Shown: piece after piece, positions 1 to 64,000 of the stretch | How the letters are laid out: the number at the start of each line of letters is the position of its first letter | How positions within the stretch are numbered: position 1 is the stretch's first letter | Assembly (NCBI GenBank): GCA_030583725.1 | Contig: CP129472.1 | Location: 529,902-593,901 of the forward strand | Length of the DNA stretch: 64,000 nucleotides | Direction: 5' to 3' | From: a bacterium | Lineage (GTDB): Bacteria; Patescibacteriota; Microgenomatia; UBA8517 | Made by a program: the position numbers and the translations under genes | Notes under the pieces: model-generated | Database searches by the model: none | What the model was told of the DNA's origin: nothing | What the model saw: only the letters and a program-made list of their open reading frames with translations

Positions 1-19
1 TGGCAAGTGGAGTGCTACC

Positions 20-781
20 TTATTTTAACTTTCTATCAATATATTTTGAGTTATTACGGGGATGGAACAGGGCACGAGTTGGGGTAACCACCTCCTTAGT
101 TAGTTTGCTACTCATATATAATCTTTGAAGTTTATAGGCAATGGGCTCAATTATTGTTAATAAACTACTTTTTTGATTACTGTATACCTTATACTGCTTG
201 CTACTTATTTTGACTGAGTTTGGCCAATAATCTAATATCCATCGATTACATCGTAAAAACATCTCATATGTTTTTTGCTTATTAACTAGTGGGATTATTT
301 GTGCAATTTCGTGAGCAGTGTAGATATTCCTGTCTTTTTTAACCCATATCAAATCTGTTTCATCAAGCCATATATTTAAACACAATCGGTCACGTTCACT
401 GGCAATTTGTGGACGTCGCAACGATTGGCGACTTGTAATTATTAAACAATAAACAAATAACCTTGTAATCCAAAGTGTATTTTTTTTAGTAATTATCATT
501 AAGTCAATGTCACTGTTTTTACCCGCGTTCATCATGGCCAAACTGCCTGTTATTCCCACAAATAATACTGATGGAATTTTAGAAATTAGTTTAGCTGCCT
601 TTTTTGCAATTATTAACTTTTTTTGTGAATATTTTTCTCTTTGAAGTCTGCGTTTATTTTTAATTCCACTAACTACAGTTTTTTGACTTTTGTATTGCCA
701 CCTAATGGCCTCTGCTTTGGTTAATTTATAATCAAAGATATCGTGATATTTTACAGAAAGATTATTGGACCCTGATGCCAT
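20..781 (-). CDS. nucleotidyltransferase-fold domain protein
   Basis: 253-aa ORF. NTase-fold motif 'GITGSLAMMNAGKNSDIDLMI' (G-S ... D-x-D). Nothing recognisable beyond the fold. Confidence 0.4.
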   Translation of the reverse strand: MASGSNNLSVKYHDIFDYKLTKAEAIRWQYKSQKTVVSGIKNKRRLQREKYSQKKLIIAKKAAKLISKIPSVLFVGITGSLAMMNAGKNSDIDLMIITKKNTLWITRLFVYCLIITSRQSLRRPQIASERDRLCLNIWLDETDLIWVKKDRNIYTAHEIAQIIPLVNKQKTYEMFLRCNRWILDYWPNSVKISSKQYKVYSNQKSSLLTIIEPIAYKLQRLYMSSKLTKEVVTPTRALFHPRNNSKYIDRKLK

Positions 782-2165
782 ACTGAGATAATACCTGAAT
801 TACCCCTGAAGATACAGCTTCAAGTGAGTTACTTGATTCTTTACCTTGGTTAACTGCATTAACTGCATCTTCAAAATATTTGTTAATTTGACTGTTTATA
901 CCTGTTGGACCATCCCAAGTCCTACTTTGTAAAAACCAAGTCTGGGCTGTTTTTGCACCGACTACGGTTGACCCAATTATTGGATGATCCGAAAGCAAAT
1001 TACCCATATTCTGTTTTGGATATGGCTCCCCGAACATTCTTTGTCTAGAGGCTGAATTATACATTTTTTCAAGGTTTTGTTCTTCTGAGACATATTTCAG
1101 AAAGTCCCAAGCAACTGTCTTATTTTTACTTTTTGACCACACACCTTCAACCCAATAGCTTGCATAATTTACATCAGGCTCATTGGCTACGGTTTTTGGT
1201 AGTTGTGGAACAGGAATTGTTTTAAATCTTAAATTTGGATTCTGCAATCTAATTTCAAAAGATCTCCAACTTGGACCTAAATACATTGCCAACTTTCCTG
1301 CTGCAAAAGCTACAGTTGAAGCAGGTTGTGTTGCATCCCAAACTTCATCTTCGATAGAAAAAATAGTATAGAAATCTAGTGCATCCTCAGCTAGTTGACC
1401 CGTTGGACGAACCAGATCAACACCATTTTGTAACATCATAAGACCTAAGATTTCTGGCCAATGATCAACATTTTCTGTTCTGCCCAAAGCGACACCCGCT
1501 TGAGTTATCCCACCGGTCTCATCCTTAACAGTTAGTTCTCTGGCTGTTTGCCTTAATTCATTCCACGTCGTTGGATATGTTTTACCTGACTTTTCAAATA
1601 TTTCTTCATTGATGTACAAACTCAAACCGTCATACCCTAAAGGAATACCAACAACATTGGCATTTAAACTTAAATCTGAAACGGCAACTGGATAGAATGT
1701 TTGGGCAAAATCAGAGGCCGAGTAAACAGAAGCAGGAACTGGATCTAATTCTGATTTAAACATTGGAACCCATGTATTATGAAATCTAAAAATATCAGGT
1801 CCAGTGCCTTTGGCTAATGCATTTGTCAGTCTTTCTCTGTAATCCTCTTTCGACTGTCTCACATATTTAATTGTAGCTTTTGGATTTTGTGATTGGTATT
1901 CAGATATTAAGCTACTAACTACTGCCTCATCTTCCCACAAACCCCACCATACTACTTCACCTGAAGTGGTGCCACCTCCTGAACTACGAAAGTAATTAAA
2001 AGCAAAAAATATAATTCCAATTAATCCAAGTGTTCCCAGCACCAGAGCAATCATTTTAATAGGAAACTTGGGTTTTGGTGTAGAAGGTATGCTTGAGATA
2101 TCCATCTTTTCAGTTGGAATTTGGGTTGGTGTGGGGTTAACAGCTACAGGCTGGTTAGTATCCAT
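762..2165 (-). CDS. ABC transporter extracellular solute-binding protein (family 1, sugar-type), membrane-anchored
   Basis: 467 aa. N-terminal TM/signal segment, then a length and motif pattern typical of family-1 solute-binding proteins (WWGLWEDE..., aromatic-rich sugar-binding-like C-terminal half). Confidence 0.55.
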   Translation of the reverse strand: MDTNQPVAVNPTPTQIPTEKMDISSIPSTPKPKFPIKMIALVLGTLGLIGIIFFAFNYFRSSGGGTTSGEVVWWGLWEDEAVVSSLISEYQSQNPKATIKYVRQSKEDYRERLTNALAKGTGPDIFRFHNTWVPMFKSELDPVPASVYSASDFAQTFYPVAVSDLSLNANVVGIPLGYDGLSLYINEEIFEKSGKTYPTTWNELRQTARELTVKDETGGITQAGVALGRTENVDHWPEILGLMMLQNGVDLVRPTGQLAEDALDFYTIFSIEDEVWDATQPASTVAFAAGKLAMYLGPSWRSFEIRLQNPNLRFKTIPVPQLPKTVANEPDVNYASYWVEGVWSKSKNKTVAWDFLKYVSEEQNLEKMYNSASRQRMFGEPYPKQNMGNLLSDHPIIGSTVVGAKTAQTWFLQSRTWDGPTGINSQINKYFEDAVNAVNQGKESSNSLEAVSSGVIQVLSQYGIRVQ

Positions 2166-2171
2166 AGATAA

Positions 2172-3923
2172 ATGTTATCATACAATATGGCCAAAAAACA
2201 GAAACCTAAAAAAAATATTTATGTAGTTTCATTATTCATTTTTCTAATATTTAGTATTCTTTTGTTAATAACAATTTTACCGTTTAATAAAAAAATATAC
2301 CCAAATACTTATGTAGCTGGAATTTATTTAGGTGACCTAAGCAAGGAGGATGCTAAAAAAGAACTTGAAAAGGTTAGTATTCCAGAAAAAGTGAAGTTGA
2401 ATGTAGAGGGTCTTGAAAGTGAAGTTCTAACCTCAGAAATAGTAGATGCAGTTGACTTAGACAAAACAGTTAGCAGGGCTTACAACTATTCAAATAGTGG
2501 AAATGTATTTTTAGACATAAGAATAAAAATTGGTTTGATTTTTAAACCACATAACTTACCACTTACAATAAACTATAATCAATCAAAACTTGAGGAAACA
2601 CTAGCAATTATAACTTTGGTTAAAGAGACAGAACCAGTTACTCCTAGCGCCAAGATTATAAATGGTCAAGTAGTTGTTGAAAAAGGTAAAAATGGAATAG
2701 TTGCAGACTTAGATAAAACTGAACAAGAAATTAAAAATAATCTTTCGTATTTAAACAACAAAGAAATTGTAATAGATTTAATTCAAACAAACGACGAACT
2801 TGATCAAGCAGAAGTATTAGAATACACATCACTAGCTAAAAAGTTCATAGGTTCAAAGATAGATCTTAAACACGAATTTGACAACATTATCCTTTCAGAA
2901 AACGATTTACTAAAATTTGTTAATCCAAAAGGTCAATTTATGGAAGATGTCATTATTTTAAAAATTTCAGACATATCAAGAAAAATAAATAGAAATCCTC
3001 AAAACTCTGTTTTTATAGTTGAAAATGGAAAGGTGTTGGAGTTTACACCATCTAAAGAAGGTATAACTGTTAATGAGGATGAGCTATTAAGTGAGATAAC
3101 AACATCATTAGATAAAATCATAGACTCTGAAACTAAATCTTTGTCATTTGGTGTTCCAGTTGTTAAGCAACCAGCAAAGATTAAAAATGAAGATGTAAAC
3201 AACCTAGGTATTAATACACTACTAGGAAGAGGTTTGTCATACTACAGGGGTTCAATTGCAAACAGGGTTTACAATATTAATCTCGGCCAATCAAAATTTA
3301 AGGGAATTCTGGTTGGTCCTAATGAAACATTTTCGTTTAATAATATTATCGGAGACATATCAGCCCTTACTGGTTACAAATCAGCATATGTCATTAAAGA
3401 TGGAAAAACAGTTCTTGGTGATGGTGGTGGTATATGTCAAGTCTCTACAACACTTTTTAGAGCTGTCTTAAATGCTGGACTACCAATAGTTGAAAGAAGA
3501 GCTCACTCATATAGGGTTGGTTATTATGAGCAAGGGTTTTCTCCAGGTCTAGATGCAACAATTTATTATCCAACAACCGATTTAAAATTCAAAAACAACA
3601 CAGAAGCACATCTATTGATTCAACCTATTATTGATACCAAGAATTCAAGTTTAGTTTTTGAAATATATGGAACCAGCGACGGCAGAGTATCATCAGTTTC
3701 CAAACCGATAATCACGTCTTCAGTTACACCAGCAGAAGATTTGTATGTTGACGATCCTTCCCTACCAATGGGAACAACAAAACAAATTGAATACAGAGCC
3801 TATGGGGCAAGGGTTGTTTTTGATTACAAAGTAACAAGGGGTGATGAAACACTTATTGACCAAAAGTTTGTTTCTAACTATCGCCCATGGCAAGCTGTTT
3901 ACTTACGTGGTACTGGGCTATAG
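2172..3923 (+). CDS. VanW-family protein (membrane-anchored)
   Basis: 583 aa. N-terminal TM. VanW-domain signature 'GPNETFSFNNIIG...GYKSAYVIKDGKTVLGDGGGICQVSTTLFRAVLNAGLPIVERRAHS'. Confidence 0.65.
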   Translation: MLSYNMAKKQKPKKNIYVVSLFIFLIFSILLLITILPFNKKIYPNTYVAGIYLGDLSKEDAKKELEKVSIPEKVKLNVEGLESEVLTSEIVDAVDLDKTVSRAYNYSNSGNVFLDIRIKIGLIFKPHNLPLTINYNQSKLEETLAIITLVKETEPVTPSAKIINGQVVVEKGKNGIVADLDKTEQEIKNNLSYLNNKEIVIDLIQTNDELDQAEVLEYTSLAKKFIGSKIDLKHEFDNIILSENDLLKFVNPKGQFMEDVIILKISDISRKINRNPQNSVFIVENGKVLEFTPSKEGITVNEDELLSEITTSLDKIIDSETKSLSFGVPVVKQPAKIKNEDVNNLGINTLLGRGLSYYRGSIANRVYNINLGQSKFKGILVGPNETFSFNNIIGDISALTGYKSAYVIKDGKTVLGDGGGICQVSTTLFRAVLNAGLPIVERRAHSYRVGYYEQGFSPGLDATIYYPTTDLKFKNNTEAHLLIQPIIDTKNSSLVFEIYGTSDGRVSSVSKPIITSSVTPAEDLYVDDPSLPMGTTKQIEYRAYGARVVFDYKVTRGDETLIDQKFVSNYRPWQAVYLRGTGL

Positions 3924-4133
3924 ATGATTTTGGTATTTCCCCTGTTTTCAGATATGTTACAATTTCTATGTCTATCATGGGTGTTTGATCGTCTTTCTGA
4001 AGAGGTAGCCCGCTTATACTATTGCTGTCAGTTTTTTCAAAAATTGGTAAACTTAATGAACTATAATAACCTTCTAACCAAACAAGTCCTGCCGATTTAG
4101 TTTCCTTTCTCAATATAATATATAATACCAACT

Positions 4134-4772
4134 ATGGATTTACTAAATCTACTAGATCAAATTGCCCTACTTTTTGAACAATGGGGTTATCCAATAATTT
4201 TTTTTGGGAGTTTAATTGAAATTACACCACTAGGTTGGGCTGTCCCGGGAGGTGCAATTCTTTTGGTTGCAGGATACCTTTCAAATGGAAATCCAAACAT
4301 TCCCCTTATTCCAATCATTGTTTGGGGAACCTTGGGTACATGGGTAGCTTTTATACTTGCATACATTTTGGGTAGTAAAACAGGAATGTGGCTTGTTAAT
4401 AAACTTCACCAACAAAAAAATGCCAGTTTTGCAAAAAGAATATTAAAAAATAATGGACCTGCGATCCTAACAACCTCAATGATGGCTAACCTAACAAGAT
4501 TTTGGATTAGTTATATTGCAGGAGTAGAAAAATATAACCTACTTAAATTTAACCTTTATGCATTTTTTGCATCATTAAGTTGGGTCTCAATGCTTGTTTT
4601 TTTGGGCTACTTTGCAGGTTATGAAAAAGAAAACTTGAGAAAAATTACCAGTAGTATTGGCGTCCTTGCTTGGATATTTCTAGCAATTGCAATATTTGTA
4701 ATATTTAAGTCAATTAAAAAAGAATATAAGAATTTCAAAGAGGATGAACCACAAGTTGAAAAGCTCAAATAA
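4134..4772 (+). CDS. DedA / VTT-domain family membrane protein
   Basis: 212 aa polytopic protein. 'YPIIFFGSLIE...PGGAILLVAGYL' N-terminus and overall layout typical of DedA/SNARE-associated proteins. Confidence 0.55.
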   Translation: MDLLNLLDQIALLFEQWGYPIIFFGSLIEITPLGWAVPGGAILLVAGYLSNGNPNIPLIPIIVWGTLGTWVAFILAYILGSKTGMWLVNKLHQQKNASFAKRILKNNGPAILTTSMMANLTRFWISYIAGVEKYNLLKFNLYAFFASLSWVSMLVFLGYFAGYEKENLRKITSSIGVLAWIFLAIAIFVIFKSIKKEYKNFKEDEPQVEKLK

Positions 4773-5481
4773 TTACTTTATTACCCAAACCTAACTCTGT
4801 CTTGATTGGAGCAATCACTTCCTTAGATATATATGACATATTTTTGTATAACATTTGTTTTTCTAGTTCTGCGCCATTTCGTACATCAAATGAGTGTTCA
4901 ATTAAACGCACATATTCATCACTTAGATTCAAACTGCGCGACAATCTTACAATTTCGTCGTAACTAACAACAAACTTTTGTAGTTTCAAAGCAATCAATA
5001 CGGAGGTGCCATATAAAACAGATTTGACAAAACCTGCCTTTGCACTAACAATATCACCCTCTCGATCTGATAACATTGCTGTATAAGCACGTGAGATTTG
5101 AAAAGTGGCTTCCTCAAACAAGTCTATCATCCTAATCTTTGGTGGGGTTAACGTTTCTACAACCGTGTTTCCATATAGAGTTATGGCTTTAGTAACCAAA
5201 CTTCTCATATAGGTATTATTTGGAAATGGAGTGTCTATGTCACCATTAATAAACTGGTCATGATCAAACGGATAAATCCTAAGATTGTCGACACCGTTCA
5301 TTTTTTCCAAATCAGATCTGCTTACTTTTTTGTTTTCCTTGTAAAGCACGCCAACTTCATAGTCACTACCTTCTATAAAATCTGCTCGTGCTCTAGACCC
5401 ATATAAAAAAATTGAGGTCGGGGATGTGGTAACGTAGATATTGTTTAGTGCTTTCTGAATATTTTTAGGAAGGTCAACCAT
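4765..5481 (-). CDS. nucleotidyltransferase-fold domain protein
   Basis: 238 aa. 'LYGSRARADFIEGSDYEVGVL' NTase motif (GS ... D-x-E/D). Second NTase-fold protein in the first 6 kb. Confidence 0.4.
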   Translation of the reverse strand: MVDLPKNIQKALNNIYVTTSPTSIFLYGSRARADFIEGSDYEVGVLYKENKKVSRSDLEKMNGVDNLRIYPFDHDQFINGDIDTPFPNNTYMRSLVTKAITLYGNTVVETLTPPKIRMIDLFEEATFQISRAYTAMLSDREGDIVSAKAGFVKSVLYGTSVLIALKLQKFVVSYDEIVRLSRSLNLSDEYVRLIEHSFDVRNGAELEKQMLYKNMSYISKEVIAPIKTELGLGNKVII

Positions 5482-5516
5482 TCGTAAAATTATACTACGA
5501 ATGATAAAATACTCAA

Positions 5517-6596
5517 ATGAAAATCATTCCGGAAAACAATGGCGCGATTAATATTGCTGTACAAGCATTGCAAAAAGGACAACTTGTCTTTATGGCAACT
5601 GAAACTGTATATATTGCAGCAGTGGATGCAACAAACCCTGAAGCTGTAAAAAAGCTTGTAAATTTTAAAAATAGGCCATTTGGAAAACCATTTTCAGTTG
5701 GTGTTACTGATATAAAAATGGCTGAAAAGTATGTTTTACTCAACCAAACTGCTAGGGGTTTATATAAAAAATTTCTCCCTGGACCTGTTACTGTTATTTC
5801 AACAGGGAAACATTTAGTTGCAGACGGGGTCGAGGCAGAAAACGGCACGCTAGGAATTAGAATACCTGATTATGATTTTTTTCAAAAAGTGTGCAGTGAA
5901 CTAAAAAAACCAATTACAGCAACATCAGCGAATGCAAGTTATCAAAGAAGACCATATAAACTTTCAGACATTTTAGATAACATCTCAGAAAAACAAAAAG
6001 GGTTAATTGATTTAATGGTTGATGCAGGAGAACTTCCACGCAATGAACCATCAACGGTAATTGATACCACACTCGATGATAAACCAGTCATCCTAAGACA
6101 AGGAGAAATAAAACTGAAAGACAAAAATGAAGTTCTTTCAAGGAGTGAGGAAAACACGCAAAACATAGCCAAAGAACTTTGGCAAAAATATGAAAACTAC
6201 CACAACAAAAGGGCAATTATTTTTGCCTTAACGGGTAAAATGGGGGCAGGTAAAACCCAGTTTGTCAAAGGTCTAGCTCGTGCTATGGATATAAGAGATA
6301 AAATTACATCACCAACTTATGATCTACTAAATCACTATACTCCAAAAACCAATACCCAGGCTCTTTATCATATAGATACCTGGAGAATGACCGAGCCAGA
6401 CAGCGAACTTAAAGAGCTTGGAATTAATAAATTATTACTAAATAATACTGTTATTGCTATAGAGTGGGCAGACAGAGTGATTCAAGAAATTAAAAGTTAC
6501 TCAGAAGACGCAATTATAGTCTGGGTCAAAATAGAATATCCCTCAACTGAGCAATCAAACGAGAATAACCGTCTAATTAGCTGGGGAAATATATAA
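5517..6596 (+). CDS. tsaC: fused L-threonylcarbamoyladenylate synthase (TsaC/YrdC domain) and TsaE ATPase
   Basis: 359 aa. N-terminal YrdC/TsaC motifs (ATETVYIAAVDA, K-x-R-P, SANASY, STVID). C-terminal TsaE motifs (LTGKMGAGKTQFVKG, SPTYDL, LYHIDTWR). Confidence 0.65.
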   Translation: MKIIPENNGAINIAVQALQKGQLVFMATETVYIAAVDATNPEAVKKLVNFKNRPFGKPFSVGVTDIKMAEKYVLLNQTARGLYKKFLPGPVTVISTGKHLVADGVEAENGTLGIRIPDYDFFQKVCSELKKPITATSANASYQRRPYKLSDILDNISEKQKGLIDLMVDAGELPRNEPSTVIDTTLDDKPVILRQGEIKLKDKNEVLSRSEENTQNIAKELWQKYENYHNKRAIIFALTGKMGAGKTQFVKGLARAMDIRDKITSPTYDLLNHYTPKTNTQALYHIDTWRMTEPDSELKELGINKLLLNNTVIAIEWADRVIQEIKSYSEDAIIVWVKIEYPSTEQSNENNRLISWGNI

Positions 6597-6608
6597 TATA
6601 CAAGAATT

Positions 6609-7673
6609 ATGCGTATTTTATCTATCGATACGAGTTGTGATGAGACTGCTGTGGCTGTTACGGCCAATTTGCAGGTCGTTTCGAATATCGTTTGGAGCCA
6701 ATCAAGCCTTCATTCTAGCTTCGGAGGTGTTTTTCCTAGCCTCGCACAAAGACAACATCAAGAGCGTATTGATTGGGTAATTTCAAAGGCATTGGCCAAA
6801 GCTAATTGCAGACTCTCATCTGTTGACTGTATCGCAGTTACTGTAGGTAAAGGATTAGCCATAGCGTTATCTGTTGGGGTTAATAAAGCAAAAGAACTAG
6901 CCAGAGAACACAATAAGCCACTAGTACCTATAAGCCACATCGAGGCACACCTACTCTCTCCATTTGCAAGACCAAACTCGAAAGTTACTAGTAATGTGTC
7001 AGCAATCTTCCCAGCTTTTGGTCTGGTACTCTCTGGAGGAACCACGATACTTTGTTTAATCAAAAACATTGGAGAATACGAGATACTAGCAGAAACCTCA
7101 GACGACGCCTTGGGAGAAGCCTTAGATAAAGGAGCAAGGCTACTAGGACTGGGGTACCCGGGAGGGGCAATTTTAGAAAAATTTGCACGTTTAGGTACTC
7201 CTGACAAAAATAAATTACCACTACCACTACAAAATGATAAAACTAAAGATAGATTTAGTTATTCAGGACTAAAAACTGCTTTTTTAAGACTTGTAGAATC
7301 GGTTAAAAATCCAAGCAAACAAGACATATATGATCTTTCAGCCTCTTTCCAATCAACGGCCTTTGACCACATAGAAAAGGTGCTAGAATATCAAATTCGA
7401 AATTCGAAGATTAAAGTACAAAATCTACTTTTTGGGGGAGGTGTGGCAAACAACATAGAAATTAAAAAAAGACTTAGAAAACTATGCAAAAAACATAAAA
7501 TTAAACTTCTTGTTCCATACAACAAAAAACTAAATGGTGATAATGCAGGGATGGTTGGAGTTTGTGCATATCTCAAAAATAAAGGTCTAAATACTAAGAA
7601 GTTAATTACTAAATACGGAGGATTGGAAAATATAAACTCAGTAGACATAAACCCAAGACTAAAGATCGAATAG
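6609..7673 (+). CDS. tsaD: tRNA N6-adenosine threonylcarbamoyltransferase TsaD (Kae1/YgjD family)
   Basis: 354 aa. 'MRILSIDTSCDETAVAV' N-terminus and 'ISHIEAHLLS' metal-binding HxxxH. Length fits TsaD rather than TsaB. Confidence 0.7.
   Translation: MRILSIDTSCDETAVAVTANLQVVSNIVWSQSSLHSSFGGVFPSLAQRQHQERIDWVISKALAKANCRLSSVDCIAVTVGKGLAIALSVGVNKAKELAREHNKPLVPISHIEAHLLSPFARPNSKVTSNVSAIFPAFGLVLSGGTTILCLIKNIGEYEILAETSDDALGEALDKGARLLGLGYPGGAILEKFARLGTPDKNKLPLPLQNDKTKDRFSYSGLKTAFLRLVESVKNPSKQDIYDLSASFQSTAFDHIEKVLEYQIRNSKIKVQNLLFGGGVANNIEIKKRLRKLCKKHKIKLLVPYNKKLNGDNAGMVGVCAYLKNKGLNTKKLITKYGGLENINSVDINPRLKIE
7641..7663. repeat. 23-bp direct repeat copy A (gtagacataaacccaagactaaa), inside the 3' end of tsaD
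   Basis: Identical 23-mer recurs at 8121-8143. The two copies bracket the sigma-region-4 mini-gene. Confidence 0.85.
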
Positions 7674-7674
7674 A

Positions 7675-8013
7675 CTACCACCTGTTTATTTTTTTCAGTC
7701 TATCTAGTGCTTGTACATTAATTTGTCGAACTCTCTCGGTGGTAAGACCAAACCTCTGTCCGATTTCTTCATATGTTAATCCGACAAAATATACCAACTT
7801 AACAATTTCTCTTTGCCTTGGTCTCAGTTTATTAAGACTGCTTTCTACTACTGAACGAGATTCAACCTCAGTTTCAACAACAGTTGGACTTGGGAATTTA
7901 TCTTCGTTAAAAACTTCCCAATTAAGATCTTCTTTCTTTAAATATTCTTCTTTCTTTTTGGTTCTACATAGAACCGAAGAAACCGCATGTCCAATCTTTC
8001 GACCTAGTTCCAT
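7675..8013 (-). CDS. sigma-70 region 4 (HTH) only protein
   Basis: 112 aa. 'LRPRQREIVKLVYFVGLTYEEIGQRFGLTTERVRQINVQALDRLKK' is a canonical sigma-70 region 4.2 HTH. No region 2 is present. Confidence 0.5.
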   Translation of the reverse strand: MELGRKIGHAVSSVLCRTKKKEEYLKKEDLNWEVFNEDKFPSPTVVETEVESRSVVESSLNKLRPRQREIVKLVYFVGLTYEEIGQRFGLTTERVRQINVQALDRLKKINRW

Positions 8014-8120
8014 TTACGTATTTTAATTCAATTTAAATAAAATTTCCAATTTATGATAAGTAGAGCTTTCCACTTCGTGATAAAAATAGTGATTTAATAG
8101 AATACTTTGATTACAATGTC

Positions 8121-8143
8121 GTAGACATAAACCCAAGACTAAA
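8121..8143. repeat. 23-bp direct repeat copy B
   Basis: Perfect copy of 7641-7663, lying 480 bp downstream. Confidence 0.85.
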
Positions 8144-8160
8144 TCTGAATAAATAAGGGG

Positions 8161-8382
8161 TTAACCTCGCTCTAGATTTCTTTTAATTGGACAACCTGTA
8201 AAATTACATTCATTTTTACAAAAATTTGAATAGTCAACTGAACGACATTCGAGATTTTCACCACCCTTATTAATAACAATGCTTACTAATTTCCCAGTTT
8301 TAAGACTTACATTTTGATCACCTGGGCGGGGGTCCATCCACCTCATTGTCCAATGTATACTTTCTAACTTTGGCTCTGTCAT
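8161..8382 (-). CDS. hypothetical small Cys-containing protein
   Basis: 73-aa ORF in the gap between the sigma mini-gene and valS. No recognisable motif. Confidence 0.2.
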   Translation of the reverse strand: MTEPKLESIHWTMRWMDPRPGDQNVSLKTGKLVSIVINKGGENLECRSVDYSNFCKNECNFTGCPIKRNLERG

Positions 8383-8439
8383 GGGCCGATATTACTCTCT
8401 TCGTCTGCAAAATGCAAATTTTTAAGTTAAAATACATTT

Positions 8440-10500
8440 ATGGACAGTAAATATAACCACAATGAGCATGAAGAAAAAATATATTCTGAATGGGAAAAAT
8501 CAGATAGTTTTAAACCAAATGGTTCTAAACAGACTTTTTCAATAACCCTTCCCCCACCAAATGCTAATGCTGCTCTCCATTATGGCCATGCTATGTATAC
8601 AGTTGAAGATGTATTAATTAGATACCATAGAATGAAAGGTTTTTCTACTCTTTGGATACCTGGAGCAGACCACGCTGGTTTTGAAACACAAGTTGTATAT
8701 GAAAAACATTTAGAAAAAATAGGCAAGTCGAGGTTTGATTTTGACAGAGATACTTTATATAAAGATATTTTTGAATTTGTTCAAGGTAATCGTGGGACAA
8801 TGGAAAACCAACTAAAAAGATTAGGTTTTTCACTTGACTGGTCTAATATAAAATTTACTCTTGATGATTCTGTGGTTAAGGTAGTACACAAAACTTTCAA
8901 GAAATTATACGATGATGAACTGGTCTATAGAGACATAAAACTTGTCAACTATTGCACAAAACACGGAACCGCCTTTTCAGACCTTGAAGTGGAACATATA
9001 GAAAAGATGTCTAAACTTTATTTTGTTAAATATAAAATAGAGAATGAGAATGATTACATAACAGTCGCCACCACAAGACCTGAAACAATATTTGGGGATA
9101 GTGGAATTTGTGTTAATCCTAAGGATAAAAGATATAAAAAATTTGTAGGTAAGAAGGCCATAAATCCACTCAATGGGAGAGTTATGCCTATTTTTGCTGA
9201 TGAGTACGTCAAGATGGACTTTGGTACAGGGGCCCTGAAAGTTACACCGCTACATGATGAAAATGATTTTCTTTTGGGTAAAAAACATAACTTAGAAAAT
9301 TATCAGGTTATTGATTTTAGGGGTAAGTTTACAAAAGAAGCAGGTGAATTTGAAGGTCAAAAAGCATCTACCCTTCGTGACACAATTGTTGAGAAACTAC
9401 AAAACAATGAGCACTTGGAAAAGGTAGAAGAATTTAACAACTCAGTTGGTACTTGTTATAAATGTGGTAACACCCTTGAACCTCTACCAATGGAGCAGTG
9501 GTTTATTAAAACAAAAGAACTTGCCAAACCTGCAATCAAAGCAGTCGAAGATGGTCATACTAAAATCATTCCAAAAAGATTTGAGAAAATTTACTTCAAC
9601 TGGTTGAAAAATATTAGAGACTGGAATATTTCAAGACAAATTGTTTGGGGTATTAGAATCCCTGCTTGGAAAAACACAAAAACGGGAGAATGGACGGTTA
9701 CCGATGGACAATCACCCAAAGGAGATTTTTGGGAACAGGACAAGGACACCTTTGATACTTGGTTTTCATCAGGTCAGTGGCCATTTGCAACACTCAACTA
9801 CCCTGAAGGTGAATTATACAAAAAATATTATCCCCTTTCGGTTATGGAAACTGGTTATGATATTTTATTTTTTTGGGTAGCCAGAATGATGATGTTGGGT
9901 ATTTATGTAACTGGCAAAGTTCCTTTTAAAAACATCTATCTTCATGGAATAGTTAGAGATTCAAAAGGTCAAAAAATGAGCAAGAGCAAAGGAAATGTTA
10001 TTAATCCGTTGGAAATTGTAGAAAAATATGGAGCAGACTCCCTAAGAATGTCATTAATCGCTGGTGCTGGTGCTGGCAATGACCAAAACTATTCTGAAGA
10101 AAAAGTTAGAGGGTATAGAAACTTTGGCAATAAAATTTGGAATGCGGCGAGATTTGTTAAAGATTTTAAACTAGAAGCCGACCAGAATAAAAAGTTTGAC
10201 TTAAAAATTAAAAGTATTGCCGAAAGTGTAACTAAAAGTTTAGAAAAATATAACCTAAACAAGGCCGCTGAAACAGTCTATGAAGAATTTTGGCATTGGT
10301 ACTGTGACGAAGCCATAGAAGAAGCAAAAGCTGGAAAAATTGGGTATAAACAATTAAAGTCAGGTTTATTTGTATTTTTGAAACTCCTCCATCCTTTTAT
10401 GCCGTTTGTAACAGAAGCTTGTTGGAAGGAATTGGGAAATGACACTTTACTACTAACCGAGTCTTGGCCTAAGATTAGTAATGGTCAAGATAAGGTATAG
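8440..10500 (+). CDS. valS: valyl-tRNA synthetase (short form lacking C-terminal coiled coil)
   Basis: 686 aa. Class I HIGH-type motif 'LHYGHA', 'KMSKSKGNVINP' KMSKS motif, 'DTFDTWFSSGQWPFATLNYP' ValRS-type editing/anticodon-region signature. Confidence 0.7.
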   Translation: MDSKYNHNEHEEKIYSEWEKSDSFKPNGSKQTFSITLPPPNANAALHYGHAMYTVEDVLIRYHRMKGFSTLWIPGADHAGFETQVVYEKHLEKIGKSRFDFDRDTLYKDIFEFVQGNRGTMENQLKRLGFSLDWSNIKFTLDDSVVKVVHKTFKKLYDDELVYRDIKLVNYCTKHGTAFSDLEVEHIEKMSKLYFVKYKIENENDYITVATTRPETIFGDSGICVNPKDKRYKKFVGKKAINPLNGRVMPIFADEYVKMDFGTGALKVTPLHDENDFLLGKKHNLENYQVIDFRGKFTKEAGEFEGQKASTLRDTIVEKLQNNEHLEKVEEFNNSVGTCYKCGNTLEPLPMEQWFIKTKELAKPAIKAVEDGHTKIIPKRFEKIYFNWLKNIRDWNISRQIVWGIRIPAWKNTKTGEWTVTDGQSPKGDFWEQDKDTFDTWFSSGQWPFATLNYPEGELYKKYYPLSVMETGYDILFFWVARMMMLGIYVTGKVPFKNIYLHGIVRDSKGQKMSKSKGNVINPLEIVEKYGADSLRMSLIAGAGAGNDQNYSEEKVRGYRNFGNKIWNAARFVKDFKLEADQNKKFDLKIKSIAESVTKSLEKYNLNKAAETVYEEFWHWYCDEAIEEAKAGKIGYKQLKSGLFVFLKLLHPFMPFVTEACWKELGNDTLLLTESWPKISNGQDKV

Positions 10501-10735
10501 CTACAAGAAAGATTTACTTGTCCTTATTTATATCAACTTAGCAATACTTATTATCTTGTTTTCGTTGTTTAATATTCAGTCGCACAGAAATAAGGAGGTT
10601 GCTGTACTTGGTGCAACTGATAATAGTGACTATTGGGAGGAAATTACACTAAAACATCCAACATATAGAGATGCTTGGGTAGAACTAGGGAGAATGGATA
10701 AAGTTTACGAAATTGATCCAAACTATAATAGATAA
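10481..10735 (+). CDS. hypothetical small membrane protein
   Basis: 84 aa with one TM. Overlaps the valS end by 20 nt. Confidence 0.25.
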   Translation: MVKIRYSYKKDLLVLIYINLAILIILFSLFNIQSHRNKEVAVLGATDNSDYWEEITLKHPTYRDAWVELGRMDKVYEIDPNYNR

Positions 10736-11395
10736 CTACTCTTTAACTGCTTCTTTTGGAGCTTCGCCCTCAGCTGGTGTTTCACCTTCTTTTGGAGCTT
10801 CGCCCTCAGCTGGTGTTTCACCTTCCACCGGTACTGGTGCCTCTACAACTTCCTCCTTTTGAGGTGGTTCAACTTTGGCAACTATTGATTCTCCATCTGT
10901 TATCACTGTAACTTTTGAATCAAGTTTGATATCTTTTACATAGATTGCCTGATCAACTTCGGCTAAAATAGATTGATCAACAACTATATTCTCAGGTAAA
11001 TCTGTTGGTAATGCTTCTACTTCAATTTCGTCAAGTTGTTGAACAACAGTACCTAAGTTTTGTTTTTCAGCAGGAGACTCACCTATTAACTCAACTGGAA
11101 TTTTTGCCTCGATCTTTTCTTTCAAATCAACCTGTCTAAAATCAATGTGCAACATATCCCCACTTACTGGGTGGACTTGAACCTTTGAGACCAACACAGA
11201 CCTGCCACCTAAATCAATTAGCTGGGTCTCACCTGCTGTCTTGAATACTTCTCTAAACTCTTTTGCATCAACAACAATAGTCTCTGACTTTATATTTTTA
11301 CCAAAAATGTTAGCTGGTATTTTGCCAGCCTTACGAAGTGTTTTAACCTTCCTACCAACTACTTCTCTTTTTTCAGTTTTTAGTTTGATTGTCAT
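10736..11395 (-). CDS. rplY: 50S ribosomal protein L25 / general stress protein Ctc
   Basis: 219 aa. 'TIKLKTEKREVVGRKVKTLRKAGKIPANIFGK' N-terminus typical of L25/Ctc. Acidic repetitive C-terminus. Confidence 0.75.
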   Translation of the reverse strand: MTIKLKTEKREVVGRKVKTLRKAGKIPANIFGKNIKSETIVVDAKEFREVFKTAGETQLIDLGGRSVLVSKVQVHPVSGDMLHIDFRQVDLKEKIEAKIPVELIGESPAEKQNLGTVVQQLDEIEVEALPTDLPENIVVDQSILAEVDQAIYVKDIKLDSKVTVITDGESIVAKVEPPQKEEVVEAPVPVEGETPAEGEAPKEGETPAEGEAPKEAVKE

Positions 11396-13948
11396 CTATT
11401 TTAAAAATAATCTAATGCTAAGGTCTTTAGCCAGAGTTGTATTATAGCTTGAAATACCCTTTCCGGTCAAGGAAAGATTATTTGTAGTAATATTTATTTT
11501 AATCAGGTCTTCGTCTGTTCCCGCTTGTTTAAAGATATTTAAATCATATTGCCCTCCTTGAGCAATGGTTTCATTTGGGGTCTCCCAAACAACTTGTATC
11601 CTCTTTTGTGTTGAAGGTATTACTTCAATCAGGAAACCAGCCTCGAGACGTCCATCAATTTCGGTTAAATCATAGCTTAAATCGTTGTAGCCTGCATAAA
11701 GATCATATTCTCTGATCCCAACAATTTTGGCAGACAAAGGTAATACAATCCTTGCATAATTTTTATACAAACCTTGATTACCTATTGCTGGGCTAGCAGA
11801 ATTATCATATGTAGTAAAAAGTTCGTGTGTTATCTGACTTGTGTTAATTGTCAAATTTAAATCATGGTCTCGTTTAATAAAATAGTTAGCCTTGTTAACC
11901 CCCAAGTTGGCATCAACAACAAGGAAACTATCTCTAAAACATCTAGGACCACATTCTGTGGAAAAATCTAACTGGCCAGTATAACCTAAGTTGTATAAGG
12001 CAGACTGGGCGTAAGTGTCGTGTAGAAATACTTGTATATGTTTTCTTTCCAAACTTTGATAAACCTCTTTGAAAAGAAGTGGATATTTGTCTTGGGGTAA
12101 AGATCTAATTTCATTAATTAAAAGCCTTGATAGTGATGTTAGTATTGAAGCCTTCTTTATAGACCCAGGAAAAAATTCGTCTTCAACTTCAGATTGAATA
12201 ACTTGATATAGGTTGTTTTGATCAAGAGTTAAATTGTAATCAGTTAAATTAATCTGACCAATAACGCCTATCAATCTCTTGACAAAATAGAGGTCGATAG
12301 CAATTACTCCATCGACCTGTTGTGATATCTCTTTGTCTAAAAACCATTCTGCCTTAACCGCTGAACTTGAAAAATCGGGGTCCCAATTTGAATCCCTTAA
12401 GTACCAGCCCCCCTCTCCAAGGTGTGTTTTAATTGGCTCAGGTGGGTCCACGTGGCCTTTTAGTTGACCATCTGCACTATAGACATCATTTACAACCATT
12501 TCTGTTAACCTACCTTTGTCAAAAGTGGCTAATGCAAACGATCCTATAAATCCCCCTGTTGGTCTAAGCTCCATATTGTTTTGAAACAAAATCAAATATT
12601 TTTTTGGCTTGTCAATTCCCAATAGATTATTGCTTCTTGAAACTAAATTTTTAAGTTCATACAAATTACTCTTATAAAGCCCAATGTTAATCGATCTTTT
12701 TGAAAGGTAACTTTTCAACAAATCCGCCCAAAAACCTTGATAGTCATTAATATCACCTTGCAGGAAACTTGTATCTGTGTGGAGCTTGTCTAGGCTTGCC
12801 GAAATACTATTTGTTTCGAATGCTAAGTCAAAACTACTATCACCCATTACCTTGCCAACCAAGGATCTTGAAGTGTCTGCCAAAACGATACCCTCTTTAA
12901 TTAAAAGTGCAGACTTATACAGTATATTCCCACTATCATATATAAAATTGTTACCAAAACTTAATTTTTTTGAATATGAGGACGTCTCTAGACCAGCATT
13001 AACTAAAGTTTTTGCCAAAGTATTATTACCGAAAATCAAAAAGGTTGATAAATAAAGAAGGGTGGCAGAAATTAACATCAAATAAAATGGCGTGAGTATC
13101 AATAAGACCAAAAACAATAATGCTTTGAGAGTTTTTTTAGATATCGGAATCTTGCTTTCCTTTTGCTTTTTGTTAAATACTATTTTCTCTTTAGGCAACA
13201 AATGGCTGTCTACCTTTTTTTGTGTAGTGAGTAAAAAAGTATCTTTTGTGCTTTTAACTGCAGTCCTTAATGAAAACTCGCAATTTAGGTTAGTGCTTGA
13301 ATGTAGTTCAACTTGCTGCCATGGTTCTTTTTTAAATACAATATTTTGTTGATCTACGTTTAAGTCGTCGGTGATAAACAGCTTCTTGGTTTTTCTAGGG
13401 CCTATTAAGGCCACTTTTTGGCCGGAGATACCAAAGGAAAACATTTCACGGACTACAACCTCTGACAATTTGACAACAGAGATTGCATTAACTAGTTGGC
13501 TAGTCTCATTTACCTTTATCCTTTCACTTAAGATGGATTGCATAATTAAATCGTGTGAAAGACTGTCTGGGTTGTATGAAACACCCTGCCCTAAAATATC
13601 AGGTACCAACAATATCCCAAGGTTTGGAGAGTTATCAATTAAACCTTGCAATAAGTCCTCTGTTACAAACTTTTTAGACTTTAAAACATATAGTGGGTGT
13701 AAAACAAGAATCTTACAGTCAATGTCGTTAATAAACTTAGACACCTTACTTAAGTAATCTTCATAATCACAAAGGTTTACAATTAGATAACTTAAGGTTT
13801 TGCCTTTTAATTTTTCAAAATCCTGTGAAACTAAAGTTTTTAAATATTTTTGACTAAACTTTTCCTTTAACTTATCTGTTAATGCGCCATCCTTAGAGTA
13901 AATTCCAACCAGCCCATCAAAGTTTTCCATATTCAATAATCGTACCAC
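11396..13948 (-). CDS. large membrane-anchored protein, DUF4012-like
   Basis: 850 aa. About 270-aa cytoplasmic N-domain, single TM, long extracellular region containing 'NNMELRPTGGFIGSFA', which I recall as characteristic of DUF4012 proteins. Confidence 0.35.
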   Translation of the reverse strand: MVRLLNMENFDGLVGIYSKDGALTDKLKEKFSQKYLKTLVSQDFEKLKGKTLSYLIVNLCDYEDYLSKVSKFINDIDCKILVLHPLYVLKSKKFVTEDLLQGLIDNSPNLGILLVPDILGQGVSYNPDSLSHDLIMQSILSERIKVNETSQLVNAISVVKLSEVVVREMFSFGISGQKVALIGPRKTKKLFITDDLNVDQQNIVFKKEPWQQVELHSSTNLNCEFSLRTAVKSTKDTFLLTTQKKVDSHLLPKEKIVFNKKQKESKIPISKKTLKALLFLVLLILTPFYLMLISATLLYLSTFLIFGNNTLAKTLVNAGLETSSYSKKLSFGNNFIYDSGNILYKSALLIKEGIVLADTSRSLVGKVMGDSSFDLAFETNSISASLDKLHTDTSFLQGDINDYQGFWADLLKSYLSKRSINIGLYKSNLYELKNLVSRSNNLLGIDKPKKYLILFQNNMELRPTGGFIGSFALATFDKGRLTEMVVNDVYSADGQLKGHVDPPEPIKTHLGEGGWYLRDSNWDPDFSSSAVKAEWFLDKEISQQVDGVIAIDLYFVKRLIGVIGQINLTDYNLTLDQNNLYQVIQSEVEDEFFPGSIKKASILTSLSRLLINEIRSLPQDKYPLLFKEVYQSLERKHIQVFLHDTYAQSALYNLGYTGQLDFSTECGPRCFRDSFLVVDANLGVNKANYFIKRDHDLNLTINTSQITHELFTTYDNSASPAIGNQGLYKNYARIVLPLSAKIVGIREYDLYAGYNDLSYDLTEIDGRLEAGFLIEVIPSTQKRIQVVWETPNETIAQGGQYDLNIFKQAGTDEDLIKINITTNNLSLTGKGISSYNTTLAKDLSIRLFLK

Positions 13949-14063
13949 AGAAGCTGTATAAAAATTAAGGTTTCAAATTACCGTATGCGGTTTCTTTTGA
14001 TAAACAAAAATAATTTTCATTTTCCCGTTGAAGCAAATAACACTCTATTACCAAGCATGTTCC

Positions 14064-14483
14064 TTAACGTGAAGTATTTACATCAAGTTCTTTATTTACT
14101 AAACTGTCTGCTAAAACATTTTTCTCTCTATAACCCCATTGAAAAACTATTTTTAAGTTGTATTTTTTGATTAATGTTTTTATATCATTAAATATTTTTA
14201 CTAAATTTTTGTTTTTAACTTTGTAAAAACCGTTTAGTTGTCTTTCTACTAACTGAGAATCAAGATTCACAACTACTGAAGAGTTTTCATTAACAACTGG
14301 TAACTTTATTAACCATTCAACGGCCATTAAAACAGCTGCATACTCTGCTACATTGTTAGTATTAATACCAAGATATTTGCTTTCTGAATACTCTATTTTT
14401 TTTGAGTCGTCAACGACAACAAAAGCAGAAGCTGAAGGACCTGGATTTCCTCTTGAACCACCATCACAATATATTGTCATCAT
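14064..14483 (-). CDS. rnhA: ribonuclease HI
   Basis: 139 aa. 'IYCDGGSRGNPGPSASAFVV ... NNVAEYAAVLMAVEWL' RNase H fold motifs. Confidence 0.75.
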   Translation of the reverse strand: MMTIYCDGGSRGNPGPSASAFVVVDDSKKIEYSESKYLGINTNNVAEYAAVLMAVEWLIKLPVVNENSSVVVNLDSQLVERQLNGFYKVKNKNLVKIFNDIKTLIKKYNLKIVFQWGYREKNVLADSLVNKELDVNTSR

Positions 14484-14495
14484 ATCTTTTGTATA

Positions 14496-15587
14496 TTAAT
14501 GTTTTTTCGCTATTTTAGAAAGTGCCAAGACAAAGGTAAAAAGCAATAAGTTTTGTTGGAGGGTTATCCAATAGTGATCAGACATTCCTGTAAAAATTAT
14601 TGCAATCAAATAGTAGTTGACAGAAGTAACACCAGCTAGCAAAACGAAACAAAATACTATTACTCCCATAATTCCTGTTTCAGAAAAAACTAATAAAAAA
14701 ATATTGTGTACTGGTTGCATTTCCCATACGTTTAGATAAGTATTGCTCACTTTAACCAAACCTGGAATAAAGTTGTTTACACCTGTCCCTGTCCAAAAGT
14801 TCTCTTTAATCAATTGAAGTGATGCTTTTATAAGTTCTATCCTGTGGACGATAAAGCGTTCACCGAAATCGATAAAAAACAAACCAGAAGCAAATATGGT
14901 TCTTAACTTTACTAAAAGCAGCACTAAAACTGTCAAGTAAACATTAAGAGAGTTAGTTAAAATTAAATTAGTTATAACTAGTATTAATAAGGCCCAAAAA
15001 TACCTTGGATTAAATTTAGACTTAAGTTGTAACAAAAACATTCCAAAAATCAGCAAAAAACCAGCAAAAGAGTTGGGGTGTGAAAATGTAGCGTACGGGT
15101 ATGGGGCGACGTTTGGGTCACTAAAAATAAAGGCTCTTTCTCCCAACCAATAAAAAATGCCACCGATAGAACCTTTGGTTAAAAATTGTAATAAACCAAG
15201 GACGCAAACAATAAAAATAGAATAAGAAAGTGGTTTGATAAAATGATTGTAAATATCAAACTTTTTTAAGTTAATTATAACCAAACCCAACAAAAGCATT
15301 TCTGAAACTTTAATCCAACCATAAATAGCGGGTGTTGCAAACAATGAATTGTAGATGTTTATTGAAGCAAACATTAAATAAAGAAGGGTAAAAATTAAAT
15401 ATTTTCTCGTAAACTTAATTTTTCTTATTCCAAAAAAAATTACTAATAAAGTAACAACATCTGTCAAATAAAGTTTAGGTATTAAATAGTCAATACTAAA
15501 ACCATAAACAGATGTGGCAAAAATATCAAAGTGATAAACCAGCTGGAAAGGAAGTGAGAGAGAGAGAAGTGAAATTAAATACAACAT
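14496..15587 (-). CDS. O-antigen ligase (Wzy_C)-like polytopic membrane protein
   Basis: 363 aa with about 10 TM. 'SHPNSFAGFLLIFGMFLL' resembles the conserved H-N-s-f/y motif of the O-antigen ligase family. Confidence 0.4.
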   Translation of the reverse strand: MLYLISLLSLSLPFQLVYHFDIFATSVYGFSIDYLIPKLYLTDVVTLLVIFFGIRKIKFTRKYLIFTLLYLMFASINIYNSLFATPAIYGWIKVSEMLLLGLVIINLKKFDIYNHFIKPLSYSIFIVCVLGLLQFLTKGSIGGIFYWLGERAFIFSDPNVAPYPYATFSHPNSFAGFLLIFGMFLLQLKSKFNPRYFWALLILVITNLILTNSLNVYLTVLVLLLVKLRTIFASGLFFIDFGERFIVHRIELIKASLQLIKENFWTGTGVNNFIPGLVKVSNTYLNVWEMQPVHNIFLLVFSETGIMGVIVFCFVLLAGVTSVNYYLIAIIFTGMSDHYWITLQQNLLLFTFVLALSKIAKKH

Positions 15588-15604
15588 TTAGTTGTATTAT
15601 ACAA

Positions 15605-16051
15605 TTACTTGGGCTTGATAACTAAATATCTATCTGGCTCAACACCTTCAGAGAGAGTGTCCACGTCGCTTCGCTCCGATAAGTGCATATGAACAACCCT
15701 TCTTTGAGATGCACTTAAATTATAAAGTGGTTGGGGTTCTTTTGTTTCAAGTGCCCTGTCAGCAGATTGATCAGCAAGTTCTTTTAACTTTTCATCCTGT
15801 TTTTGTCTGTAGTCACCAACATTAACAATTAATCTATACCATTCTCCAGTTTGCCCCTTTAAAATAATGCCTAATACTGTTTGGAGGGCGTTTATATTTT
15901 CCCCCCTAAAACCAATCAGTAGACCTGTTTCGTCTTCTGTTGAAAGATTAACCTCATAAGTGCTATCTCCCAAGTCAACCACTTCAACATCTGCAGTAAC
16001 TCCAGCAAGTTTTAATAACTCCTCTGTTAAAGATTTTATCTTGTCATTCAT
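15605..16051 (-). CDS. jag: Jag/KhpB RNA-binding protein (KH + R3H)
   Basis: 148 aa. R3H-like C-terminus. Sits immediately downstream of yidC, the conserved position. Confidence 0.65.
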   Translation of the reverse strand: MNDKIKSLTEELLKLAGVTADVEVVDLGDSTYEVNLSTEDETGLLIGFRGENINALQTVLGIILKGQTGEWYRLIVNVGDYRQKQDEKLKELADQSADRALETKEPQPLYNLSASQRRVVHMHLSERSDVDTLSEGVEPDRYLVIKPK

Positions 16052-16064
16052 ATTAAGTATGGCG

Positions 16065-16874
16065 TTATTGTAACAAACCTATCCGATTTAGAAAAGGGGT
16101 AAGACCGCCCCAACCTGAAGTTTTATATTGTTGGTACATTTGGAAAATTGAAAAGAGCAACCAATAAAGTGCAAGGCCAGAAGGGAAATTAATACCAAAA
16201 AGAATAGTCATTAGTGGGAAGGTGTAAATCATTGAAGATTGCATTGCAACTGCCATATCATCAGCTTGACCTGTTGTAGCCTTGGCAATTTTTTCTTCTT
16301 TTTTGACTAAAGGTGCCATCATTTTAGCTGAAAAAAACTGCAACGCTCCAGCTAATAACAATAGTGGGCCTGGAATTGGAAAGGGAATACCATCAAATCT
16401 AAAAACGTCAGGGTATCTAACATCTAGGTATAAAAACTTAGTATCAATAACTGTTCCATCTGCAAACTTAAGGGCTCCATATAACAAATCATTTAATATT
16501 TTTACCGTATCTCCATTTTGAGCCAGCACTCTTGTAAAAACATTAAACAGTGCAATCATAATAATGATATTTAAAATATAGGGGAGACAACCTGCAGTTG
16601 GGTTAATTCCTTTTTGCTTATAAAGCTCAGTTTGAGCAGCCATTAAAGCTTTTGGATCGCTTTTATATTTGATCTTTAGTTTTTTGACTAATGGCTCAAC
16701 GTCCTTAATTTTCTTCATTGAGTTCATATAGGGTTTGGTTAGGGGATTTGTTAAAAATCTTAAAAAGACACTAAAACCAATAATGGCTAGTCCCATATCT
16801 GAAAAGAGTAGGTTATAAAAAAGGATAAGACCATTTGTAAGTGGTTGTACTAATATAACAGTAAAAATATTCAT
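16065..16874 (-). CDS. yidC: membrane protein insertase YidC (short Gram-positive type)
   Basis: 269 aa. 'PLTKPYMNSMKKIKDVEPLVKKLKIKYKSDPKALMAAQTELYKQKGINPTAGCLPYILN' is the YidC/Oxa1 core. Confidence 0.8.
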   Translation of the reverse strand: MNIFTVILVQPLTNGLILFYNLLFSDMGLAIIGFSVFLRFLTNPLTKPYMNSMKKIKDVEPLVKKLKIKYKSDPKALMAAQTELYKQKGINPTAGCLPYILNIIIMIALFNVFTRVLAQNGDTVKILNDLLYGALKFADGTVIDTKFLYLDVRYPDVFRFDGIPFPIPGPLLLLAGALQFFSAKMMAPLVKKEEKIAKATTGQADDMAVAMQSSMIYTFPLMTILFGINFPSGLALYWLLFSIFQMYQQYKTSGWGGLTPFLNRIGLLQ

Positions 16875-16892
16875 ATAGTTTTTTTAAAAAAA

Positions 16893-17084
16893 TTACCTTG
16901 ACCAACTATTACACCTAAGTAGTTGTTTTAGACCTAAAAAGACACCTCTGATGATACCATGTTTCTCAATCATTAACACCGTGTATTCAGAGCAGGTGGG
17001 TTTAAACCTGCAACCTCCTCCACCAAACATAAAGACAAGTAGGGGAGAAAGAGTAGATTTATATATTTTTAATAATAACCTCAT
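16893..17084 (-). CDS. yidD: membrane protein insertion efficiency factor YidD
   Basis: 63 aa. 'CRFKPTCSEY' and 'LRCNSW' motifs. Confidence 0.75.
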   Translation of the reverse strand: MRLLLKIYKSTLSPLLVFMFGGGGCRFKPTCSEYTVLMIEKHGIIRGVFLGLKQLLRCNSWSR

Positions 17085-17394
17085 TTACTTCCCTTTCCAA
17101 GTCTTTTTTATCGGCCCTAAGAACCGCTGGTTTAATTAAAAATACAACATCGTATCCTTTTTTGAGGGTAGGTAACTTCTGCCTAACCACTTCAGACATT
17201 ATTCTCTTTATCCTATTTCTGACAACAGCTTTCTTTGATATTTTTGTAGAAATTATAAAACCAAAACAAGACTCTTCATTATCATCTCTAAAATAGGATC
17301 CCATGCCAAAGGACGTAGACTGATACATCTTTCCATCTATTTCAATACGTGCAAAATTAACTTTTTTCTTGAGTCTGTTCCTAGAGGGTAACAT
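17059..17394 (-). CDS. rnpA: RNase P protein component
   Basis: 111 aa. 'AVVRNRIKRIMSEV' motif. Located between rpmH and yidD. Confidence 0.75.
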   Translation of the reverse strand: MLPSRNRLKKKVNFARIEIDGKMYQSTSFGMGSYFRDDNEESCFGFIISTKISKKAVVRNRIKRIMSEVVRQKLPTLKKGYDVVFLIKPAVLRADKKDLEREVNEVIIKNI

Positions 17395-17540
17395 TATTCA
17401 CTTGCAGTTAGTCTTTTTCTTCCTTTTAAAATCCTTCTTTTAATGACCTTTTTTCCTCCTTTTGAGGAATTCCTAGCCATAAAGCCAAACTTTTTAATTC
17501 TCTTTTTTTTGTGTGGTTGAAATGTTCTTTTTGTTGACAT
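17394..17540 (-). CDS. rpmH: 50S ribosomal protein L34
   Basis: Not in the ORF track (under 60 aa). Manual translation of the minus strand gives [48 protein letters not shown] (48 aa), a clear L34. Its stop overlaps the rnpA start by 1 nt. Confidence 0.8.
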
Positions 17541-17586
17541 GGGTGAAGTATAACAGAAACAACCAAGATTCTAAATACTAAAAAAA

Positions 17587-17787
17587 CTAATCCGCCCTTG
17601 ACTCAGTACAATTATTTTCTCCAAAAGGGCATGCTTCACATTTTTCAGGAATTGGAAAAACTCTTGCAATAACACTGTTTTGATCAAAACCCTGGACACT
17701 GCCATCGCATACACCTATTGAATCTTCCAGTTTAAAATCTACCACACCAGGACCATCAATTGTCGCAAGAATCAACTCAGTTGTCAT
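17587..17787 (-). CDS. hypothetical small Cys-rich protein (doubtful)
   Basis: 66-aa ORF inside the rpmH-dnaA spacer. No motif. May be non-coding origin or promoter DNA. Confidence 0.15.
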   Translation of the reverse strand: MTTELILATIDGPGVVDFKLEDSIGVCDGSVQGFDQNSVIARVFPIPEKCEACPFGENNCTESRAD

Positions 17788-17944
17788 AATAGCCTGATAT
17801 TACTCTCTCTCCTCGTAAATTTCAACCATTTGTTTACAATTATTTTTTACTTTTTTTGACTAATAAAAAGAATTGGGTAATTGCCCCTTGTATATTGTGG
17901 ATAACTTTTTGTATGATGTGACTCTCCTGCCCTTACTATTTTCA

Positions 17945-27577: not shown

Positions 27578-27672
27578 GTTAATAAAAAGGGGTAACCCTT
27601 ATTTAAGATTACTATGTGAAGCTTTTGGTGCAACTATAGTATTCTTTTCACAAAAATAGTTAAAACCAAAAC

Positions 27673-27701
27673 TTGACTAATTTACGCTGTGAATGTAATA
27701 T
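27673..27701 (+). promoter_or_regulatory. sigma-70-like promoter (TTGACT - 17 nt - TAATAT) for the ATPase gene
   Basis: -35 TTGACT at 27673-27678, 17-nt spacer, -10 TAATAT at 27696-27701, ATG at 27710. Confidence 0.3.
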
Positions 27702-27709
27702 AGACATAT

Positions 27710-28858
27710 ATGAAATACATACCTAGAGATTTAGAAAAGATTGTTTCTAAAGCTAGCAAGACCTTTAAAGTGGTTTTTCTTGGAGGTCCGAGACAAGTTG
27801 GGAAAACCACACTTTTGAAGAAGCTTTCGGAAAACGAATACAGAACATACGTAACTCTTGATGATTTAAATCAAAGAGAACTTGCAATAAAAGATCCAAA
27901 GTTTTTTATAGAGCAACTCAAACTTCCTGTAATTATTGATGAAGTTCAATATGCTCCAGAACTTTTCCCTGTAATTAAAGAAATAGTTGATCGGTCGGAT
28001 AAAAATGGCCAATTTTGGATTACAGGATCTCAACAGTTTAATTTAATAAAAAATATCCAAGAGTCTCTTGCTGGTCGAGTTGCAATTTTAGATTTACTCG
28101 GCCTATCTCAGAAGGAGAAGCCTAAATTGAAGACGGTTTTTGAAGAAATATTTGAAGGTGGTTTTCCAGTTTTTCAATCAAAAGATAAACCAGACAGAAA
28201 TATTTTTTTTAATTCATACGTCCAAACATATTTAGATAGGGATCTTTCAGGTATCTTTGGGGTAACTAAATTGTCAGAATTTAACAGATTTATCCAAGTT
28301 TGTGCAGCGAGGACTGCCCAAGTGTTAAACATATCTGATATGGCAAGAGATAGTGGTATTCCTGTCTCTACCGCAGTAGAATGGCTTTCTCTTTTGGAAG
28401 CTACAAAACAAATATTTTTGCTAAGGCCATATTTCCCAAATATAACAAAAAGAATAATTAAAGCCCCAAAGTTATACTTTTTGGACACTGGACTTGCTTC
28501 CTTTTTAACAAAATGGGATAGCCTCGAGAATCTAAAAGCAGGAGCGATGTCAGGAGCGATTTTTGAGACATACTTAATTGTAGAATTTATTAAAAAATAT
28601 ATAAACAAAGGAAAAGAGCCACCACTTTATTACATAAGGGACAAAGAGGGTCATGAGGTAGACTTGTTAGTGCACGATAACGGAATTCATATGTATGAAT
28701 TTAAACTTGCTGCTAAAATAGATACTGATTTTGAAAAAAACATGAATTATTTTGAACAAAAATCAAAAGATTTCAAGTCTAAAACAATAATTTCTTTAAT
28801 CAAAAAACCATTAAAAGTAACTTCTGGTGTTGAATATGTGCCATATACTCAAATATAG
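27710..28858 (+). CDS. AAA-superfamily ATPase (AAA_14 + DUF4143 type)
   Basis: 382 aa. 'VVFLGGPRQVGKTTLLKKL' P-loop and 'PVIIDEVQYAPELF' Walker B. Overall layout of the DUF4143 ATPase family. Confidence 0.6.
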   Translation: MKYIPRDLEKIVSKASKTFKVVFLGGPRQVGKTTLLKKLSENEYRTYVTLDDLNQRELAIKDPKFFIEQLKLPVIIDEVQYAPELFPVIKEIVDRSDKNGQFWITGSQQFNLIKNIQESLAGRVAILDLLGLSQKEKPKLKTVFEEIFEGGFPVFQSKDKPDRNIFFNSYVQTYLDRDLSGIFGVTKLSEFNRFIQVCAARTAQVLNISDMARDSGIPVSTAVEWLSLLEATKQIFLLRPYFPNITKRIIKAPKLYFLDTGLASFLTKWDSLENLKAGAMSGAIFETYLIVEFIKKYINKGKEPPLYYIRDKEGHEVDLLVHDNGIHMYEFKLAAKIDTDFEKNMNYFEQKSKDFKSKTIISLIKKPLKVTSGVEYVPYTQI

Positions 28859-28870
28859 AGTCCATAGCCT

Positions 28871-29290
28871 TTAAAAACCTAAGAAATTTGAAATTTTTGT
28901 GGAAGAGAGGGACTTATATTTTTTAACAATTTTTAATTTTGCGCCAACTGACTTTGCTTGTATTGATTTCTTATCTTTAATTGGATCATCTTCTGTAATT
29001 GCAATTATATTTGGTTTGATTTTAGAAACTAATCTATCGTATGTTTCATGATTTGCATACTTGGGAACAATGACCACTTTATTTACAAATTTTAAAGATT
29101 CTAAGGTTTCTTTTCTTTCCTTAAGTTTAAAAATAGGTCTTTTATCCCCTTTTGTTTTTTTGATGTTTTCATCAGGTTCTAATAAAACAACTAGGTAATT
29201 ACCAAAGCTTTTTGATTTTTTTAAAAATTTAATATGTCCAATATGTAAGATATCAAAGCAGCCGCCAATAAGAACGATATTTTTAGTCAT
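28871..29290 (-). CDS. cytidylyltransferase-like nucleotidyltransferase (HxGH family; TagD/RfaE-domain-II-like)
   Basis: 139 aa. 'IGGCFDILHIGHIKFL' HxGH motif and size typical of glycerol-3-P cytidylyltransferase-like enzymes. Confidence 0.55.
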   Translation of the reverse strand: MTKNIVLIGGCFDILHIGHIKFLKKSKSFGNYLVVLLEPDENIKKTKGDKRPIFKLKERKETLESLKFVNKVVIVPKYANHETYDRLVSKIKPNIIAITEDDPIKDKKSIQAKSVGAKLKIVKKYKSLSSTKISNFLGF

Positions 29291-29346
29291 ATTTGAATTA
29301 TATCAATTTTAGTAAAAATCAATGTTTTTATGATACAATTTGAGGT

Positions 29347-31809
29347 ATGGGAAATGAATCTCAAATCAATTCCAAGTTTTCTATTGGCATACCTGCTTCT
29401 TTACCTGGCGGTGAAAGATATTCGCCAGAATCTGTAAGAAATTTAGCCAATGTACAGCCTGATGAGGGACATAATTTAAGAACTGGCATGGAGGTAAAAA
29501 ATCAATTGGAAGATCCTGCAGACCAACTATCTGCGCAAATAGCTGAACAAGTTGCTCGATTGTTATCTGAAGAACGGGGGGAGAGTAGCTCTTCATTCTT
29601 TGCTTTAACAGACATATTAGCGAAAGAGAGGTTGCCTAAAGATCCCGAAAAACTAAACCAAATATATCGAGGGTTTACGGTTGATGCGATGGGTTTGTTG
29701 ATAACTGATGTTAAGGGAATTCGTTTAAATATGGTTGCGGATCAATTTGGTTTACAAAGACATGGTGCAACTTTAGATCAAATGACAAATCGACTTGAAT
29801 CTACTTTGTCAAAGCATGTTAGCGTTGATAAACTAAAACCAGAAGTCCAGCCATTAGCAAAAGTTTTGATGGCAGATATGGCAAGATTCGGTGGTATTGA
29901 AAAAATGGTCGAACATGCATCAGTTTTTCAGATGTTTTATTATGATGGTCTGTATATGTACGGGGCATTAGCTTCTGGACGTAGAATAAAAGTTTTAGGT
30001 ACAGATGATTTAAGATTGATTTTTGGTAATTTAAAAGGACTGGACCTTAAAGGTGTGGAACCGAGTGAAGAAATTGGCGAAGGAGCTGGTGAAACGTTAA
30101 GAAAAATGGTTGCTAATCAAATTCATTTTGATATGGCGATCGCTTCACTTAACAGGTTTAATCCGAATAAGCCAGCGGGTCAAGAAACTGAGATGAAAAT
30201 GTCAGAAACAGAACGTGCATTTTTGGGTAGTCTGTTTAAAAAAGATGGAAACAAGACAAAAGAAATAACAGTTAACGGCAAAACTTTCCAAACAAATTTA
30301 TTGTCTTTCTATTTAACTACAGATAAAGAAAAAGAAAGAAAAACTTCAGAAAGCCTTATGCAAGCTTTACATGTCCATGATGCAAAGGATATCTTAGATT
30401 CAATTGGAGAAGATCCTACAAAATTTACCGCTCCTGACGATGCAAAATATAAAGATCTATTATCAAAGGTACAAAAAACTGCAAAAGAGATTGAAAATGG
30501 GTGGGACTCGTTTATATCCACCCCAAAAGCTAGATTGGCAAAATGGGCAGGAGAAATTGCGTTTACTACAAACATTGCAACATTAAATGTTAATGATTTA
30601 GCCTATGGCTTTGAATGGGAACAGGATAAGAAGGATAAAAGCTGGCAATTTAAGCCAGCAATAGCAGGACCAAATACTGGATACGATGCAGTAAACATTT
30701 GGCTCTCGATGCAACACGAATTGGAATATATGCTTAAGGCTAGGGTTAGAACACCCGCTTTCCCTGGTGTTGCAAGTGACCAAGCTTGGGATTTTATAAG
30801 AAAGATTGTGGTTGAAAAAGAAGACCCAAAAATTAAAAGTGAAATCTTAAAAGATAGGGGGCTCATGCTCGGGGCTGCTATATTGGGAATGTATGAAGGT
30901 GAAATAAAACTCAATGAAAAAGATCAAACCGAAGTAGATAATATTCGAGGAGCTAGATTTGCAAAGGGAGATACTACAAAAATGATGAGTTTTAACACTG
31001 TTGCATTAAAGGTTTTGGAAAAGTCAATTTTTGGTTACCCTACATGGGTAGAGGGAAAAGTTTTACCAATACCAATAAGAGGAATGTTTAATGGTATTAA
31101 TCTTTTAAAGACAATGGTTGTGGATCCAAAAGCTGGTAAAACCGTTTTTGATAAATTAAATGAAGGAGAAACACTTGCGAGTGACTCAATAGATTTTGAA
31201 AATCAAAGTCCATACGTCGTTGATTCATGGCATGTAAATTTAAAAATGCTGGGCGATGTAATGAGATTAATGTACGGTCAAGGAGACAAGAAGACTCAGG
31301 AATCTTATTTTGCAGGTTCGGCATCTGAAGGATTAGGAACTCTTATTAAAAAAATGGATATAGGTACCCGTGGGGAATATGTACCTATGGATTTGGGTGA
31401 AACAGAAGGTGACGGCGTTACCCCGAAATTAACAAATATACCCAGACCTTTTTACGAAATTGTATATACCGCTTATGCGGTAGTTTCGCATCTAGCCTTT
31501 GTTGATCACGGTATTTGGGATGCTGGGGGTAAATGGAGAGGATTAGACCCTACACTTTTTTGGGATGGAAATGGATCAAAAAAGGGTGTGAAACAATGGG
31601 TTGAAGCAGCATACACTTCGTTGCCAGACAATAAAGGATCATTCGATCATTATAGAGATAGCATGGTTTTAATGATTGAGGCTATAGCACAATGGATGGT
31701 AAGCATTGCTCCAGCAGCTGAAAAATTAGGTGCTAAACAACAAGATGAGGCAACAATGCCTTTTACAAGCTCATTTGATGCTTTAAAAACTCTTAATAAT
31801 AAGCGGTAG
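29347..31809 (+). CDS. large soluble hypothetical protein (no TM, no recognisable motif)
   Basis: 820-aa uninterrupted ORF. Converges on the VirB6-like gene with a 2-bp gap. Confidence 0.5.
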   Translation: MGNESQINSKFSIGIPASLPGGERYSPESVRNLANVQPDEGHNLRTGMEVKNQLEDPADQLSAQIAEQVARLLSEERGESSSSFFALTDILAKERLPKDPEKLNQIYRGFTVDAMGLLITDVKGIRLNMVADQFGLQRHGATLDQMTNRLESTLSKHVSVDKLKPEVQPLAKVLMADMARFGGIEKMVEHASVFQMFYYDGLYMYGALASGRRIKVLGTDDLRLIFGNLKGLDLKGVEPSEEIGEGAGETLRKMVANQIHFDMAIASLNRFNPNKPAGQETEMKMSETERAFLGSLFKKDGNKTKEITVNGKTFQTNLLSFYLTTDKEKERKTSESLMQALHVHDAKDILDSIGEDPTKFTAPDDAKYKDLLSKVQKTAKEIENGWDSFISTPKARLAKWAGEIAFTTNIATLNVNDLAYGFEWEQDKKDKSWQFKPAIAGPNTGYDAVNIWLSMQHELEYMLKARVRTPAFPGVASDQAWDFIRKIVVEKEDPKIKSEILKDRGLMLGAAILGMYEGEIKLNEKDQTEVDNIRGARFAKGDTTKMMSFNTVALKVLEKSIFGYPTWVEGKVLPIPIRGMFNGINLLKTMVVDPKAGKTVFDKLNEGETLASDSIDFENQSPYVVDSWHVNLKMLGDVMRLMYGQGDKKTQESYFAGSASEGLGTLIKKMDIGTRGEYVPMDLGETEGDGVTPKLTNIPRPFYEIVYTAYAVVSHLAFVDHGIWDAGGKWRGLDPTLFWDGNGSKKGVKQWVEAAYTSLPDNKGSFDHYRDSMVLMIEAIAQWMVSIAPAAEKLGAKQQDEATMPFTSSFDALKTLNNKR

Positions 31810-31811
31810 TA

Positions 31812-33470
31812 TTACCGGGTCTTTTGGAGCATCGCTTTGAATTTATTAACTGCGTCGTCCCATTCTCCTCGATACCCAACTTTTCTTGCGACCCATTCAG
31901 CGGCACGACTATTCATTGCTTTAACTGCTCCTTCAGCTGTAGCAATATCACTAACCGCTCGACCTGGTGCGGACTTTCTAACCATATCAATTGGTGCCAT
32001 GGCTTCACCAATTGCACTTCCAAAGTCGAATTTAGCACCCATGACAAGCATTTTCATAATATCAACCGCTTTTGGAACCATTGTTATAAATACAAAACTT
32101 ACGGCTATCCACAAAACACCAGCCATGTCTGCAGATGAACCCAAAATCGGAGGTGCCCATAGGTTTGTGTTACTCATCGCACCTGTAAATTCCCAAAGTT
32201 GTCCCCAACTAGCAGCAAAGGATGCATTTAAAGTTTTTACAGCTAGAAATAAAAATAAACCTGTTAAGGGAAAAACTAAAGCTTCAGCTATGATTTTTCT
32301 AAACCACATACTGAAACCTATTGCAGGTACGAGTGCACCTATCACTATTTGAATAGGAGCCACAACAATAGACAGAAATAGACTTATTAAATTTTTGAGA
32401 AGTACCCAGGGTATCTTGACGGTATACCACAACATTAATATAAGTACCCAGATGGTCATTAAGATTGCCAAAACACTTCCTATCCCGGCAAATATTGAGA
32501 GTCCTCCAATCGCACCAATGATGGACCATGCTGCCGCCAAAAAGAACAATATCGTATATGAAAACATATATATGAGTATATAAAAACCACCGAGTGCTGT
32601 GGTAGCCTCGATAGGCATAATTGTTCTAAATGCTTCATCAAAAGAAGTGGAAAATCCAGCAAGGTGCATAAGCTGTGCAAGTAATCCACCAACCACATAG
32701 GATAAGTCAATTACAAAACCAGCAATAGCATACGAAAACGTAGCTAAAACTAATGCAACAACAATTTTTGGTAATGCTGATTGGACTGAGATTACAAGCT
32801 GGGGTGAAAGTTTTACTCTAAACATAATCATAAATGCAAACACAATAACCACAAACACAACAAGTGCGTAAGCAACATTTCTAAATCCTTGCCAATATTG
32901 TTGCAGGCCATCAACTGCACCATATCCAAATCCTTGTGCCTGAACACTAGAAACTACGCCAAAACCAGAGACTAGATTGTTTATATACTTAATTCCAGAA
33001 AGAGGCCTGTTCTGGTACTCGTCAATGATAGAACTTGCAAACGAACCTTGTCGGGTATCGTTTCCTGTAACTCCTGTACTGATAAATATTACATCTATTG
33101 CACCACCTGCCGCCTCAAGGGATAGTTGGATACATTCGGCCTTGTCAATAACACTGCCTCCTGTAAATGCCCACATACATGCAACTGATTTTTGAACCTT
33201 ATCTCCCAAAAAATTTATAGGAAAAGAAAATAAACTATATAAAATCCACTGTACCTGAGCTGCAGTATACCTTTCTCCAAAGATTTCAGATGGGGGGGAT
33301 TCATCTCCATATACCTTTGCATACCAGTCAGTAAAACCTTGGTTGTACCAATTACTTGGGGCTTCGTCGGCTGCGTGGGCAACTGCAAAAGGCATGACCA
33401 TAGAATTTAAAAAAAGAATTGAAGAAAGAAAAATTAAAGATAGTTTTTTAAGAAACTTAGGCATTACCAT
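31812..33470 (-). CDS. VirB6/TrbL-like polytopic membrane protein (putative)
   Basis: 552 aa. Signal peptide, about 200-aa periplasmic domain, at least 6 TM helices, C-terminal cytoplasmic tail. The topology resembles VirB6/TrbL. Confidence 0.35.
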   Translation of the reverse strand: MVMPKFLKKLSLIFLSSILFLNSMVMPFAVAHAADEAPSNWYNQGFTDWYAKVYGDESPPSEIFGERYTAAQVQWILYSLFSFPINFLGDKVQKSVACMWAFTGGSVIDKAECIQLSLEAAGGAIDVIFISTGVTGNDTRQGSFASSIIDEYQNRPLSGIKYINNLVSGFGVVSSVQAQGFGYGAVDGLQQYWQGFRNVAYALVVFVVIVFAFMIMFRVKLSPQLVISVQSALPKIVVALVLATFSYAIAGFVIDLSYVVGGLLAQLMHLAGFSTSFDEAFRTIMPIEATTALGGFYILIYMFSYTILFFLAAAWSIIGAIGGLSIFAGIGSVLAILMTIWVLILMLWYTVKIPWVLLKNLISLFLSIVVAPIQIVIGALVPAIGFSMWFRKIIAEALVFPLTGLFLFLAVKTLNASFAASWGQLWEFTGAMSNTNLWAPPILGSSADMAGVLWIAVSFVFITMVPKAVDIMKMLVMGAKFDFGSAIGEAMAPIDMVRKSAPGRAVSDIATAEGAVKAMNSRAAEWVARKVGYRGEWDDAVNKFKAMLQKTR

Positions 33471-33691
33471 ATATTACAATATTTTTATGTTTTTTTATAG
33501 AACGATAATCAAAAACATATCGAATCTTACCTAACTAAAAAGTTTCTAGGCTTCACTTATGGTCTCAAACCTTGCTTATAGTCTTTCAAACCTCACTGAT
33601 TACACCAAAACCTTTGAAGCCTCCAACAATTGTTAGTCCGTAGATTTTTATCTATGAGCCACATATTGTAAAATCTTTAGTTTTTAGGAAT

Positions 33692-33726
33692 AGAAGCTCC
33701 TAGTTTATTAGGAACTAGGAGCTTCT
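33692..33726. terminator. perfect 14-bp-stem hairpin (agaagctcctagtt-N7-aactaggagcttct) downstream of the pilin-operon genes
   Basis: Inverted repeat with a 7-nt loop in the 470-bp gap between the 786-aa gene and the VirB6-like gene. The flanks are AT-rich but there is no clean U-tract. Confidence 0.25.
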
Positions 33727-33940
33727 TAATGCTTATAATAATTTATGAATTTGTAGTACACTTTTTTTGTAATACTTACAAAGATTTTGTCAGCAAGCCA
33801 CTTTGGCCTCACGCCTAATCTCATTGAAGTAGAAGTAAATTTTTTTAAAAAGGGATTTCCTGGTTTTTCTGCAATTGGCCTTCCCGATAAGCCTATTGTA
33901 TGGGAATAAAAGGCATCGTTTCTGAAAGTTGGGGAAAGTA

Positions 33941-36301
33941 TTATGGACAGCTGAAATCTGTCGGCCACTGAATACCAAATTTGCCATTTTTGGGACACCC
34001 CGTGACCCAATTCCAAGTTGTGTTCATAACATCGTAATAATACTGTGAAGCCACCGTGTCTGAAGGGTCGCATATTCCAGCCGAGCTTTGGTATCGGCTA
34101 AGCCATCCATGCATTGGTTCGGTATACCCAGACATTCCAGAACAAAACTGTTGTTTTGCAAGTTGTGTGAATTTAAGCACTTGCTCTGGCAAGTTTTGGT
34201 AAATTTCTTTTAAATTAACACCCATATCTTGAGTTGTTTCTCCACCCTCGCAATAATTGCTGGCCCCAGATTCATTAAGCCATATTGTTAAAGCAAAAGC
34301 GGGATTGACACCTTCTTTCTGGGCAACGCTAGCAACAAAATTATAGCATTCCTCTGCCATGTTGTTCTCGGGTCCGGGACATTTTTGGCTCCATCTATCT
34401 GCTAAATCAATAAAGTTTTCTTTAAAACTACCTAAGTATTTTGACGGAACAGCTGAATCGGGTACGGTAACATCGCAAGAGTCTAGTACTGTTGGTTCGC
34501 AATTTCCATTTGCAATTGGCTCACCGTATCCTTTGGGTCGTAGGGCTGTTTGTATTCCTTTTAAGAAATATTCATAGACTGAACCAATGTGGGGGAATGT
34601 GAGTTGCGTGGTACTATTTGCCCCATCTGACGGATAATTTGTTATCTTTACCTCTTGGTCGCCACCATTGGGACTATCACTTCTTGATGTGTCATATGTC
34701 ACGTCTGTAACTGTTGGTATATCTGCAATACATTCAACTGGTGCACCCTCCCCAACTTTTGGAAATATCTTTCTAAATGTACTTCCTGAGTCTGCAACTG
34801 TTTGGGCAAATATTTCATCTGCCCAAGGCGTTTTTGTTCCTGTTTTTAGAGTTATATATACCTGAGCATTACACTTATGCGTGTAAAATAACCTTTCTAC
34901 ACAAGGATAGACGTTTGGAATACACCTAAAAGTCTCAGTCACCTTACAAAGAACTTGGTCAATTTGATATTGAACTCCCAACACCTGCATTTCATCTTGG
35001 TCACCAGGAAACAGGTTGTCACCCTCATTTACTCTAATGTTTGCGGCACTACAACTTAAACCCAACTCGTTTGTTGGTAGTGATTCTACTGTTTCAGACA
35101 GTTTTTCAGCTTCATAACCAGACGGGGTAAATGTAGTATTTAGTAATTCGGATAAATCTTTAACTTCTTGTGTGTGGGCAAAATAAAGAGGAGCTTGCCT
35201 CATACCCGTAAATTGTATTCCATTGGGAAAAGAAATTTCAGTACCAGCCCCACCTTCAAAATTTGGCCCATCGCCCTTTATGTAATTTGCACCTTTTTTG
35301 TCAACCGTTGAGGATAGTGGAATATATGAATACAACTCAGACCATTTGTTTGGAACAATATCAATAATGCCTCCAATTGCAGGATCTGCACACTGAAGAC
35401 CTAAAAAGGGAAGGACAACACAAACTTTACCCTGCCATTCTTGATACGCTTTTTGATAGTCTATTTGTTTTTCAAAGTCCCAAGGTAGAGGAGGGAATTT
35501 GTTGTTCCATTTATCTATCCCTGGAATAAGATTTAAAACCCAATTTAAAGTTGAAAGACTACCTTCACCCCAGCTACTAAGCCTTAATGGTTCCCCACCC
35601 TGGCTACATGGAATTGGGTTTCCATCTTGTTCACATACCACAATCTGGTCGTGATTTTGAGGTTCGCTTACAGTAGCTCCTATATCCTCATCTTCATATG
35701 CCACATTAACAGAGGCATCGGTAATTGTTTTTCTCCTTTGGTGTTCCTGAATCATATAGGGGATTAGCTTATTAACAGGCCCTGAATAATTTACAACTTG
35801 TTCATTTGTTGGGGTCCCATATTCAGCCCTACCAACAACACCAGACAGGTACCAACTGGCGTACTCGTTTAATTTTTGTGCATCGTCAAATTCTTCTGTG
35901 CCACCATAGTTATTTGTAACTTGTTCCGTGTTGCCAAGTATCGCAAACTCAGATTCTGAAAGTTCAATATATAGATTATGTGGACCTACGGGATAGTTTA
36001 CATCACAGGTATAGTCACCAGTTCTCCCGTTTCTTGGGCACTGACTGCTCAAGTCAAATGTTTCTATAAATTGTATTTCATTGCTACAAAACAAAGCTTT
36101 ACCAGCATCTCCACATGGTGCACCTTGGTAGGGTCTTAAAGAGTGAAATTCATCGTCGCTTGTTTCGTCACACGGAAACTTAATTCCAGGTACCGCACCT
36201 TCATCTCCAGCTGAAATGCGATCAATCTTGTATGTAAAAAAGACAGTTAAAGTAGATAAAAGGACAATACAGAAAAAAAGAAGTTTAGATAAATTTTTCA
36301 T
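33941..36301 (-). CDS. Cys-rich secreted protein, possible lysozyme-like C-terminal domain
   Basis: 786 aa. Signal peptide, about 40 Cys. C-terminal 'VASVAQKEGVNPAFALTIWLNESGASNY' resembles motif I (E-S) of soluble lytic transglycosylases. The following GLMQ motif was not seen. Confidence 0.35.
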   Translation of the reverse strand: MKNLSKLLFFCIVLLSTLTVFFTYKIDRISAGDEGAVPGIKFPCDETSDDEFHSLRPYQGAPCGDAGKALFCSNEIQFIETFDLSSQCPRNGRTGDYTCDVNYPVGPHNLYIELSESEFAILGNTEQVTNNYGGTEEFDDAQKLNEYASWYLSGVVGRAEYGTPTNEQVVNYSGPVNKLIPYMIQEHQRRKTITDASVNVAYEDEDIGATVSEPQNHDQIVVCEQDGNPIPCSQGGEPLRLSSWGEGSLSTLNWVLNLIPGIDKWNNKFPPLPWDFEKQIDYQKAYQEWQGKVCVVLPFLGLQCADPAIGGIIDIVPNKWSELYSYIPLSSTVDKKGANYIKGDGPNFEGGAGTEISFPNGIQFTGMRQAPLYFAHTQEVKDLSELLNTTFTPSGYEAEKLSETVESLPTNELGLSCSAANIRVNEGDNLFPGDQDEMQVLGVQYQIDQVLCKVTETFRCIPNVYPCVERLFYTHKCNAQVYITLKTGTKTPWADEIFAQTVADSGSTFRKIFPKVGEGAPVECIADIPTVTDVTYDTSRSDSPNGGDQEVKITNYPSDGANSTTQLTFPHIGSVYEYFLKGIQTALRPKGYGEPIANGNCEPTVLDSCDVTVPDSAVPSKYLGSFKENFIDLADRWSQKCPGPENNMAEECYNFVASVAQKEGVNPAFALTIWLNESGASNYCEGGETTQDMGVNLKEIYQNLPEQVLKFTQLAKQQFCSGMSGYTEPMHGWLSRYQSSAGICDPSDTVASQYYYDVMNTTWNWVTGCPKNGKFGIQWPTDFSCP

Positions 36302-36314
36302 TTAACATTTAAAG

Positions 36315-36590
36315 TTACCTCGTAATTGTAAAATTGGTGACGTTAGCACCTGTGAATGTTTCTATAATTTTTAAAATCAAAAAAGAACCTGCCAAAAGTA
36401 TTAAACCACCAATTGCATAGGTAAGTGTGTTTCTAGCTCCTTCTACAGCCTTAGGGTCACCACCTGAAGTTAAATATTTAAATCCACCTGAAAGAAGCAT
36501 TAAAAATAAAACTATTCCACCTAGGGCCAGTAGGGCAGCGACTACGTTTTCAAATACACCTGTCAATGCTGATAGTTGTGGTGGTTCCAT
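36315..36590 (-). CDS. VirB2/TrbC-like (T4SS pilin-like) protein, paralog 7
   Basis: 91 aa. TM1, 'SGGDPKAVEGARNTLTYAIGGL' loop, TM2. This family signature is shared with the six upstream paralogs. Confidence 0.45.
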   Translation of the reverse strand: MEPPQLSALTGVFENVVAALLALGGIVLFLMLLSGGFKYLTSGGDPKAVEGARNTLTYAIGGLILLAGSFLILKIIETFTGANVTNFTITR

Positions 36591-36634
36591 ACAAAGTAAG
36601 TTTAAATGAAAACAATAAATTGAGCAAGAGAAGA

Positions 36635-36976
36635 TTATTTAGACAGTTGTCCTGCTGAAGGAATGGTTAACTTCATTAAGTTAACTCCAAAGAAGGTGTC
36701 AATTAATTGAATTATTGCCCAAGCTGAAAAAACAATAACTAAACCAACCAAAGCTGCTGTAATTTGATTTCTTGCTCCTTCTGTGTGAGCTTTGTCACCA
36801 CCTGAAAGTATCCATTTAATACCACCAATAACTAGAATAAAGAAAAAGGCTAAACCTGCAACTACAAGCACTAATCCTATAAAACCAGAAACAATACCTT
36901 CAACTGTAAGACCTGTTGCTGGTTGAAAATTACCTAGCCCTTGGTTTAACTCTATTTGTGCAAGCAAATTATTCAT
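36635..36976 (-). CDS. VirB2/TrbC-like pilin-like protein, paralog 6
   Basis: 113 aa. 'SGGDKAHTEGARNQITAALVGL' between two hydrophobic helices. Confidence 0.45.
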   Translation of the reverse strand: MNNLLAQIELNQGLGNFQPATGLTVEGIVSGFIGLVLVVAGLAFFFILVIGGIKWILSGGDKAHTEGARNQITAALVGLVIVFSAWAIIQLIDTFFGVNLMKLTIPSAGQLSK

Positions 36977-36989
36977 ATGTATAAGCGTA

Positions 36990-37370
36990 TTATTGAATAA
37001 CCAGTGGACCTATGTCAATAGACAAAATGTCTATTCCAAAGAAACCTTCAATCAGTTTTGCGATTGCAAAAACTCCAACCATTAAAACCAAACCAATAAT
37101 TGCATTTGTAATTCTTCCTTTTGCATTTTCAACACTAGCCTTGTCACCACCAGACACAATCCATGTAATTGCACCCCAGAGGAACATAAAGAAAAATGCA
37201 ACACCACCAAAAACAAGCAGTATCCCCACAACCTTGGGGAGTAAAAGTTGTAAAAAACTTTCACCACCAGTTGGTCTTGTTACAAGGCTGGTATACATAT
37301 CACCGAACAAGGGATTTGTAATACCTCCACCTTTGTCAATTTCACCGCCCGCCAACAATTTATTATCCAT
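36990..37370 (-). CDS. VirB2/TrbC-like pilin-like protein, paralog 5
   Basis: 126 aa. 'SGGDKASVENAKGRITNAIIGL' between two TM helices. Confidence 0.45.
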   Translation of the reverse strand: MDNKLLAGGEIDKGGGITNPLFGDMYTSLVTRPTGGESFLQLLLPKVVGILLVFGGVAFFFMFLWGAITWIVSGGDKASVENAKGRITNAIIGLVLMVGVFAIAKLIEGFFGIDILSIDIGPLVIQ

Positions 37371-37371
37371 T

Positions 37372-37749
37372 TTATTTGATTTGAATCCTATCTAATAAGT
37401 TAGGTATTTGTAATATTCCTTCAATGTTAAATATTTGACCCATTAAATTTATTATAAAAATACCAAAAATTGTAATTAGTAAACCAATTAGCCCATTTGT
37501 GATCCTCTTTCTAGCAGCTTCAGTTGCCTTCTGGTCAGAACCAGCTCCCATATATGAAATACCGCTAGTAATGATTATTATCACAAACCAAACAATGGCG
37601 ATTATACTGACAAGCCCAATTGCGGTCGAAATAAAATTTTGAAATATTACAGCTGAAGTTGAGCTTGTTATTCCACCCTCTAAACCCAATGATCCAAAAC
37701 CTTCATATCCGTCATTTTCAAATAGTTCGATTTGAGTTAATTTGTTCAT
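37372..37749 (-). CDS. VirB2/TrbC-like pilin-like protein, paralog 4
   Basis: 125 aa. 'GAGSDQKATEAARKRITNGLIGL' between two TM helices. Confidence 0.45.
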   Translation of the reverse strand: MNKLTQIELFENDGYEGFGSLGLEGGITSSTSAVIFQNFISTAIGLVSIIAIVWFVIIIITSGISYMGAGSDQKATEAARKRITNGLIGLLITIFGIFIINLMGQIFNIEGILQIPNLLDRIQIK

Positions 37750-38084
37750 GGTGTAGGTATGGTTGGTTTAAGTATGAAATCCCAACTTCCAAAAAGTAGC
37801 TGTCCAAAGATTGCAGCTAGTACAAAAGCACCAGCTGAAAAAGCAAGACCAATAATAGTTTGATAGATTTGTGCCCAAGCTGCTGCGACTTTTTTGCTGT
37901 CATCACCCGCACCCATAAAAGAGTAACCAGCTAAAACCAAGTTAAATAAAGCATAAATTCCAGCTCCAACGACCAATGCACGTAGGCCAAACTGTATAAG
38001 TTTACCAAACGCAGGACCAGGTTCTAAACCATACTGTTGCAAACCTTCAGGTACTGTTACTGTGCCAAATGGGTTATTATCCAT
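37746..38084 (-). CDS. VirB2/TrbC-like pilin-like protein, paralog 3
   Basis: 112 aa. 'GAGDDSKKVAAAWAQIYQTIIGL' between two TM helices. Overlaps its neighbour by 4 nt. Confidence 0.4.
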   Translation of the reverse strand: MDNNPFGTVTVPEGLQQYGLEPGPAFGKLIQFGLRALVVGAGIYALFNLVLAGYSFMGAGDDSKKVAAAWAQIYQTIIGLAFSAGAFVLAAIFGQLLFGSWDFILKPTIPTP

Positions 38085-38093
38085 ACTTTTATT

Positions 38094-38429
38094 CTAATTT
38101 ATACCTCCAATTAAATCCAGTCCAGTTATTGATTCAATTAATTTAACTATCCAATAAGCACTAAATACAACCACAAAACCAATTAAGGCAGAAGTTGCAG
38201 CAAGTTTACCCTTCTGTACTGTTTGAGGATCATTTTTACCAGCTCCAGCTATCATTGCAATTCCACCACCGACCAACAAAAAAAGTAAAATTATTCCTGC
38301 AACTGAAATTGCACCAGCAAAAAAATTACTAACAAAAACACCAACACCTTCAGTATTTTTTAAATTTTGTCCAGAACCTCCTAAAAATGTATCTCCTATT
38401 TCAACTGCTAGTTTATTCATATTATCCAA
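38094..38429 (-). CDS. VirB2/TrbC-like pilin-like protein, paralog 2
   Basis: 111 aa. 'GAGKNDPQTVQKGKLAATSALIGF' between two TM helices. Confidence 0.45.
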   Translation of the reverse strand: MDNMNKLAVEIGDTFLGGSGQNLKNTEGVGVFVSNFFAGAISVAGIILLFLLVGGGIAMIAGAGKNDPQTVQKGKLAATSALIGFVVVFSAYWIVKLIESITGLDLIGGIN

Positions 38430-38736
38430 ATAAAGTTAAATCTATCCCAAGAAATTGCATTACTAGTTTTACAATCCAAAAAGATGTAAACAAAATGAGT
38501 ATCCCAATTGCAGATGTGGTTAACTTTGCTTGGGCTACCTGCATTACTTTTGGATCTCCCTGTGATGTCATCATTTTAAAACCACTAGTGACAATATTAA
38601 AAAGTAAAATTATGCCAGCTACACCAAAGATGTATGGGAGTGCCAATTCAATAAATCCGGCGGGCTCCAGTAACACGTTCCAAGCGGGTAAACCGGCGTT
38701 GTTTTGAATCGATGTAAAGGTTGATGTTTCAAACAT
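38422..38736 (-). CDS. VirB2/TrbC-like pilin-like protein, paralog 1
   Basis: 104 aa. 'SQGDPKVMQVAQAKLTTSAIGI' between two TM helices. Overlaps its neighbour by 8 nt. Confidence 0.45.
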   Translation of the reverse strand: MFETSTFTSIQNNAGLPAWNVLLEPAGFIELALPYIFGVAGIILLFNIVTSGFKMMTSQGDPKVMQVAQAKLTTSAIGILILFTSFWIVKLVMQFLGIDLTLFG

Positions 38737-38755
38737 TTTTATAATTTTATTTCAT

Positions 38756-39400
38756 TCATAAACTATCTAATCCTAGTATATCAATTCCTATGAACTTTAA
38801 TATAAATACACTAAAAATTAACATAATTAATCCTGAAATTGCAGAAGTTAAAAGTTCTTGACCTGCTTTTAATCTATCTGGTACTCCTTGGCTAGTCATA
38901 ATCATAAAACTGGCATAGACAATTAACAAAAATGCAATTCCACCACCAATACCAACAGCCCAACCCAATATCCAACCCATAAATGAATTTGTGTCACCAA
39001 CAGGAATACAACCTATGGCTGTGTTTATTGATTCTGCATCACATCCAGCCATCGGGTCAGAAACATTACCACCACCCATAGGGGTTAACTCTCCGTCTCT
39101 ACACCTTACACATTCAATAGCTTGTTGTGAGCCTCTACACACGTAAGAACAGTCATCGGTTGGAACTATCCCACCAGGAACCATTGTTTGCTGTACCGTA
39201 TCAGATGGGCACCCTTGACTTACTGGGTAACAAAGTTTTCCTGATGAAGAATTGCATCCAATTGTTCCCCTAGGACATTGTCCACCTGTCCCTGGTTGGA
39301 CCTGTGCAAATGTAGGTTTAATTGATGTGCTAGTTAAACTCAAAAGAATGAACAAACTCAATATTATTTTTTTCATAATTATCAACTTTGAGTTTAACAT
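38756..39400 (-). CDS. secreted Cys-rich protein with C-terminal pilin-like module (first gene of the pilin array)
   Basis: 214 aa. Signal peptide, 12 Cys in about 100 aa. The C-terminus 'TSQGVPDRLKAGQELLTSAISGL' plus flanking helices matches the paralog family. Probable true start is the internal Met at 39376 (MKKIILSLF...). Confidence 0.45.
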   Translation of the reverse strand: MLNSKLIIMKKIILSLFILLSLTSTSIKPTFAQVQPGTGGQCPRGTIGCNSSSGKLCYPVSQGCPSDTVQQTMVPGGIVPTDDCSYVCRGSQQAIECVRCRDGELTPMGGGNVSDPMAGCDAESINTAIGCIPVGDTNSFMGWILGWAVGIGGGIAFLLIVYASFMIMTSQGVPDRLKAGQELLTSAISGLIMLIFSVFILKFIGIDILGLDSL

Positions 39401-39438
39401 ACCGACAAAGTGTTTTCAGCTGGTATAATAAAATAATC

Positions 39439-41187
39439 ATGAATTTCAAATTTTTAAAGTACAGTTTATTGTTAATATTTATTCTTTTTTCATTGTTTGT
39501 TATCTACAACTTACCATCTACAACAAAAGCTGTAAGTGAATCAGACTGTCTAAACAAAAGTGTTTCTGAATTGTCTCAGTCTGAGATGGACGAATGTATA
39601 AATGTGATACTACCTAGAATTGCAGCTGCCTACGCACCCGCACAAGAGCAAAATAAAGCCAACCTTGCAGGCTTAAAAAAACAAATTGACAGTCTAAACG
39701 TTAGGATTAACTCAATTTCTAAGGAGTTGGTTGTCAAAGAAAGTAACATTCAAGAAAGAGAAAAAGATTCATCCTATGCCCAAAAAATTTTAAACCAAAA
39801 AGCAGTCAATCAGTACATTACATCAAGATTATATGACCCAATAACCGCCTTAATATCATCAGTTAATGTAATCGATGTTTTTAAAACAATAAAGATAACA
39901 GAAATGGTTGCTGAAGAAGACAGAAAAACTATAGAAAAATATTCAGAAGAAATTAATAATTTAAAAAATGATAAGGAGTCATTAGAAAAAAATAAAATAT
40001 CACTAGCAAGTTTACAAAAGAAAGTAAGTGGAGACGCCAAGTTTTTAGAGGCAGAAGTTGGAAAGGTTGATACCTTTTTGTCTGCCCTAAGTGCTAAACA
40101 ACAAGAAATTATAAATTTACGTTCCGGTAATTTTATAGCTAGTATTGGGGATGGTACCCTTGCCTCTACAGGTGTGTCTTCGAGATCTCATTTTCTTTCT
40201 TCTGCCCCCAGCGGTTACTATGCGGTATTTTCTTTTGGCGCATATACACATAGGAATGGAATGAGCCAGTATGGAGCACTGGGTAGGGTGAAAAATGGAA
40301 AATCGGCAGAAGACGTTTTACGTTATTACTATCCGGGTGTAAATCTTACACAAGTAAACACTAATGTAACAATTATTGTTAATGGTAAAAATACATATGG
40401 TCAGGTTTTCAATAATGAGCCTTATCAATTAGAAGAATATTTAAAACATATATATGAAATGCCCGGTTCCTGGCCAAAAGAGGTTTTGAAAGCTCAAGCG
40501 ATTGCAGCTAGAAGTTTCGCGTATGGAAAATCTACCATTTGTCCAGGCCAGTCTTGTCAGGAGTTTAAGCGTGAAGAAAATACTGACAATTGGAAAAACG
40601 CAGTCAAGGAGACTGAAGGAATAATAATGACGGGGGGGTCCGGTAGTTATCAATATTCTTCAACAACCGGAGGGTGGATGAATACGACTGGGTGGGATAC
40701 AACAGATGGACAAGGTGGAACTAATTTTCTTGAGAAAACATACGAAACGCTTGGGGGGTCACCTTGGACATATTTAGCGTGGTATGTTGATATATTTGGA
40801 GAGTATGGGTCGAAAGGGGGTACTTGTGGAAAAAGCAATCCATGGTTAAGTCCTGAAGAAATGGCCGATATAGTTAATGCTCATCTGGTTTTGACTAAAG
40901 GAACAGGAGAAGAACAATCTAGAATTTCGCCAGTAACAACGGGTTGCTGGCCTGGTAACCCATACAGTATTTCAGAACTAAGAAGTGTTGCAAGTAAGTA
41001 TGGTGGTATCGAAACCGCCACTACTTCACCATCTGTATTGCTAGGTAATGGAACGACTAATAGTGTTACTATAAACAGTATTCAGATGAGCGGGGCAGAA
41101 TTCAAACGTGCATTTGCTTTAAGAGCGCCCGGATTTATACGTATTCCTCAAAAAGGATTTGCATTTTTCAATATTGAAAAGAAGTAA
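39439..41187 (+). CDS. SpoIID/LytB-domain protein with N-terminal signal/TM and long coiled coil
   Basis: C-terminal 'YQLEEYLKHIYEMPGSWPKEVLKAQAIAARSFAYGK' is the SpoIID/LytB signature. Residues 60-230 are heptad-rich. The track ORF starts at 39388. 39439 (MNFKFLKYSLLLIF...) is preferred because 39388 would overlap the divergent gene. Confidence 0.55.
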   Translation: MNFKFLKYSLLLIFILFSLFVIYNLPSTTKAVSESDCLNKSVSELSQSEMDECINVILPRIAAAYAPAQEQNKANLAGLKKQIDSLNVRINSISKELVVKESNIQEREKDSSYAQKILNQKAVNQYITSRLYDPITALISSVNVIDVFKTIKITEMVAEEDRKTIEKYSEEINNLKNDKESLEKNKISLASLQKKVSGDAKFLEAEVGKVDTFLSALSAKQQEIINLRSGNFIASIGDGTLASTGVSSRSHFLSSAPSGYYAVFSFGAYTHRNGMSQYGALGRVKNGKSAEDVLRYYYPGVNLTQVNTNVTIIVNGKNTYGQVFNNEPYQLEEYLKHIYEMPGSWPKEVLKAQAIAARSFAYGKSTICPGQSCQEFKREENTDNWKNAVKETEGIIMTGGSGSYQYSSTTGGWMNTTGWDTTDGQGGTNFLEKTYETLGGSPWTYLAWYVDIFGEYGSKGGTCGKSNPWLSPEEMADIVNAHLVLTKGTGEEQSRISPVTTGCWPGNPYSISELRSVASKYGGIETATTSPSVLLGNGTTNSVTINSIQMSGAEFKRAFALRAPGFIRIPQKGFAFFNIEKK

Positions 41188-41207
41188 TCTGGTATAATCT
41201 AAAATAT

Positions 41208-41852
41208 ATGCCTGAAGTATTTTCTGCACACAAACCAAAAACAGTGAATTATCCAAAACAAAATAGCTTATATAAAAATAAACCTAGTCATCACGCAAAT
41301 CCATTATCTTCATTTGCAGAAATGCCTTCAAGAATTCATTTTGAAACACAAGATAATGAAGAGAAAATAGTTTTACTTTTAAGAAAGCATATTATAACTA
41401 ACTTGGGCTGGATAGTTACAAGTATTATATTATTTTTAACACCATTTTTTGTTTCAGGCTTACCGTTGTTTGATAATATTCCAGATAACTTTATGTTTAT
41501 CTTTATTTTAATTTGGTATTTAATCTCGATTGCGTACACCTTGGAAAGCTTTTTAACTTGGTTTTTTAATGTTTATATCGTGACAGATGAAAGAGTAATT
41601 GATATTGATTTTTATAATTTAATTTATAAAGAAGTAAGTGACGCCAATATAGACAAGATTCAGGACGTAACTTATAAAATGGGTGGTGCTATCAGAACAG
41701 TTTTTAACTATGGTGATGTTTTAATTCAAACAGCTTCAGAAGTTCCAAATTTTGAGTTTGAAGCAGTGCCTAAGCCTGACAAGGTTGCAAAAATTCTACA
41801 AGACTTAAGAATTGAGGAACAACAAGAGGCAATAGAGGGGAGAGTTAGATGA
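41208..41852 (+). CDS. membrane protein with bacterial PH (bPH_2 / YdbS-YdbT-like) domain
   Basis: 214 aa. Two TM, then 'NVYIVTDERVIDIDF...' PH-like beta region. Confidence 0.4.
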   Translation: MPEVFSAHKPKTVNYPKQNSLYKNKPSHHANPLSSFAEMPSRIHFETQDNEEKIVLLLRKHIITNLGWIVTSIILFLTPFFVSGLPLFDNIPDNFMFIFILIWYLISIAYTLESFLTWFFNVYIVTDERVIDIDFYNLIYKEVSDANIDKIQDVTYKMGGAIRTVFNYGDVLIQTASEVPNFEFEAVPKPDKVAKILQDLRIEEQQEAIEGRVR

Positions 41853-42061
41853 TTTTTGACATTACTGTCTGGGCAATTTTGAAAATATTTATACTAGTCT
41901 TTTTAGGGTTATATATTATTTTTTCTTTAGTGGTTGTTAGGCAGGTCCAATTGATGGTTTCTACCGTTAAAGTTGGTTTTGAAAATCAACTTAAACTCTT
42001 GGCTTTTGTCCATCTTCTTTTTGCCATAGCAGTATTATTCTTCGCCTTAATAACCTTGTAG
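41849..42061 (+). CDS. hypothetical small membrane protein
   Basis: 70 aa. Two TM. 4-nt overlap with the upstream gene. Confidence 0.3.
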   Translation: MIFDITVWAILKIFILVFLGLYIIFSLVVVRQVQLMVSTVKVGFENQLKLLAFVHLLFAIAVLFFALITL

Positions 42062-42065
42062 TGAA

Positions 42066-43463
42066 ATGCCATTAAAATTAACATCGAATTTGGGTCGGCC
42101 CAACCTAGAGGGAGTAGGATATGTAAGTTTGGATCAGAATTCTTCAAAAATAACAATAGTCTGTGAACCCGGATGCACCGCTTTTTTAGATAGAGGTGGA
42201 AATGAAGTAAAACTTGCAGAAGGTAAAGACAAAACAGTTAAAGTTTCAGGAATTGCAAAAATTGGTGATATCTACTCAATTACCAGAGGATTGGAAAAGT
42301 TGATTGTAAAGGTTGAACAACAGATTGAAACAGTTGAAGAAGATATTTATATAAACACTCACCAAGTTAACGATTCAACAGACCAGAAAAGAAAAACAGT
42401 TATAAGTGTTGGGATTATTGTTTTGATTTTATTAATCGTAAGTGTTGTATTTGGGATAAATCAAAAAAAGATAAATGAATTTAATAAAAAAAGTACAGTT
42501 CTTTTAAACCAAGCTTTAAGCGATTATGACTTGGCTGTTTCGGGATCGGTTGATGTTGAAGATGCTAGAAAAAGTTTTGTTAACTCAAAAACAATTGCAT
42601 TGGAGTTGAAATCAAGTGGTTTTAAAAACAACACACTTGATGAGCTAATAGAAAAAATCAATTCAATTGAGGCAAATATTTTAGGTGAGATTCAAGCTGA
42701 AATAAAAGAATTTCTAGACCTAACCCTACAAACATCAGGCTTTATGGGTTACGAAGTTGTTTCTTCTGGTGAGGAAATGTTTATTCTAGACAAGGACACC
42801 AAAAACATAATTAGGGTAGAAATTAAAAACAAAAACGCACGTTTAGTTGTCAACTCAAGCGAAGGTGAAGGTATAGAAAAAATTGGTTCATATGAAAATA
42901 GACTTTTCTTGGAAAAAAATGATGGCATATATGAACTTAAATCAAGTGGAATGGAGAAACAGGTAGAAAAAGACTGGGAAAATAGTATTTTTTACTTGTA
43001 TGCAGGTAATATCTACACATTGGGTATTAATGACAATCAAATATATAGATATTCTGGTAGCCAAGGAGGGTTTTCCTCAAAATCAAGTTGGCTGGCACCT
43101 GGAATAGAGATGGATTTATCAAAAGTTACAGACGTTGCCATAGACGGATCTATTTGGGCAATATCATCATCAGGAAAAGTTACAAAATTTACACTAGGTA
43201 ACCCCCAATCAATTAGTTTAAAAGGAATATCTGAGCAATTAATTAATCCAACTGCAATTTATACTAATGAAAACTTAAAATATGTATATATCTTAGAAAA
43301 AGATAGGGGAAGAGTAGTAGTTTTGGAAAAAAATGGAAACTTCAAAATGCAATACATAAACGATGAAATTAAAAACACAACTGATTTGGTAGTATCTGAG
43401 AAGGAAAACAAAATCATACTTCTGACAGGCCCTAAACTTTTATTCATAGAACCAAACAACTAA
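42066..43463 (+). CDS. hypothetical single-pass membrane protein with large extracytoplasmic domain
   Basis: 465 aa. TM at about residues 110-130. No recognisable catalytic motif. Confidence 0.4.
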   Translation: MPLKLTSNLGRPNLEGVGYVSLDQNSSKITIVCEPGCTAFLDRGGNEVKLAEGKDKTVKVSGIAKIGDIYSITRGLEKLIVKVEQQIETVEEDIYINTHQVNDSTDQKRKTVISVGIIVLILLIVSVVFGINQKKINEFNKKSTVLLNQALSDYDLAVSGSVDVEDARKSFVNSKTIALELKSSGFKNNTLDELIEKINSIEANILGEIQAEIKEFLDLTLQTSGFMGYEVVSSGEEMFILDKDTKNIIRVEIKNKNARLVVNSSEGEGIEKIGSYENRLFLEKNDGIYELKSSGMEKQVEKDWENSIFYLYAGNIYTLGINDNQIYRYSGSQGGFSSKSSWLAPGIEMDLSKVTDVAIDGSIWAISSSGKVTKFTLGNPQSISLKGISEQLINPTAIYTNENLKYVYILEKDRGRVVVLEKNGNFKMQYINDEIKNTTDLVVSEKENKIILLTGPKLLFIEPNN

Positions 43464-43470
43464 CACTTAG

Positions 43471-43844
43471 TGGAGATGGAGGGAATCGAACCCTCATCCG
43501 AAAAACTTTATAACAAAACTTCTACAAGCTTATTTAGTTAATGAAATTTCCTTTTAACTTATCCAACTAACAGGAGATTAAAAGTAAGATTTAATTATCT
43601 TTTGTAAAATTCCTTTAAATCAAAAGGAAAATTACAGCATCTCGAATTGGTTTACACCCAGTCGGTCCGATCGAGAATCAGACTTCAGGACGCCAGTTAA
43701 GCGTATAACATTTGATAGTTATAAGCGAAGCTAGGAGCGATGTTTTTAGGCATTGCTTTTAGTTTTTGATATCTTTTGACAAGTGTTTATCAAACTTGGC
43801 TTGCTGTTTTGTAAAAGAGCTATCCGTCGAAACCGGTCATCCCC
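43471..43844 (-). ncRNA. ssrA: tmRNA (ssrA)
   Basis: Minus-strand 5' end is GGGGAUGACCGGUUUCGACGG. The 3' end is a tRNA-like T-arm and acceptor GGUUCGAUUCCCUCCAUCUCCA that pairs with the 5' end. Internal tag-like reading frame ...APSFAYNYQMLYA-TAA. Lies 9 nt downstream of smpB. Confidence 0.7.
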
Positions 43845-43853
43845 ATTTAATAA

Positions 43854-44288
43854 CTAATCTTTACCTCTTAGTTCGCGTTCAATATCACGCTGAACATCTT
43901 TTTTCTTTATAGAATCCTTTTTATCAAACTTTCTTTTTGACTTTCCAAGTACAAGTTCTACTTTGACTCTACGTCGTTTATTATACATCATCGTAGGCAC
44001 AATTTGCAACTTTGCTTGCTTTGTTTTTGTAACAAGTGCTAGTATTTCATTTTTATGTAACAACAACTTCCTAATCCTTGTAGGTTCATATTTTTGCAGA
44101 CCATCAACGGGGATATTTGCATTAATCAAAAAAATTTCACCTTCAATAATTCTAACGTGTGACTGTGACAAATTTACCCTACCATCTCTAAACGATTTAG
44201 CCTCAGCTCCTTTTAAGACAATACCGGCCTCAACCCTCTCTGGAGTTAGTTCATACTCAAACCTAGCTCTCTTGTTAAATGATTTCAT
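43854..44288 (-). CDS. smpB: SsrA-binding protein SmpB
   Basis: 144 aa. 'ARFEYELTPERVEAGIVLKGAEAKS' and 'KLLLHKNEI' SmpB motifs. Basic C-tail. Confidence 0.8.
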   Translation of the reverse strand: MKSFNKRARFEYELTPERVEAGIVLKGAEAKSFRDGRVNLSQSHVRIIEGEIFLINANIPVDGLQKYEPTRIRKLLLHKNEILALVTKTKQAKLQIVPTMMYNKRRRVKVELVLGKSKRKFDKKDSIKKKDVQRDIERELRGKD

Positions 44289-44309
44289 AATCTATATCGT
44301 TGATTATAT

Positions 44310-44912
44310 ATGATTTATGATTTTCTTTTTCCTAAAAAGTGTTTAATGTGTAATTTTAAAGGAAAATATATATGTGAATCCTGTTTTAATAAGGTTCCAA
44401 AGGGTGGCTTAAGAAATGGTAATTATTCTATATTTACATATACAGGCATAGTTAGAAAAGCAATAATTTCTTTAAAGTATAAATTTGCGTTTGACATAGC
44501 AGATGAACTAACAGAGATTAGTCTTAAAAACTTAAAAACTTTTGAACAACCCAAAAACATTGTTTTACTCCCGATTCCATTACATTTCAGGAGAGAGAAT
44601 TGGAGAGGCTTTAACCAGTCAGAAATAATTGGAGAGAAGCTGGCAAAGGCAACTGGTTGGAAGTATGTTTCTGACTTACTTGTTAGGAACAAAAATACAC
44701 AGCCCCAAGTGGGATTAAAGGGTCTTGCTCGTCACCAAAATCTTGAAGATGTTTTTATTCTTAATAAAAATTATGAAATATCAAAGATAATTAATAAAAA
44801 AATTATTATTTTTGATGATGTTTACACAACAGGTTCTACCATAAAGGAGGCCAAAAAAGTGCTTATAAATGCAGGTTTTAAAAAGGTTTTCAGTTTAACG
44901 GTTGCGAGATAA
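44310..44912 (+). CDS. comF: ComF family protein (phosphoribosyltransferase-type competence protein)
   Basis: 200 aa. N-terminal 4-Cys zinc finger (C-x2-C ... C-x2-C). C-terminal PRTase motif 'IIIFDDVYTTGSTI'. Confidence 0.6.
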   Translation: MIYDFLFPKKCLMCNFKGKYICESCFNKVPKGGLRNGNYSIFTYTGIVRKAIISLKYKFAFDIADELTEISLKNLKTFEQPKNIVLLPIPLHFRRENWRGFNQSEIIGEKLAKATGWKYVSDLLVRNKNTQPQVGLKGLARHQNLEDVFILNKNYEISKIINKKIIIFDDVYTTGSTIKEAKKVLINAGFKKVFSLTVAR

Positions 44913-45416
44913 CAGTTGGAGTAAAAAGATTAAAAGAAAAGCAGTAAAAGACATTAAAGGTATTGTTATGTAGCCAAAAGTCATTACAAAAACTTTTGCA
45001 CAGCCCACTGAATAGCCAACCGCAACACAGGAAGATGGTAGCAATCCAAGCTGAGTTAGGTAGTGAAATCCTGCAAGTAAAACACCCATACCAGAGAGGG
45101 GAAGAACATATTTTGAAACATCTTTGTACCTATTTTTTAAGGAAACAAAAAGTATCACAACTAGTGGATACATTAGAATTCTTTGATACCAACAATACTT
45201 ACAAGGTTCAAAACCTGCAATCTCAGAATAATATAGACTCCCAAGCATTGATACTAAAGCAATTATAAAAGTATAAATATCTGCAAACTTAACTATTTTT
45301 TTAAAAAAGTTAGATTTCTTTTTTCTGTTTAGATACATCAAAACTAAAAGAATAATAATTTGAACTTGAGCAATAATAGTTAGAACTGATAAAAATTCTG
45401 TCATTGTAATGAGCAT
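44895..45416 (-). CDS. DsbB/BdbC-family disulfide bond formation membrane protein
   Basis: 173 aa. 4 TM. 'EPCKYCWYQRI' C-x2-C-x2-QR motif in the first periplasmic loop. Confidence 0.55.
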   Translation of the reverse strand: MLITMTEFLSVLTIIAQVQIIILLVLMYLNRKKKSNFFKKIVKFADIYTFIIALVSMLGSLYYSEIAGFEPCKYCWYQRILMYPLVVILFVSLKNRYKDVSKYVLPLSGMGVLLAGFHYLTQLGLLPSSCVAVGYSVGCAKVFVMTFGYITIPLMSFTAFLLIFLLQLLSRNR

Positions 45417-45781
45417 TCTGTTTTCTCGGCCAGTTTTTCAAGTGGTATCACTCCATTTTCTCGGCTTCCGTCTGCAAAAATCCAAGTTGGATAACTTTCG
45501 ATTCCCTTTTCAGTGCATTGGGATAACTGACTATTACCATCTGGAGTAGAGCATTCAATATAATTTAAAAAATCTACAGATTTACCAAACATATTTTTTT
45601 GATTTCTACAGTGTGAGCACCAAAAAGCACCATAGAACTCGGCACCTTTTTCATTTAAACACTTTGCAAAATCATCATATTTACCAGGAGTGTTACCTGA
45701 TTTAACTAAAAGAACAGATGCACCAATTATTAAAATTGCTGAAGATATTATTATAATAATGACATTTTTACTAAAAGGCAT
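45401..45781 (-). CDS. membrane-anchored thioredoxin-like protein (C-x-x-C; BdbD / VKOR-partner-like)
   Basis: 126 aa. N-terminal TM. 'FYGAFWCSHCRNQK' thioredoxin-fold active site. 'YPTWIFADG' resembles the Trx-like domains that partner DsbB/VKOR proteins. Confidence 0.5.
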   Translation of the reverse strand: MPFSKNVIIIIISSAILIIGASVLLVKSGNTPGKYDDFAKCLNEKGAEFYGAFWCSHCRNQKNMFGKSVDFLNYIECSTPDGNSQLSQCTEKGIESYPTWIFADGSRENGVIPLEKLAEKTECSLQ

Positions 45782-45833
45782 GAATTATTGTAACATATTT
45801 ACACTTTTAGAACTTAGATTTTAATAACGTTCG

Positions 45834-46901
45834 TTAATTACAAACTACAAAGTGTAAATATTCTGTTGTTCTATTTGTTGTAAATTTCCTATTTTGTGAT
45901 TTATCTGCCTTGAAACGGCCATATTCTTTTGTAAAGTGACCATATTTCCCACGCAAGCTCATTATTTGTTTAATGTCGTCTGTTGTCATTAAACCTTCGT
46001 TGTTGTAGCTTAAAAAGATATATTTAGCTTTTGCACTTAAGATTAAATCTCTAAATACATTTTTTACTTGTGTTCTTGAACAATAAAGGGATTTTTGGTC
46101 CTGATACTCACGCAAACCAGTTTTACCGTATATTTTTGGGTTGTCATATTTTGCTACAGTTTCAAGAATATGATAATTTGTCGCATATTGCCGATGGTTG
46201 TATGGCGGATCCAAATATAAAATGTCACCTTTAACTTTTTTTAATACTTTATTTATATCCTCGTTAAAAACTTCGTGATCTTGGTCGTTTATAATTAGTT
46301 CGGCTGGCTTTAAAATCAAATTATTCTGCGCTGTTCTCTTCAGTTTTTTTAGAAAGGCGCCATATACAGAAGCGGTGTTTGCATATTTATCAATTGATTC
46401 AATTAAACTTGTAATCAAAAAGTAGTATTCGTCACTAGAAATTAATTTTTTTATTTTCCAGTCTTCAATTTTTTGGCGTATAGCATCGCAACGCATACCA
46501 TTTTCATCAGAAAAATATTGTCGAGACTCTTTTTGATCCTTCGTTCCAGTGGGGCAGTAATTTTGGTATATAAAGCCTTTTACTCCTTTGAGGGCTGATA
46601 AATAGTCACAAACATTTTTTTTTCGTTTGCTAGGAATAATATTCTTGAGAGAAGAGATCTCTTTTGTTAATTTTTTAAAAAGTAATTCTTTATGATTTCC
46701 AATGTAATGTCTGTTTAAAATATAACTGTAGTATTGAATGTCATTAGCAACTATCTTGTATCCTTTTTTTTTAAAATGTTTACCAACAGCACCTGTTCCA
46801 GCAAACAGGTCACAAAAAGTGTTGCAGTTTTTGTCAACCACCTTGTTAATTGATTCTTCTAAAAATCCCAATAAAGATAGTTTACTGCCGATATAATTCA
46901 T
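45834..46901 (-). CDS. N6-adenine DNA methyltransferase, D12 (Dam-like) class
   Basis: 355 aa. 'MNYIGSKLSLL' N-terminus. 'FCDLFAGTGAVG' motif I. 'ILYLDPPYNH' motif IV. Confidence 0.65.
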   Translation of the reverse strand: MNYIGSKLSLLGFLEESINKVVDKNCNTFCDLFAGTGAVGKHFKKKGYKIVANDIQYYSYILNRHYIGNHKELLFKKLTKEISSLKNIIPSKRKKNVCDYLSALKGVKGFIYQNYCPTGTKDQKESRQYFSDENGMRCDAIRQKIEDWKIKKLISSDEYYFLITSLIESIDKYANTASVYGAFLKKLKRTAQNNLILKPAELIINDQDHEVFNEDINKVLKKVKGDILYLDPPYNHRQYATNYHILETVAKYDNPKIYGKTGLREYQDQKSLYCSRTQVKNVFRDLILSAKAKYIFLSYNNEGLMTTDDIKQIMSLRGKYGHFTKEYGRFKADKSQNRKFTTNRTTEYLHFVVCN

Positions 46902-46905
46902 AGTT

Positions 46906-47805
46906 TCAATTGTGCAATAAGATTACAAAACAGGGTACTTTATAGTTTTTTTCACCGAGATTCTTGTGCTTGTAGGTAAAATTGATTTCAATTGGATTAT
47001 TCAAGTCAGTTTTATTTATTATTTCTCTAATTCTATCTATTGAAACATCTTCGTCGAGATAAACAACCAATAGTCTTGGGTCGTCACCAAATCTTCCCTC
47101 GTCTTGAAACTTATAAAGATATTCTGCGACGAGTTCAGGTTTTTTAATTGCGGTTTCTCGCCAGTCATCCTTAAAATGTCTTTTAAATTCATTAGTGGGG
47201 CTTTTTGCAACCTTTTGATCAAAAGAAACTCCGTTGACAAAGAAATCAACACCTCGCCTATGGTTTAATGTTGGCAGAATACTATTATTTTTTTCAAAAA
47301 TTAAAGTTTCTATAAAGTCGTTTCTAACTGTGTTTATTTCTTTTATTCGTCTATATTTTACGGCGGCGATTTTTACTTTTTCGTCTTTAAAAAATCCGTT
47401 TTCTCTCTCGGAGTTGACTCTTTGCACGAACTCATCAAAAGCACCTTGTGAAAAGGGCCAAGCAATATTACCTAATTTCAAAGATTGCCATTCCTTAATT
47501 AGGACACCCATTGCGTTGTCAGCCTCTTTTCCGCCTTTGTACTTATTGGTTTGCTTGAAAATTTCTCTAATTATCTTTTTGCTTTTATCGTAATCCCAGC
47601 TATCGACGACAGCTTTCCAAAGCTCCTTTGTTTCCGAAGCTAAGACTTTTTTACCCATATTTTGCCCACGGCTAATAATTCTAAACTTTAAATAAGGTAT
47701 GGGTTTAATAGCGTTTAATCGCAATAAATACTCGGTTGCTTTTTCGCGGCTACCAATAATTTTTCGTGCTAGGTCGTCTGATAGTTTTGACTTAATGTAT
47801 TCCAT
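46906..47805 (-). CDS. putative type II restriction endonuclease (position and size match R.DpnII/R.MboI-type)
   Basis: 299 aa. No recognisable motif by eye. Sandwiched between two MTases with 2-4 nt gaps (M-R-M order as in MboI). Confidence 0.3.
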   Translation of the reverse strand: MEYIKSKLSDDLARKIIGSREKATEYLLRLNAIKPIPYLKFRIISRGQNMGKKVLASETKELWKAVVDSWDYDKSKKIIREIFKQTNKYKGGKEADNAMGVLIKEWQSLKLGNIAWPFSQGAFDEFVQRVNSERENGFFKDEKVKIAAVKYRRIKEINTVRNDFIETLIFEKNNSILPTLNHRRGVDFFVNGVSFDQKVAKSPTNEFKRHFKDDWRETAIKKPELVAEYLYKFQDEGRFGDDPRLLVVYLDEDVSIDRIREIINKTDLNNPIEINFTYKHKNLGEKNYKVPCFVILLHN

Positions 47806-47807
47806 AA

Positions 47808-48590
47808 CTACTTTTTGAAAATTAGAATATATTCGTGTTTAAAAATATAATAATCACTTGAAAGCGCTCTATATCTCCAAATACCTTCCCTGTTTTGTTT
47901 TGCGCGGTTGCCTGCCATGTTTTTAATTATAATACTTTTTAGTGTCAATCCTAATTTTTGCGCTTCATTCATGCAATAAAACCCTAAAGGTATCCATTTT
48001 CCGGCCGTGTATTTATCGCCAATGACAATCGTCAAGTACCTACCGTTTTCTAAAATTTCAATTGTATTTTTTATAACCTCTGCAAATTTATCTAAAAATT
48101 CTCTTAAAGATTTAGTATTTGATAAATCGTCCTTTAAATCGCTAAATTTAATTATATCGGCATATGGTGGGTGTAAAATTGCCAGTTGGACCTTTTCTTT
48201 ATTATATTTTTTTAAAACCTTACCTATCTCATCAAAAGTTCGAGTTTTAGTGCTATCTCCAACGATCAATTCAGAGAAGTTATTTTTAGATTCAATATTC
48301 TTACTTACATAATCAATGAGTTTACCTTGAATGTCAATTCCGATAAAATTCCTATTTAAACTCTCTGCCTCGTAAGCGGTTGTCCCACTTCCCAAAAAGG
48401 GGTCAAAAACGACTTCGTCTTTCTTTGTATATCTTAAAATCAACTGGTGGGGAATTTGGGGAACAAAGTTGCCGTGATAAAAGTTACTATGTTTTCCTGT
48501 TTTATCTCTTTCAGGAATTATCCAAAGACTATCAGTCCAAATTTCTGATTTGCCCCATTCTTTTATATTAAGATCGTTAAAAAATGGCAT
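47808..48590 (-). CDS. DNA methyltransferase (N6-A/N4-C family, HPPY motif)
   Basis: 260 aa. 'VFDPFLGSGTT' motif I. 'ILHPPYADI' motif IV. Size like M.DpnIIB/M.MboIC. Confidence 0.6.
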   Translation of the reverse strand: MPFFNDLNIKEWGKSEIWTDSLWIIPERDKTGKHSNFYHGNFVPQIPHQLILRYTKKDEVVFDPFLGSGTTAYEAESLNRNFIGIDIQGKLIDYVSKNIESKNNFSELIVGDSTKTRTFDEIGKVLKKYNKEKVQLAILHPPYADIIKFSDLKDDLSNTKSLREFLDKFAEVIKNTIEILENGRYLTIVIGDKYTAGKWIPLGFYCMNEAQKLGLTLKSIIIKNMAGNRAKQNREGIWRYRALSSDYYIFKHEYILIFKK

Positions 48591-48624
48591 ATTATATCTT
48601 TGGTTAATAATACCACTATTTTTG

Positions 48625-48712
48625 CGGTGAGGGTGGGATTCGAACCCACGGTAGCCAAATTGACTACAGAAGTTTTCAAGACTTCCGCACTAGACCTCTA
48701 TGCGACCTCACC
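48625..48712 (-). tRNA. tRNA-Ser (anticodon UGA)
   Basis: Manual fold. Acceptor GGTGAGG/CCTCACC, 3-bp D stem, anticodon loop CTTGAAA, long variable arm, T-arm GTGGG-TTCGAAT-CCCAC. No encoded CCA. Confidence 0.8.
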
Positions 48713-48735
48713 TTGCTTGTCATAGTGTGATTTTG

Positions 48736-48822
48736 CGGTGGGGGCGAGATTCGAACTCGCGCGAGTATTACTACTCAGAGAATTAGCAATTCTCCGCAAT
48801 GGGCCAACTATGCGACCCCACC
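48736..48822 (-). tRNA. tRNA-Ser (anticodon GCU)
   Basis: Acceptor GGTGGGG/CCCCACC, anticodon loop TTGCTAA, long variable arm GAGTA-GTAA-TACTC, T-arm GCGAG-TTCGAAT-CTCGC. Confidence 0.8.
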
Positions 48823-48835
48823 TTAATCTGCAATT

Positions 48836-48937
48836 ATAGCATCAACGATACTGAATCTCATAGCATCAACGATGCTGAATCTCATAGCATCAACGATGCT
48901 GAATCTCATAGCATCAACGATGCTGAATCTCATAGCA
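48836..48937. repeat. about 4.3 tandem copies of a 24-bp unit (ATAGCATCAACGATGCTGAATCTC), each with an internal GCATC...GATGC palindrome
   Basis: Read directly. Copies at 48836, 48860, 48884 and 48908 plus a partial fifth. First copy has one mismatch. No intervening unique spacers. Confidence 0.85.
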
Positions 48938-48970
48938 GATACACCACGCTAATCTGATATACTAATTTAT

Positions 48971-49483
48971 ATGGAACCTGCCAACCAAAATGAGACTACA
49001 TTCAAACCTGATTTGGAAAAAGAATTATTTACTTGGGTTGCTCCAGCCAGGCCATTTAAGAGAAGAGATAGGCATTTTTATGTAACTACAATTTCAATTG
49101 CAGCTATGGTTTGTTTAATTCTGTTTCTTGCAGAGGGGGCAATGCCTGTAATTTTAATTATTTCACTTATTTTCTTGTATTATGTTATGAGCACTGTTCC
49201 ACCTGACAATATTGAATATAGAATTACAAATAAAGGCATAAAAGTTGGGGACAGACGAGTTGATTGGCAATTTTTAGGTAGATTTTGGTTTGGAAAAAGA
49301 TATGACAGTGAACTTTTAATTCTAGAAACAAGTTTTATACCAAACAGAATGGAACTTGTAATTACCCCTGAATCAAAAGAACAAATAATAAAAACTCTTT
49401 CAGAATATTTAGTTCAAGAAGAAGTTTCACCTTCAAGATTAGACAAGGCAATTGACTGGTTTAGTAAAAAACTCCCCAATTAA
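48971..49483 (+). CDS. hypothetical membrane protein (two TM then soluble domain; possibly PH-like)
   Basis: 170 aa. Layout is similar to the bPH-type proteins at 41208 and 53972. Confidence 0.35.
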   Translation: MEPANQNETTFKPDLEKELFTWVAPARPFKRRDRHFYVTTISIAAMVCLILFLAEGAMPVILIISLIFLYYVMSTVPPDNIEYRITNKGIKVGDRRVDWQFLGRFWFGKRYDSELLILETSFIPNRMELVITPESKEQIIKTLSEYLVQEEVSPSRLDKAIDWFSKKLPN

Positions 49484-49579
49484 AGTATAATATACCTACT
49501 TAGATTTTTTAGTGCCCGTAGTTCAACGGATAACAACCTTGCTTCGCAAGAACGTTGTCAGTTGACTGCTTGCACTTAT

Positions 49580-49651
49580 GTGCCCGTAGTTCAACGGATA
49601 GAATTGAAGATTGCGGATCTTTAGATACAAGTTCGATTCTTGTCGGGCACA
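49580..49651 (+). tRNA. tRNA with anticodon GCG (Arg-type) by manual fold
   Basis: Acceptor GTGCCCG/CGGGCAC, D-arm GTTC-AACGGATA-GAAT, anticodon stem GAAGA/TCTTT with loop TTGCGGA, T-arm ACAAG-TTCGATT-CTTGT, discriminator A. Confidence 0.55.
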
Positions 49652-49664
49652 CATAAGAAAGTAA

Positions 49665-49749
49665 GGAGGGTTCGCATAGTGGCCAATTGCACGAGTTTCG
49701 AAAACTCGAGGGAGTAATCCCTTCGCAGGTTCAAATCCTGCACCCTCCG
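49665..49749 (+). tRNA. tRNA-Ser (anticodon CGA)
   Basis: Acceptor GGAGGGT/ACCCTCC, anticodon loop TTCGAAA, variable arm GGGA-GTAA-TCCC, T-arm GCAGG-TTCAAAT-CCTGC. Confidence 0.8.
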
Positions 49750-49787
49750 CTAAAGTTTTTCGTGATATAATACCTGATAAATAAACT

Positions 49788-50225
49788 ATGAAAAATGGAA
49801 ACAATGAAGTCTTAGTGGGTGGGGCAGTAGTATTTAAAGAAGGTAAAAGTAAACTTCAATATTTACTTTCGAAAAACAGTGATGGTGATTGGGAGTTATT
49901 AAAATCAACAGTCAGAAGGGGAGAATCTTCAGTTAGGTCGGTTATTAGATATACATCTGAACAAGGAAATATGAACACAAGGGTTTTGGATGAAATAGGT
50001 AGGGCAACAAGTACTGCAACTGTTAACAATAAAACTATTAGTTATAAATACATATATTATTTAATGATTTTTAAAGCAGGGGCAGAAATATCAGGTATGG
50101 GAGAGATTAATTGGCTTGATTATTCAAATGCATCAAAAAAGATAAAACTAAAAAGAGAAAAAGACATTTTAAAATCAGCTTCAGTAATGGTTAAAGAGTG
50201 GCAAAAAAAGAAAAAGAAAAAATAA
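49788..50225 (+). CDS. hypothetical protein with Lys-rich tail
   Basis: 145 aa. A weak Nudix-like stretch was considered and not accepted. Confidence 0.3.
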   Translation: MKNGNNEVLVGGAVVFKEGKSKLQYLLSKNSDGDWELLKSTVRRGESSVRSVIRYTSEQGNMNTRVLDEIGRATSTATVNNKTISYKYIYYLMIFKAGAEISGMGEINWLDYSNASKKIKLKREKDILKSASVMVKEWQKKKKKK

Positions 50226-50235
50226 CTAAATTCTC

Positions 50236-50451
50236 ATGAGTGATGCATCTATTGAACTAATTGAGAAACATGAAAGATTAGAACCCCACGAGAGTGACAA
50301 CAAAACAAGAGAGGTTGCAGCAGCTCGTCTGTGGGTGACGGGCGATGACTTAAATATGAGAATTGCAGAAAAAATTTGGAAAGAAACAGGAACTTTACAA
50401 CCCTCAATTCAATCACTGAAAGATCACATGCTTCAGTTAAAAAACAAGTGA
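50236..50451 (+). CDS. hypothetical small protein
   Basis: 71-aa ORF between a CDS and tRNA-Ser(GGA). No motif. Confidence 0.2.
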   Translation: MSDASIELIEKHERLEPHESDNKTREVAAARLWVTGDDLNMRIAEKIWKETGTLQPSIQSLKDHMLQLKNK

Positions 50452-50467
50452 TATAATACCCCTTATT

Positions 50468-50551
50468 GGAAGGGTGTCCGAGTGGTTTAAGGAGCACGAT
50501 TGGAAATCGTGTGGTGTTAAAGCCTCGCAGGTTCGAATCCTGTCCCTTCCG
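50468..50551 (+). tRNA. tRNA-Ser (anticodon GGA)
   Basis: Acceptor GGAAGGG/CCCTTCC, 3-bp D stem TCC/GGA, anticodon loop TTGGAAA, T-arm GCAGG-TTCGAAT-CCTGT. Confidence 0.75.
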
Positions 50552-50589
50552 CAATTGACAAACTGTACAGAATTATGTAATATAAACTT

Positions 50590-50859
50590 ATGACAAAAAC
50601 ATTACCTATTACACAGGCCAGAGAAGAACTAACTTCCCTAGTAGACAAGGCTAAAAGGAAACTTGACGAATTTGTAATTACGGTCAACGGTTCACCTGCC
50701 GCAGTTTTGATGTCTGCTTCAGAGTTTGATTCATGGAAAGAAACTCTTGAGATTATGTCTGATCCACAACTAATGAAGACAATAGAGGAGGGGGAAAGGG
50801 AAATTAACGAAGATAAGGGAAAAGATTGGGATATGGTTAAAAAACAACTTGGTCTTTAA
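50590..50859 (+). CDS. Phd/YefM-family antitoxin
   Basis: 89 aa. 'LPITQAREELTSLVDKA...FVITVNGSPAAVLMSASEFDSWKETLEIMSDPQL' is the canonical Phd/YefM fold sequence. Confidence 0.65.
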   Translation: MTKTLPITQAREELTSLVDKAKRKLDEFVITVNGSPAAVLMSASEFDSWKETLEIMSDPQLMKTIEEGEREINEDKGKDWDMVKKQLGL

Positions 50860-51110
50860 TGTTTAAAATAATAATCGCTCCAAAAGCTATCAAACAGCTC
50901 AAATTACTAAAGTTTGTACACAAAGAGGCAGTTGGTTTTGCGATTGATGACCTGAAAAATGATCCCGAATTGGGAAAAAAACTAAAAGATAAATTTTTGG
51001 GCAAATATTCTTACAGGGTTGGTGTTTATCGAATAATTTATAAAATTGACAAAAATAATAAGACTGTATATTTAATGTCTGCCGGTCATCGCTCAATAGT
51101 TTATAGCTAA
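50859..51110 (+). CDS. RelE/ParE (YoeB-like) toxin
   Basis: 83 aa. Start overlaps the antitoxin stop by 1 nt. 'YRVGVYRIIYKIDKNNKTVYLMSAGHR' is RelE/ParE-like. Confidence 0.6.
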   Translation: MFKIIIAPKAIKQLKLLKFVHKEAVGFAIDDLKNDPELGKKLKDKFLGKYSYRVGVYRIIYKIDKNNKTVYLMSAGHRSIVYS

Positions 51111-51146
51111 TCTTGAAATTTGAGCCATGATGTATAATCCAAATTA

Positions 51147-52820
51147 ATGGCTGATAATCAAATTGAAGAAGTAAAGAATAAAACAGATATTGTTTCTTTG
51201 ATTTCAGAATATATTGAAGTTAAAAAGGCGGGCAGAAATTATAAAGCCAATTGTCCATTCCATGGTGAAAAAACTCCATCTTTTATGATTACTCCAGAAC
51301 TTCAAATATATAAATGTTTTGGTTGTGGCAGATCAGGGGATGTTTATACTTTTATCGAAGAACACGAAGGAATGAGTTTTGGTGAAGCCCTAAAATATTT
51401 AGCTGAGAAAGCAGGAGTAAAATTAACAAAATTTAAGGATGATGATTTTTCTGAAAAGGAAAAAATAATATCAATCAATGAAAAAGCTTTAAACTTCTAT
51501 GAATATGTTTTAAATGTTCACCCAAGTGGAAAAAAGATTATTGAATATCTAACAAAAGACCGAGGGCTAAAACCCGAGACGATTAAATTGTTTAAGATCG
51601 GATATTCTCCCGATAACTATGATTCTTTATATAAATACTTAACGATTAAACAAAAGTTTAATGTATCTGACCTTGTTAAAGCTGGTTTAATTGCGGGGAG
51701 AACAATGGACAGATTTAAGGGAAGGGTTGTTTTTCCACTTTTTGATCATAGAGATAAAGTTGTTGGTTTTTCTGGTAGGATTTTGCCTTGGGTAAAACAG
51801 GATATGGCCAAATATATAAATTCTCCAGACACTCCTGCATATCACAAGTCAAAAATGTTATATGGCTTAAATATCACCAAACAATTTATTAGAGAAAAAC
51901 AAATTGCAATTGTTGTAGAGGGTGAACTTGATATGATTTCATCTTTTCAAGTGGGTATCAAAAATGTCATAGCCATTAAGGGGTCTGCCTTAACTGAAGA
52001 CCATCTTCGATTAATTGGTAGATTTTGTCAAAAAATTATTCTTTGTTTAGATTCTGATTTTGCGGGCGACGAAGCTGCTAAGCGTGGTGCGATAGTGGCT
52101 GTTGATATGGGTTTTGATGTCAAGGTCTGTGAACTTAAAAGTTATAAAGATCCTGACGATGCCGCAAGAGAGAATCCAGATGAATATAAAAAATCACTTA
52201 CCCGTGCAATTGGCATTTGGGATTTTTTAATTAATCAAATATTTGAGAAATACGATTCATCAACTGGTAGTGGGAAAGCTGAAATTAGCAAAGTGATAAA
52301 ACCACTACTCTCTCAAATTACCGACAAAATTGTTCAAAGCTATTATGTCGAGCTGGTTTCAAGGAAATTATCTGTCCCCACTGAGATTGTAATGGCTGAA
52401 GTTTCAAAAATAAAAACAACAGACAATGCCTCAGTTACTGAGTTTGTTAAAGTGGACTTACAAAAAACTAGGAGGCAGTTGTTGGAAGAAAAGTTATTGG
52501 TTAATGCAATAGAAAGAGATATGGAAATACTTCAGAAGAAAGAAATACTTGATTTAATAGAAACAGTATTTGTAAAGAAGGTGGTTAACTATATAAACAA
52601 TAATGGGATGCCTTTACCGAAAGAGTTGACCCATGGGTATGCAGAAATGGTTTTAGAAAATTCTGAAGCCGACGAACTTGATTTAATTATCAAAGAACTA
52701 AAAAAGCTTGACTTAAAGGAGAAACGAGAGGTTTTGGGAGAAAAGATTAAAAAAGATAGTGAAAATGAAAAGTTGTTGAAAGAATTTGATGAATTGAGTA
52801 AAAAACTTTCCACCCTTTAA
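51147..52820 (+). CDS. dnaG: DNA primase
   Basis: 557 aa. CHC2 zinc finger 'CPFHGEKTPSFMI...YKCFGCGRSGDV'. Toprim 'IAIVVEGELDMISSFQVGIKNVIAIKG' and 'LDSDFAGDEAA'. Confidence 0.8.
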   Translation: MADNQIEEVKNKTDIVSLISEYIEVKKAGRNYKANCPFHGEKTPSFMITPELQIYKCFGCGRSGDVYTFIEEHEGMSFGEALKYLAEKAGVKLTKFKDDDFSEKEKIISINEKALNFYEYVLNVHPSGKKIIEYLTKDRGLKPETIKLFKIGYSPDNYDSLYKYLTIKQKFNVSDLVKAGLIAGRTMDRFKGRVVFPLFDHRDKVVGFSGRILPWVKQDMAKYINSPDTPAYHKSKMLYGLNITKQFIREKQIAIVVEGELDMISSFQVGIKNVIAIKGSALTEDHLRLIGRFCQKIILCLDSDFAGDEAAKRGAIVAVDMGFDVKVCELKSYKDPDDAARENPDEYKKSLTRAIGIWDFLINQIFEKYDSSTGSGKAEISKVIKPLLSQITDKIVQSYYVELVSRKLSVPTEIVMAEVSKIKTTDNASVTEFVKVDLQKTRRQLLEEKLLVNAIERDMEILQKKEILDLIETVFVKKVVNYINNNGMPLPKELTHGYAEMVLENSEADELDLIIKELKKLDLKEKREVLGEKIKKDSENEKLLKEFDELSKKLSTL

Positions 52821-52895
52821 GAAATCCAAGATTATGGGTATAATATGCGATACGAGATACTTCTTAACATAAGATAATACGATTTTTAAAAAAAT

Positions 52896-53975
52896 ATGAT
52901 TAGAAAACAAGTTGCAGAAATAATTAAAAAAGCCAGAGATCAGGGCTTTTTGACACAAGAGGAGATACTTGAAATTTTTCAAGATGCAGAGGATAGAATT
53001 AATGAGCTTGATGATTTATATGACCAACTTCTTTCAGAGGATATAGATGTTTTTGAGTCTGTCGCTTCAGAGGATGGTGAATTTTTGGATACTTCAAAAG
53101 AAAAACTAGACAAGGAAATTGAGATGCTAACCCGCCTAGAGGGAATCGAGTCAACTGACCCAGTAAGGCAGTATTTAAGAGAAATTGGAAGAGTTACACT
53201 ATTAAATGCAGAAGATGAAATTGAATACGCTAAGCGGTATGAAAAAAATGATAAGAGGGCAAAAGATAAGCTAACAGAAAGTAATCTTCGCTTGGTTGTT
53301 TCAATTGCCAAAAAGTACATAGGTCGTGGGTTGTCACTTTTAGATTTGATTCAAGAAGGTAATCAGGGCCTGATAAGAGCTGTTGAAAAATATGACTGGA
53401 GAAAGGGCTTTAAGTTTTCAACATATGCCACTTGGTGGATAAGGCAGGCAATAACAAGAGCCATAGCAGATCAAGCAAGGACAATCAGGATTCCAGTTCA
53501 CATGGTTGAAACGATAAACAAGCTTTATAGGGTTAGTAGAAAATTAATGCAAGAACTTGGTCGTGAGCCAACACCTGAGGAAATTGGCGCAGAAGTTGAA
53601 ATTGAGCCAGATAGGGTGAGAGAGATATTTAAAATTGCACAGGAAACAACATCTCTTGAAGCTCCAGTTGGTGAAGATCAAGAAAGTATTTTGGGAGACT
53701 TTATACCCGATGAAAACCAACTGTCGCCAGTTGATCAAGCAAGTAAGCAACTTCTTAAAGATCACTTAGATGAGGTTTTGGGAACATTAACAGAGAGGGA
53801 GGCCAAAGTCCTAAAGTTAAGGTTTGGTTTGGAAGGTACCAAACAAATGACTTTGGAGGAGGTCGGTCGAGTTTTTGGTGTAACAAGAGAAAGAATTCGT
53901 CAAATCGAGGCTAAAGCATTGAGAAAATTGAAACACCCAAGTAGGCGTAAAAAACTTCAAGATTACTTAGATTAG
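52896..53975 (+). CDS. rpoD: RNA polymerase primary sigma factor (short sigma-70/RpoD)
   Basis: 359 aa. Region 1.2/2 '[28 protein letters not shown]', '[30 protein letters not shown]', region 4 '[29 protein letters not shown]'. Confidence 0.8.
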
Positions 53976-54586
53976 TATCTTTGACCTTTTGGTTTTTCTA
54001 TAAAAGGTCTAATATCTGCAACCTCTTTAGGCATTTGTTTGTAGGTAAATAAAATTTTGTCTATGTAGTTGCCCAAGTCTCTATATAAATATATATCGTT
54101 TAGCTCAATATCATCGGCTGATAAAGTATGTCTAACCTCCTCGTCAACTGTTTTTACTGTGGTTCTGGCATGCAAGATAACCGTTCCAATTTTTAGCTGT
54201 TTCCATAACATATTTGGGGAAAAAGTTTTTACCTTCACAGCCTCATCCCAAGAAAGAGTTCTTATGTTTGTTGCAAAAAAAGTAGTTGGATCAAACCTAA
54301 CAATCCTTCTGTCTGTTATGTAACTTATATTTTTTTCTTGATAGTTCTTCACCATTTTCGAACCTAGAAAGATTACAACTAGTGGAATAACAATACTAAT
54401 CAGGTATAAACCTGTTGACATACCACTAAACTCTTTAGTAAGTGAGTAAAAAATTATAAACAATATTAGGGCAATAATATAGACTTTTACCATGTTTACT
54501 GCACTGGCAATTGGATGAGGGCGGGTAACATATAAAATTTTCTCTCCACCTTGTTGCCCGTAGAAAGTGTCTTCAGTGTTAATCAT
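53972..54586 (-). CDS. membrane protein with bacterial PH (bPH_2 / YdbS-like) domain
   Basis: 204 aa. Two TM, then 'DRRIVRFDP...[10 protein letters not shown]' PH-like region. Paralog-like to 41208-41852. Confidence 0.4.
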
Positions 54587-54983
54587 AATTTAGATCGGAT
54601 TGTATCACAGGTATATTTAAGATATTTGGAGGAAAACTCAAATCTTTTACTTCATTTCCCAGAATTAAAATTTGTTCTTGGTTTTCCGTTAACTCAACTT
54701 GAGGTTTTGGTGATTCGACAATAATATTTGGTTTGTTTAGAACTGTGCCAGTATTAGTGTCTACTCTTCTAAGGGGAGAAAGTAGTAGCCCTAAAATAAT
54801 AATTAAAAACATAAAACCAACCATCGAACCTAGGGTAATATAAACCAGCATTTTTACTTTAGGGTTTGGTAAAAACGTTGTTATTTTTTGGTCAATTGCT
54901 ATTAACTTTGGTTTAATTTTTTCCAACAGACTGCTAAAAGTTTGTTTTACGGCAATGCGGATAGTTTCGCTTATTTTTTCCAT
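54579..54983 (-). CDS. hypothetical single-TM protein
   Basis: 134 aa. One TM. Confidence 0.3.
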   Translation of the reverse strand: MEKISETIRIAVKQTFSSLLEKIKPKLIAIDQKITTFLPNPKVKMLVYITLGSMVGFMFLIIILGLLLSPLRRVDTNTGTVLNKPNIIVESPKPQVELTENQEQILILGNEVKDLSFPPNILNIPVIQSDLNYD

Positions 54984-56216
54984 TTACCTTTTACTAATTA
55001 TTACATTCTCGAGCTCTCCTAGATAATTGTTAAGTTTATTCAGGTTTGTTTTTACCAGACTTAGTTTTTCCATGGCCCTTTTGTAACCAGAGTCTCTTTG
55101 ATAATCATCAGCCGATAGTATTTTTTCAATCTCGATTTTTGTGTTGTTCTCAATTGCGTTGATATTTGTTATTTCTCCATCTATATCTCTAAACCATCTG
55201 TCAAAAAGGCTTGAATCTGCTCTACCCAATGAGACTAGGCTATTAGCCTCTGACTTTAATTTGTTATACATTTCTACGTGTTTATTTTTGATATTTGTAA
55301 CATCTCCCAGACTAATATTTGCCAGACCATTATAGATAATAGGTAGTGTTTTACCTAAATATCTTGTATCTTCATCCTTTGACTTAGAGAAAAGATCTTC
55401 TAGGTTATCTGCTGGATTATAACTGTCTTTTCTGGTTTCATACCAAACTACTTCAGGATCGAGATTTGAATAAATCTCCTGCTTTTTTGAAGTTTCCAAA
55501 CCTTGAGATTCAAGTGTTTTTAACCTCAACATGGTCAAGTAACTTTTAATAAAATTATTTCTTGAACCTATGAAATTATATGTAGATAGTCTTAACTCCT
55601 CTTTTAATGAAAGAGTTGAATTTTTTGCATACGATGCCCTTTTGAGATTAAAGTCATTTAAGTCTTTTCTATAAACGTCCCCAACATAAACATAGTCCTG
55701 TCTAGCTTTTTCAAATGTAAACTCTTGGGCATAGACGTCAAGATCATTTTTGTTTAATTGCCAAATAGAATAATTCAAGAGACTTGCAAAAAGTATCCAT
55801 ACTAAGTATGGGACAAGAAGATATGAAGCAAGCTTGTTGACTTTGTAAAAGTTCTTAATAATCATAACTAGTGTTATATCCATAGCAATAATTATCAAAA
55901 AGGCTAAAGATAGATTTTTTAGTCCAAAAAACACAGGTGACCAGATAGCGTTTAAAAAGAGGTGGAAAAAGAAAAGCTTAAGTGAACCTTTTTTACTAGT
56001 CCAAATTAAATAAAGAGATATTCCAATTAAGGTGTAGAGTATCGTCCAAACAGGTCCAAAAATCCAGTTTGGGGGTGAGAATACCGGTTTTGTAAGTGTT
56101 GCATACCAAGTGGGGATTGCATCAAATGTAAAAAAAGTACCAATTAAACCTGCAGATTGAGCTAAAATAATTGAGATAATAAGCTTTGGCCAAGATTTAA
56201 TTTTCATTATTATCAT
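54984..56216 (-). CDS. TspO/MBR (translocator protein) domain fused to a ~250-aa C-terminal soluble domain
   Basis: 410 aa. N-terminal 155 aa have the Trp-rich TspO pattern (LTKPVFSPPNWIFGPVWTILY...WSPVFFG...LLVPYLVWILFAS). Confidence 0.5.
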   Translation of the reverse strand: MIIMKIKSWPKLIISIILAQSAGLIGTFFTFDAIPTWYATLTKPVFSPPNWIFGPVWTILYTLIGISLYLIWTSKKGSLKLFFFHLFLNAIWSPVFFGLKNLSLAFLIIIAMDITLVMIIKNFYKVNKLASYLLVPYLVWILFASLLNYSIWQLNKNDLDVYAQEFTFEKARQDYVYVGDVYRKDLNDFNLKRASYAKNSTLSLKEELRLSTYNFIGSRNNFIKSYLTMLRLKTLESQGLETSKKQEIYSNLDPEVVWYETRKDSYNPADNLEDLFSKSKDEDTRYLGKTLPIIYNGLANISLGDVTNIKNKHVEMYNKLKSEANSLVSLGRADSSLFDRWFRDIDGEITNINAIENNTKIEIEKILSADDYQRDSGYKRAMEKLSLVKTNLNKLNNYLGELENVIISKR

Positions 56217-56243
56217 TGTATCAAAAAGATTATAATAACGTTA

Positions 56244-56807
56244 ATGAACAAATATGCTTCAAGGGCTGGTGAAAAGTTAGAATTTGCACTTGAATATTTT
56301 GAACTGGATGTAACGGGGTTAACTGTTGCCGATTTTGGTTCTTCAACTGGTGGTTTTGTGGACTGTCTGCTTCAAAAAGGTGTTAAGAAGGTTTTTGCTG
56401 TAGATACAGCGTATGGTGAACTTGCTTGGAAGCTTAGAAACGATCCAAAAGTTGTTGTAATGGAAAGAACAAATGCAATGCATGTTAGGTTGTCAGAGAA
56501 AGTTGACTTAATCACAGTTGACACATCTTGGACACGACAAGTTCTTGTTTTGGACAATGCATTTAAAAATATTAAAGACGGTGGGTTGATAGTTTCTTTA
56601 ATAAAACCCCACTACGAAGCACCAAAACAGTATCTTGAAAAAGGAAGACTAAAGACAGAAAAAATGAATGAGGTTTTAGATAAAGTTAGAGGTGACATTG
56701 TTTCAATTGGGGGTGAGGTTGCTAACTTTGTAGAGTCACCAATCGTGGGGGAGAAGGGCAAAAACAGAGAATTTTTATTTTTAATAAAAAGACAAACTAG
56801 ACATTAA
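56244..56807 (+). CDS. TlyA-family rRNA 2'-O-methyltransferase (FtsJ-like), no S4 domain
   Basis: 187 aa. 'RAGEKLEFAL...VADFGSSTGGFVDCLLQKGVKKVFAVD' SAM-binding motif typical of TlyA. Confidence 0.55.
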   Translation: MNKYASRAGEKLEFALEYFELDVTGLTVADFGSSTGGFVDCLLQKGVKKVFAVDTAYGELAWKLRNDPKVVVMERTNAMHVRLSEKVDLITVDTSWTRQVLVLDNAFKNIKDGGLIVSLIKPHYEAPKQYLEKGRLKTEKMNEVLDKVRGDIVSIGGEVANFVESPIVGEKGKNREFLFLIKRQTRH

Positions 56808-56822
56808 TGGTATAATAAAATT

Positions 56823-57158
56823 ATGGAAATATTAGCAAGTCTTTTGTTAAATTCATTGGCTGTCTATGTAACCGCCAAATTATTGTCAGGTGTAACAATT
56901 GACAGTTTTTTAACAGCAATTATAGTCTCTATCGTTTTAAGTTTAGTGAACACCTTCATAAAACCACTTTTAGTTTTATTTACTCTCCCCGTAAACATCT
57001 TGACACTAGGTCTTTTTATGTTCGTCATTAACGCTTTAGTTATATTATTAGTTGACAGTTTAGTTCCAGGGTTCAGTGTTTCAGGTTTTTGGTGGGCACT
57101 ACTGTTTAGTTTAATTCTTTCGCTTGTTGGTTCAGTTTTTACTTCTTTTGCAAAGTAA
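56823..57158 (+). CDS. small polytopic membrane protein (Phage_holin_4_2 / YvlD-like)
   Basis: 111 aa. 3-4 TM. Composition like the YvlD/holin-4 family. Confidence 0.35.
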   Translation: MEILASLLLNSLAVYVTAKLLSGVTIDSFLTAIIVSIVLSLVNTFIKPLLVLFTLPVNILTLGLFMFVINALVILLVDSLVPGFSVSGFWWALLFSLILSLVGSVFTSFAK

Positions 57159-57183
57159 CTAATTTATCTTTTTAAGAATGCTT

Positions 57184-58533
57184 TTAAATCTCGAGCTCAT
57201 CACCTAGTTTTGGAAGAGTAATATCTGTTATTCCAAGCTCTTTTGTAACAATTTCATTAAAGCCAATTCTTGAGTGCTCATCACCGTGGGTCAAAAATAG
57301 TTTTTTGACACCTTTTATTGATTTTAACCACTCCAATAGTTGTCTTTGGTCAGCATGAGAGCTTAAACCTTGGGTATCGTTGACTTGAGCTTGAACACTA
57401 ACTCTAGTTTCTTTAATAAATACGTCCCTTTTGCCTTCTAGTAATTCTCTACCTAGTGTTCCATCACCCTGATACCCAACTATCATCAGCCTTGTTGAAG
57501 AGATAGGTAGATAGTGCGCAGCGTGTCCAACAATTCTTCCCCCCGTCATCATTCCAGCTCCTGCAATAATCACTTTTGGTTCTGGTCGTTGATGAATTGA
57601 TTGACTCTCTCTCCAGTCTTTTGTTACCTCAAGTCCGGGAAAATCAAAAAGTTCTCCACGCTTATATTCTGCCTCAATGTGGTCATTAAAATACTTAGGA
57701 TAATCTACATAGATTTTTGTAGCCTTTTCTGCCATTGGGCTGTCTAGTATGATTGGTGTTTCTGGTAATATTTTACCCTCCTTTTTAAGGTGCATAACCA
57801 TATGAAGAAGTTCTTGGGCTCGGTCAAGAGAAAATGAGGGGACAAGTAGTGTTCCGCCACCAACTTCTACGGCATTAATTTCTGACTGTAAGGCTTCTAT
57901 TGGGTTTTCCTTGTTATGTAATCTGTCACCATACGTTGTTTCCATAACCACTGCATCTGCTGATTTAATAAATTCAGTATGCTCTCCCAAATAAGCAGGA
58001 AAGTTGCCAATGTCAGCACTAAACACGATTTTTCTGGTGTCGCTATTTGGTCTTTTGTCACTAATTTCAAGTGATGTTGATCCAAGTATGTGGCCAGCAT
58101 CGTAAAAGGTAACTGTAAAGTCGCCTATATGGATTTCCTGATGGTATTCAACAGTTACAAATTGTTTTACAAGGTTTACTACATCTGCGGTAGTGTATAA
58201 AACTTGAGACCTATCTTCTTTGGCAATTTTTGCGCTGTCAAAGAGTGAAAGTTCGGTTAAATCGGCGGTTGGCGGTGTCATATAGATATTGCCTTTAAAA
58301 CCTAACTTCATCAAAATAGGTAACCTACCACAGTGATCTAGGTGCGCATGGGTTAAAATCGCTCCAGAGAGCTTAGTAACATCATAGTCAAATGGTTCAT
58401 AATTTAATTTTTCTATTTCAGACGGTCCTTGAAACATACCTAAATCTATTAAGATTGATTGACCAGAACCAGAAGTTAAAACATATGAAGAACCTGTAAC
58501 AGTTCCAGAAGCTCCTAAAAATTTAATTTTCAT
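57184..58533 (-). CDS. metallo-beta-lactamase-fold beta-CASP RNA-processing nuclease
   Basis: 'MKIKFLGASGTVTGSS' N-terminus. 'ILTHAHLDHCGRLP' HxHxDH motif. C-terminal 'LFLTHGDEH' RMMBL-like motif. The track ORF extends to 58653 and would overlap the Bro-N gene. Confidence 0.6.
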   Translation of the reverse strand: MKIKFLGASGTVTGSSYVLTSGSGQSILIDLGMFQGPSEIEKLNYEPFDYDVTKLSGAILTHAHLDHCGRLPILMKLGFKGNIYMTPPTADLTELSLFDSAKIAKEDRSQVLYTTADVVNLVKQFVTVEYHQEIHIGDFTVTFYDAGHILGSTSLEISDKRPNSDTRKIVFSADIGNFPAYLGEHTEFIKSADAVVMETTYGDRLHNKENPIEALQSEINAVEVGGGTLLVPSFSLDRAQELLHMVMHLKKEGKILPETPIILDSPMAEKATKIYVDYPKYFNDHIEAEYKRGELFDFPGLEVTKDWRESQSIHQRPEPKVIIAGAGMMTGGRIVGHAAHYLPISSTRLMIVGYQGDGTLGRELLEGKRDVFIKETRVSVQAQVNDTQGLSSHADQRQLLEWLKSIKGVKKLFLTHGDEHSRIGFNEIVTKELGITDITLPKLGDELEI

Positions 58534-58561
58534 GAGTTGATATATAAAAAGTATACAGCAA

Positions 58562-59371
58562 TTATTTAAGTAAGTAATTTTTTGTAGATATAACCTTTTT
58601 CTTTGATTGATTTTCGATATCAAGTCTTGTTCTTCCTGCAACCTTACCACCATCTTTAGCGTCTTTTAATAGTTCAGGAACGCCTTTTGAATCTCGATCT
58701 TTATGAAGTTTTGTCGTGGTGGCTTCGCCCAGCATAGTTAGAATGAGTTCAATATCTTCCATATGGTCTCTTAGATTCTGTCTTTTTAAGCCCTTCAGTT
58801 TCTTATATTCTTCAACAGTTAAATCAAAAGCGCCTTTCATAATGTCGTTTGTTAAAATTGCGTAATCTTGTTTCTCGCGTGCTCCTCGTATTTTCCATTC
58901 ATCAGTCAGTTCATTTCTAACTGCAATTCCTCTAACTCTTTTTTCAATCCAGTTTTTGGAATATCCTTTAAGTTCATAGATCATTTTCATACGCTTCATT
59001 GAAAGTTCTGGGTCTTCAATTTCTTGAATTCTTTCATAACCTACTTTTGCAAGCCATTTTTTAAATGGTTCTGCCTTTGGAGAGGGGATTGATTGGATTA
59101 TTCTAAAAATTCCTTCTGTGTTAGCACAATCCGATTCACGCATTTTTCCATCAGGTGCGAGTAACTTCAACCCGTGACAAAATGTCACGACTTGATTTGA
59201 TTCTGAAATTAACCTTTGTTTTAATTTTCTCCAGTAAGCACCTGAATCTGAGCTATCAGTTAGGGCTAGGCAAACATCAACAACAGAAAACCACCATTCA
59301 TTATTAAAAATAGTTTTCCTAATATTTTTATGTTTGAAAATTGCTATTTTAGTTTCGTCAAATTGGTCCAT
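58562..59371 (-). CDS. Bro-N domain protein (phage antirepressor / DinD-like)
   Basis: 269 aa. 'IRKTIFNNEWWFSVVDVCLAL' is a Bro-N core motif. Confidence 0.5.
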   Translation of the reverse strand: MDQFDETKIAIFKHKNIRKTIFNNEWWFSVVDVCLALTDSSDSGAYWRKLKQRLISESNQVVTFCHGLKLLAPDGKMRESDCANTEGIFRIIQSIPSPKAEPFKKWLAKVGYERIQEIEDPELSMKRMKMIYELKGYSKNWIEKRVRGIAVRNELTDEWKIRGAREKQDYAILTNDIMKGAFDLTVEEYKKLKGLKRQNLRDHMEDIELILTMLGEATTTKLHKDRDSKGVPELLKDAKDGGKVAGRTRLDIENQSKKKVISTKNYLLK

Positions 59372-59406
59372 ATTTAAAATTAGACCATATCTTAACCGAA
59401 GTCAAT

Positions 59407-59979
59407 ATGGTTTTTACTTTATGGTACAGTGTCTATATGTTTTTGATTGACAAAAGTTTTTACCAAATTAAAAAGACTAAACAGAAAGGCCTTGGTGTTT
59501 TTGCCAAAAAAGAAATCAAAACAAAGACAATAATTGGGGAGTATACAGGTGAAAGGGTAGAAATTGAGAAATATGATTTAGAAAAAGACAAAGATGGTTT
59601 ATATCTCATGTTTCTCGATGATAAATATGCAATTTATCCTGATTTAAGTAAAGATGACGTTCATTTGGTCAACCATTCTTGTGACCCAAATTGCTGGATA
59701 TTGAACTCTGGGGGGAAAGTTTACTTTTTTACACTTCGTGACATTGAAAAAGGTGAGGAACTAACAATTTTATATCTTTTGCCACCTAAAGATAAAACTT
59801 GTAATCCTTGTACCCATGACTGTTATTGTGGAAGTGAAAAATGTACTGGATCAATGCATCTAGGTGAAGAAGCCTATCTACTTTCTAATGCTTTCAGAGT
59901 GTGCTCTACAATGTCTGCCAGCTTTTCACCAACTAAAGGCATTGCTTCAAAAGTTTTTAAAGACAACCCTAAAAGATAG
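59407..59979 (+). CDS. SET-domain protein with Cys-rich post-SET
   Basis: 'GLGVFAKKEIKTKTIIGEYTGE', 'NHSCDPNC', 'ELTILY', post-SET 'CNPCTHDCYCGSEKC'. Likely start is the internal Met at 59437. The 3' end overlaps an antisense ORF. Confidence 0.55.
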   Translation: MVFTLWYSVYMFLIDKSFYQIKKTKQKGLGVFAKKEIKTKTIIGEYTGERVEIEKYDLEKDKDGLYLMFLDDKYAIYPDLSKDDVHLVNHSCDPNCWILNSGGKVYFFTLRDIEKGEELTILYLLPPKDKTCNPCTHDCYCGSEKCTGSMHLGEEAYLLSNAFRVCSTMSASFSPTKGIASKVFKDNPKR

Positions 59980-60080
59980 GCAATTAGTGAAATACCAGCA
60001 GTAACACCCAATCCCCACGCAACACCCCCTATAAAATTAAATAGAAATGTTCTTTTATAGGTTGATGTAATAGTTTTCAT
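59874..60080 (-). CDS. hypothetical two-TM small protein (conflicts with SET ORF tail)
   Basis: 68 aa. Overlaps the SET ORF 3' end by about 105 nt on the opposite strand. Confidence 0.2.
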   Translation of the reverse strand: MKTITSTYKRTFLFNFIGGVAWGLGVTAGISLIAYLLGLSLKTFEAMPLVGEKLADIVEHTLKALESR

Positions 60081-60081
60081 A

Positions 60082-60543
60082 TCACTTATATTCTATCAGA
60101 AGATAATCACCGTCAAGTATATTTTTGTCTAAGATGTTCGGATCTTCAGTACCATTAATTATAAACACAAGCTTGTTTACATCATTTGTGCAAAATGTTT
60201 GTTTAGTGCCAGTAACAAGGCAATTTTTATCCAAGCTCATTGGTAAGGTTTTGAAGAAATCAGACCAAGTAATACTGTTATTTTTAACTTCGATAATATT
60301 TGGATTTTGAGAAGTTATAAATACCTCACTTGATAAATTATGGTATTTTTTGTCAGTAAAAATTCTTGTTGTTCCATTTGTGATTACTTTAAATTTTGCT
60401 GTGATGTCAACACCCTTCACTTTATTATCAGGAGATGATAATGGAGTAGAGTAAACTTTGAGGGGAGTCTCTTGATATTTATAAAAATAAAAAGATGTTC
60501 CACCTAAAACTATCAAAACTGCGATAATAAGTAATGGTTTCAT
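60082..60543 (-). CDS. hypothetical membrane-anchored protein
   Basis: 153 aa. N-terminal TM. No motif. Confidence 0.35.
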   Translation of the reverse strand: MKPLLIIAVLIVLGGTSFYFYKYQETPLKVYSTPLSSPDNKVKGVDITAKFKVITNGTTRIFTDKKYHNLSSEVFITSQNPNIIEVKNNSITWSDFFKTLPMSLDKNCLVTGTKQTFCTNDVNKLVFIINGTEDPNILDKNILDGDYLLIEYK

Positions 60544-60587
60544 ATTTTAGTATAACTCTACCAAGAAGAATTAACCAATAAAGATTA

Positions 60588-60731
60588 TTAATTTAGTATA
60601 CCCATTCCCATTAACCCTATGATAATAAGATATGCTGCTATCCAGTAGTTAAGAAATTTTGGAAAAACTAAAATTAGTATTCCAAAAACCAAAGAAGTTA
60701 ACGGATTTAGGTTTGTAAATGAAATTCCCAT
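60588..60731 (-). CDS. small two-TM protein (DUF3096-like)
   Basis: Manual translation: MGISFTNLNPLTSLVFGILILVFPKFLNYWIAAYLIIIGLMGMGILN (47 aa). Not in the ORF track. Confidence 0.3.
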   Translation of the reverse strand: MGISFTNLNPLTSLVFGILILVFPKFLNYWIAAYLIIIGLMGMGILN

Positions 60732-60746
60732 ATATTAATCACCACC

Positions 60747-60923
60747 TTAATTTTGCGCGTTATTTTTAATCTCTTGAATTTTATATTCAGTCTCAAGTCT
60801 TACCGCTTCGATTTCTTGATCAGCCGCCAGTTGCCTTGCATCTTTAGCATCAGAGTCAGTTTTGTCTTTCGCAACCTGAGCTAGTCTATCTATCTCATCT
60901 TTTGTTTGTTGTAATGTTGCCAT
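60747..60923 (-). CDS. hypothetical small coiled-coil protein
   Basis: Manual translation gives a 58-aa charged helical peptide (MATLQQTKDEIDRLAQVAKDK...). Starts 3 nt after the upstream small gene. Confidence 0.2.
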   Translation of the reverse strand: MATLQQTKDEIDRLAQVAKDKTDSDAKDARQLAADQEIEAVRLETEYKIQEIKNNAQN

Positions 60924-60925
60924 TT

Positions 60926-61126
60926 TTATTCTTCTTGATTAACATTTACATCGATTGTGCTAGGAACATTAATCTGTGGGCTTCCTACATCCATTTTTCT
61001 TAGGGCTGGAAGACCATATACATAAAACAAGAATCCAAATATTATCAACACAACAAGACCGATGACTACTCCCATTCCACCACCCGTATCACCTTTTGGT
61101 TGTGGTGTGTTTATTATTGTTGTCAT
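60926..61126 (-). CDS. hypothetical small membrane protein
   Basis: 66 aa. One TM. Confidence 0.3.
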   Translation of the reverse strand: MTTIINTPQPKGDTGGGMGVVIGLVVLIIFGFLFYVYGLPALRKMDVGSPQINVPSTIDVNVNQEE

Positions 61127-61162
61127 TAATTCATCACCTCGTTTCTTCTCTGCGAATCCGGA

Positions 61163-61411
61163 TCAACTCTTTAGTTTGCGACCTATAAAAATAACTACAA
61201 TTGCTCCGATTACCGCAACGATTAAACTATATAGATTAAATCCATCTACACCTGATTGTCCAACCAGACCCATCAAGAAGCCTCCAACTATCGCTCCAAC
61301 TATCCCCATAGCTATATCCATAAGCGTGCCTTGGTTGTGATCATTTTTCATCACTAGTGATGCGATCCAACCTGCTATTGCTCCAAAAATTATCCAAAGT
61401 ATTATGCCCAT
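61163..61411 (-). CDS. GlsB/YeaQ/YmgE-family transglycosylase-associated small membrane protein
   Basis: 82 aa. 'MGIILWIIFGAIAGWIA...MGIVGAIVGGFL' is typical of this family. Confidence 0.6.
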   Translation of the reverse strand: MGIILWIIFGAIAGWIASLVMKNDHNQGTLMDIAMGIVGAIVGGFLMGLVGQSGVDGFNLYSLIVAVIGAIVVIFIGRKLKS

Positions 61412-61414
61412 ATT

Positions 61415-61819
61415 TTATTCACCTCCAATTTGTGCCTCTCCCGATGAAATTCTAATTAGCTTAACGATTCCAAAAGCCACCACTGCATAAACTATCAAGG
61501 CGACAATTACCGCTGGTTCAAAAACAGATGCCGTTTCTACTCCTTGATTTGTCACTCTTCTAAATATTCCTTCGAAGGGCATTATAAAGAAGCGAGATAG
61601 GGTATAGACAATACTGACAAACCAACTATTCAAACTTGCGCCTGCAATTTTTAAAATCAACCTAAAAACTAAAAGTATCTCTAGGGCTCCAAAGAAATAG
61701 TAAACGAAATATTCATATGTTTGTGAGTTTGTTGCACCAGATCTTAACGGGGTAGTAACTATCTTATCTTGATTATTTGTGGTATTTGATGCCACTACCT
61801 CTTTTATTATAGTGGTCAA
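61415..61819 (-). CDS. YggT-family membrane protein
   Basis: 134 aa. 'YFFGALEILLVFRLILKI' is a YggT-like motif. Confidence 0.45.
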   Translation of the reverse strand: MTTIIKEVVASNTTNNQDKIVTTPLRSGATNSQTYEYFVYYFFGALEILLVFRLILKIAGASLNSWFVSIVYTLSRFFIMPFEGIFRRVTNQGVETASVFEPAVIVALIVYAVVAFGIVKLIRISSGEAQIGGE

Positions 61820-61986
61820 TTTATTACCGCCTTTTTAATTATTGTTTCGTTGGGTAAATATTTGACTAGTGCCCTCTCAATTAAAGAGGTGAGTGTAATA
61901 TCTTCAATAATGGCTTGAGCCTTTGCGTGTTTAAGAAGACTGGGCTTAAGAAAAAGAGTTGTTCTTTGCTTGTCTGTAGTTGACAT
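61816..61986 (-). CDS. ribbon-helix-helix (CopG/Arc-like) small DNA-binding protein
   Basis: Manual translation: MSTTDKQRTTLFLKPSLLKHAKAQAIIEDITLTSLIERALVKYLPNETIIKKAVIN (56 aa). Beta-strand plus two helices. Overlaps the yggT start by 4 nt. Confidence 0.35.
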   Translation of the reverse strand: MSTTDKQRTTLFLKPSLLKHAKAQAIIEDITLTSLIERALVKYLPNETIIKKAVIN

Positions 61987-62038
61987 ACTTCATATACTAC
62001 AACTAGTTGTATTAGTTGTCAAGTATCTATTACAATGA

Positions 62039-62581
62039 TTGTGTGTTATTATATTGACAATGGCTTATTTTAATAGAGATTCAAACAATAGATCGGGTAG
62101 AGACAACAGGGGTGGTGGACGTGGTTTTGGTGGGGGAAGAGACAGGGGCGGACGAGATGATAGGTCAAGCTTTAGAAATGATAGTCCAAGAGAAATGTTT
62201 AAAACAGTGTGCAGTAACTGTGGAAAAGATTGTGAAGTCCCATTTAAGCCAACATCAGGAAAACCAGTTTATTGTTCAGATTGTTTTGAAACAATGGGTG
62301 GCAGAAGTGCAGACGGGGGAAGAAATGAGAGGCCAGAGAGGCGTGATAGACCATCTTTTGATAGACATCAAACACCAGCCCGATCTGATAACAGTAAGCA
62401 AATTGATGAGTTAAACAGCAAACTGGACAAAATTATTGCATTACTAACTCCAAAAAAGGAAGCAGTTGTAGTTAAAGAGGTAGTTGTTACACCAGTTGTT
62501 GAAGATGTGAAAGCCAAAAAAGAAACTAAAACTCCAAAGATAAAAAAAGAGAAAGTAGTCAAAGAGGTTGCTGAAAAATAA
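62039..62581 (+). CDS. RGG/Arg-rich zinc-ribbon protein (putative RNA-binding)
   Basis: N-terminal RGG/RD repeats. 'CSNCGKDCEVPFKPTSGKPVYCSDCF' C-x2-C-x16-C-x2-C zinc ribbon. Lys-rich tail. Likely start is MAYFNRD at 62060. Confidence 0.45.
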   Translation: MCVIILTMAYFNRDSNNRSGRDNRGGGRGFGGGRDRGGRDDRSSFRNDSPREMFKTVCSNCGKDCEVPFKPTSGKPVYCSDCFETMGGRSADGGRNERPERRDRPSFDRHQTPARSDNSKQIDELNSKLDKIIALLTPKKEAVVVKEVVVTPVVEDVKAKKETKTPKIKKEKVVKEVAEK

Positions 62582-62930
62582 TTCAAACAGTAGTTTATAC
62601 GACAAGATAAAAAGTGTGTTATTTATATTCTTCAAGACTCAACTGATATTAATATTTGTATCAGTACTTTTTGTTTATCTGATAATGTTAGTTGTTCCTG
62701 AACTTCACCCTATATATGAATTTTTAATAATAATATCTAGCTATTTAATAATTAGTCAAATAATGGACAATTTAATCTCACCATATATAGTAGGCCAAAA
62801 AATAAAAATATCACCTATTCTATTAGTTATTTCACTTATTCTTGGGATTACCTTTTTTGGGTTAGTTGGTGCAATTTTTGCTATACCTTTAGTGTTAGTT
62901 TTAAAAACTACTTGGGAGCATTATAAATAA
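62568..62930 (+). pseudogene. AI-2E (UPF0118) family transporter C-terminal fragment
   Basis: 120 aa matching only the last about 4 TM of AI-2E transporters ('NLISPYIVGQKIKISPILLVISLILGITFFGLVGAIFAIPLV'). Full-length proteins are about 350 aa. The 5' end overlaps the upstream gene. Confidence 0.4.
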
Positions 62931-63001
62931 AACCTTTGCTCCTCGGGCACGATTCGAACGTGCAACCTTGATCTTAACAGGATCCTGCTCTGCCGTTGAG
63001 C
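62930..63001 (-). tRNA. tRNA-Asn (anticodon GUU)
   Basis: Acceptor TCCTCGG/CCGAGGA, D-arm GCTC-AACGGCA-GAGC, anticodon loop CTGTTAA, T-arm GCACG-TTCGAAT-CGTGC. Confidence 0.8.
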
Positions 63002-63142
63002 TACCGAGGATTATATTTAAAAGTAACCAACCTGGCGATTGTTAAAGAACAAGGCCAATTATATCAACTAGCCATGTAATATGCTAGACATAAGCCTCGA
63101 TTAATCCATAACTTGGCCTGAGATGTTATATAATATACATAT

Positions 63143-63691
63143 ATGAAAAATATTGACGATATTAGTAAAAAGAGGGCAATAAAACTGTTTGGAAGTGAAG
63201 AAATTGAGAATTTTGAAATAGGTACAGCTTATGGACTTAAACAAATTCACAAATACCTTTTTGATGGTCTGTATGACTTTGCAGGGGAAATACGCACGAA
63301 AAATATAAGTAAGGGTGACTTTCGTTTTGCCAATACTCTCTATTTATCAGAAATTTTGGCAAAAATTGAAAAAATGCCCAATACTACTTTTGAACAAATT
63401 ATAGAAAAATACGCCGAAATGAATATAGCACATCCCTTTATGGAAGGTAATGGTCGAAGTATGCGAATATGGCTAGACTTAGTCTTGAAAAAACATTTGA
63501 ATAAATGTATTGATTGGCAAAAAGTTGGCAAAAACGAGTATCTAAGCGCCATGATTCGAAGTCACGTAAACAACTTGGAACTACAAGAGATCCTTCGCAC
63601 AGCACTCACTGAAAAAGTTAACGATCGTGAAGTTTTTATGAAAGGCATAGAGCAGTCTTATTATTACGAAGAGCCTGATCTAATTAGATGA
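63143..63691 (+). CDS. Fic-family protein (AMPylator-type)
   Basis: 182 aa. '[17 protein letters not shown]' is the canonical Fic motif HPFx(D/E)GNGR. Confidence 0.7.

Positions 63692-64000: not shown

Follow-up and report, generated by a model that had tools for sequence, protein, structure and literature searches.

How did the tail of one housekeeping gene come to lie twice in the short stretch between tsaD and valS, and what do the two copies say about the small gene enclosed by them? The 64-kb window (the whole stretch of DNA that was analysed) contains two copies, and no more, of a 23-bp sequence, GTAGACATAAACCCAAGACTAAA, at 7641–7663 and 8121–8143, both on the plus strand. An earlier note on this DNA had claimed this perfect pair and read it as the mark of a small cassette, carrying a sigma-like mini-gene, that was inserted by site-specific recombination. 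The pair itself is exact, its chance expectation is 0 (100 shuffles), and the window holds no further copy even when up to three mismatches are allowed. Copy 1 encodes VDINPRL(K), the conserved tail motif of the intact tsaD, which reads VD(R)NPRLK in the TsaD of relatives; copy 2 lies in frame within a tsaD remnant. Identity stops at 23 bp, with the 21 nt on the left matching at only 7/21 positions and the right flanks differing too: copy 1 is bordered by AACTCA up to 7640 and by GATCGAATAG from 7664, copy 2 by TACAATGTC (ending in AATGTC) up to 8120 and by TCTGAATAAATAA from 8144. A repeat made by chance or by faulty assembly can be set aside, since the structure with both copies is base-for-base identical in four independent assemblies (three Logan assemblies from different runs and the NCBI MAG), which rules out an assembly artefact; at 23 bp, the repeat is also shorter than the k-mers that the assemblers used. 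When 32 relatives are compared in pairs over the same 23-bp block, the best match is 21/23, with 0 of 496 pairs reaching 22, and both copies in the window have a rare Ile codon, ATA, at a position that encodes Arg in relatives; these observations argue for a single origin of the two 23-mers.

The genes around the repeats provide the frame in which to ask where the second copy came from. Upstream of tsaD lies a fused tsaC(Sua5)–tsaE gene (5517–6596, plus strand; Pfam Sua5_yciO_yrdC, 4e-44, and TsaE, 6e-29), a fusion and a position that are kept in most related loci, and downstream lies valS (8440–10500, plus strand; Pfam tRNA-synt_1, 3e-121), which is 72–74% identical to the valS genes of L163, L165 and L014. 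The order tsaCE–tsaD–valS is conserved in 88 related Microgenomates loci, and what lies between the last two genes varies: the slot is empty (11–34 bp) in many loci and elsewhere occupied mostly by small minus-strand ORFs. In the closest relatives, L014, L005, L006 and L163, tsaD and valS are only 13–22 bp apart, so that the window does carry extra DNA between the two genes, as the earlier note held, and empty sites do exist among relatives. The arrangement recalls the core-gene hotspots of gene gain and loss that are a general concept for bacterial genomes, in that conserved flanks enclose small lineage-specific genes. It differs from them in that the slot is tiny (0–1.3 kb), its occupants lie mostly on the strand opposite to the flanks, and in one case, the present one, a scar has been kept.

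The intact tsaD (6609–7673, plus strand; Pfam TsaD, 1e-67; closest homologues 72–74% identical) has the "long" C-terminal variant, ...KNKGLNTKKLITKYGGLENINS-VDINPRL-KIE-stop. Its last codons, K-I-E-stop, are read from the sequence at 7664–7673, and its stop codon is 1 nt from that of the convergent mini-sigma gene. A second tsaD tail is found by tblastn and Smith–Waterman alignment at about 8050–8155 on the plus strand. This pseudo-tail of ~30–33 codons is of a short, "SLPLR" type and reads (IYD)K-stop-SFPLRDKNSDLIEYFDYNV-VDINPRL-NLNK-stop, with an in-frame TAG at 8061–8063 and no start codon. It is 63% identical to P0084 over 30 aa (tblastn E 1.7e-8) and matches 39 TsaD tails; outside the repeat, its Smith–Waterman score is 68, against 22.9 ± 3.9 for shuffles (maximum 37; z ~11.6). 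By its sequence, copy 2 is therefore part of a ~100-bp remnant of a different tsaD allele, not a target duplication standing by itself. The in-frame sequence just upstream of it is the C-terminal region of another tsaD allele, which places copy 2 within a piece of a conserved gene, a position that the earlier note had itself listed as speaking against a cassette. The 480-bp interval, which was said to contain nothing except a 112-aa ORF, does contain that ORF, but its right ~70 bp (about 8050–8120) are tsaD-like coding sequence. On the other hand, one point in favour of the earlier reading holds, in that the two tail ends differ: the functional gene ends in KIE-stop and the downstream copy in NLNK-stop.

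These data bear directly on the possibility of a transposon-like target-site duplication, which the earlier note's "target-like" repeat evoked and to which the presence of direct repeats on either side of a short insert lends some appeal. Together with a chance or artefactual repeat, this explanation is effectively refuted. A staggered cut would not generate tsaD homology upstream of copy 2, and the end of the insert would have to mimic tsaD, in frame, right up to the boundary. In addition, 23 bp far exceeds known target duplications, we found no inverted repeats at the ends of the insert, and no transposase is present in the insert or its flanks.

Where, then, does the remnant belong? SLPLR-type tails are confined, among 120 homologues, to L085 and L162, and in each of these the tail is followed by a small Cys ORF and then by valS. 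The remnant is roughly 73–87% identical to their tsaD tails at the DNA level (hand count), and the remnant, the ends of the spacer and the promoter block of valS are all collinear with both. No second tsaD tail is present in any other locus, the remnant being the sole one among the 89 sequences searched (88 related loci). A tRNA-Arg 5' fragment at 49512 is a candidate for another leftover of this general kind. Between the remnant and valS lies orf73 (8161–8382, minus strand; a gene call in the Logan contigs), with four cysteines (C-x8-C-x3-C-x4-C) and no match in Pfam, NCBIfam or PHROG. Small Cys-rich minus-strand ORFs occupy the corresponding position in L085, L162, L008, L023 and L165. BLASTP of orf73 against these ORFs gave nothing, and Smith–Waterman alignment gave a weak similarity (z ~2) to those of L162 and L008; it is confined to short-tail genomes, none being seen to the Cys ORF of L165. 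The stretch just upstream of valS (8384–8439), GATATTACTCT...TCTGCAAAATGCAAA...TAAAAT followed by 6 nt and ATG, is conserved in L085, L162, L023, L008 and L093 and likewise resembles the short-tail genomes, not L165. We read this block as a predicted compact bidirectional promoter that would serve valS on the plus strand and a passenger gene on the minus strand, where its geometry is TTGCAT-17-TAATAT-6-ATG. Rfam searches of 7400–8700 at E ≤ 1, and of eight related loci at the gathering threshold, gave no relevant match and did not call the T-box-like motifs that precede valS in L086 and L165.

The only called gene between the repeats is the mini-sigma gene (7675–8013, minus strand), which encodes 112 aa made up of an N-terminal helix (GHxVSxxL...EExxW), a linker and a sigma-70 region 4. 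Its Pfam matches at E ≤ 0.1 are Sigma70_r4 (PF04545, 9e-19), r4_2 and, weakly, an ECF C-terminal model; neither region 2, region 3 nor GerE is matched at that threshold, and the ORF cannot be extended, since 112 aa is the longest possible reading frame there. The earlier description of a protein with region 4 only is thus borne out. NCBIfam models are covered over the last third of sigma factors only, below the family-specific cut-offs, whereas a PDB profile search finds region 4 of sigmaA at 1e-14 to 1e-16. An AlphaFold model has a pLDDT of ~90 for residues 60–110 and superposes at ~1.3 Å over 75 residues with region 4 of sigmaA. The C-terminal 60–75 residues are a bona fide region 4 in which the DNA-reading residues of region 4.2 are kept; the family motif TTERVRQI retains residues that we take to match E585, R586, R588 and Q589 of E. 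coli.

The mini-sigma protein belongs to a family of 110–125 aa proteins with the N-terminal motif ...H.VS.AL....R/K-rich...EE.(G)W followed by region 4. An alignment of its members (A3; P0001, P0123, P0128, P0139, P0147, P0161 and P0270) shows E28, W32, T80, E93, R96 and I98 to be invariant. The family is rare: a set of 1.8 billion representative proteins yielded some seven to eight clusters. A profile search recovers the same few clusters only, and a locus search with an alignment of two members returned only ordinary ECF or primary sigma factors. Standalone region-4-like helix-turn-helix proteins and split sigma factors are known, in the form of GerE/LuxR-type proteins and the SigO–RsoA pair of B. 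subtilis. The mini-sigma protein differs from these in lacking regions 1.2 to 3, in having an N-terminal helix of its own (GHxVSxALY...EExGW) and in its lack of a GerE match. In the three kinds of genomic context, no gene for a region-2-only partner lies beside it, and in the literature we found no precedent for region-4-only sigma proteins or for CPR sigma factors. From its domain content, the protein is predicted to be unable to act as a sigma factor by itself or to direct initiation. It is probably a region-4-type regulator that binds DNA or the flap of RNA polymerase, most likely one that binds −35-like DNA and/or competes for the beta-flap, and a role as a decoy or as a standalone regulator, as suggested before, is plausible. 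Upstream of the gene, a promoter-like region on the minus strand (8014–8049) has TTGGAA (8049–8044), 18 nt, TAAAAT (8025–8020) and 6 nt to the ATG, a leaderless-type arrangement; it is a prediction only, since a consensus scan places it no higher than shuffle expectation. Separately, we considered a crossover between this sigma-upstream block and the valS block as the site of duplication, and rejected it: the two are not direct repeats and have only 78% inverted similarity (8009–8031 and 8422–8444).

Is the mini-sigma gene a roaming passenger, as the cassette of the earlier note would have it? Its two closest homologues are found in L093 (41% identity) and L086 (35%), both Woesebacteria-like contigs, and in both a short-tail tsaD converges with mini-sigma in the very same tsaD–valS slot, without repeats. 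Three of the six family members for which contigs were read lie in this slot, and homologues sit in ordinary chromosomal contexts; a long-tail tsaD followed by mini-sigma was not seen outside this genome. Neither the insert nor its flanks contain an integrase, another recombinase, or a phage or plasmid gene, the called neighbours being tsaCE, tsaD, orf73 and valS, beyond which similarity to L085 places L25 and a DUF4012-like gene. A fold check of the 23-mer showed neither dyad symmetry nor a stable hairpin. RNA folds of both repeats on both strands (z +1.6 to −0.6) and a terminator scan of the repeat regions gave nothing above shuffles. Further exact copies of the 23-mer, which might have marked an empty site or a second element, are absent not only from the window but also from 2.9 million viral contigs (IMG/VR) and from JGI metagenome contigs. 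Taken together, the missing recombinase, terminal inverted repeats and hairpin site, and the homologues that occupy the same slot without repeats, speak against a cassette placed by site-specific recombination.

A related explanation deserves separate consideration, namely that a larger, integrase-bearing element once inserted site-specifically at the 3' end of tsaD, where the 23-mer would have formed the attL/attR core, and that internal deletions left only the mini-sigma gene. The layout fits well, with a substitute 3' end for the gene, the displaced end beyond the insert and a perfect core repeat, and small helix-turn-helix regulators are frequent cargo of such elements; the PHROG sigma-factor families match the mini-sigma protein in part. 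Elements of this kind, such as e14 and phage 21 in the icd gene of E. coli, target the 3' end of a protein-coding gene and carry a substitute end. As here, alternative last codons keep the gene intact, the old 3' end becomes a pseudo-fragment on the far side, and a short identical block marks both junctions. Unlike them, the present locus has neither an integrase nor element genes and an insert of less than 0.5 kb, nor is the 23-mer found as an attachment site on a free element. Its leftover fragment also has ~20 tsaD-like codons of another allele ahead of the identical block, which would not be expected from a simple att crossover, and homologues of its cargo gene are resident in the same slot of other lineages. 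We regard a degraded element as improbable. Integron cassette arrays offer a further comparison, with small single-gene modules stacked in one orientation and the same short sequence after each on the coding strand. Here, however, both an attC-type hairpin and IntI are lacking, each module apparently has its own promoter, and the "site" codes for part of a housekeeping protein.

Both repeats correspond to the stretch of the TsaD tail that is conserved best (VDxNPRLK); the live gene has one copy and the leftover tail the other, and the pair therefore points to a recombination scar, not to the footprint of a transposition. Very probably, the locus is a recombination scar of two tsaD-tail haplotypes that met at the variable slot, whose occupants differ by lineage among Woesebacteria-like (Microgenomates, CPR) genomes (nothing, a small Cys-rich ORF, mini-sigma or other ORFs, mostly small and on the minus strand). 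In the present genome, itself Woesebacteria-like, two modules stand in tandem, one consisting of KIE-stop, mini-sigma and its predicted promoter and the other of NLNK-stop, orf73 and the valS-side promoter block, with the leftover 3' tail of the second tsaD allele as their separator. Both parental slot types exist in nature, the sigma type in L093 and L086, and the SLPLR tail with a Cys ORF in L085 and L162. We found neither haplotype by itself in a conspecific genome, the nearest relatives being ~72–76% identical in TsaD, and exact-protein look-ups of mini-sigma and orf73 returned the same structure in three assemblies only, with no sigma-less version. As for which of the two tails is native, identity in the body of TsaD is uninformative, because long- and short-tail relatives interleave at 72–76%, and identities gene by gene to L163, L165, L014 and L085 are no more telling.

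How might such a scar have formed? DNA from a related cell with the alternative slot haplotype would have recombined in, with homology in tsaD or valS as the anchor of one end and an illegitimate junction at ~8050 at the other; we infer the direction of this transfer, as well as its route. This would correspond to homology-facilitated illegitimate recombination, known from naturally transformable bacteria (PMC3240628), in which linear foreign DNA is added beside a homologous anchor through one illegitimate junction; the formation of merodiploids by transformation has also been described (PMC3784515). Like the present locus, the products of such events can include truncated duplicates of the anchor gene. 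A perfect 23-bp block is not a predicted product, however, and the process is a candidate here. The tsaD-tail block would be the shared homology, and the 23-mer may serve as a joint for the exchange of slot modules and tsaD tails, which would explain why the two copies are identical. Because a one-sided homologous event makes no use of the 23-mer, an extra assumption is needed to account for the 23/23 identity, either a shared habitual joint or later homogenisation, and the idea of a habitual joint draws on one case and a patchy distribution. One-sided homologous and illegitimate joining as the specific route is put forward tentatively, and falls slightly short of being probable.

An alternative route to the same structure is a single, Campbell-type crossover inside the 23-mer between the resident long-type tsaD and a small circle that carried a foreign short-type tail, the 23-mer, KIE-stop, mini-sigma and ~40 bp upstream of it. 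The live gene would then have received the element-borne KIE-stop, and a hybrid tail (foreign upstream part, 23-mer, native NLNK-stop) would have been displaced to a place beside a native orf73. Such a crossover explains directly why the direct repeat is perfect and yet identity ends abruptly at either side, and 23 bp is roughly the minimal length for RecA-type exchange. In L093 and L086, a short-tail tsaD converges on mini-sigma, and the inserted unit is a circularly permuted form of that arrangement; the required recipient is plausible, since L165 has a long-tail tsaD with a Cys ORF and then valS behind it. However, the weak similarity of orf73 is to the Cys ORFs of short-tail genomes and the valS promoter block fits those genomes, in neither case L165, and the rare SLPLR remnant is linked in nature to the haplotype with the Cys ORF and the valS promoter (L085 and L162), not to that with mini-sigma. 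The route also requires a 480-bp circular double-stranded intermediate, for which there is no known route of formation, and a donor 23-mer that matched beforehand, as is the case in none of the 496 lineage pairs. We therefore consider this crossover possible, but rather doubtful.

The scar of two tsaD-tail haplotypes leaves current understanding standing. It provides a clean, dated-looking illustration of changing gene content in ultra-small, mobile-element-poor CPR genomes, in which the tail of a housekeeping gene has apparently acted as the recombination joint, and the leftover pseudo-tail would be the record of a merger of two alternative haplotypes. There is also a warning for annotation, as the 112-aa gene is labelled "sigma-70 family RNA polymerase sigma factor" and, judged by its domains, cannot be one. 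A more far-reaching reading, speculative and with a small chance of being right, is that the tsaD–valS slot is a natural "landing pad" of Woesebacteria, with the 23-bp tail block and the compact bidirectional valS promoter as homology arms through which small regulatory genes are swapped or stacked between lineages without a dedicated recombinase, and that the region-4-only protein is a previously undescribed kind of RNA polymerase modulator. If this were true, mini-sigma could be a free sigma-4 domain that sits on −35 elements or on the beta-flap, or else could supply region 4 to a split sigma that has its region-2 partner elsewhere. The rare region-4-only family provides candidate minimal regulators in organisms that have very few transcription factors.

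The 23-mer GTAGACATAAACCCAAGACTAAA occurs exactly twice in the window, at 7641–7663 and 8121–8143, both on the plus strand, and no further copy is present in the window even when three mismatches are allowed. The chance expectation for such a repeat is none, which effectively excludes coincidence. An assembly error is likewise effectively excluded, because three independent Logan assemblies reproduce every base of the stretch from tsaD up to and including copy 2; as an 841,695-bp NCBI MAG contig also encodes the locus proteins, the structure is real, and the perfect repeat pair described in the earlier note stands.

Copy 1 codes for VDINPRL(K) close to the end of tsaD (6609–7673, plus strand; Pfam TsaD, 1e-67). 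Read in the same frame, the sequence leading through copy 2 is K*SFPLRDKNSDLIEYFDYNV-VDINPRL-NLNK*, which by similarity is a TsaD C-terminal region from an allele different from that of the intact gene. This remnant (~8050–8155, plus strand) matches 39 TsaD tails, the best being P0084 (KQSLPLRGKNSNLKEFFDYDSVDRNPRLKI; 63% identity over 30 aa). With the repeat left out, the 21 upstream codons score 68 against TsaD tails, compared with 22.9 ± 3.9 (maximum 37) for nucleotide shuffles and a maximum of 38 for 1084 other local windows. Its DNA can be aligned to the tsaD tails of two related loci, L085 and L162. The intact gene has a "long" tail variant, with KNKGLNTKKLITKYGGLENINS ahead of the motif, and the remnant a "short" variant with a rare SLPLR insertion. 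Directly left of the 23-mers the copies share 7 of 21 positions, i.e. they are unrelated, and to the right the tail ends differ (KIE* vs NLNK*). Given these different-allele flanks and the TsaD match outside the repeat, the 23-mer is a core common to two distinct tsaD tails. The first is alive, and the second is a pseudo-tail that lacks a start codon and is interrupted in frame by TAG.

How variable is the space between tsaD and valS in relatives? A TsaD alignment used as query against GTDB species genomes yielded 80 loci, and exact-protein look-ups provided additional contigs. The order tsaC/E fusion, tsaD, valS is kept throughout the closest, Woesebacteria-like loci and lost in more distant ones; the fused tsaC (Sua5)-tsaE is a single 359-aa ORF in the window (5517–6596), and most related Microgenomates loci have the fused gene too. 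The tsaD-valS gap is 11–34 bp in many loci, including the close relatives L014, L005, L006 and L163; 235–430 bp in L085, L162, L008, L023 and L165, where a small Cys-rich ORF lies on the minus strand; and 400–1300 bp in other loci, holding unrelated, mostly minus-strand ORFs. A second tsaD tail was found in none of 88 loci, and homologues of the two small window ORFs, the 112-aa mini-sigma (7675–8013, minus strand) and the Cys-rich orf73 (8161–8382, minus strand), in none of the 80 species loci. A block just 5' of valS (GATATTACTCT...TCTGCAAAATGCAAA...TAAAAT-6-ATG) is common to the window, L085, L162, L023, L008 and L093, and its geometry suggests a compact bidirectional promoter serving valS and the minus-strand occupant. 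In a widespread Woesebacteria species with identical TsaD on >24 contigs (L166–L170; GCA_003531655.1, GCA_001791935.1), the slot (5015–5839) is another multi-occupant case, with three small ORFs of 82 aa (minus), 70 aa (plus) and 76 aa (minus) and without a tsaD-tail remnant. T-box-like sequences lie 5' of valS in L086 (~120–260, minus-strand view) and L165 (~3270–3330; AAGGTGGTACCACGG and GAGGTGGTAACTACC); a gathering-threshold Rfam scan of L086 calls no T-box there, and the window valS has no T-box-like leader.

The mini-sigma ORF lies between the repeat copies and cannot be extended; its sole match is to sigma-70 region 4 (PF04545, 9e-19), confirming the earlier description of a region-4-only protein. 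It is accordingly assigned to the sigma-70 superfamily through region 4 alone; a GerE-type identity is not supported by HMM, and with PHROG and NCBIfam the matches are partial, confined to the region-4 end of sigma models. In an AlphaFold model region 4 is confident (pLDDT ~90) and superposes on its Thermus sigmaA counterpart at ~1.3 Å, and the N-terminal helix is low-confidence. The genome's own primary sigma factor (52896–53975) is just 37% identical in region 4, so we reject a recent copy of that gene. The region 4.2 recognition-helix residues TTERVRQI are kept (corresponding to E. coli E585, R586, R588 and Q589), and E93 and R96 are invariant across the family. Since region 2 is missing, the protein cannot be an initiation factor, and is most likely a small regulator binding -35-like DNA and/or the beta-flap.

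Full-length relatives (110–125 aa) proved scarce in a full HMMER scan of 1.84 billion representative proteins: P0123 (41%), then P0128, P0139, P0147, P0161 and P0270. A profile search recovered the same proteins and no others. In all of them region 4 is preceded by an N-terminal motif, H.VS.AL...basic...EE.GW. The genes for the two closest lie in this slot as well, converging on tsaD and 5' of valS, on the Woesebacteria-like contigs L093 and L086 (TsaD 67% and 54% identical), and neither locus has a repeat or remnant. Other members are convergent with a thermonuclease gene or lie beside a two-component operon, and phage or recombinase genes neighbour none of the members. From the earlier interpretation, the insertion-like extra DNA, the regeneration of the tsaD end and the region-4-only product survive; its mechanism and its view of the mini-gene as a roaming cassette do not. 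Five other proteins (P0122, P0124, P0126, P0127, P0129) carry five to nine tandem sigma region-4-like HTH copies (eight matched stretches in the 482-aa P0122), an unusual architecture with no relation to the present locus. The mini-sigma start region (TTGAATTAAAATACGTAAATGGA, minus strand) resembles that of valS (TTAAGTTAAAATACATTTATGGA), with 78% inverted similarity between 8009–8031 and 8422–8444. Both genes have TAAAAT six nucleotides ahead of ATG, a spacing that suggests leaderless transcripts. A 95-aa ORF antisense to mini-sigma (7739–8026, plus strand), not a called gene in public contigs, is probably spurious.

Among 32 relatives the best pairwise identity of the 23-mer block is 21/23, none of 496 pairs reaches 22, and at a position that is Arg in relatives both window copies carry a rare Ile codon, ATA; on this sequence evidence, we conclude that the two 23-mers share a single origin. 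Their flanks derive from different tsaD alleles. SLPLR-type tails have only two natural examples, L085 and L162, in which the tail precedes a small Cys ORF and the shared valS promoter block, exactly as it does in the window; orf73 shows weak similarity, seen only to Cys ORFs of short-tail genomes. Taken together, the single-origin 23-mers, different-allele flanks and SLPLR-type remnant make the window look like a head-to-tail join of two alternative slot haplotypes, [long tail, 23-mer, KIE*, sigma] and [SLPLR tail, 23-mer, NLNK*, Cys ORF, promoter, valS], with a putative illegitimate junction at ~8050. It is very probable that recombination between two tsaD-tail haplotypes at a variable slot left this locus as its scar. 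For its formation we tentatively favour, at not quite even chances, one-sided homologous plus illegitimate recombination between related cells (homology-facilitated illegitimate recombination, HFIR), for which linear DNA would suffice, because it fits the different-allele flanks and the SLPLR remnant with its Cys ORF context; it would account for the 23-mer identity only if exchanging haplotypes habitually cross over at this block and keep it identical. The main rival, which we consider rather unlikely, is one crossover, inside the 23-mer, with a circle made up of [short tail, 23-mer, KIE*, sigma]: this explains the identity of the 23-mers directly, but requires a 480-bp circle of unexplained origin and turns the match of SLPLR tail, Cys ORF and valS promoter into coincidence. 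A degraded integrase-borne element, for which there is no positive evidence, is a minor and improbable rival, and a transposon-type target duplication is effectively excluded.

The window contains other repeats. A perfect 21-nt repeat has its second copy (49580–49600) at the 5' end (acceptor and D arm) of tRNA-Arg(gcg) (49580–49652); the first (49512–49532), 68 nt upstream and followed by unrelated sequence, may be a tRNA 5' fragment from another rearrangement. A 24-nt unit, ATAGCATCAACGATGCTGAATCTC, in four to five tandem copies (48812–48955), adjoins tRNA-Ser(gct) (48735–48822), and a perfect 36-bp tandem duplication (10750–10821) lies where the ribosomal protein L25 gene (10736–11395, minus strand) encodes a low-complexity C-terminal tail.

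Among known systems, e14 and phage 21 in icd are integrative elements that target a gene's 3' end. The tsaD locus resembles them in its substitute gene end, displaced pseudo-end and identical core, but has no integrase and no free or second copy of the site, and its tsaD homology lies upstream of the core, which those elements do not require. Any likeness to an integron array is superficial, as there is no attC hairpin and no IntI. As an example of recombination-driven gene stacking in a CPR genome the locus is tidy but modest, and it offers a lead to a rare, uncharacterised family of region-4-only proteins.

Follow-up and report, generated by a model that had tools for sequence, protein, structure and literature searches.

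The closest described counterparts of the locus analysed here are the VirB1-class wall hydrolases of type IV secretion systems (T4SSs) from monoderms, such as PrgK of pCF10, TraG of pIP501, TcpG of pCW3 and Orf14 of Tn916. Proteins of this PrgK/TraG class contain a lysozyme-type module, often together with an M23/LytM or CHAP domain, and the 'SLT' domain of PrgK is a muramidase (PMC12857230). In Patescibacteria, a T4SS with a pilin array is essential for epibiotic growth in the one system tested (PMC10633639). In Southlakia epibionticum, the T4SS cluster is essential and includes SEML1_0006, which codes for GH73, phage-tail-lysozyme and Cys-protease domains and lies two genes from SEML1_0008, the gene of a DUF87/P-loop (VirB4-type) ATPase (PMC10633639). 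A survey of Patescibacteria reported that a VirB1-type hydrolase is in most cases missing near virB4, that VirB6 is scarce in Microgenomatia, and that pilus biogenesis may therefore proceed without VirB1 (PMC12102498).

The window, i.e., the whole 64,000-nt stretch of DNA that was analysed, contains a gene for a 786-aa protein. The host lineage of this gene is an ultrasmall bacterium of the Patescibacteria. Like the genes for PrgK, TraG, TcpG and Orf14, the 786-aa gene is part of a T4SS cluster with MPF-FATA ancestry, and like those proteins its product appears to be extracytoplasmic. Its C-terminal domain, here called the A-type domain, occurs in other Patescibacteria proteins fused to M23, CHAP and C39 domains. 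In contrast to the PrgK/TraG class, it has no HMM-level homology to SLT, GH73, CD419/TrsG-type domains or any other family, and its gene follows a pilin array and not virB4. PrgK and TraG have an N-terminal membrane anchor, whereas the 786-aa protein apparently has a cleavable signal peptide. A 565-aa Cys-rich body of novel fold and the exchange of four classes of tails also set its family apart from that class. SEML1_0006 (PF18013, PF01832 and Cys protease) is likewise a T4SS-linked wall hydrolase from Patescibacteria; the system to which it belongs also has a pilin array, and epibiotic growth depends on that system. Unlike the 786-aa protein, it has canonical Pfam-detectable domains, lacks an equivalent of the body and occupies another position in its cluster.

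We consider it rather probable that the 786-aa protein is exported, is rich in disulfides and serves as an accessory of the T4SS or its pilus that opens the wall with a divergent lysozyme-like C-terminal domain, and is thus an analogue of VirB1. The locus suggests that a VirB1-like hydrolase is present but hidden in Microgenomatia, because the A-type family is unannotated by any HMM library and is attached here to a large body of novel fold.

The T4SS locus and its conservation

The genes and other features of the locus are given below by their positions in the window.

21206..23953, minus strand: 915-aa membrane protein of the T4SS core with a C-terminal HELAH zinc-peptidase motif, after virB4
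23956..25821, minus strand: VirB4 of the CD1110 family, T4SS core
25818..26519, minus strand: TrsD-like protein, T4SS core
26540..27577, minus strand: PrgI/VirB3-like protein, T4SS core
21206..27577, minus strand: the whole T4SS core block
31812..33470, minus strand: polytopic membrane protein of 552 aa at the position of VirB6/PrgH, a conserved downstream neighbour with no HMM match
33693..33725, minus strand: inverted repeat with perfectly paired 13-bp arms and a loop of 7 nt, some 215 nt past the stop codon, RNA −22 kcal/mol, without a T-run
33941..36301, minus strand: the 786-aa gene, a complete CDS of 786 aa plus stop with the C-terminal end FSCP, read from the sequence as an ORF
36315..39400, minus strand: tandem array of eight T4SS_pilin (PF18895) genes immediately before the 786-aa gene, identified by Pfam
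39388..41187, plus strand: SpoIID/LytB-domain protein, divergent from the pilin array and syntenic in nearly all related loci

The product of the 786-aa gene is identical to the NCBI entry 'MAG: hypothetical protein QY322_03160 [bacterium]'. The sequence-only reading had placed the gene at the end of a pilin array, and this was confirmed by the eight PF18895 genes directly before it, the last of which is separated from it by a 13-nt gap. All eight pilins match PF18895, and four score above the gathering threshold; the array consists of T4SS VirB2-type pilins, not type IV pili, and the order of the eight is conserved between species. The 786-aa gene is probably co-transcribed with these eight VirB2-like pilin genes, and the hairpin at 33693..33725 is, judged from its sequence, the likely terminator of the operon. 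A scan for promoter and terminator consensus sequences performed no better than on shuffled sequence. An overlapping ORF of 115 aa (33726..34073) was taken as spurious because it lies mostly within the 3' untranslated region of the 786-aa gene.

Among 78 Microgenomatia loci, most of those that are long enough have the order SpoIID-like gene, eight pilin genes, 786-aa gene, 552-aa gene and PrgI-TrsD-VirB4, and the body of the 786-aa protein keeps its position as well as the pilins do. Four exceptions were seen: the gene follows the 915-aa gene in L057, L073 and L077, and lies upstream of the SpoIID-like gene in L006. These displaced copies would fit an exported protein that has nothing to do with the T4SS and whose gene merely lies next to those of the T4SS and the pilins. 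Such an origin is nevertheless very improbable, as the gene is inside the T4SS cluster in essentially every locus that can be judged and the proteins are 25–55% identical between species.

The predicted exported protein and its three parts

The 786-aa protein consists of a predicted Sec signal peptide, a 565-aa body (residues 36–600) and a 182-aa all-helical C-terminal domain (residues 605–786). Its parts are located as follows.

36209..36301, minus strand: predicted Sec signal peptide, residues 1–31, cut after I-S-A, based on the sequence and on the AXA sites of homologues
34502..36196, minus strand: body, residues 36–600, mixed alpha/beta, based on BLAST coverage of homologues, alignment and AF2 pLDDT 87
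33944..34489, minus strand: A-type domain, residues 605–786, all-alpha with seven helices, based on AF2 pLDDT 91, Foldseek and the homologue set
34253..34282, minus strand: motif W674-L-N-E677-S-G-A-S681-N-Y683 with the candidate catalytic Glu at a helix C-terminal end, based on a 165-sequence alignment and the model
34220..34228, minus strand: D692-M-G694 with a candidate second acidic residue, based on the 165-sequence alignment

The signal peptide proposed earlier is plausible. The N-terminus reads MKNLSK, 16 hydrophobic residues and ISA/GD (the slash marks the cut), and AXA cleavage sites are found throughout the family and are clear in homologues, e.g., VQA/QE and VSA/QN. With signal peptides across the family and conserved cysteines in the exported part, the protein would be extracytoplasmic. 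The sequence-only reading had counted about 40 cysteines. There are 25, of which 24 are past the signal peptide and are largely conserved among homologues. The description as Cys-rich holds, as 3.2% Cys compared with 0.78% across the window ORFs of at least 150 aa is a true enrichment.

The body, not the tail, is the best-conserved portion of the family, and 12 of its cysteines are near-invariant (kept in at least 92% of 113 homologues). The AF2 model shows two very long beta-hairpins in it, at residues 68–115 and 438–492. In Pfam and NCBIfam scans no family matched the body at E ≤ 1, the hits of PDB sequence and profile searches that fell within residues 36–600 were at chance level, and Foldseek with the full-length model gave no match for the body. 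Thus, the fold of the body is novel, without a detectable relative by sequence or fold, and for this reason the label 'adhesin-like' given to it by the sequence-only reading is not supported. TraN, the mating-pair stabilisation protein of F-type systems, resembles the 786-aa protein in being a large, exported, cysteine-rich T4SS accessory protein, and TraN uses a beta-hairpin tip. However, Pfam TraN (PF06986) was unmatched at E ≤ 1, there was no structural match, and TraN resides in the outer membrane of diderms, so its likeness to the body is one of analogy and not of homology.

The A-type domain family comprises at least 387 clusters at 50% identity. The C-terminal segment quoted in the sequence-only reading, EECYNFVASVAQKEGVNPAFALTIWLNESGASNY, is present and begins at residue 650. 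In an alignment of 165 diverse A-type sequences, with identities falling to about 30%, W674, E677, S681, D692 and G694 are 100% invariant. The Glu-Ser dipeptide on which that reading relied is thus conserved, with Ser in 93% and Thr in the rest at position 678. The invariant Asp is most often 15 residues past the Glu, in a motif that reads Q-D-F-G-I in the family and Q-D-M-G-V here. In the model of the C-terminal domain, the motif-bearing helix spans model residues 67–78 and the Glu is model residue 77; residues 680–690 have low confidence in the full-length AF2 model. E677 stands at the C-terminal end of this helix, which is the canonical position in lysozymes. Invariance of the Glu/Asp pair and of W..E[ST].ASNY at such low identity points to chemistry rather than scaffolding.

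Comparison of the A-type domain with lysozyme-like families

Membership in SLT/GH23, to which the sequence-only reading had likened the C-terminal segment, was not supported. The helix G-V-N-P-x-F-x-L-x-I-W-L-x-E-S of the A-type domain does resemble motif I of SLT/GH23 (PF01464, PF13406), including the Glu-Ser at the C-terminal end of a helix (E677-S678). Motif II (GLMQ) had not been seen earlier and is indeed missing, the position reading Q-D-[FM]-G-[IV] across A-type sequences, and motif III (A-Y-N-x-G) has no conserved counterpart downstream in two A-type alignments. Scans of Pfam, NCBIfam and PHROGs did not recognise the A-type domain even at E ≤ 1, so that no SLT, GH23 or lysozyme HMM was matched, and PADLOC gave no match either. 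The isolated C-terminal domain had no Pfam family at E ≤ 10, no SLT model matched any of 45 other A-type proteins at E ≤ 1, and PDB sequence and profile searches with the A-type domain were without a match.

Structure prediction gave a confident all-alpha model, and nearly all of the best fold matches are lysozyme-like enzymes of GH73/GH23, but none of them is significant (best Foldseek E 0.058, TM 0.44–0.52). In the PDB the top matches were GH73 glucosaminidases, g-type lysozymes, MltE and a GH23 chitinase, and in BFVD phage transglycosylases, glucosaminidases and LT_GEWL domains. The best PDB match was the GH73 structure 8yxk (TM 0.44/0.52, non-significant). The model is without the beta-hairpin lobe, on which GH23 and GH73 carry motif II or their second catalytic residue.

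The A-type motifs appear to fit GH73 (ESG...FG[IV]) at least as well as SLT. The N-acetylglucosaminidases and muramidases of GH73 include the C-terminal domain of FlgJ, Auto, AtlE, AtlA, LytB and Ecd09610. ESG and FG[IV], from the GH73 motifs E-S-G ... F-G-[IV]-K, can be placed in register with a non-significant score, the Phe being 16 residues past the Glu both in the A-type domain and in GH73 sequences from phages and Gram-positives; unlike GH73, the A-type domain has the invariant Asp directly before this Phe. In hhalign against a GH73 profile of 14 sequences, which combines E. coli FlgJ with 12 fragments of phage endolysins, the A-type domain obtained P values of 4e-4 to 4e-3 and probabilities of 9–35%, which is not statistically significant. 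The hhalign alignments of the domain, to GH73 as well as to the other tail classes, cover 27–57 columns only. PF01832 (GH73) was matched neither by the 786-aa protein, nor by its isolated C-terminal domain, nor by the 45 other A-type proteins, and jackhmmer with FlgJ over the sequences collected in this analysis found no canonical GH73 protein. The GH73 beta-hairpin with the second catalytic acid is absent, the model being all-alpha after the FGI motif, and the YATD motif of GH73 is replaced by a region that reads G-x-C-D-P. The conserved Asp of the A-type domain suggests a hydrolase and not a single-Glu lytic transglycosylase.

Could the C-terminal domain lack enzymatic activity altogether? 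It might be a disulfide-stabilised helical binder of peptidoglycan or pilin, and the protein a structural subunit or adhesin like TraN or a VirB5-type tip. The failure of every HMM to recognise a lysozyme family in it, the non-significance of all fold matches, the missing beta-lobe and motifs II and III, and the concentration of the strongest conservation in the body are all consistent with this. On the other hand, the Glu/Asp pair and W..E[ST].ASNY are invariant over 165 sequences, every alternative tail has a Glu in the same place, the A-type domain recurs N-terminal to M23, CHAP and C39 domains in the classic glycosidase-plus-peptidase layout, and Pfam TraN was unmatched. We therefore regard a non-enzymatic role as improbable. 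Judged from its motifs and its model, the C-terminal domain is most likely a very divergent lysozyme-like peptidoglycan glycosidase module. In function, the 786-aa protein would then be a divergent counterpart of VirB1, without being a demonstrable member of SLT/GH23.

Domain partners, exchangeable tails and possible roles

Among the 45 other A-type proteins, 11 have a Peptidase_M23 domain, four a Peptidase_C39_2 domain and two a CHAP domain. The peptidase domain was C-terminal to the A-type domain in all six such proteins that were examined closely, and two of the proteins that combine both domains are encoded directly after virB4 in other genomes. The 915-aa protein, which follows virB4 in the window, is without an A-type domain and has no similarity to these proteins.

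In orthologues of the 786-aa protein, the A-type tail is replaced by three other classes of tails (B, C and D), each of which keeps the invariant Glu in the same place. These alternative tails weakly resemble SLT, 6 out of 53 matching Pfam SLT below threshold (best E 0.001), and the family-wide profile of the 786-aa protein matched MltC at E ~1.2–1.7 only. Between the A-type and the other classes, hhalign aligned only the motif-I helix, with a probability of 15–33% even when the 165-sequence profile was used. The earlier idea of a lysozyme-like, VirB1-type wall hydrolase at the C-terminus is supported, on indirect evidence, by the invariant Glu, the fold matches, the peptidase fusions and the weakly SLT-like tails, while membership in the family it named is not. 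The tail classes are scattered on the body tree: NJ/Fitch gives at least 27 switches in 113 sequences, a count that is inflated by the poor resolution of the NJ tree at identities of about 60%. The nearest body relatives of the 786-aa protein after P0002 carry C- and B-type tails.

Tail swapping is a pattern typical of polymorphic toxins, and the protein might be a host-directed effector, with the body as a delivery or pilus-tip module and the interchangeable lysozyme-like tail cassettes matched to the peptidoglycan of the bacterium that the epibiont attacks, instead of serving assembly through the cell's own wall. This would agree with the four tail classes and their switches, with a cleavable signal peptide in place of a membrane anchor, with a gene beside the pilins rather than virB4, and with the separate HExxH peptidase-like protein that already follows virB4. 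The T4SS is also essential to epibiotic growth in Saccharibacteria (PMC10633639). However, the evidence for secretion consists of the Sec signal, an adjacent immunity gene is not evident, as the downstream gene encodes the conserved 552-aa membrane protein, and Microgenomatia have no known host. Moreover, the switches are overcounted on the poorly resolved tree and may reflect neutral swapping among equivalent housekeeping hydrolases. A host-directed effector is therefore unlikely, although worth considering. A related and slightly more doubtful possibility is that the body is a pilus-tip or pilus-associated carrier of four swappable lysozyme-like 'drill heads' that breach the host wall. If true, the family would determine host range in the episymbiosis of Microgenomatia, and it would be the first device for piercing walls to be linked to the T4SS pilus of a monoderm.

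In the favoured reading as a VirB1 analogue, the body would dock the 786-aa protein to the pilus, the secretion machinery or a target surface, and the C-terminal domain would cut the glycan strands of peptidoglycan through Glu677 at the helix end, probably assisted by Asp692. The resulting local gap would let the pilus or the T4SS cross the cell wall. As functional analogues we propose VirB1, PrgK, TraG of pIP501 and the C-terminal domain of FlgJ. FlgJ is a helpful comparison for the mechanism: it joins a scaffold or cap domain to a C-terminal wall hydrolase, which allows a filament to pass through the sacculus. Should the activity be confirmed, a new lysozyme-like family would be added, the parts list of the Microgenomatia T4SS would be complete, and the swappable tails would provide a handle on how uncultivated cells cross their own or host walls. 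The nearest body relatives of the 786-aa protein after P0002 carry C- and B-type tails.

Gene neighbourhood of the 786-aa protein

The minus-strand open reading frame 33941..36301 is genuine, and its 786-aa product has the same sequence as 'MAG: hypothetical protein QY322_03160 [bacterium]'. All its relatives are Patescibacteria proteins without names. The sequence-only reading had placed the gene at the end of a pilin array, and eight T4SS_pilin genes indeed lie directly upstream. All eight match PF18895; four exceed the gathering score. Since the nearest is separated from the 786-aa gene by a 13-nt gap, and a perfect 13-bp hairpin (−22 kcal/mol) is located about 215 nt 3′ of the stop codon, the pilin operon probably ends with this gene.

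Genes surrounding the 786-aa gene
36315..39400, minus strand: eight T4SS_pilin genes (Pfam PF18895), upstream of the 786-aa gene
31812..33470, minus strand: 552-aa polytopic membrane protein, downstream on the same strand in the VirB6/PrgH position, with conserved synteny
21206..23953, minus strand: 915-aa membrane protein, directly after virB4; same position in many loci
39388..41187, plus strand: 599-aa SpoIID/LytB-domain protein, divergent from the pilin array; syntenic in nearly all related loci

The downstream genes on the same strand also encode a PrgI/VirB3-like protein, a TrsD-like protein and a CD1110-family VirB4 (370.9 bits; cut-off, 325). The 552-aa protein had no HMM match. The 915-aa protein has a coiled-coil-like N-terminus and a membrane region rich in Gly and Ala; its C-terminal domain carries the zinc-peptidase motif HELAH and matches Peptidase_M64 weakly (E 5e-4). 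The 599-aa protein is a candidate for a second cluster-linked wall-remodelling enzyme.

Synteny was assessed in 78 loci obtained from a scan of species-representative genomes. Records named by lineage were almost always Patescibacteria (Woesebacteria, Microgenomates, Patescibacteria group bacterium), and many others bore labels that were generic or doubtful, 'uncultured Gammaproteobacteria bacterium' being one example. In nearly all loci long enough for the order to be judged, it was the divergent SpoIID-like gene, pilins 8 to 1, the 786-aa-type gene, the 552-aa gene, PrgI-TrsD-VirB4 and the 915-aa gene. The exceptions were loci L057, L073 and L077, with the 786-aa-type gene after the 915-aa gene, and L006, with it upstream of the SpoIID-like gene. 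In the related loci, each pilin was matched best by the pilin at the same position in the window, the order being kept between species. The array thus seems to be made up of eight different, conserved subunits and not of recent tandem duplicates. The product of the first pilin gene (38756..39400, 214 aa) has an N-terminal extension rich in cysteine (10 Cys, 4.7%).

Two opposite-strand genes lie within the T4SS cluster. An AAA_14/DUF4143 ATPase gene (27710..28858, plus strand) interrupts it and is also present in L007, L009, L013, L017, L053, L067 and L069; its position in the cluster differs between genomes, which suggests that it is mobile or independently inserted. An 820-aa ORF (29347..31809, plus strand) separates the two halves of the cluster; it had no family match, and among the related loci only a few (L014, L015, L044) have a counterpart. 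The window also contains a tmRNA gene (43468..43844, minus strand, 137.8 bits) and six tRNA genes (48625..50551; 62939..63010), five of which cluster at 48.6-50.6 kb.

Probable export, body and exchangeable tails

The signal peptide proposed earlier agrees with the N-terminus as read from the sequence: MKNLSK, a hydrophobic stretch and ISA↓GD. As homologues carry textbook AXA signal-peptidase sites, the protein is most likely exported and cleaved, not membrane-anchored. Its cysteines number 25 and not about 40 as had been estimated, although the enrichment is still approximately fourfold (3.2% against a window background of 0.78%). Twelve body cysteines are conserved at 92% or more across 113 homologues.

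By BLAST coverage, residues 36-600 (the body) are common to the homologues, while the last 186 residues of the query are shared by only 24 of 120. Four main tail classes were found behind the body, and homologue P0104 has a distinct tail outside them.

Tail classes among 120 homologues (class; number; region of the Glu)
A (query type); 24; WLNESGASNY...QDFGI
B; 79; ...FGEG...LMGF
C; 10; ...KLESG...GIGQI
D; 5; ...VETD...GPAQIM

An invariant Glu is kept in the alternative tails, 6 of 53 of which gave sub-threshold matches to Pfam SLT (best E 0.001); thus, the slot behind the body always holds a putative lysozyme-type module. The hhalign probability was 96% between classes C and D and 89% between B and C. 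The classes are scattered on the body tree, a poorly resolved one (NJ/Fitch) on which 113 sequences require at least 27 switches, and the nearest body relatives of the query after homologue P0002 have C- and B-type tails.

The full-length AF2 model was confident (pLDDT 87, pTM 0.75) and shows a mixed alpha/beta body in which residues 68-115 and 438-492 each form a very long beta-hairpin. No relative of the body was found in Pfam, NCBIfam, PADLOC, PDB sequence and profile searches, or by Foldseek against PDB. The novel body fold and the exchangeable tails stand out most, and the 786-aa protein is a genuine, conserved and so far unannotated T4SS/pilus-operon protein.

Possible lysozyme-likeness of the C-terminal domain

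A lytic-transglycosylase-like C-terminus had been suggested from a motif-I-like segment, which is present from residue 650; as had been noted, no GLMQ motif II follows it. Lysozyme-type HMMs gave no match, even at E ≤ 1, for the query and 45 other carriers of the domain, and nothing was found in PHROGs or in a PDB profile search. The C-domain (residues 605-786), modelled alone from 22 sequences, was a confident domain of seven helices (pLDDT 91). Each of its Foldseek matches was non-significant, yet the lists were dominated by the lysozyme superfamily: in PDB, GH73 8yxk (E 0.12, TM 0.44/0.52), g-type lysozymes, AtlE, MltE, GH23 chitinase, AtlA, Auto and LytB; in BFVD, a phage transglycosylase (E 0.058, TM 0.45), glucosaminidases, LT_GEWL domains, tape-measure lysozyme domains and PRD1 P7. 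For the full-length model, the sole plausible match was a g-type lysozyme, on the C-domain. In profile-profile comparisons with B-type tails and a self-built GH73 profile, only the catalytic-helix region aligned; with GH73, ES-G and F-G-[IV] were in register at the same +16 spacing (P 4e-4 to 4e-3, probability 9-35%).

The direct tests are thus negative or weak. The C-domain profile retrieved 387 clusters at E ≤ 0.001 from 1.84 billion representative proteins. Of 150 representatives listed, 143 were new; in 64 of these the domain sits behind the body, 49 have neither body nor long C-terminal extension, some being possibly fragments, and 30 have no body and extend by more than 100 residues beyond the domain. 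In 165 sequences, W674, E677, S681, D692 and G694 are invariant and N682, Y683, Q707, C720 and C744 at least 97% conserved. Position 678, the Ser of the E-S dipeptide in the sequence-only reading, is Ser in 93% and otherwise Thr. The signature is W-[LVI]-x-E-[ST]-x-A-S-N-Y ... D-F-G, with the Asp mostly 15 residues after the Glu. In the model this Glu is at the C-terminal end of a helix, where lysozyme-superfamily enzymes have their catalytic acid.

The indirect tests, to which the weak SLT matches of the alternative tails also belong, are stronger. The 45 other carriers include 11 with Peptidase_M23, four with Peptidase_C39_2 and two with CHAP, and the peptidase is C-terminal to the A-type domain in all six checked closely; glycosidase plus peptidase is the classic layout of wall hydrolases. 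In L080 and L081, such a protein is encoded directly after virB4 in PrgI-TraC-VirB4 clusters. A third is found in L082, whose downstream genes and dnaN/dnaA context match those of L080; the partial gene upstream had no match to VirB4. In the Southlakia T4SS cluster, SEML1_0006, with GH73, phage-tail-lysozyme and Cys-protease domains, is two genes from the VirB4-type ATPase gene SEML1_0008 (PMC10633639).

Possible role and comparison with known systems

The C-domain gave no defining HMM match to SLT/GH23 and lacks motifs II and III, and for GH73 the defining HMM match, the beta-hairpin and YATD were likewise missing, so it is not demonstrably a member of either family. On the indirect tests the VirB1-like hydrolase idea is right in outline, although the protein could not be assigned to SLT/GH23. 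With both a Glu and an Asp invariant, a hydrolase (muramidase or glucosaminidase) seems more likely than a single-Glu lytic transglycosylase. After Sec export and oxidative folding, the body would link the protein to the pilus or T4SS, or to a target surface, and the C-domain would cut glycan strands locally, so that a pilus or channel could cross a sacculus. That the host's wall is the one cut is a less likely reading, for which the anchorless signal peptide, the gene's place in the pilin operon and the scattered tail classes speak.

In its proposed function, the 786-aa protein resembles VirB1, PrgK, TraG(pIP501) and TcpG. It is also like FlgJ, in which a scaffold domain is joined to a C-terminal wall hydrolase.

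In a recent survey of Patescibacteria T4SSs, most VirB1 homologues were not linked to virB4 and VirB6 was scarce in Microgenomatia; other glycosidases were proposed as possible substitutes (PMC12102498). The 786-aa family and its 552-aa neighbour are good candidates for these missing parts, and the latter may be the 'missing' VirB6 of Microgenomatia. In L080 and L082, contigs of other Patescibacteria, the T4SS cluster with the A-domain-plus-M23 hydrolase adjoins dnaN and dnaA, and in L080 also rpmH, rnpA and yidC; this agrees with the origin-proximal location reported in the same survey (PMC12102498).

Follow-up and report, generated by a model that had tools for sequence, protein, structure and literature searches.

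Tandemly repeated genes for small membrane proteins raise the question of what they encode, namely unrelated hydrophobic proteins, interchangeable variants of one pilin, or different parts of a single structure. Eight such genes lie in a row in the chromosome of a Woesebacteria-like member of the Microgenomatia, the closest relatives of which are Woesebacteria MAGs. We analyzed the 64-kb stretch of DNA that contains them, here called the window, in order to address this question.

The array and its protein family

The eight genes, p1 to p8, are consecutive minus-strand ORFs that span positions 36315-39400 (Table 1), and the ORF list together with an alignment identified in each of them a module of two transmembrane helices separated by a charged loop (TM1/loop/TM2). 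An initial annotation had described eight co-oriented genes with a common module, the first of 214 aa and the other seven of 91-126 aa. Indeed, all eight align over TM1, loop and TM2, and the lengths were confirmed. The "several" overlaps of 4-8 nt were found in two pairs only, with the sizes as described (8 and 4 nt), the intergenic spacings from p1 to p8 being +19, -8, +9, -4, +1, +13 and +44 nt. These overlaps and small gaps imply that the genes are co-expressed. A promoter scan found 17 sigma-70-like sites versus 20.0 +/- 5.1 expected in shuffled sequence, which is no excess. The end of the operon may be marked by a hairpin (folding -22 kcal/mol, z = -6.1), which was not called by a simple terminator scan because it has no U-run.

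Table 1. Coordinates of the array genes and of neighbouring features in the window.
Feature	Position	Strand	Remarks	Orthologs in related genomes
p1, lead pilin	38756..39400	-	214-aa ORF; PF18895 20.0 bits	
p2, leaderless pilin paralog, 104 aa	38422..38736	-	PF18895 18.7 bits; family HMM E 1e-30	same position in 10 other genomes
p3, leaderless pilin paralog, 111 aa	38094..38429	-	TTG start; 8-nt overlap with p2; PF18895 32.1 bits	same position, 49-73% identical
p4, leaderless pilin paralog, 112 aa	37746..38084	-	PF18895 17.6 bits; family HMM E 9e-28	same position, 56-80% identical
p5, leaderless pilin paralog, 125 aa	37372..37749	-	4-nt overlap with p4; PF18895 21.4 bits	same position, 40-66% identical
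p6, leaderless pilin paralog, 126 aa	36990..37370	-	PF18895 33.0 bits	same position, 48-70% identical
p7, leaderless pilin paralog, 113 aa	36635..36976	-	PF18895 31.2 bits	same position, 58-81% identical
p8, final and shortest pilin paralog, 91 aa	36315..36590	-	PF18895 39.1 bits	same position, 55-76% identical
cys786, secreted or anchored Cys-rich protein	33941..36301	-	13 nt after p8	
14-bp perfect hairpin	33690..33726	-	~215 nt downstream of cys786	
tm552, polytopic membrane protein	31812..33470	-	TM scan	directly after the cys786 ortholog in L005, L006, L022
PrgI (VirB3-like) + CarboxypepD_reg fusion	26540..27577	-	PF12666 E 1.5e-5; PF13620	syntenic in L005, L006, L022, L025
TrsD-like protein, resembles VirB4 N-terminal domain	25818..26519	-	NF041427 TrsD E 2e-5, NF045975 E 2e-6, both below cut-off	66% identical in L005
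VirB4-like conjugal transfer ATPase	23956..25821	-	NF045971 (CD1110 family) 370.9 bits, cut-off 325; PF19044, PF12846	
915-aa membrane protein, putative metallopeptidase	21206..23953	-	directly downstream of virB4; TM scan	
SpoIID-domain cell-wall enzyme	39388..41187	+	PF08486 54.5 bits; divergent from p1	same position in 10/10 related loci

All eight products match the Pfam family PF18895 (T4SS_pilin), four of them (p8, p6, p3 and p7) passing its 26.6-bit gathering threshold and the other four with scores of 17.6-21.4 bits. A family HMM built from 56 members retrieved exactly these eight from the 253 ORFs of the window (E 7e-27 to 2e-37), which as a sequence signal is far beyond chance. Since the family HMM gave E <= 7e-27 for all eight, the four sub-threshold genes are unambiguous paralogs. 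The paralogs are 16-39% identical to each other in the alignment. All but p4 also matched the NCBIfam model NF045849 (pilin-like conjugal transfer), albeit weakly (E 9e-7 to 0.016) and in every case below the model cut-off.

Hydropathy analysis revealed two hydrophobic segments in each of the short paralogs p2-p8, and the same two plus a signal peptide in p1. No N-terminal signal peptide was found in p2-p8, the upstream gene being too close to accommodate one, and these leaderless paralogs share an N-terminal MNKLLAQ-like box. The most conserved region of the module, above the hydrophobic helices, is the loop motif S-G-G-D-x-K..A...I-T.A..G-L. The motif in the initial annotation was thereby upheld as a conserved region, but strict invariance across the eight is limited to the Gly of 'I-G-L'. 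The suggestion that the paralogs might differ mainly in an exposed loop was contradicted, the sequence variation being concentrated in the N- and C-terminal tails. Net charges (loop +1.16, N-tail -0.94, C-tail -0.41) fit a helical hairpin per product, inserted N-out/C-out with the conserved basic loop in the cytoplasm. The AF2 model of p1 contains such a hairpin (H129-160 and H166-201, pLDDT 85-94), and in fold searches the module could not be told apart from helical hairpins in general. An identity as type IV pilin or T2SS pseudopilin was rejected: the G|F-T-L-I-E motif of class III signal peptides is absent from all eight, as the initial annotation had already concluded for classical type IV pilins, and there was no match to the pilin N-methylation family.

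Direct comparisons with TrbC/VirB2 sequences gave weak matches or none. None of the eight proteins matched PF04956 (TrbC/VirB2) at E <= 1, a PDB sequence search with the array proteins returned nothing, and hhalign of 56 CPR pilins against seven plasmid VirB2/TrbC sequences gave a probability of 8% (P 0.004), with the TM1/loop/TM2 register as expected. A profile of the eight retrieves the module fusions P0362 (E 2e-61) and P0376 (E 1e-47), which score 302 and 264 bits against PF18895 and 83.8 and 144.6 bits against PF04956 (cut-off 27.9). In P0376 the best-matching stretches for the two models overlap (residues 2-105 for PF18895 and 44-106 for PF04956). Because these proteins match both Pfam models, the T4SS_pilin and TrbC/VirB2 families are linked, and the connection of the array itself to canonical VirB2/TrbC would be transitive only, through such bridging proteins. 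Fusion of modules is common: all of the best 150 library matches carry 2-17 modules per chain, some with linkers of 8-12 aa only. Examples are a p1-like three-module protein of Curtissbacteria and a two-module protein inside a pilin array of Woykebacteria. In such fused proteins co-expression of the modules is forced. The best tblastn match, not significant alone (E 0.3), was an annotated pilin on a Rubrobacter plasmid, its gene flanked by those for a coupling protein and a DUF87 ATPase. Taken as a T4SS-pilin assignment, the VirB2/TrbC interpretation of the initial annotation is supported by the profile similarity to PF18895 (8/8, four above gathering score), by the weak NF045849 matches (7/8) and by the T4SS context, while its VirB2/TrbC part lacks a direct PF04956 match.

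The surrounding T4SS cluster

The array is part of a T4SS cluster that adjoins dnaA-dnaN. Here the virB4 gene lies 10.5 kb from the array. In relatives the array and prgI-trsD-virB4 form one contiguous block with a common orientation, the latter being seen in L005, L006, L022 and L025. The 915-aa protein has an HExxH motif (HELAH) in its C-terminal outside domain and a weak Peptidase_M64 match (E 5e-4). No relaxase or coupling protein was found in the 64-kb window. The polytopic protein tm552 has ~7-9 hydrophobic segments, arranged as one TM at the N terminus, a ~170-aa outside domain and then ~6-8 TM; with at least five TM and a location within the T4SS cluster it has the features sought for VirB6 / PrgH. 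Sequence comparison lends this no support: tm552 had no match in Pfam, NCBIfam or a PDB profile search, Pfam domains were absent from all 120 listed homologs (out of 1011 in total), and hhalign against four MPF_T VirB6 sequences gave a probability of 0.5%. By topology and position, tm552 might be a candidate for a divergent VirB6-like platform.

As described in the initial annotation, the array is followed by a 786-aa Cys-rich secreted protein. We counted 25 Cys in it and located a hydrophobic segment at its N terminus. In this protein, cys786, the N-terminal ~600 aa form a conserved, beta-rich region, and a lysozyme-like domain with an invariant Glu677 occupies the C terminus (~610-786). The lysozyme-like fold with its catalytic Glu makes cys786 a candidate VirB1-type cell-wall hydrolase. 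Like VirB1, EtgA, FlgJ and the Tn916-like Orf17 hydrolase, it has an invariant Glu after a helix within this fold and is encoded beside pilin genes. Unlike VirB1-type enzymes, it is fused to the CPR-specific Cys-rich region, for which no structural match was found, and neither cys786 nor nine relatives gave any Pfam or NCBIfam match, to SLT, VirB1 or CD419 profiles included. Moreover, the lysozyme-like domain is fast-evolving and forms four sequence clusters within one family.

Fixed positions and the lead pilin

The eight positions occur in identical order in 11 Woesebacteria-type genomes, and all 88 positional assignments agreed (88/88). The same positional group was recovered for 56/56 nearest neighbours and 32/32 best hits, and core identity is 48-79% within positions versus 18-41% between positions. 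In the 11 genomes we saw no evidence that array genes had been gained, lost, shuffled or subject to gene conversion, the sole disruption being a foreign ATPase gene inserted in the array of L002. Judged by these sequence comparisons, the eight positions represent ancient orthogroups and not interchangeable variants. Such fixed orthogroups favour a multi-subunit structure over antigenic variation. Of the alternatives raised in the initial annotation, the multi-subunit pilus is thus strengthened by the orthogroups and the module fusions, and antigenic variation is weakened.

The lead pilin stands apart from the other seven. Its probable start is Met9 (39376), yielding a protein of 206 aa in agreement with the NCBI model QY322_03200. 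It carries a Sec-type signal peptide, the only one in the array, predicted to be cut near ..PTFA|Q. Besides the TM1-loop-TM2 core it has a Cys-rich insert of 91 aa and a disulfide-loop motif, C..INTAIGCIPV. The module and the signal peptide were therefore correctly assigned by the initial annotation, but the number of Cys is 10 rather than 12. The p1 core is 80-94% identical to Woesebacteria proteins of 120-140 aa, and the insert of p1 homologues ranges in length from 5 to 112 aa. Over 435 pairs, the mean identity was 84% for the core versus 25% for the insert. In p1, an almost invariant core is thus joined to an N-terminal insert that is hypervariable and rich in disulfides. Such an insert suggests exposure to an outside partner. 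The window also encodes a DsbB, for disulfide formation. Individual roles of the paralogs, such as p1 being the major subunit or an adhesin, can be conjectured from these features.

Relation to known systems and proposed role

Arrays of this type are already published, and the locus is a further example of the Patescibacterial VirB2-like pilin arrays, with eight tandem genes and a CD1110-family VirB4. A survey counted 441 such arrays in Patescibacteria, each of 2-11 genes and most of them from Microgenomatia and Saccharimonadia, with a mean pilin identity of 25%. It also reports T4SS clusters beside dnaA-dnaN and, downstream of virB4 in S. epibionticum, genes for peptidase and lysozyme that are essential (Quinonero-Coronel et al., Microb Genom 2025, PMC12102498). 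In Ca. Southlakia epibionticum ML1 the pilin array is itself essential (Wang et al., Cell 2023, PMC10633639). The present array resembles those described in its tandem divergent PF18895-type genes (18-41% identity between positions versus the published mean), its monoderm MPF-FATA-like T4SS with VirB4, TrsD and PrgI, the absence of a nearby relaxase or coupling protein, the adjacent dnaA-dnaN and the abundance of such arrays in Microgenomatia. The accessible portions of PMC10633639 and PMC12102498 do not mention the fixed eight-position orthology, the signal peptide and hypervariable Cys-rich insert in the first gene only, the leaderless paralogs with an MNKLLAQ-like box, or the conserved protein encoded downstream that bears a lysozyme-like domain. 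Filaments have not been observed for any Patescibacterial T4SS, and pilus formation is still a hypothesis (PMC12857230).

Like canonical VirB2/TrbC (Agrobacterium VirB2, RP4 TrbC), the array proteins have ~70-100 mature residues, and their two hydrophobic helices flank a loop that is short and basic. Also in common are the A|Q at the end of the leader, which only p1 has, and genes beside those for VirB3/VirB4 and a lytic transglycosylase. The canonical proteins form an extracellular pilus with bound phospholipid, and some members are cyclised head-to-tail. The array differs from them in a loop that is ~7 residues longer, in the seven of eight products that are leaderless, in its eight differentiated copies instead of one, and in a monoderm rather than diderm host, with no VirB5, VirB7, VirB9 or VirB10 found. 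In T2SS and type IV pili, GspG-type and GspH-K-type subunits co-assemble in one filament. The array is comparable by analogy only, having one conserved subunit and differentiated small subunits of the same fold in one operon, but fold and leader are unrelated and there is no class III signal peptide or prepilin peptidase motif. Several divergent tandem VirB2 copies at the T4SS locus of a host-dependent organism are also known from Bartonella and Anaplasma, where they are interpreted as antigenic or host-interaction variants, and the survey suggests a variant model for Patescibacteria (PMC12102498). Unlike those copies, the strict positional orthology seen here argues for non-redundant roles.

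On balance, we consider it somewhat probable that the eight genes encode the VirB2-like subunit set of a chromosomal monoderm-type T4SS, co-assembling as a heteromeric pilus-like conduit. The VirB4/TrsD/PrgI machinery, possibly with tm552 as a VirB6-like platform, would extract the hairpins from the membrane, and these would co-assemble into one conduit that crosses the wall towards a host cell. Its lumen would be lined by the loop, with the variable tails on the outer face. A host-specific surface or adhesion determinant would be provided by the p1 insert, and cys786 would open the peptidoglycan, of its own cell or of the host, for the conduit. Given that neither a coupling protein nor a relaxase was found in the window, its cargo is probably proteins or other molecules and not DNA in conjugation, as has already been proposed for Saccharibacteria.

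The most serious competitor, though an unlikely one in our view, is a membrane-resident complex, in which the hairpins oligomerise as a ring, pore or platform of the T4SS translocon, comparable to c-ring or holin-like subunits, with the p1 ectodomain projecting from it. The module is indistinguishable from other helical hairpins in fold searches, and pili are reported absent from monoderm T4SSs (PMC12102498). Fusions of 2-17 hairpins, some with 8-12-aa linkers, resemble ordinary polytopic membrane proteins, and a chain with as many as 17 hairpins (34 TM helices) is more readily imagined in the membrane than extracted from it; seven of the eight proteins also have no long cleaved leader typical of VirB2 to be processed. 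The sequence link to TrbC/VirB2 pilins and the Pfam pilin annotation speak against this reading, and a hypervariable p1 insert, suggestive of an outside partner, would be difficult to explain if it were buried beneath wall and S-layer. Furthermore, a dedicated wall hydrolase and SpoIID constantly accompany the array, which fits a wall-crossing structure.

The idea that the paralogs are interchangeable major pilins, used singly or mixed for antigenic variation, phage evasion or host-range switching, is favoured by the published survey (PMC12102498). Their strong divergence and their variable tails, the parts that would face outwards, agree with it. Nevertheless, we regard it as improbable, since the order of the eight is the same in all 11 genomes with conservation within positions far above that between paralogs, the only change being the ATPase insertion in L002. 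The genes overlap or nearly abut without sigma-70-like sites above the shuffled level, module fusions force co-expression, and hypervariability between genomes resides in the p1 insert and not in which paralog is chosen. It is most improbable that the genes encode unrelated small membrane proteins, such as holins, immunity proteins or transporter accessories, with the Pfam match as a compositional artefact of two hydrophobic helices. Half of the proteins do score under the Pfam cut-off, their other weak Pfam matches are to unrelated membrane families, and structure does not discriminate. However, conservation peaks in the loop motif and not in the hydrophobic helices, the linkage with VirB4, PrgI and TrsD is conserved, the bridging proteins also match TrbC, and even the weak, individually non-significant tblastn match is to an annotated plasmid pilin.

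A bolder form of the heteromeric conduit, which we put forward only tentatively and think rather doubtful, holds that the eight proteins are stoichiometric, non-redundant building blocks, that p1 displays a disulfide-knotted, hypervariable insert by which host specificity is set, and that the M-N-K-L-L-A-Q box of the leaderless subunits is a new processing or recognition signal. If true, the heteromeric conduit would be the first conjugative-type pilus made of many different VirB2-like subunits, and this in a monoderm.

The array and its family

The initial annotation had described eight co-oriented minus-strand genes that share one module of two transmembrane segments (TM1 and TM2) joined by a loop. 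This description holds: p1 to p8, numbered in the order of transcription, are consecutive ORFs for products of 214, 104, 111, 112, 125, 126, 113 and 91 aa, the TM1/loop/TM2 module can be aligned across all of them, and a family HMM picks out these eight and nothing else among the 253 window ORFs of at least 45 aa. Intergenic distances, between -8 and +44 nt (+19, -8, +9, -4, +1, +13 and +44 nt), leave neighbouring genes either adjacent or overlapping. Starting 13 nt beyond p8 is the ORF of cys786, a 786-aa protein that contains 25 Cys and whose N-terminus carries a hydrophobic segment.

In a Pfam scan, all eight paralogs matched PF18895 (T4SS_pilin), four of them above the 26.6-bit cut-off (39.1, 33.0, 32.1 and 31.2 bits) and four below it (17.6-21.4 bits). 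NCBIfam holds a pilin-like conjugal transfer family of Mycoplasma ICEs (NF045849), the model of which weakly matched all paralogs except p4. The scan gave no direct match of p1-p8 to PF04956 (TrbC/VirB2), and hhalign of CPR pilins against seven plasmid MPF_T VirB2/TrbC sequences (that of Agrobacterium VirB2 verified at 99% identity) gave a probability of 8%, with the TM1/loop/TM2 register correct. A PDB sequence search with the eight-paralog profile returned noise alone (best E 0.42; VirB2 and TraA absent), and tblastn of p7 against plasmids gave nothing significant, the top match (E 0.3) being an annotated pilin on a Rubrobacter plasmid. The same profile retrieved 85,348 cluster representatives (E <= 1e-3). 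Among the best matches, P0362 and P0376 carry both PF18895 and PF04956 well above cut-off, and in P0376 the best-matching stretches for the two models overlap, which links p1-p8 transitively to TrbC/VirB2. Based on these profile comparisons we conclude that the module can be placed in a broadly defined VirB2/TrbC superfamily, and specifically in PF18895, rather than with canonical VirB2. Of the VirB2/TrbC identity first proposed, the similarity to T4SS-pilin families is thus borne out directly, and that to TrbC/VirB2 by the transitive link only.

A Chitinophagaceae locus was discarded, its signal-peptide match being spurious. On the Rubrobacter tropicus plasmid NZ_CP045120.1, a gene annotated as 'pilin' is flanked by those of a T4SS coupling protein and of a 1450-aa DUF87 ATPase; this plasmid being actinobacterial, VirB2-like genes extend beyond diderm systems and CPR.

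According to Wang et al. (2023), the T4SS cluster of Southlakia epibionticum includes a series of predicted pilins that is essential (PMC10633639). Quinonero-Coronel et al. (2025) ran PF18895 and PF04956 on 3,035 Patescibacteria genomes, and their survey reports 441 VirB2 arrays of 2-11 genes (mean identity 25%) from 383 assemblies, above all in Microgenomatia and Saccharimonadia; it notes that they are close to dnaA and suggests host-range versatility by analogy with Bartonella and Anaplasma (PMC12102498). In the same survey, VirB6 homologues were scarce in Microgenomatia, and VirB1 was lacking from the majority of genomes that have VirB2 homologues. A 2025 review repeats the array finding and speculates on a pilus-like conduit (PMC12857230). 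The array in the window therefore belongs to a known kind; new here are the fixed set of eight positions, the location of the variation, the lead gene p1, the neighbours and the module fusions.

Fixed positions and the location of variation

The closest relatives of the window are Woesebacteria MAGs. Exactly eight pilin genes are present in each of ten related loci (L001, L002, L003, L005, L006, L007 and L022-L025). The nearest neighbour fell in the same positional group for 56 of 56 proteins from the first seven genomes, and the best window match was at the same position for 32 of 32 proteins from the other four. Mean core identity within positions p1 to p8 is 79, 48, 58, 68, 50, 55, 72 and 56%, compared to 18-41% between positions. 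This indicates that the duplications are old and that each copy is under its own constraint, which speaks against antigenic variation, one of the two alternatives raised initially, and in favour of the other: as judged from sequence, the paralogs would be non-redundant parts acting together in one structure.

The loop is the most conserved region of the module and has a net charge of +1.16 per protein. Both tails carry a net negative charge and show the lowest conservation; identity between paralogs is 7% in the N-tail and 15% in the C-tail, as opposed to 24-31% in the helices and loop. The earlier idea of the loop as the exposed, variable part is contradicted by this pattern, which would fit an N-out/C-out insertion with a cytoplasmic loop.

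Only p1 has a signal peptide; p2-p8 lack one, and the space upstream of them is too small to encode it. The start of p1 is probably Met9, and this protein has 10 Cys, rather than the 12 first ascribed to one of its domains. The p1 core is the most conserved of all, with 80-94% identity to many relatives of 120-140 aa. In relatives, the leader is separated from a conserved disulfide-loop motif (C..I-N/D-T-A-I-G-C-I-P-V) by a hypervariable insert, the length of which varies from 5 to 112 aa and the Cys content from 0 to 13; among the 30 proteins whose insert reaches 40 aa or more, mean identity is 84% in the core and 25% in the insert. A disulfide-rich insert of this kind on an invariant core may well be a surface-exposed recognition element. 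A few kb away from the array is a DsbB gene, which fits with oxidative folding of the p1 insert and cys786; in L025, DsbB is accompanied by a thioredoxin-like gene. In L003, a segment between p8 and the cys786 ortholog resembles the p1 signal peptide together with the first part of its Cys-rich insert (residues 9-75, 44% identity); this Cys-rich module may be mobile inside the locus.

At their N-termini, p3-p7 of the window and their orthologs in related loci (L001-L007 and L022-L025) share a box, M-(N)-N/K-L/K-L-A-Q. Of 55 proteins from positions 3-7, 45 have it, versus 4 of 71 control ORFs, and it is conserved although the remaining N-tail is the least conserved region. It resembles positions -3 to +1 of the signal-peptide cleavage site in p1 (..F-A before the site, Q after it) and in canonical VirB2/TrbC; possible readings are a recognition tag, a short leader and a vestige. 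The L-A-Q box was rejected as a general cleavage site between fused modules, the linker count of 31 not differing significantly from that in shuffles (22.7 +/- 4.4).

Neighbouring genes

The array lies within a T4SS cluster that adjoins dnaA and dnaN (see the table). In every one of the ten related loci a SpoIID gene lies upstream of p1, divergently oriented, and the order array, cys786, tm552 (a 552-aa polytopic membrane protein) holds wherever both genes are present. Past the genes downstream, and co-oriented with the array, prgI follows in L005, L006, L022 and L025, trsD was observed in two of these, L005 and L025, with virB4 in addition in L025; in the window, two plus-strand genes interrupt the tm552-prgI interval. 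No coupling protein or relaxase domain was detected in the window ORFs of at least 150 aa, a scan that took in every such ORF except 60082-60543 and two nested in longer genes.

Features of the window and of compared loci
Sequence	Position	Strand	Feature
Window	17873-19318		dnaA
Window	19525-20628		dnaN
Window	21206-23953	-	915-aa membrane protein, HExxH motif; directly downstream of virB4
Window	23956-25821		VirB4 (NF045971, 370.9 bits; cut-off 325)
Window	25818-26519		TrsD-like
Window	26540-27577		PrgI (VirB3-like)
Window	27710-28858	+	AAA_14/DUF4143 ATPase
Window	29347-31809	+	820-aa soluble protein
Window	31812-33470	-	tm552
Window	33690-33726	-	Hairpin
Window	33941-36301	-	cys786
Window	36315-39400	-	p1-p8
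Window	36635-38429	-	p3-p7
Window	43468-43844	-	tmRNA gene (138 bits)
Window	44895-45416	-	DsbB
Window	45834-48590	-	Two DNA methyltransferases, 299-aa ORF
L002	2373-3659		ATPase
L003	12950-13165		p1-like segment
L023	15460-16611		AAA_14/DUF4143 ATPase
L025	867-1780		DsbB, thioredoxin-like gene
L026	10001-15328		Multi-module chain
L027	8001-8660		Multi-module chain
NZ_CP045120.1 (L010)	193477-194067		Annotated 'pilin'

The cys786 family has a conserved N-terminal region of about 600 aa and a C-terminal domain that falls into four clusters joined at the profile level only. We rejected the possibility that the relatives carry swapped, unrelated toxin modules, as hhalign links the four tail clusters (79-94%) and they have a common helix-Glu motif. 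The fold of the C-terminal domain of cys786 (residues 610-786) is lysozyme-like, which makes the protein a candidate for the VirB1 role. From position and topology, tm552 is a candidate for the VirB6 role; searches of Pfam, NCBIfam and, by profile, the PDB gave nothing for VirB6, nor did hhalign with four VirB6 sequences, and precomputed Pfam annotation gave no VirB6 support among 120 listed of 1011 homologs. Within the 470-bp spacer between cys786 and tm552 is a hairpin with 14 bp of perfect pairing (-22 kcal/mol, z -6.1), left uncalled by a terminator scan because it has no U-run; relatives lack the spacer (gap 6-64 nt).

In the 915-aa protein, a long N-terminal part is cytoplasmic and followed by a TM block rich in Gly and Ala; the outside domain at the C-terminus contains HELAH (weak Peptidase_M64 match). 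This protein may be the counterpart of the essential peptidase downstream of virB4 in S. epibionticum. Between tm552 and prgI, the 820-aa protein has neither Cys nor TM segments; it matched nothing in Pfam or NCBIfam, and the related loci yielded no ortholog. The ATPase gene occupies three different sites of the T4SS cluster in three genomes, once between p3 and p4, and behaves like a mobile insertion (in L002, the family was read from the P-loop in the sequence). The methyltransferase genes (D12 class N6-adenine; N6_N4) flank an unannotated ORF and possibly form a restriction-modification unit with it.

Readings of the array

All of the best 150 of the 85,348 representatives (P0361-P0510) carry 2-17 modules per polypeptide. 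One such fusion, from Curtissbacteria, begins with a p1-like module followed by two more, and a Woykebacteria two-module protein is located inside a pilin array. By the Rosetta-stone argument, these fusions imply that different modules are neighbours within a single assembly. The 1775-aa, 17-module protein matches both TrbC and T4SS_pilin; its contig is archaeal-looking (ribosomal protein L39e, Cas4), and no T4SS genes were found within about 10 kb upstream or on the 3.3 kb of contig downstream.

We lean, by a modest degree of confidence, towards p1-p8 being a heteromeric, T4SS-assembled, pilus-like conduit that crosses the wall with the help of the lysozyme-like protein. The subunits would be extracted and polymerised into the conduit, and p1, cys786 and tm552 would have roles of their own; we infer how the loop and tails are oriented within a filament, as well as the nature of the T4SS substrate. 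The natural fusions of 2-17 modules keep alive the thought that the hairpins instead stay in the membrane as a complex, to which we give a clearly smaller but appreciable chance. The same fusions, together with the strict eight-position orthology and the separate constraint on each copy, make it unlikely that p1-p8 are variants for alternative use. Least probable is that they are unrelated membrane proteins.

Patescibacteria make up a large part of uncultured bacterial diversity, and they live attached to host cells. This host-attached lifestyle reportedly depends on the T4SS, with its pilin series, in the one species that can be manipulated genetically. The locus described here does not add a new kind of system but narrows the question on the pilins: the array travels with a lysozyme-like partner and a polytopic membrane protein in a class reported to be poor in VirB1 and VirB6, and the variable surface element would be the N-terminal insert of one subunit.
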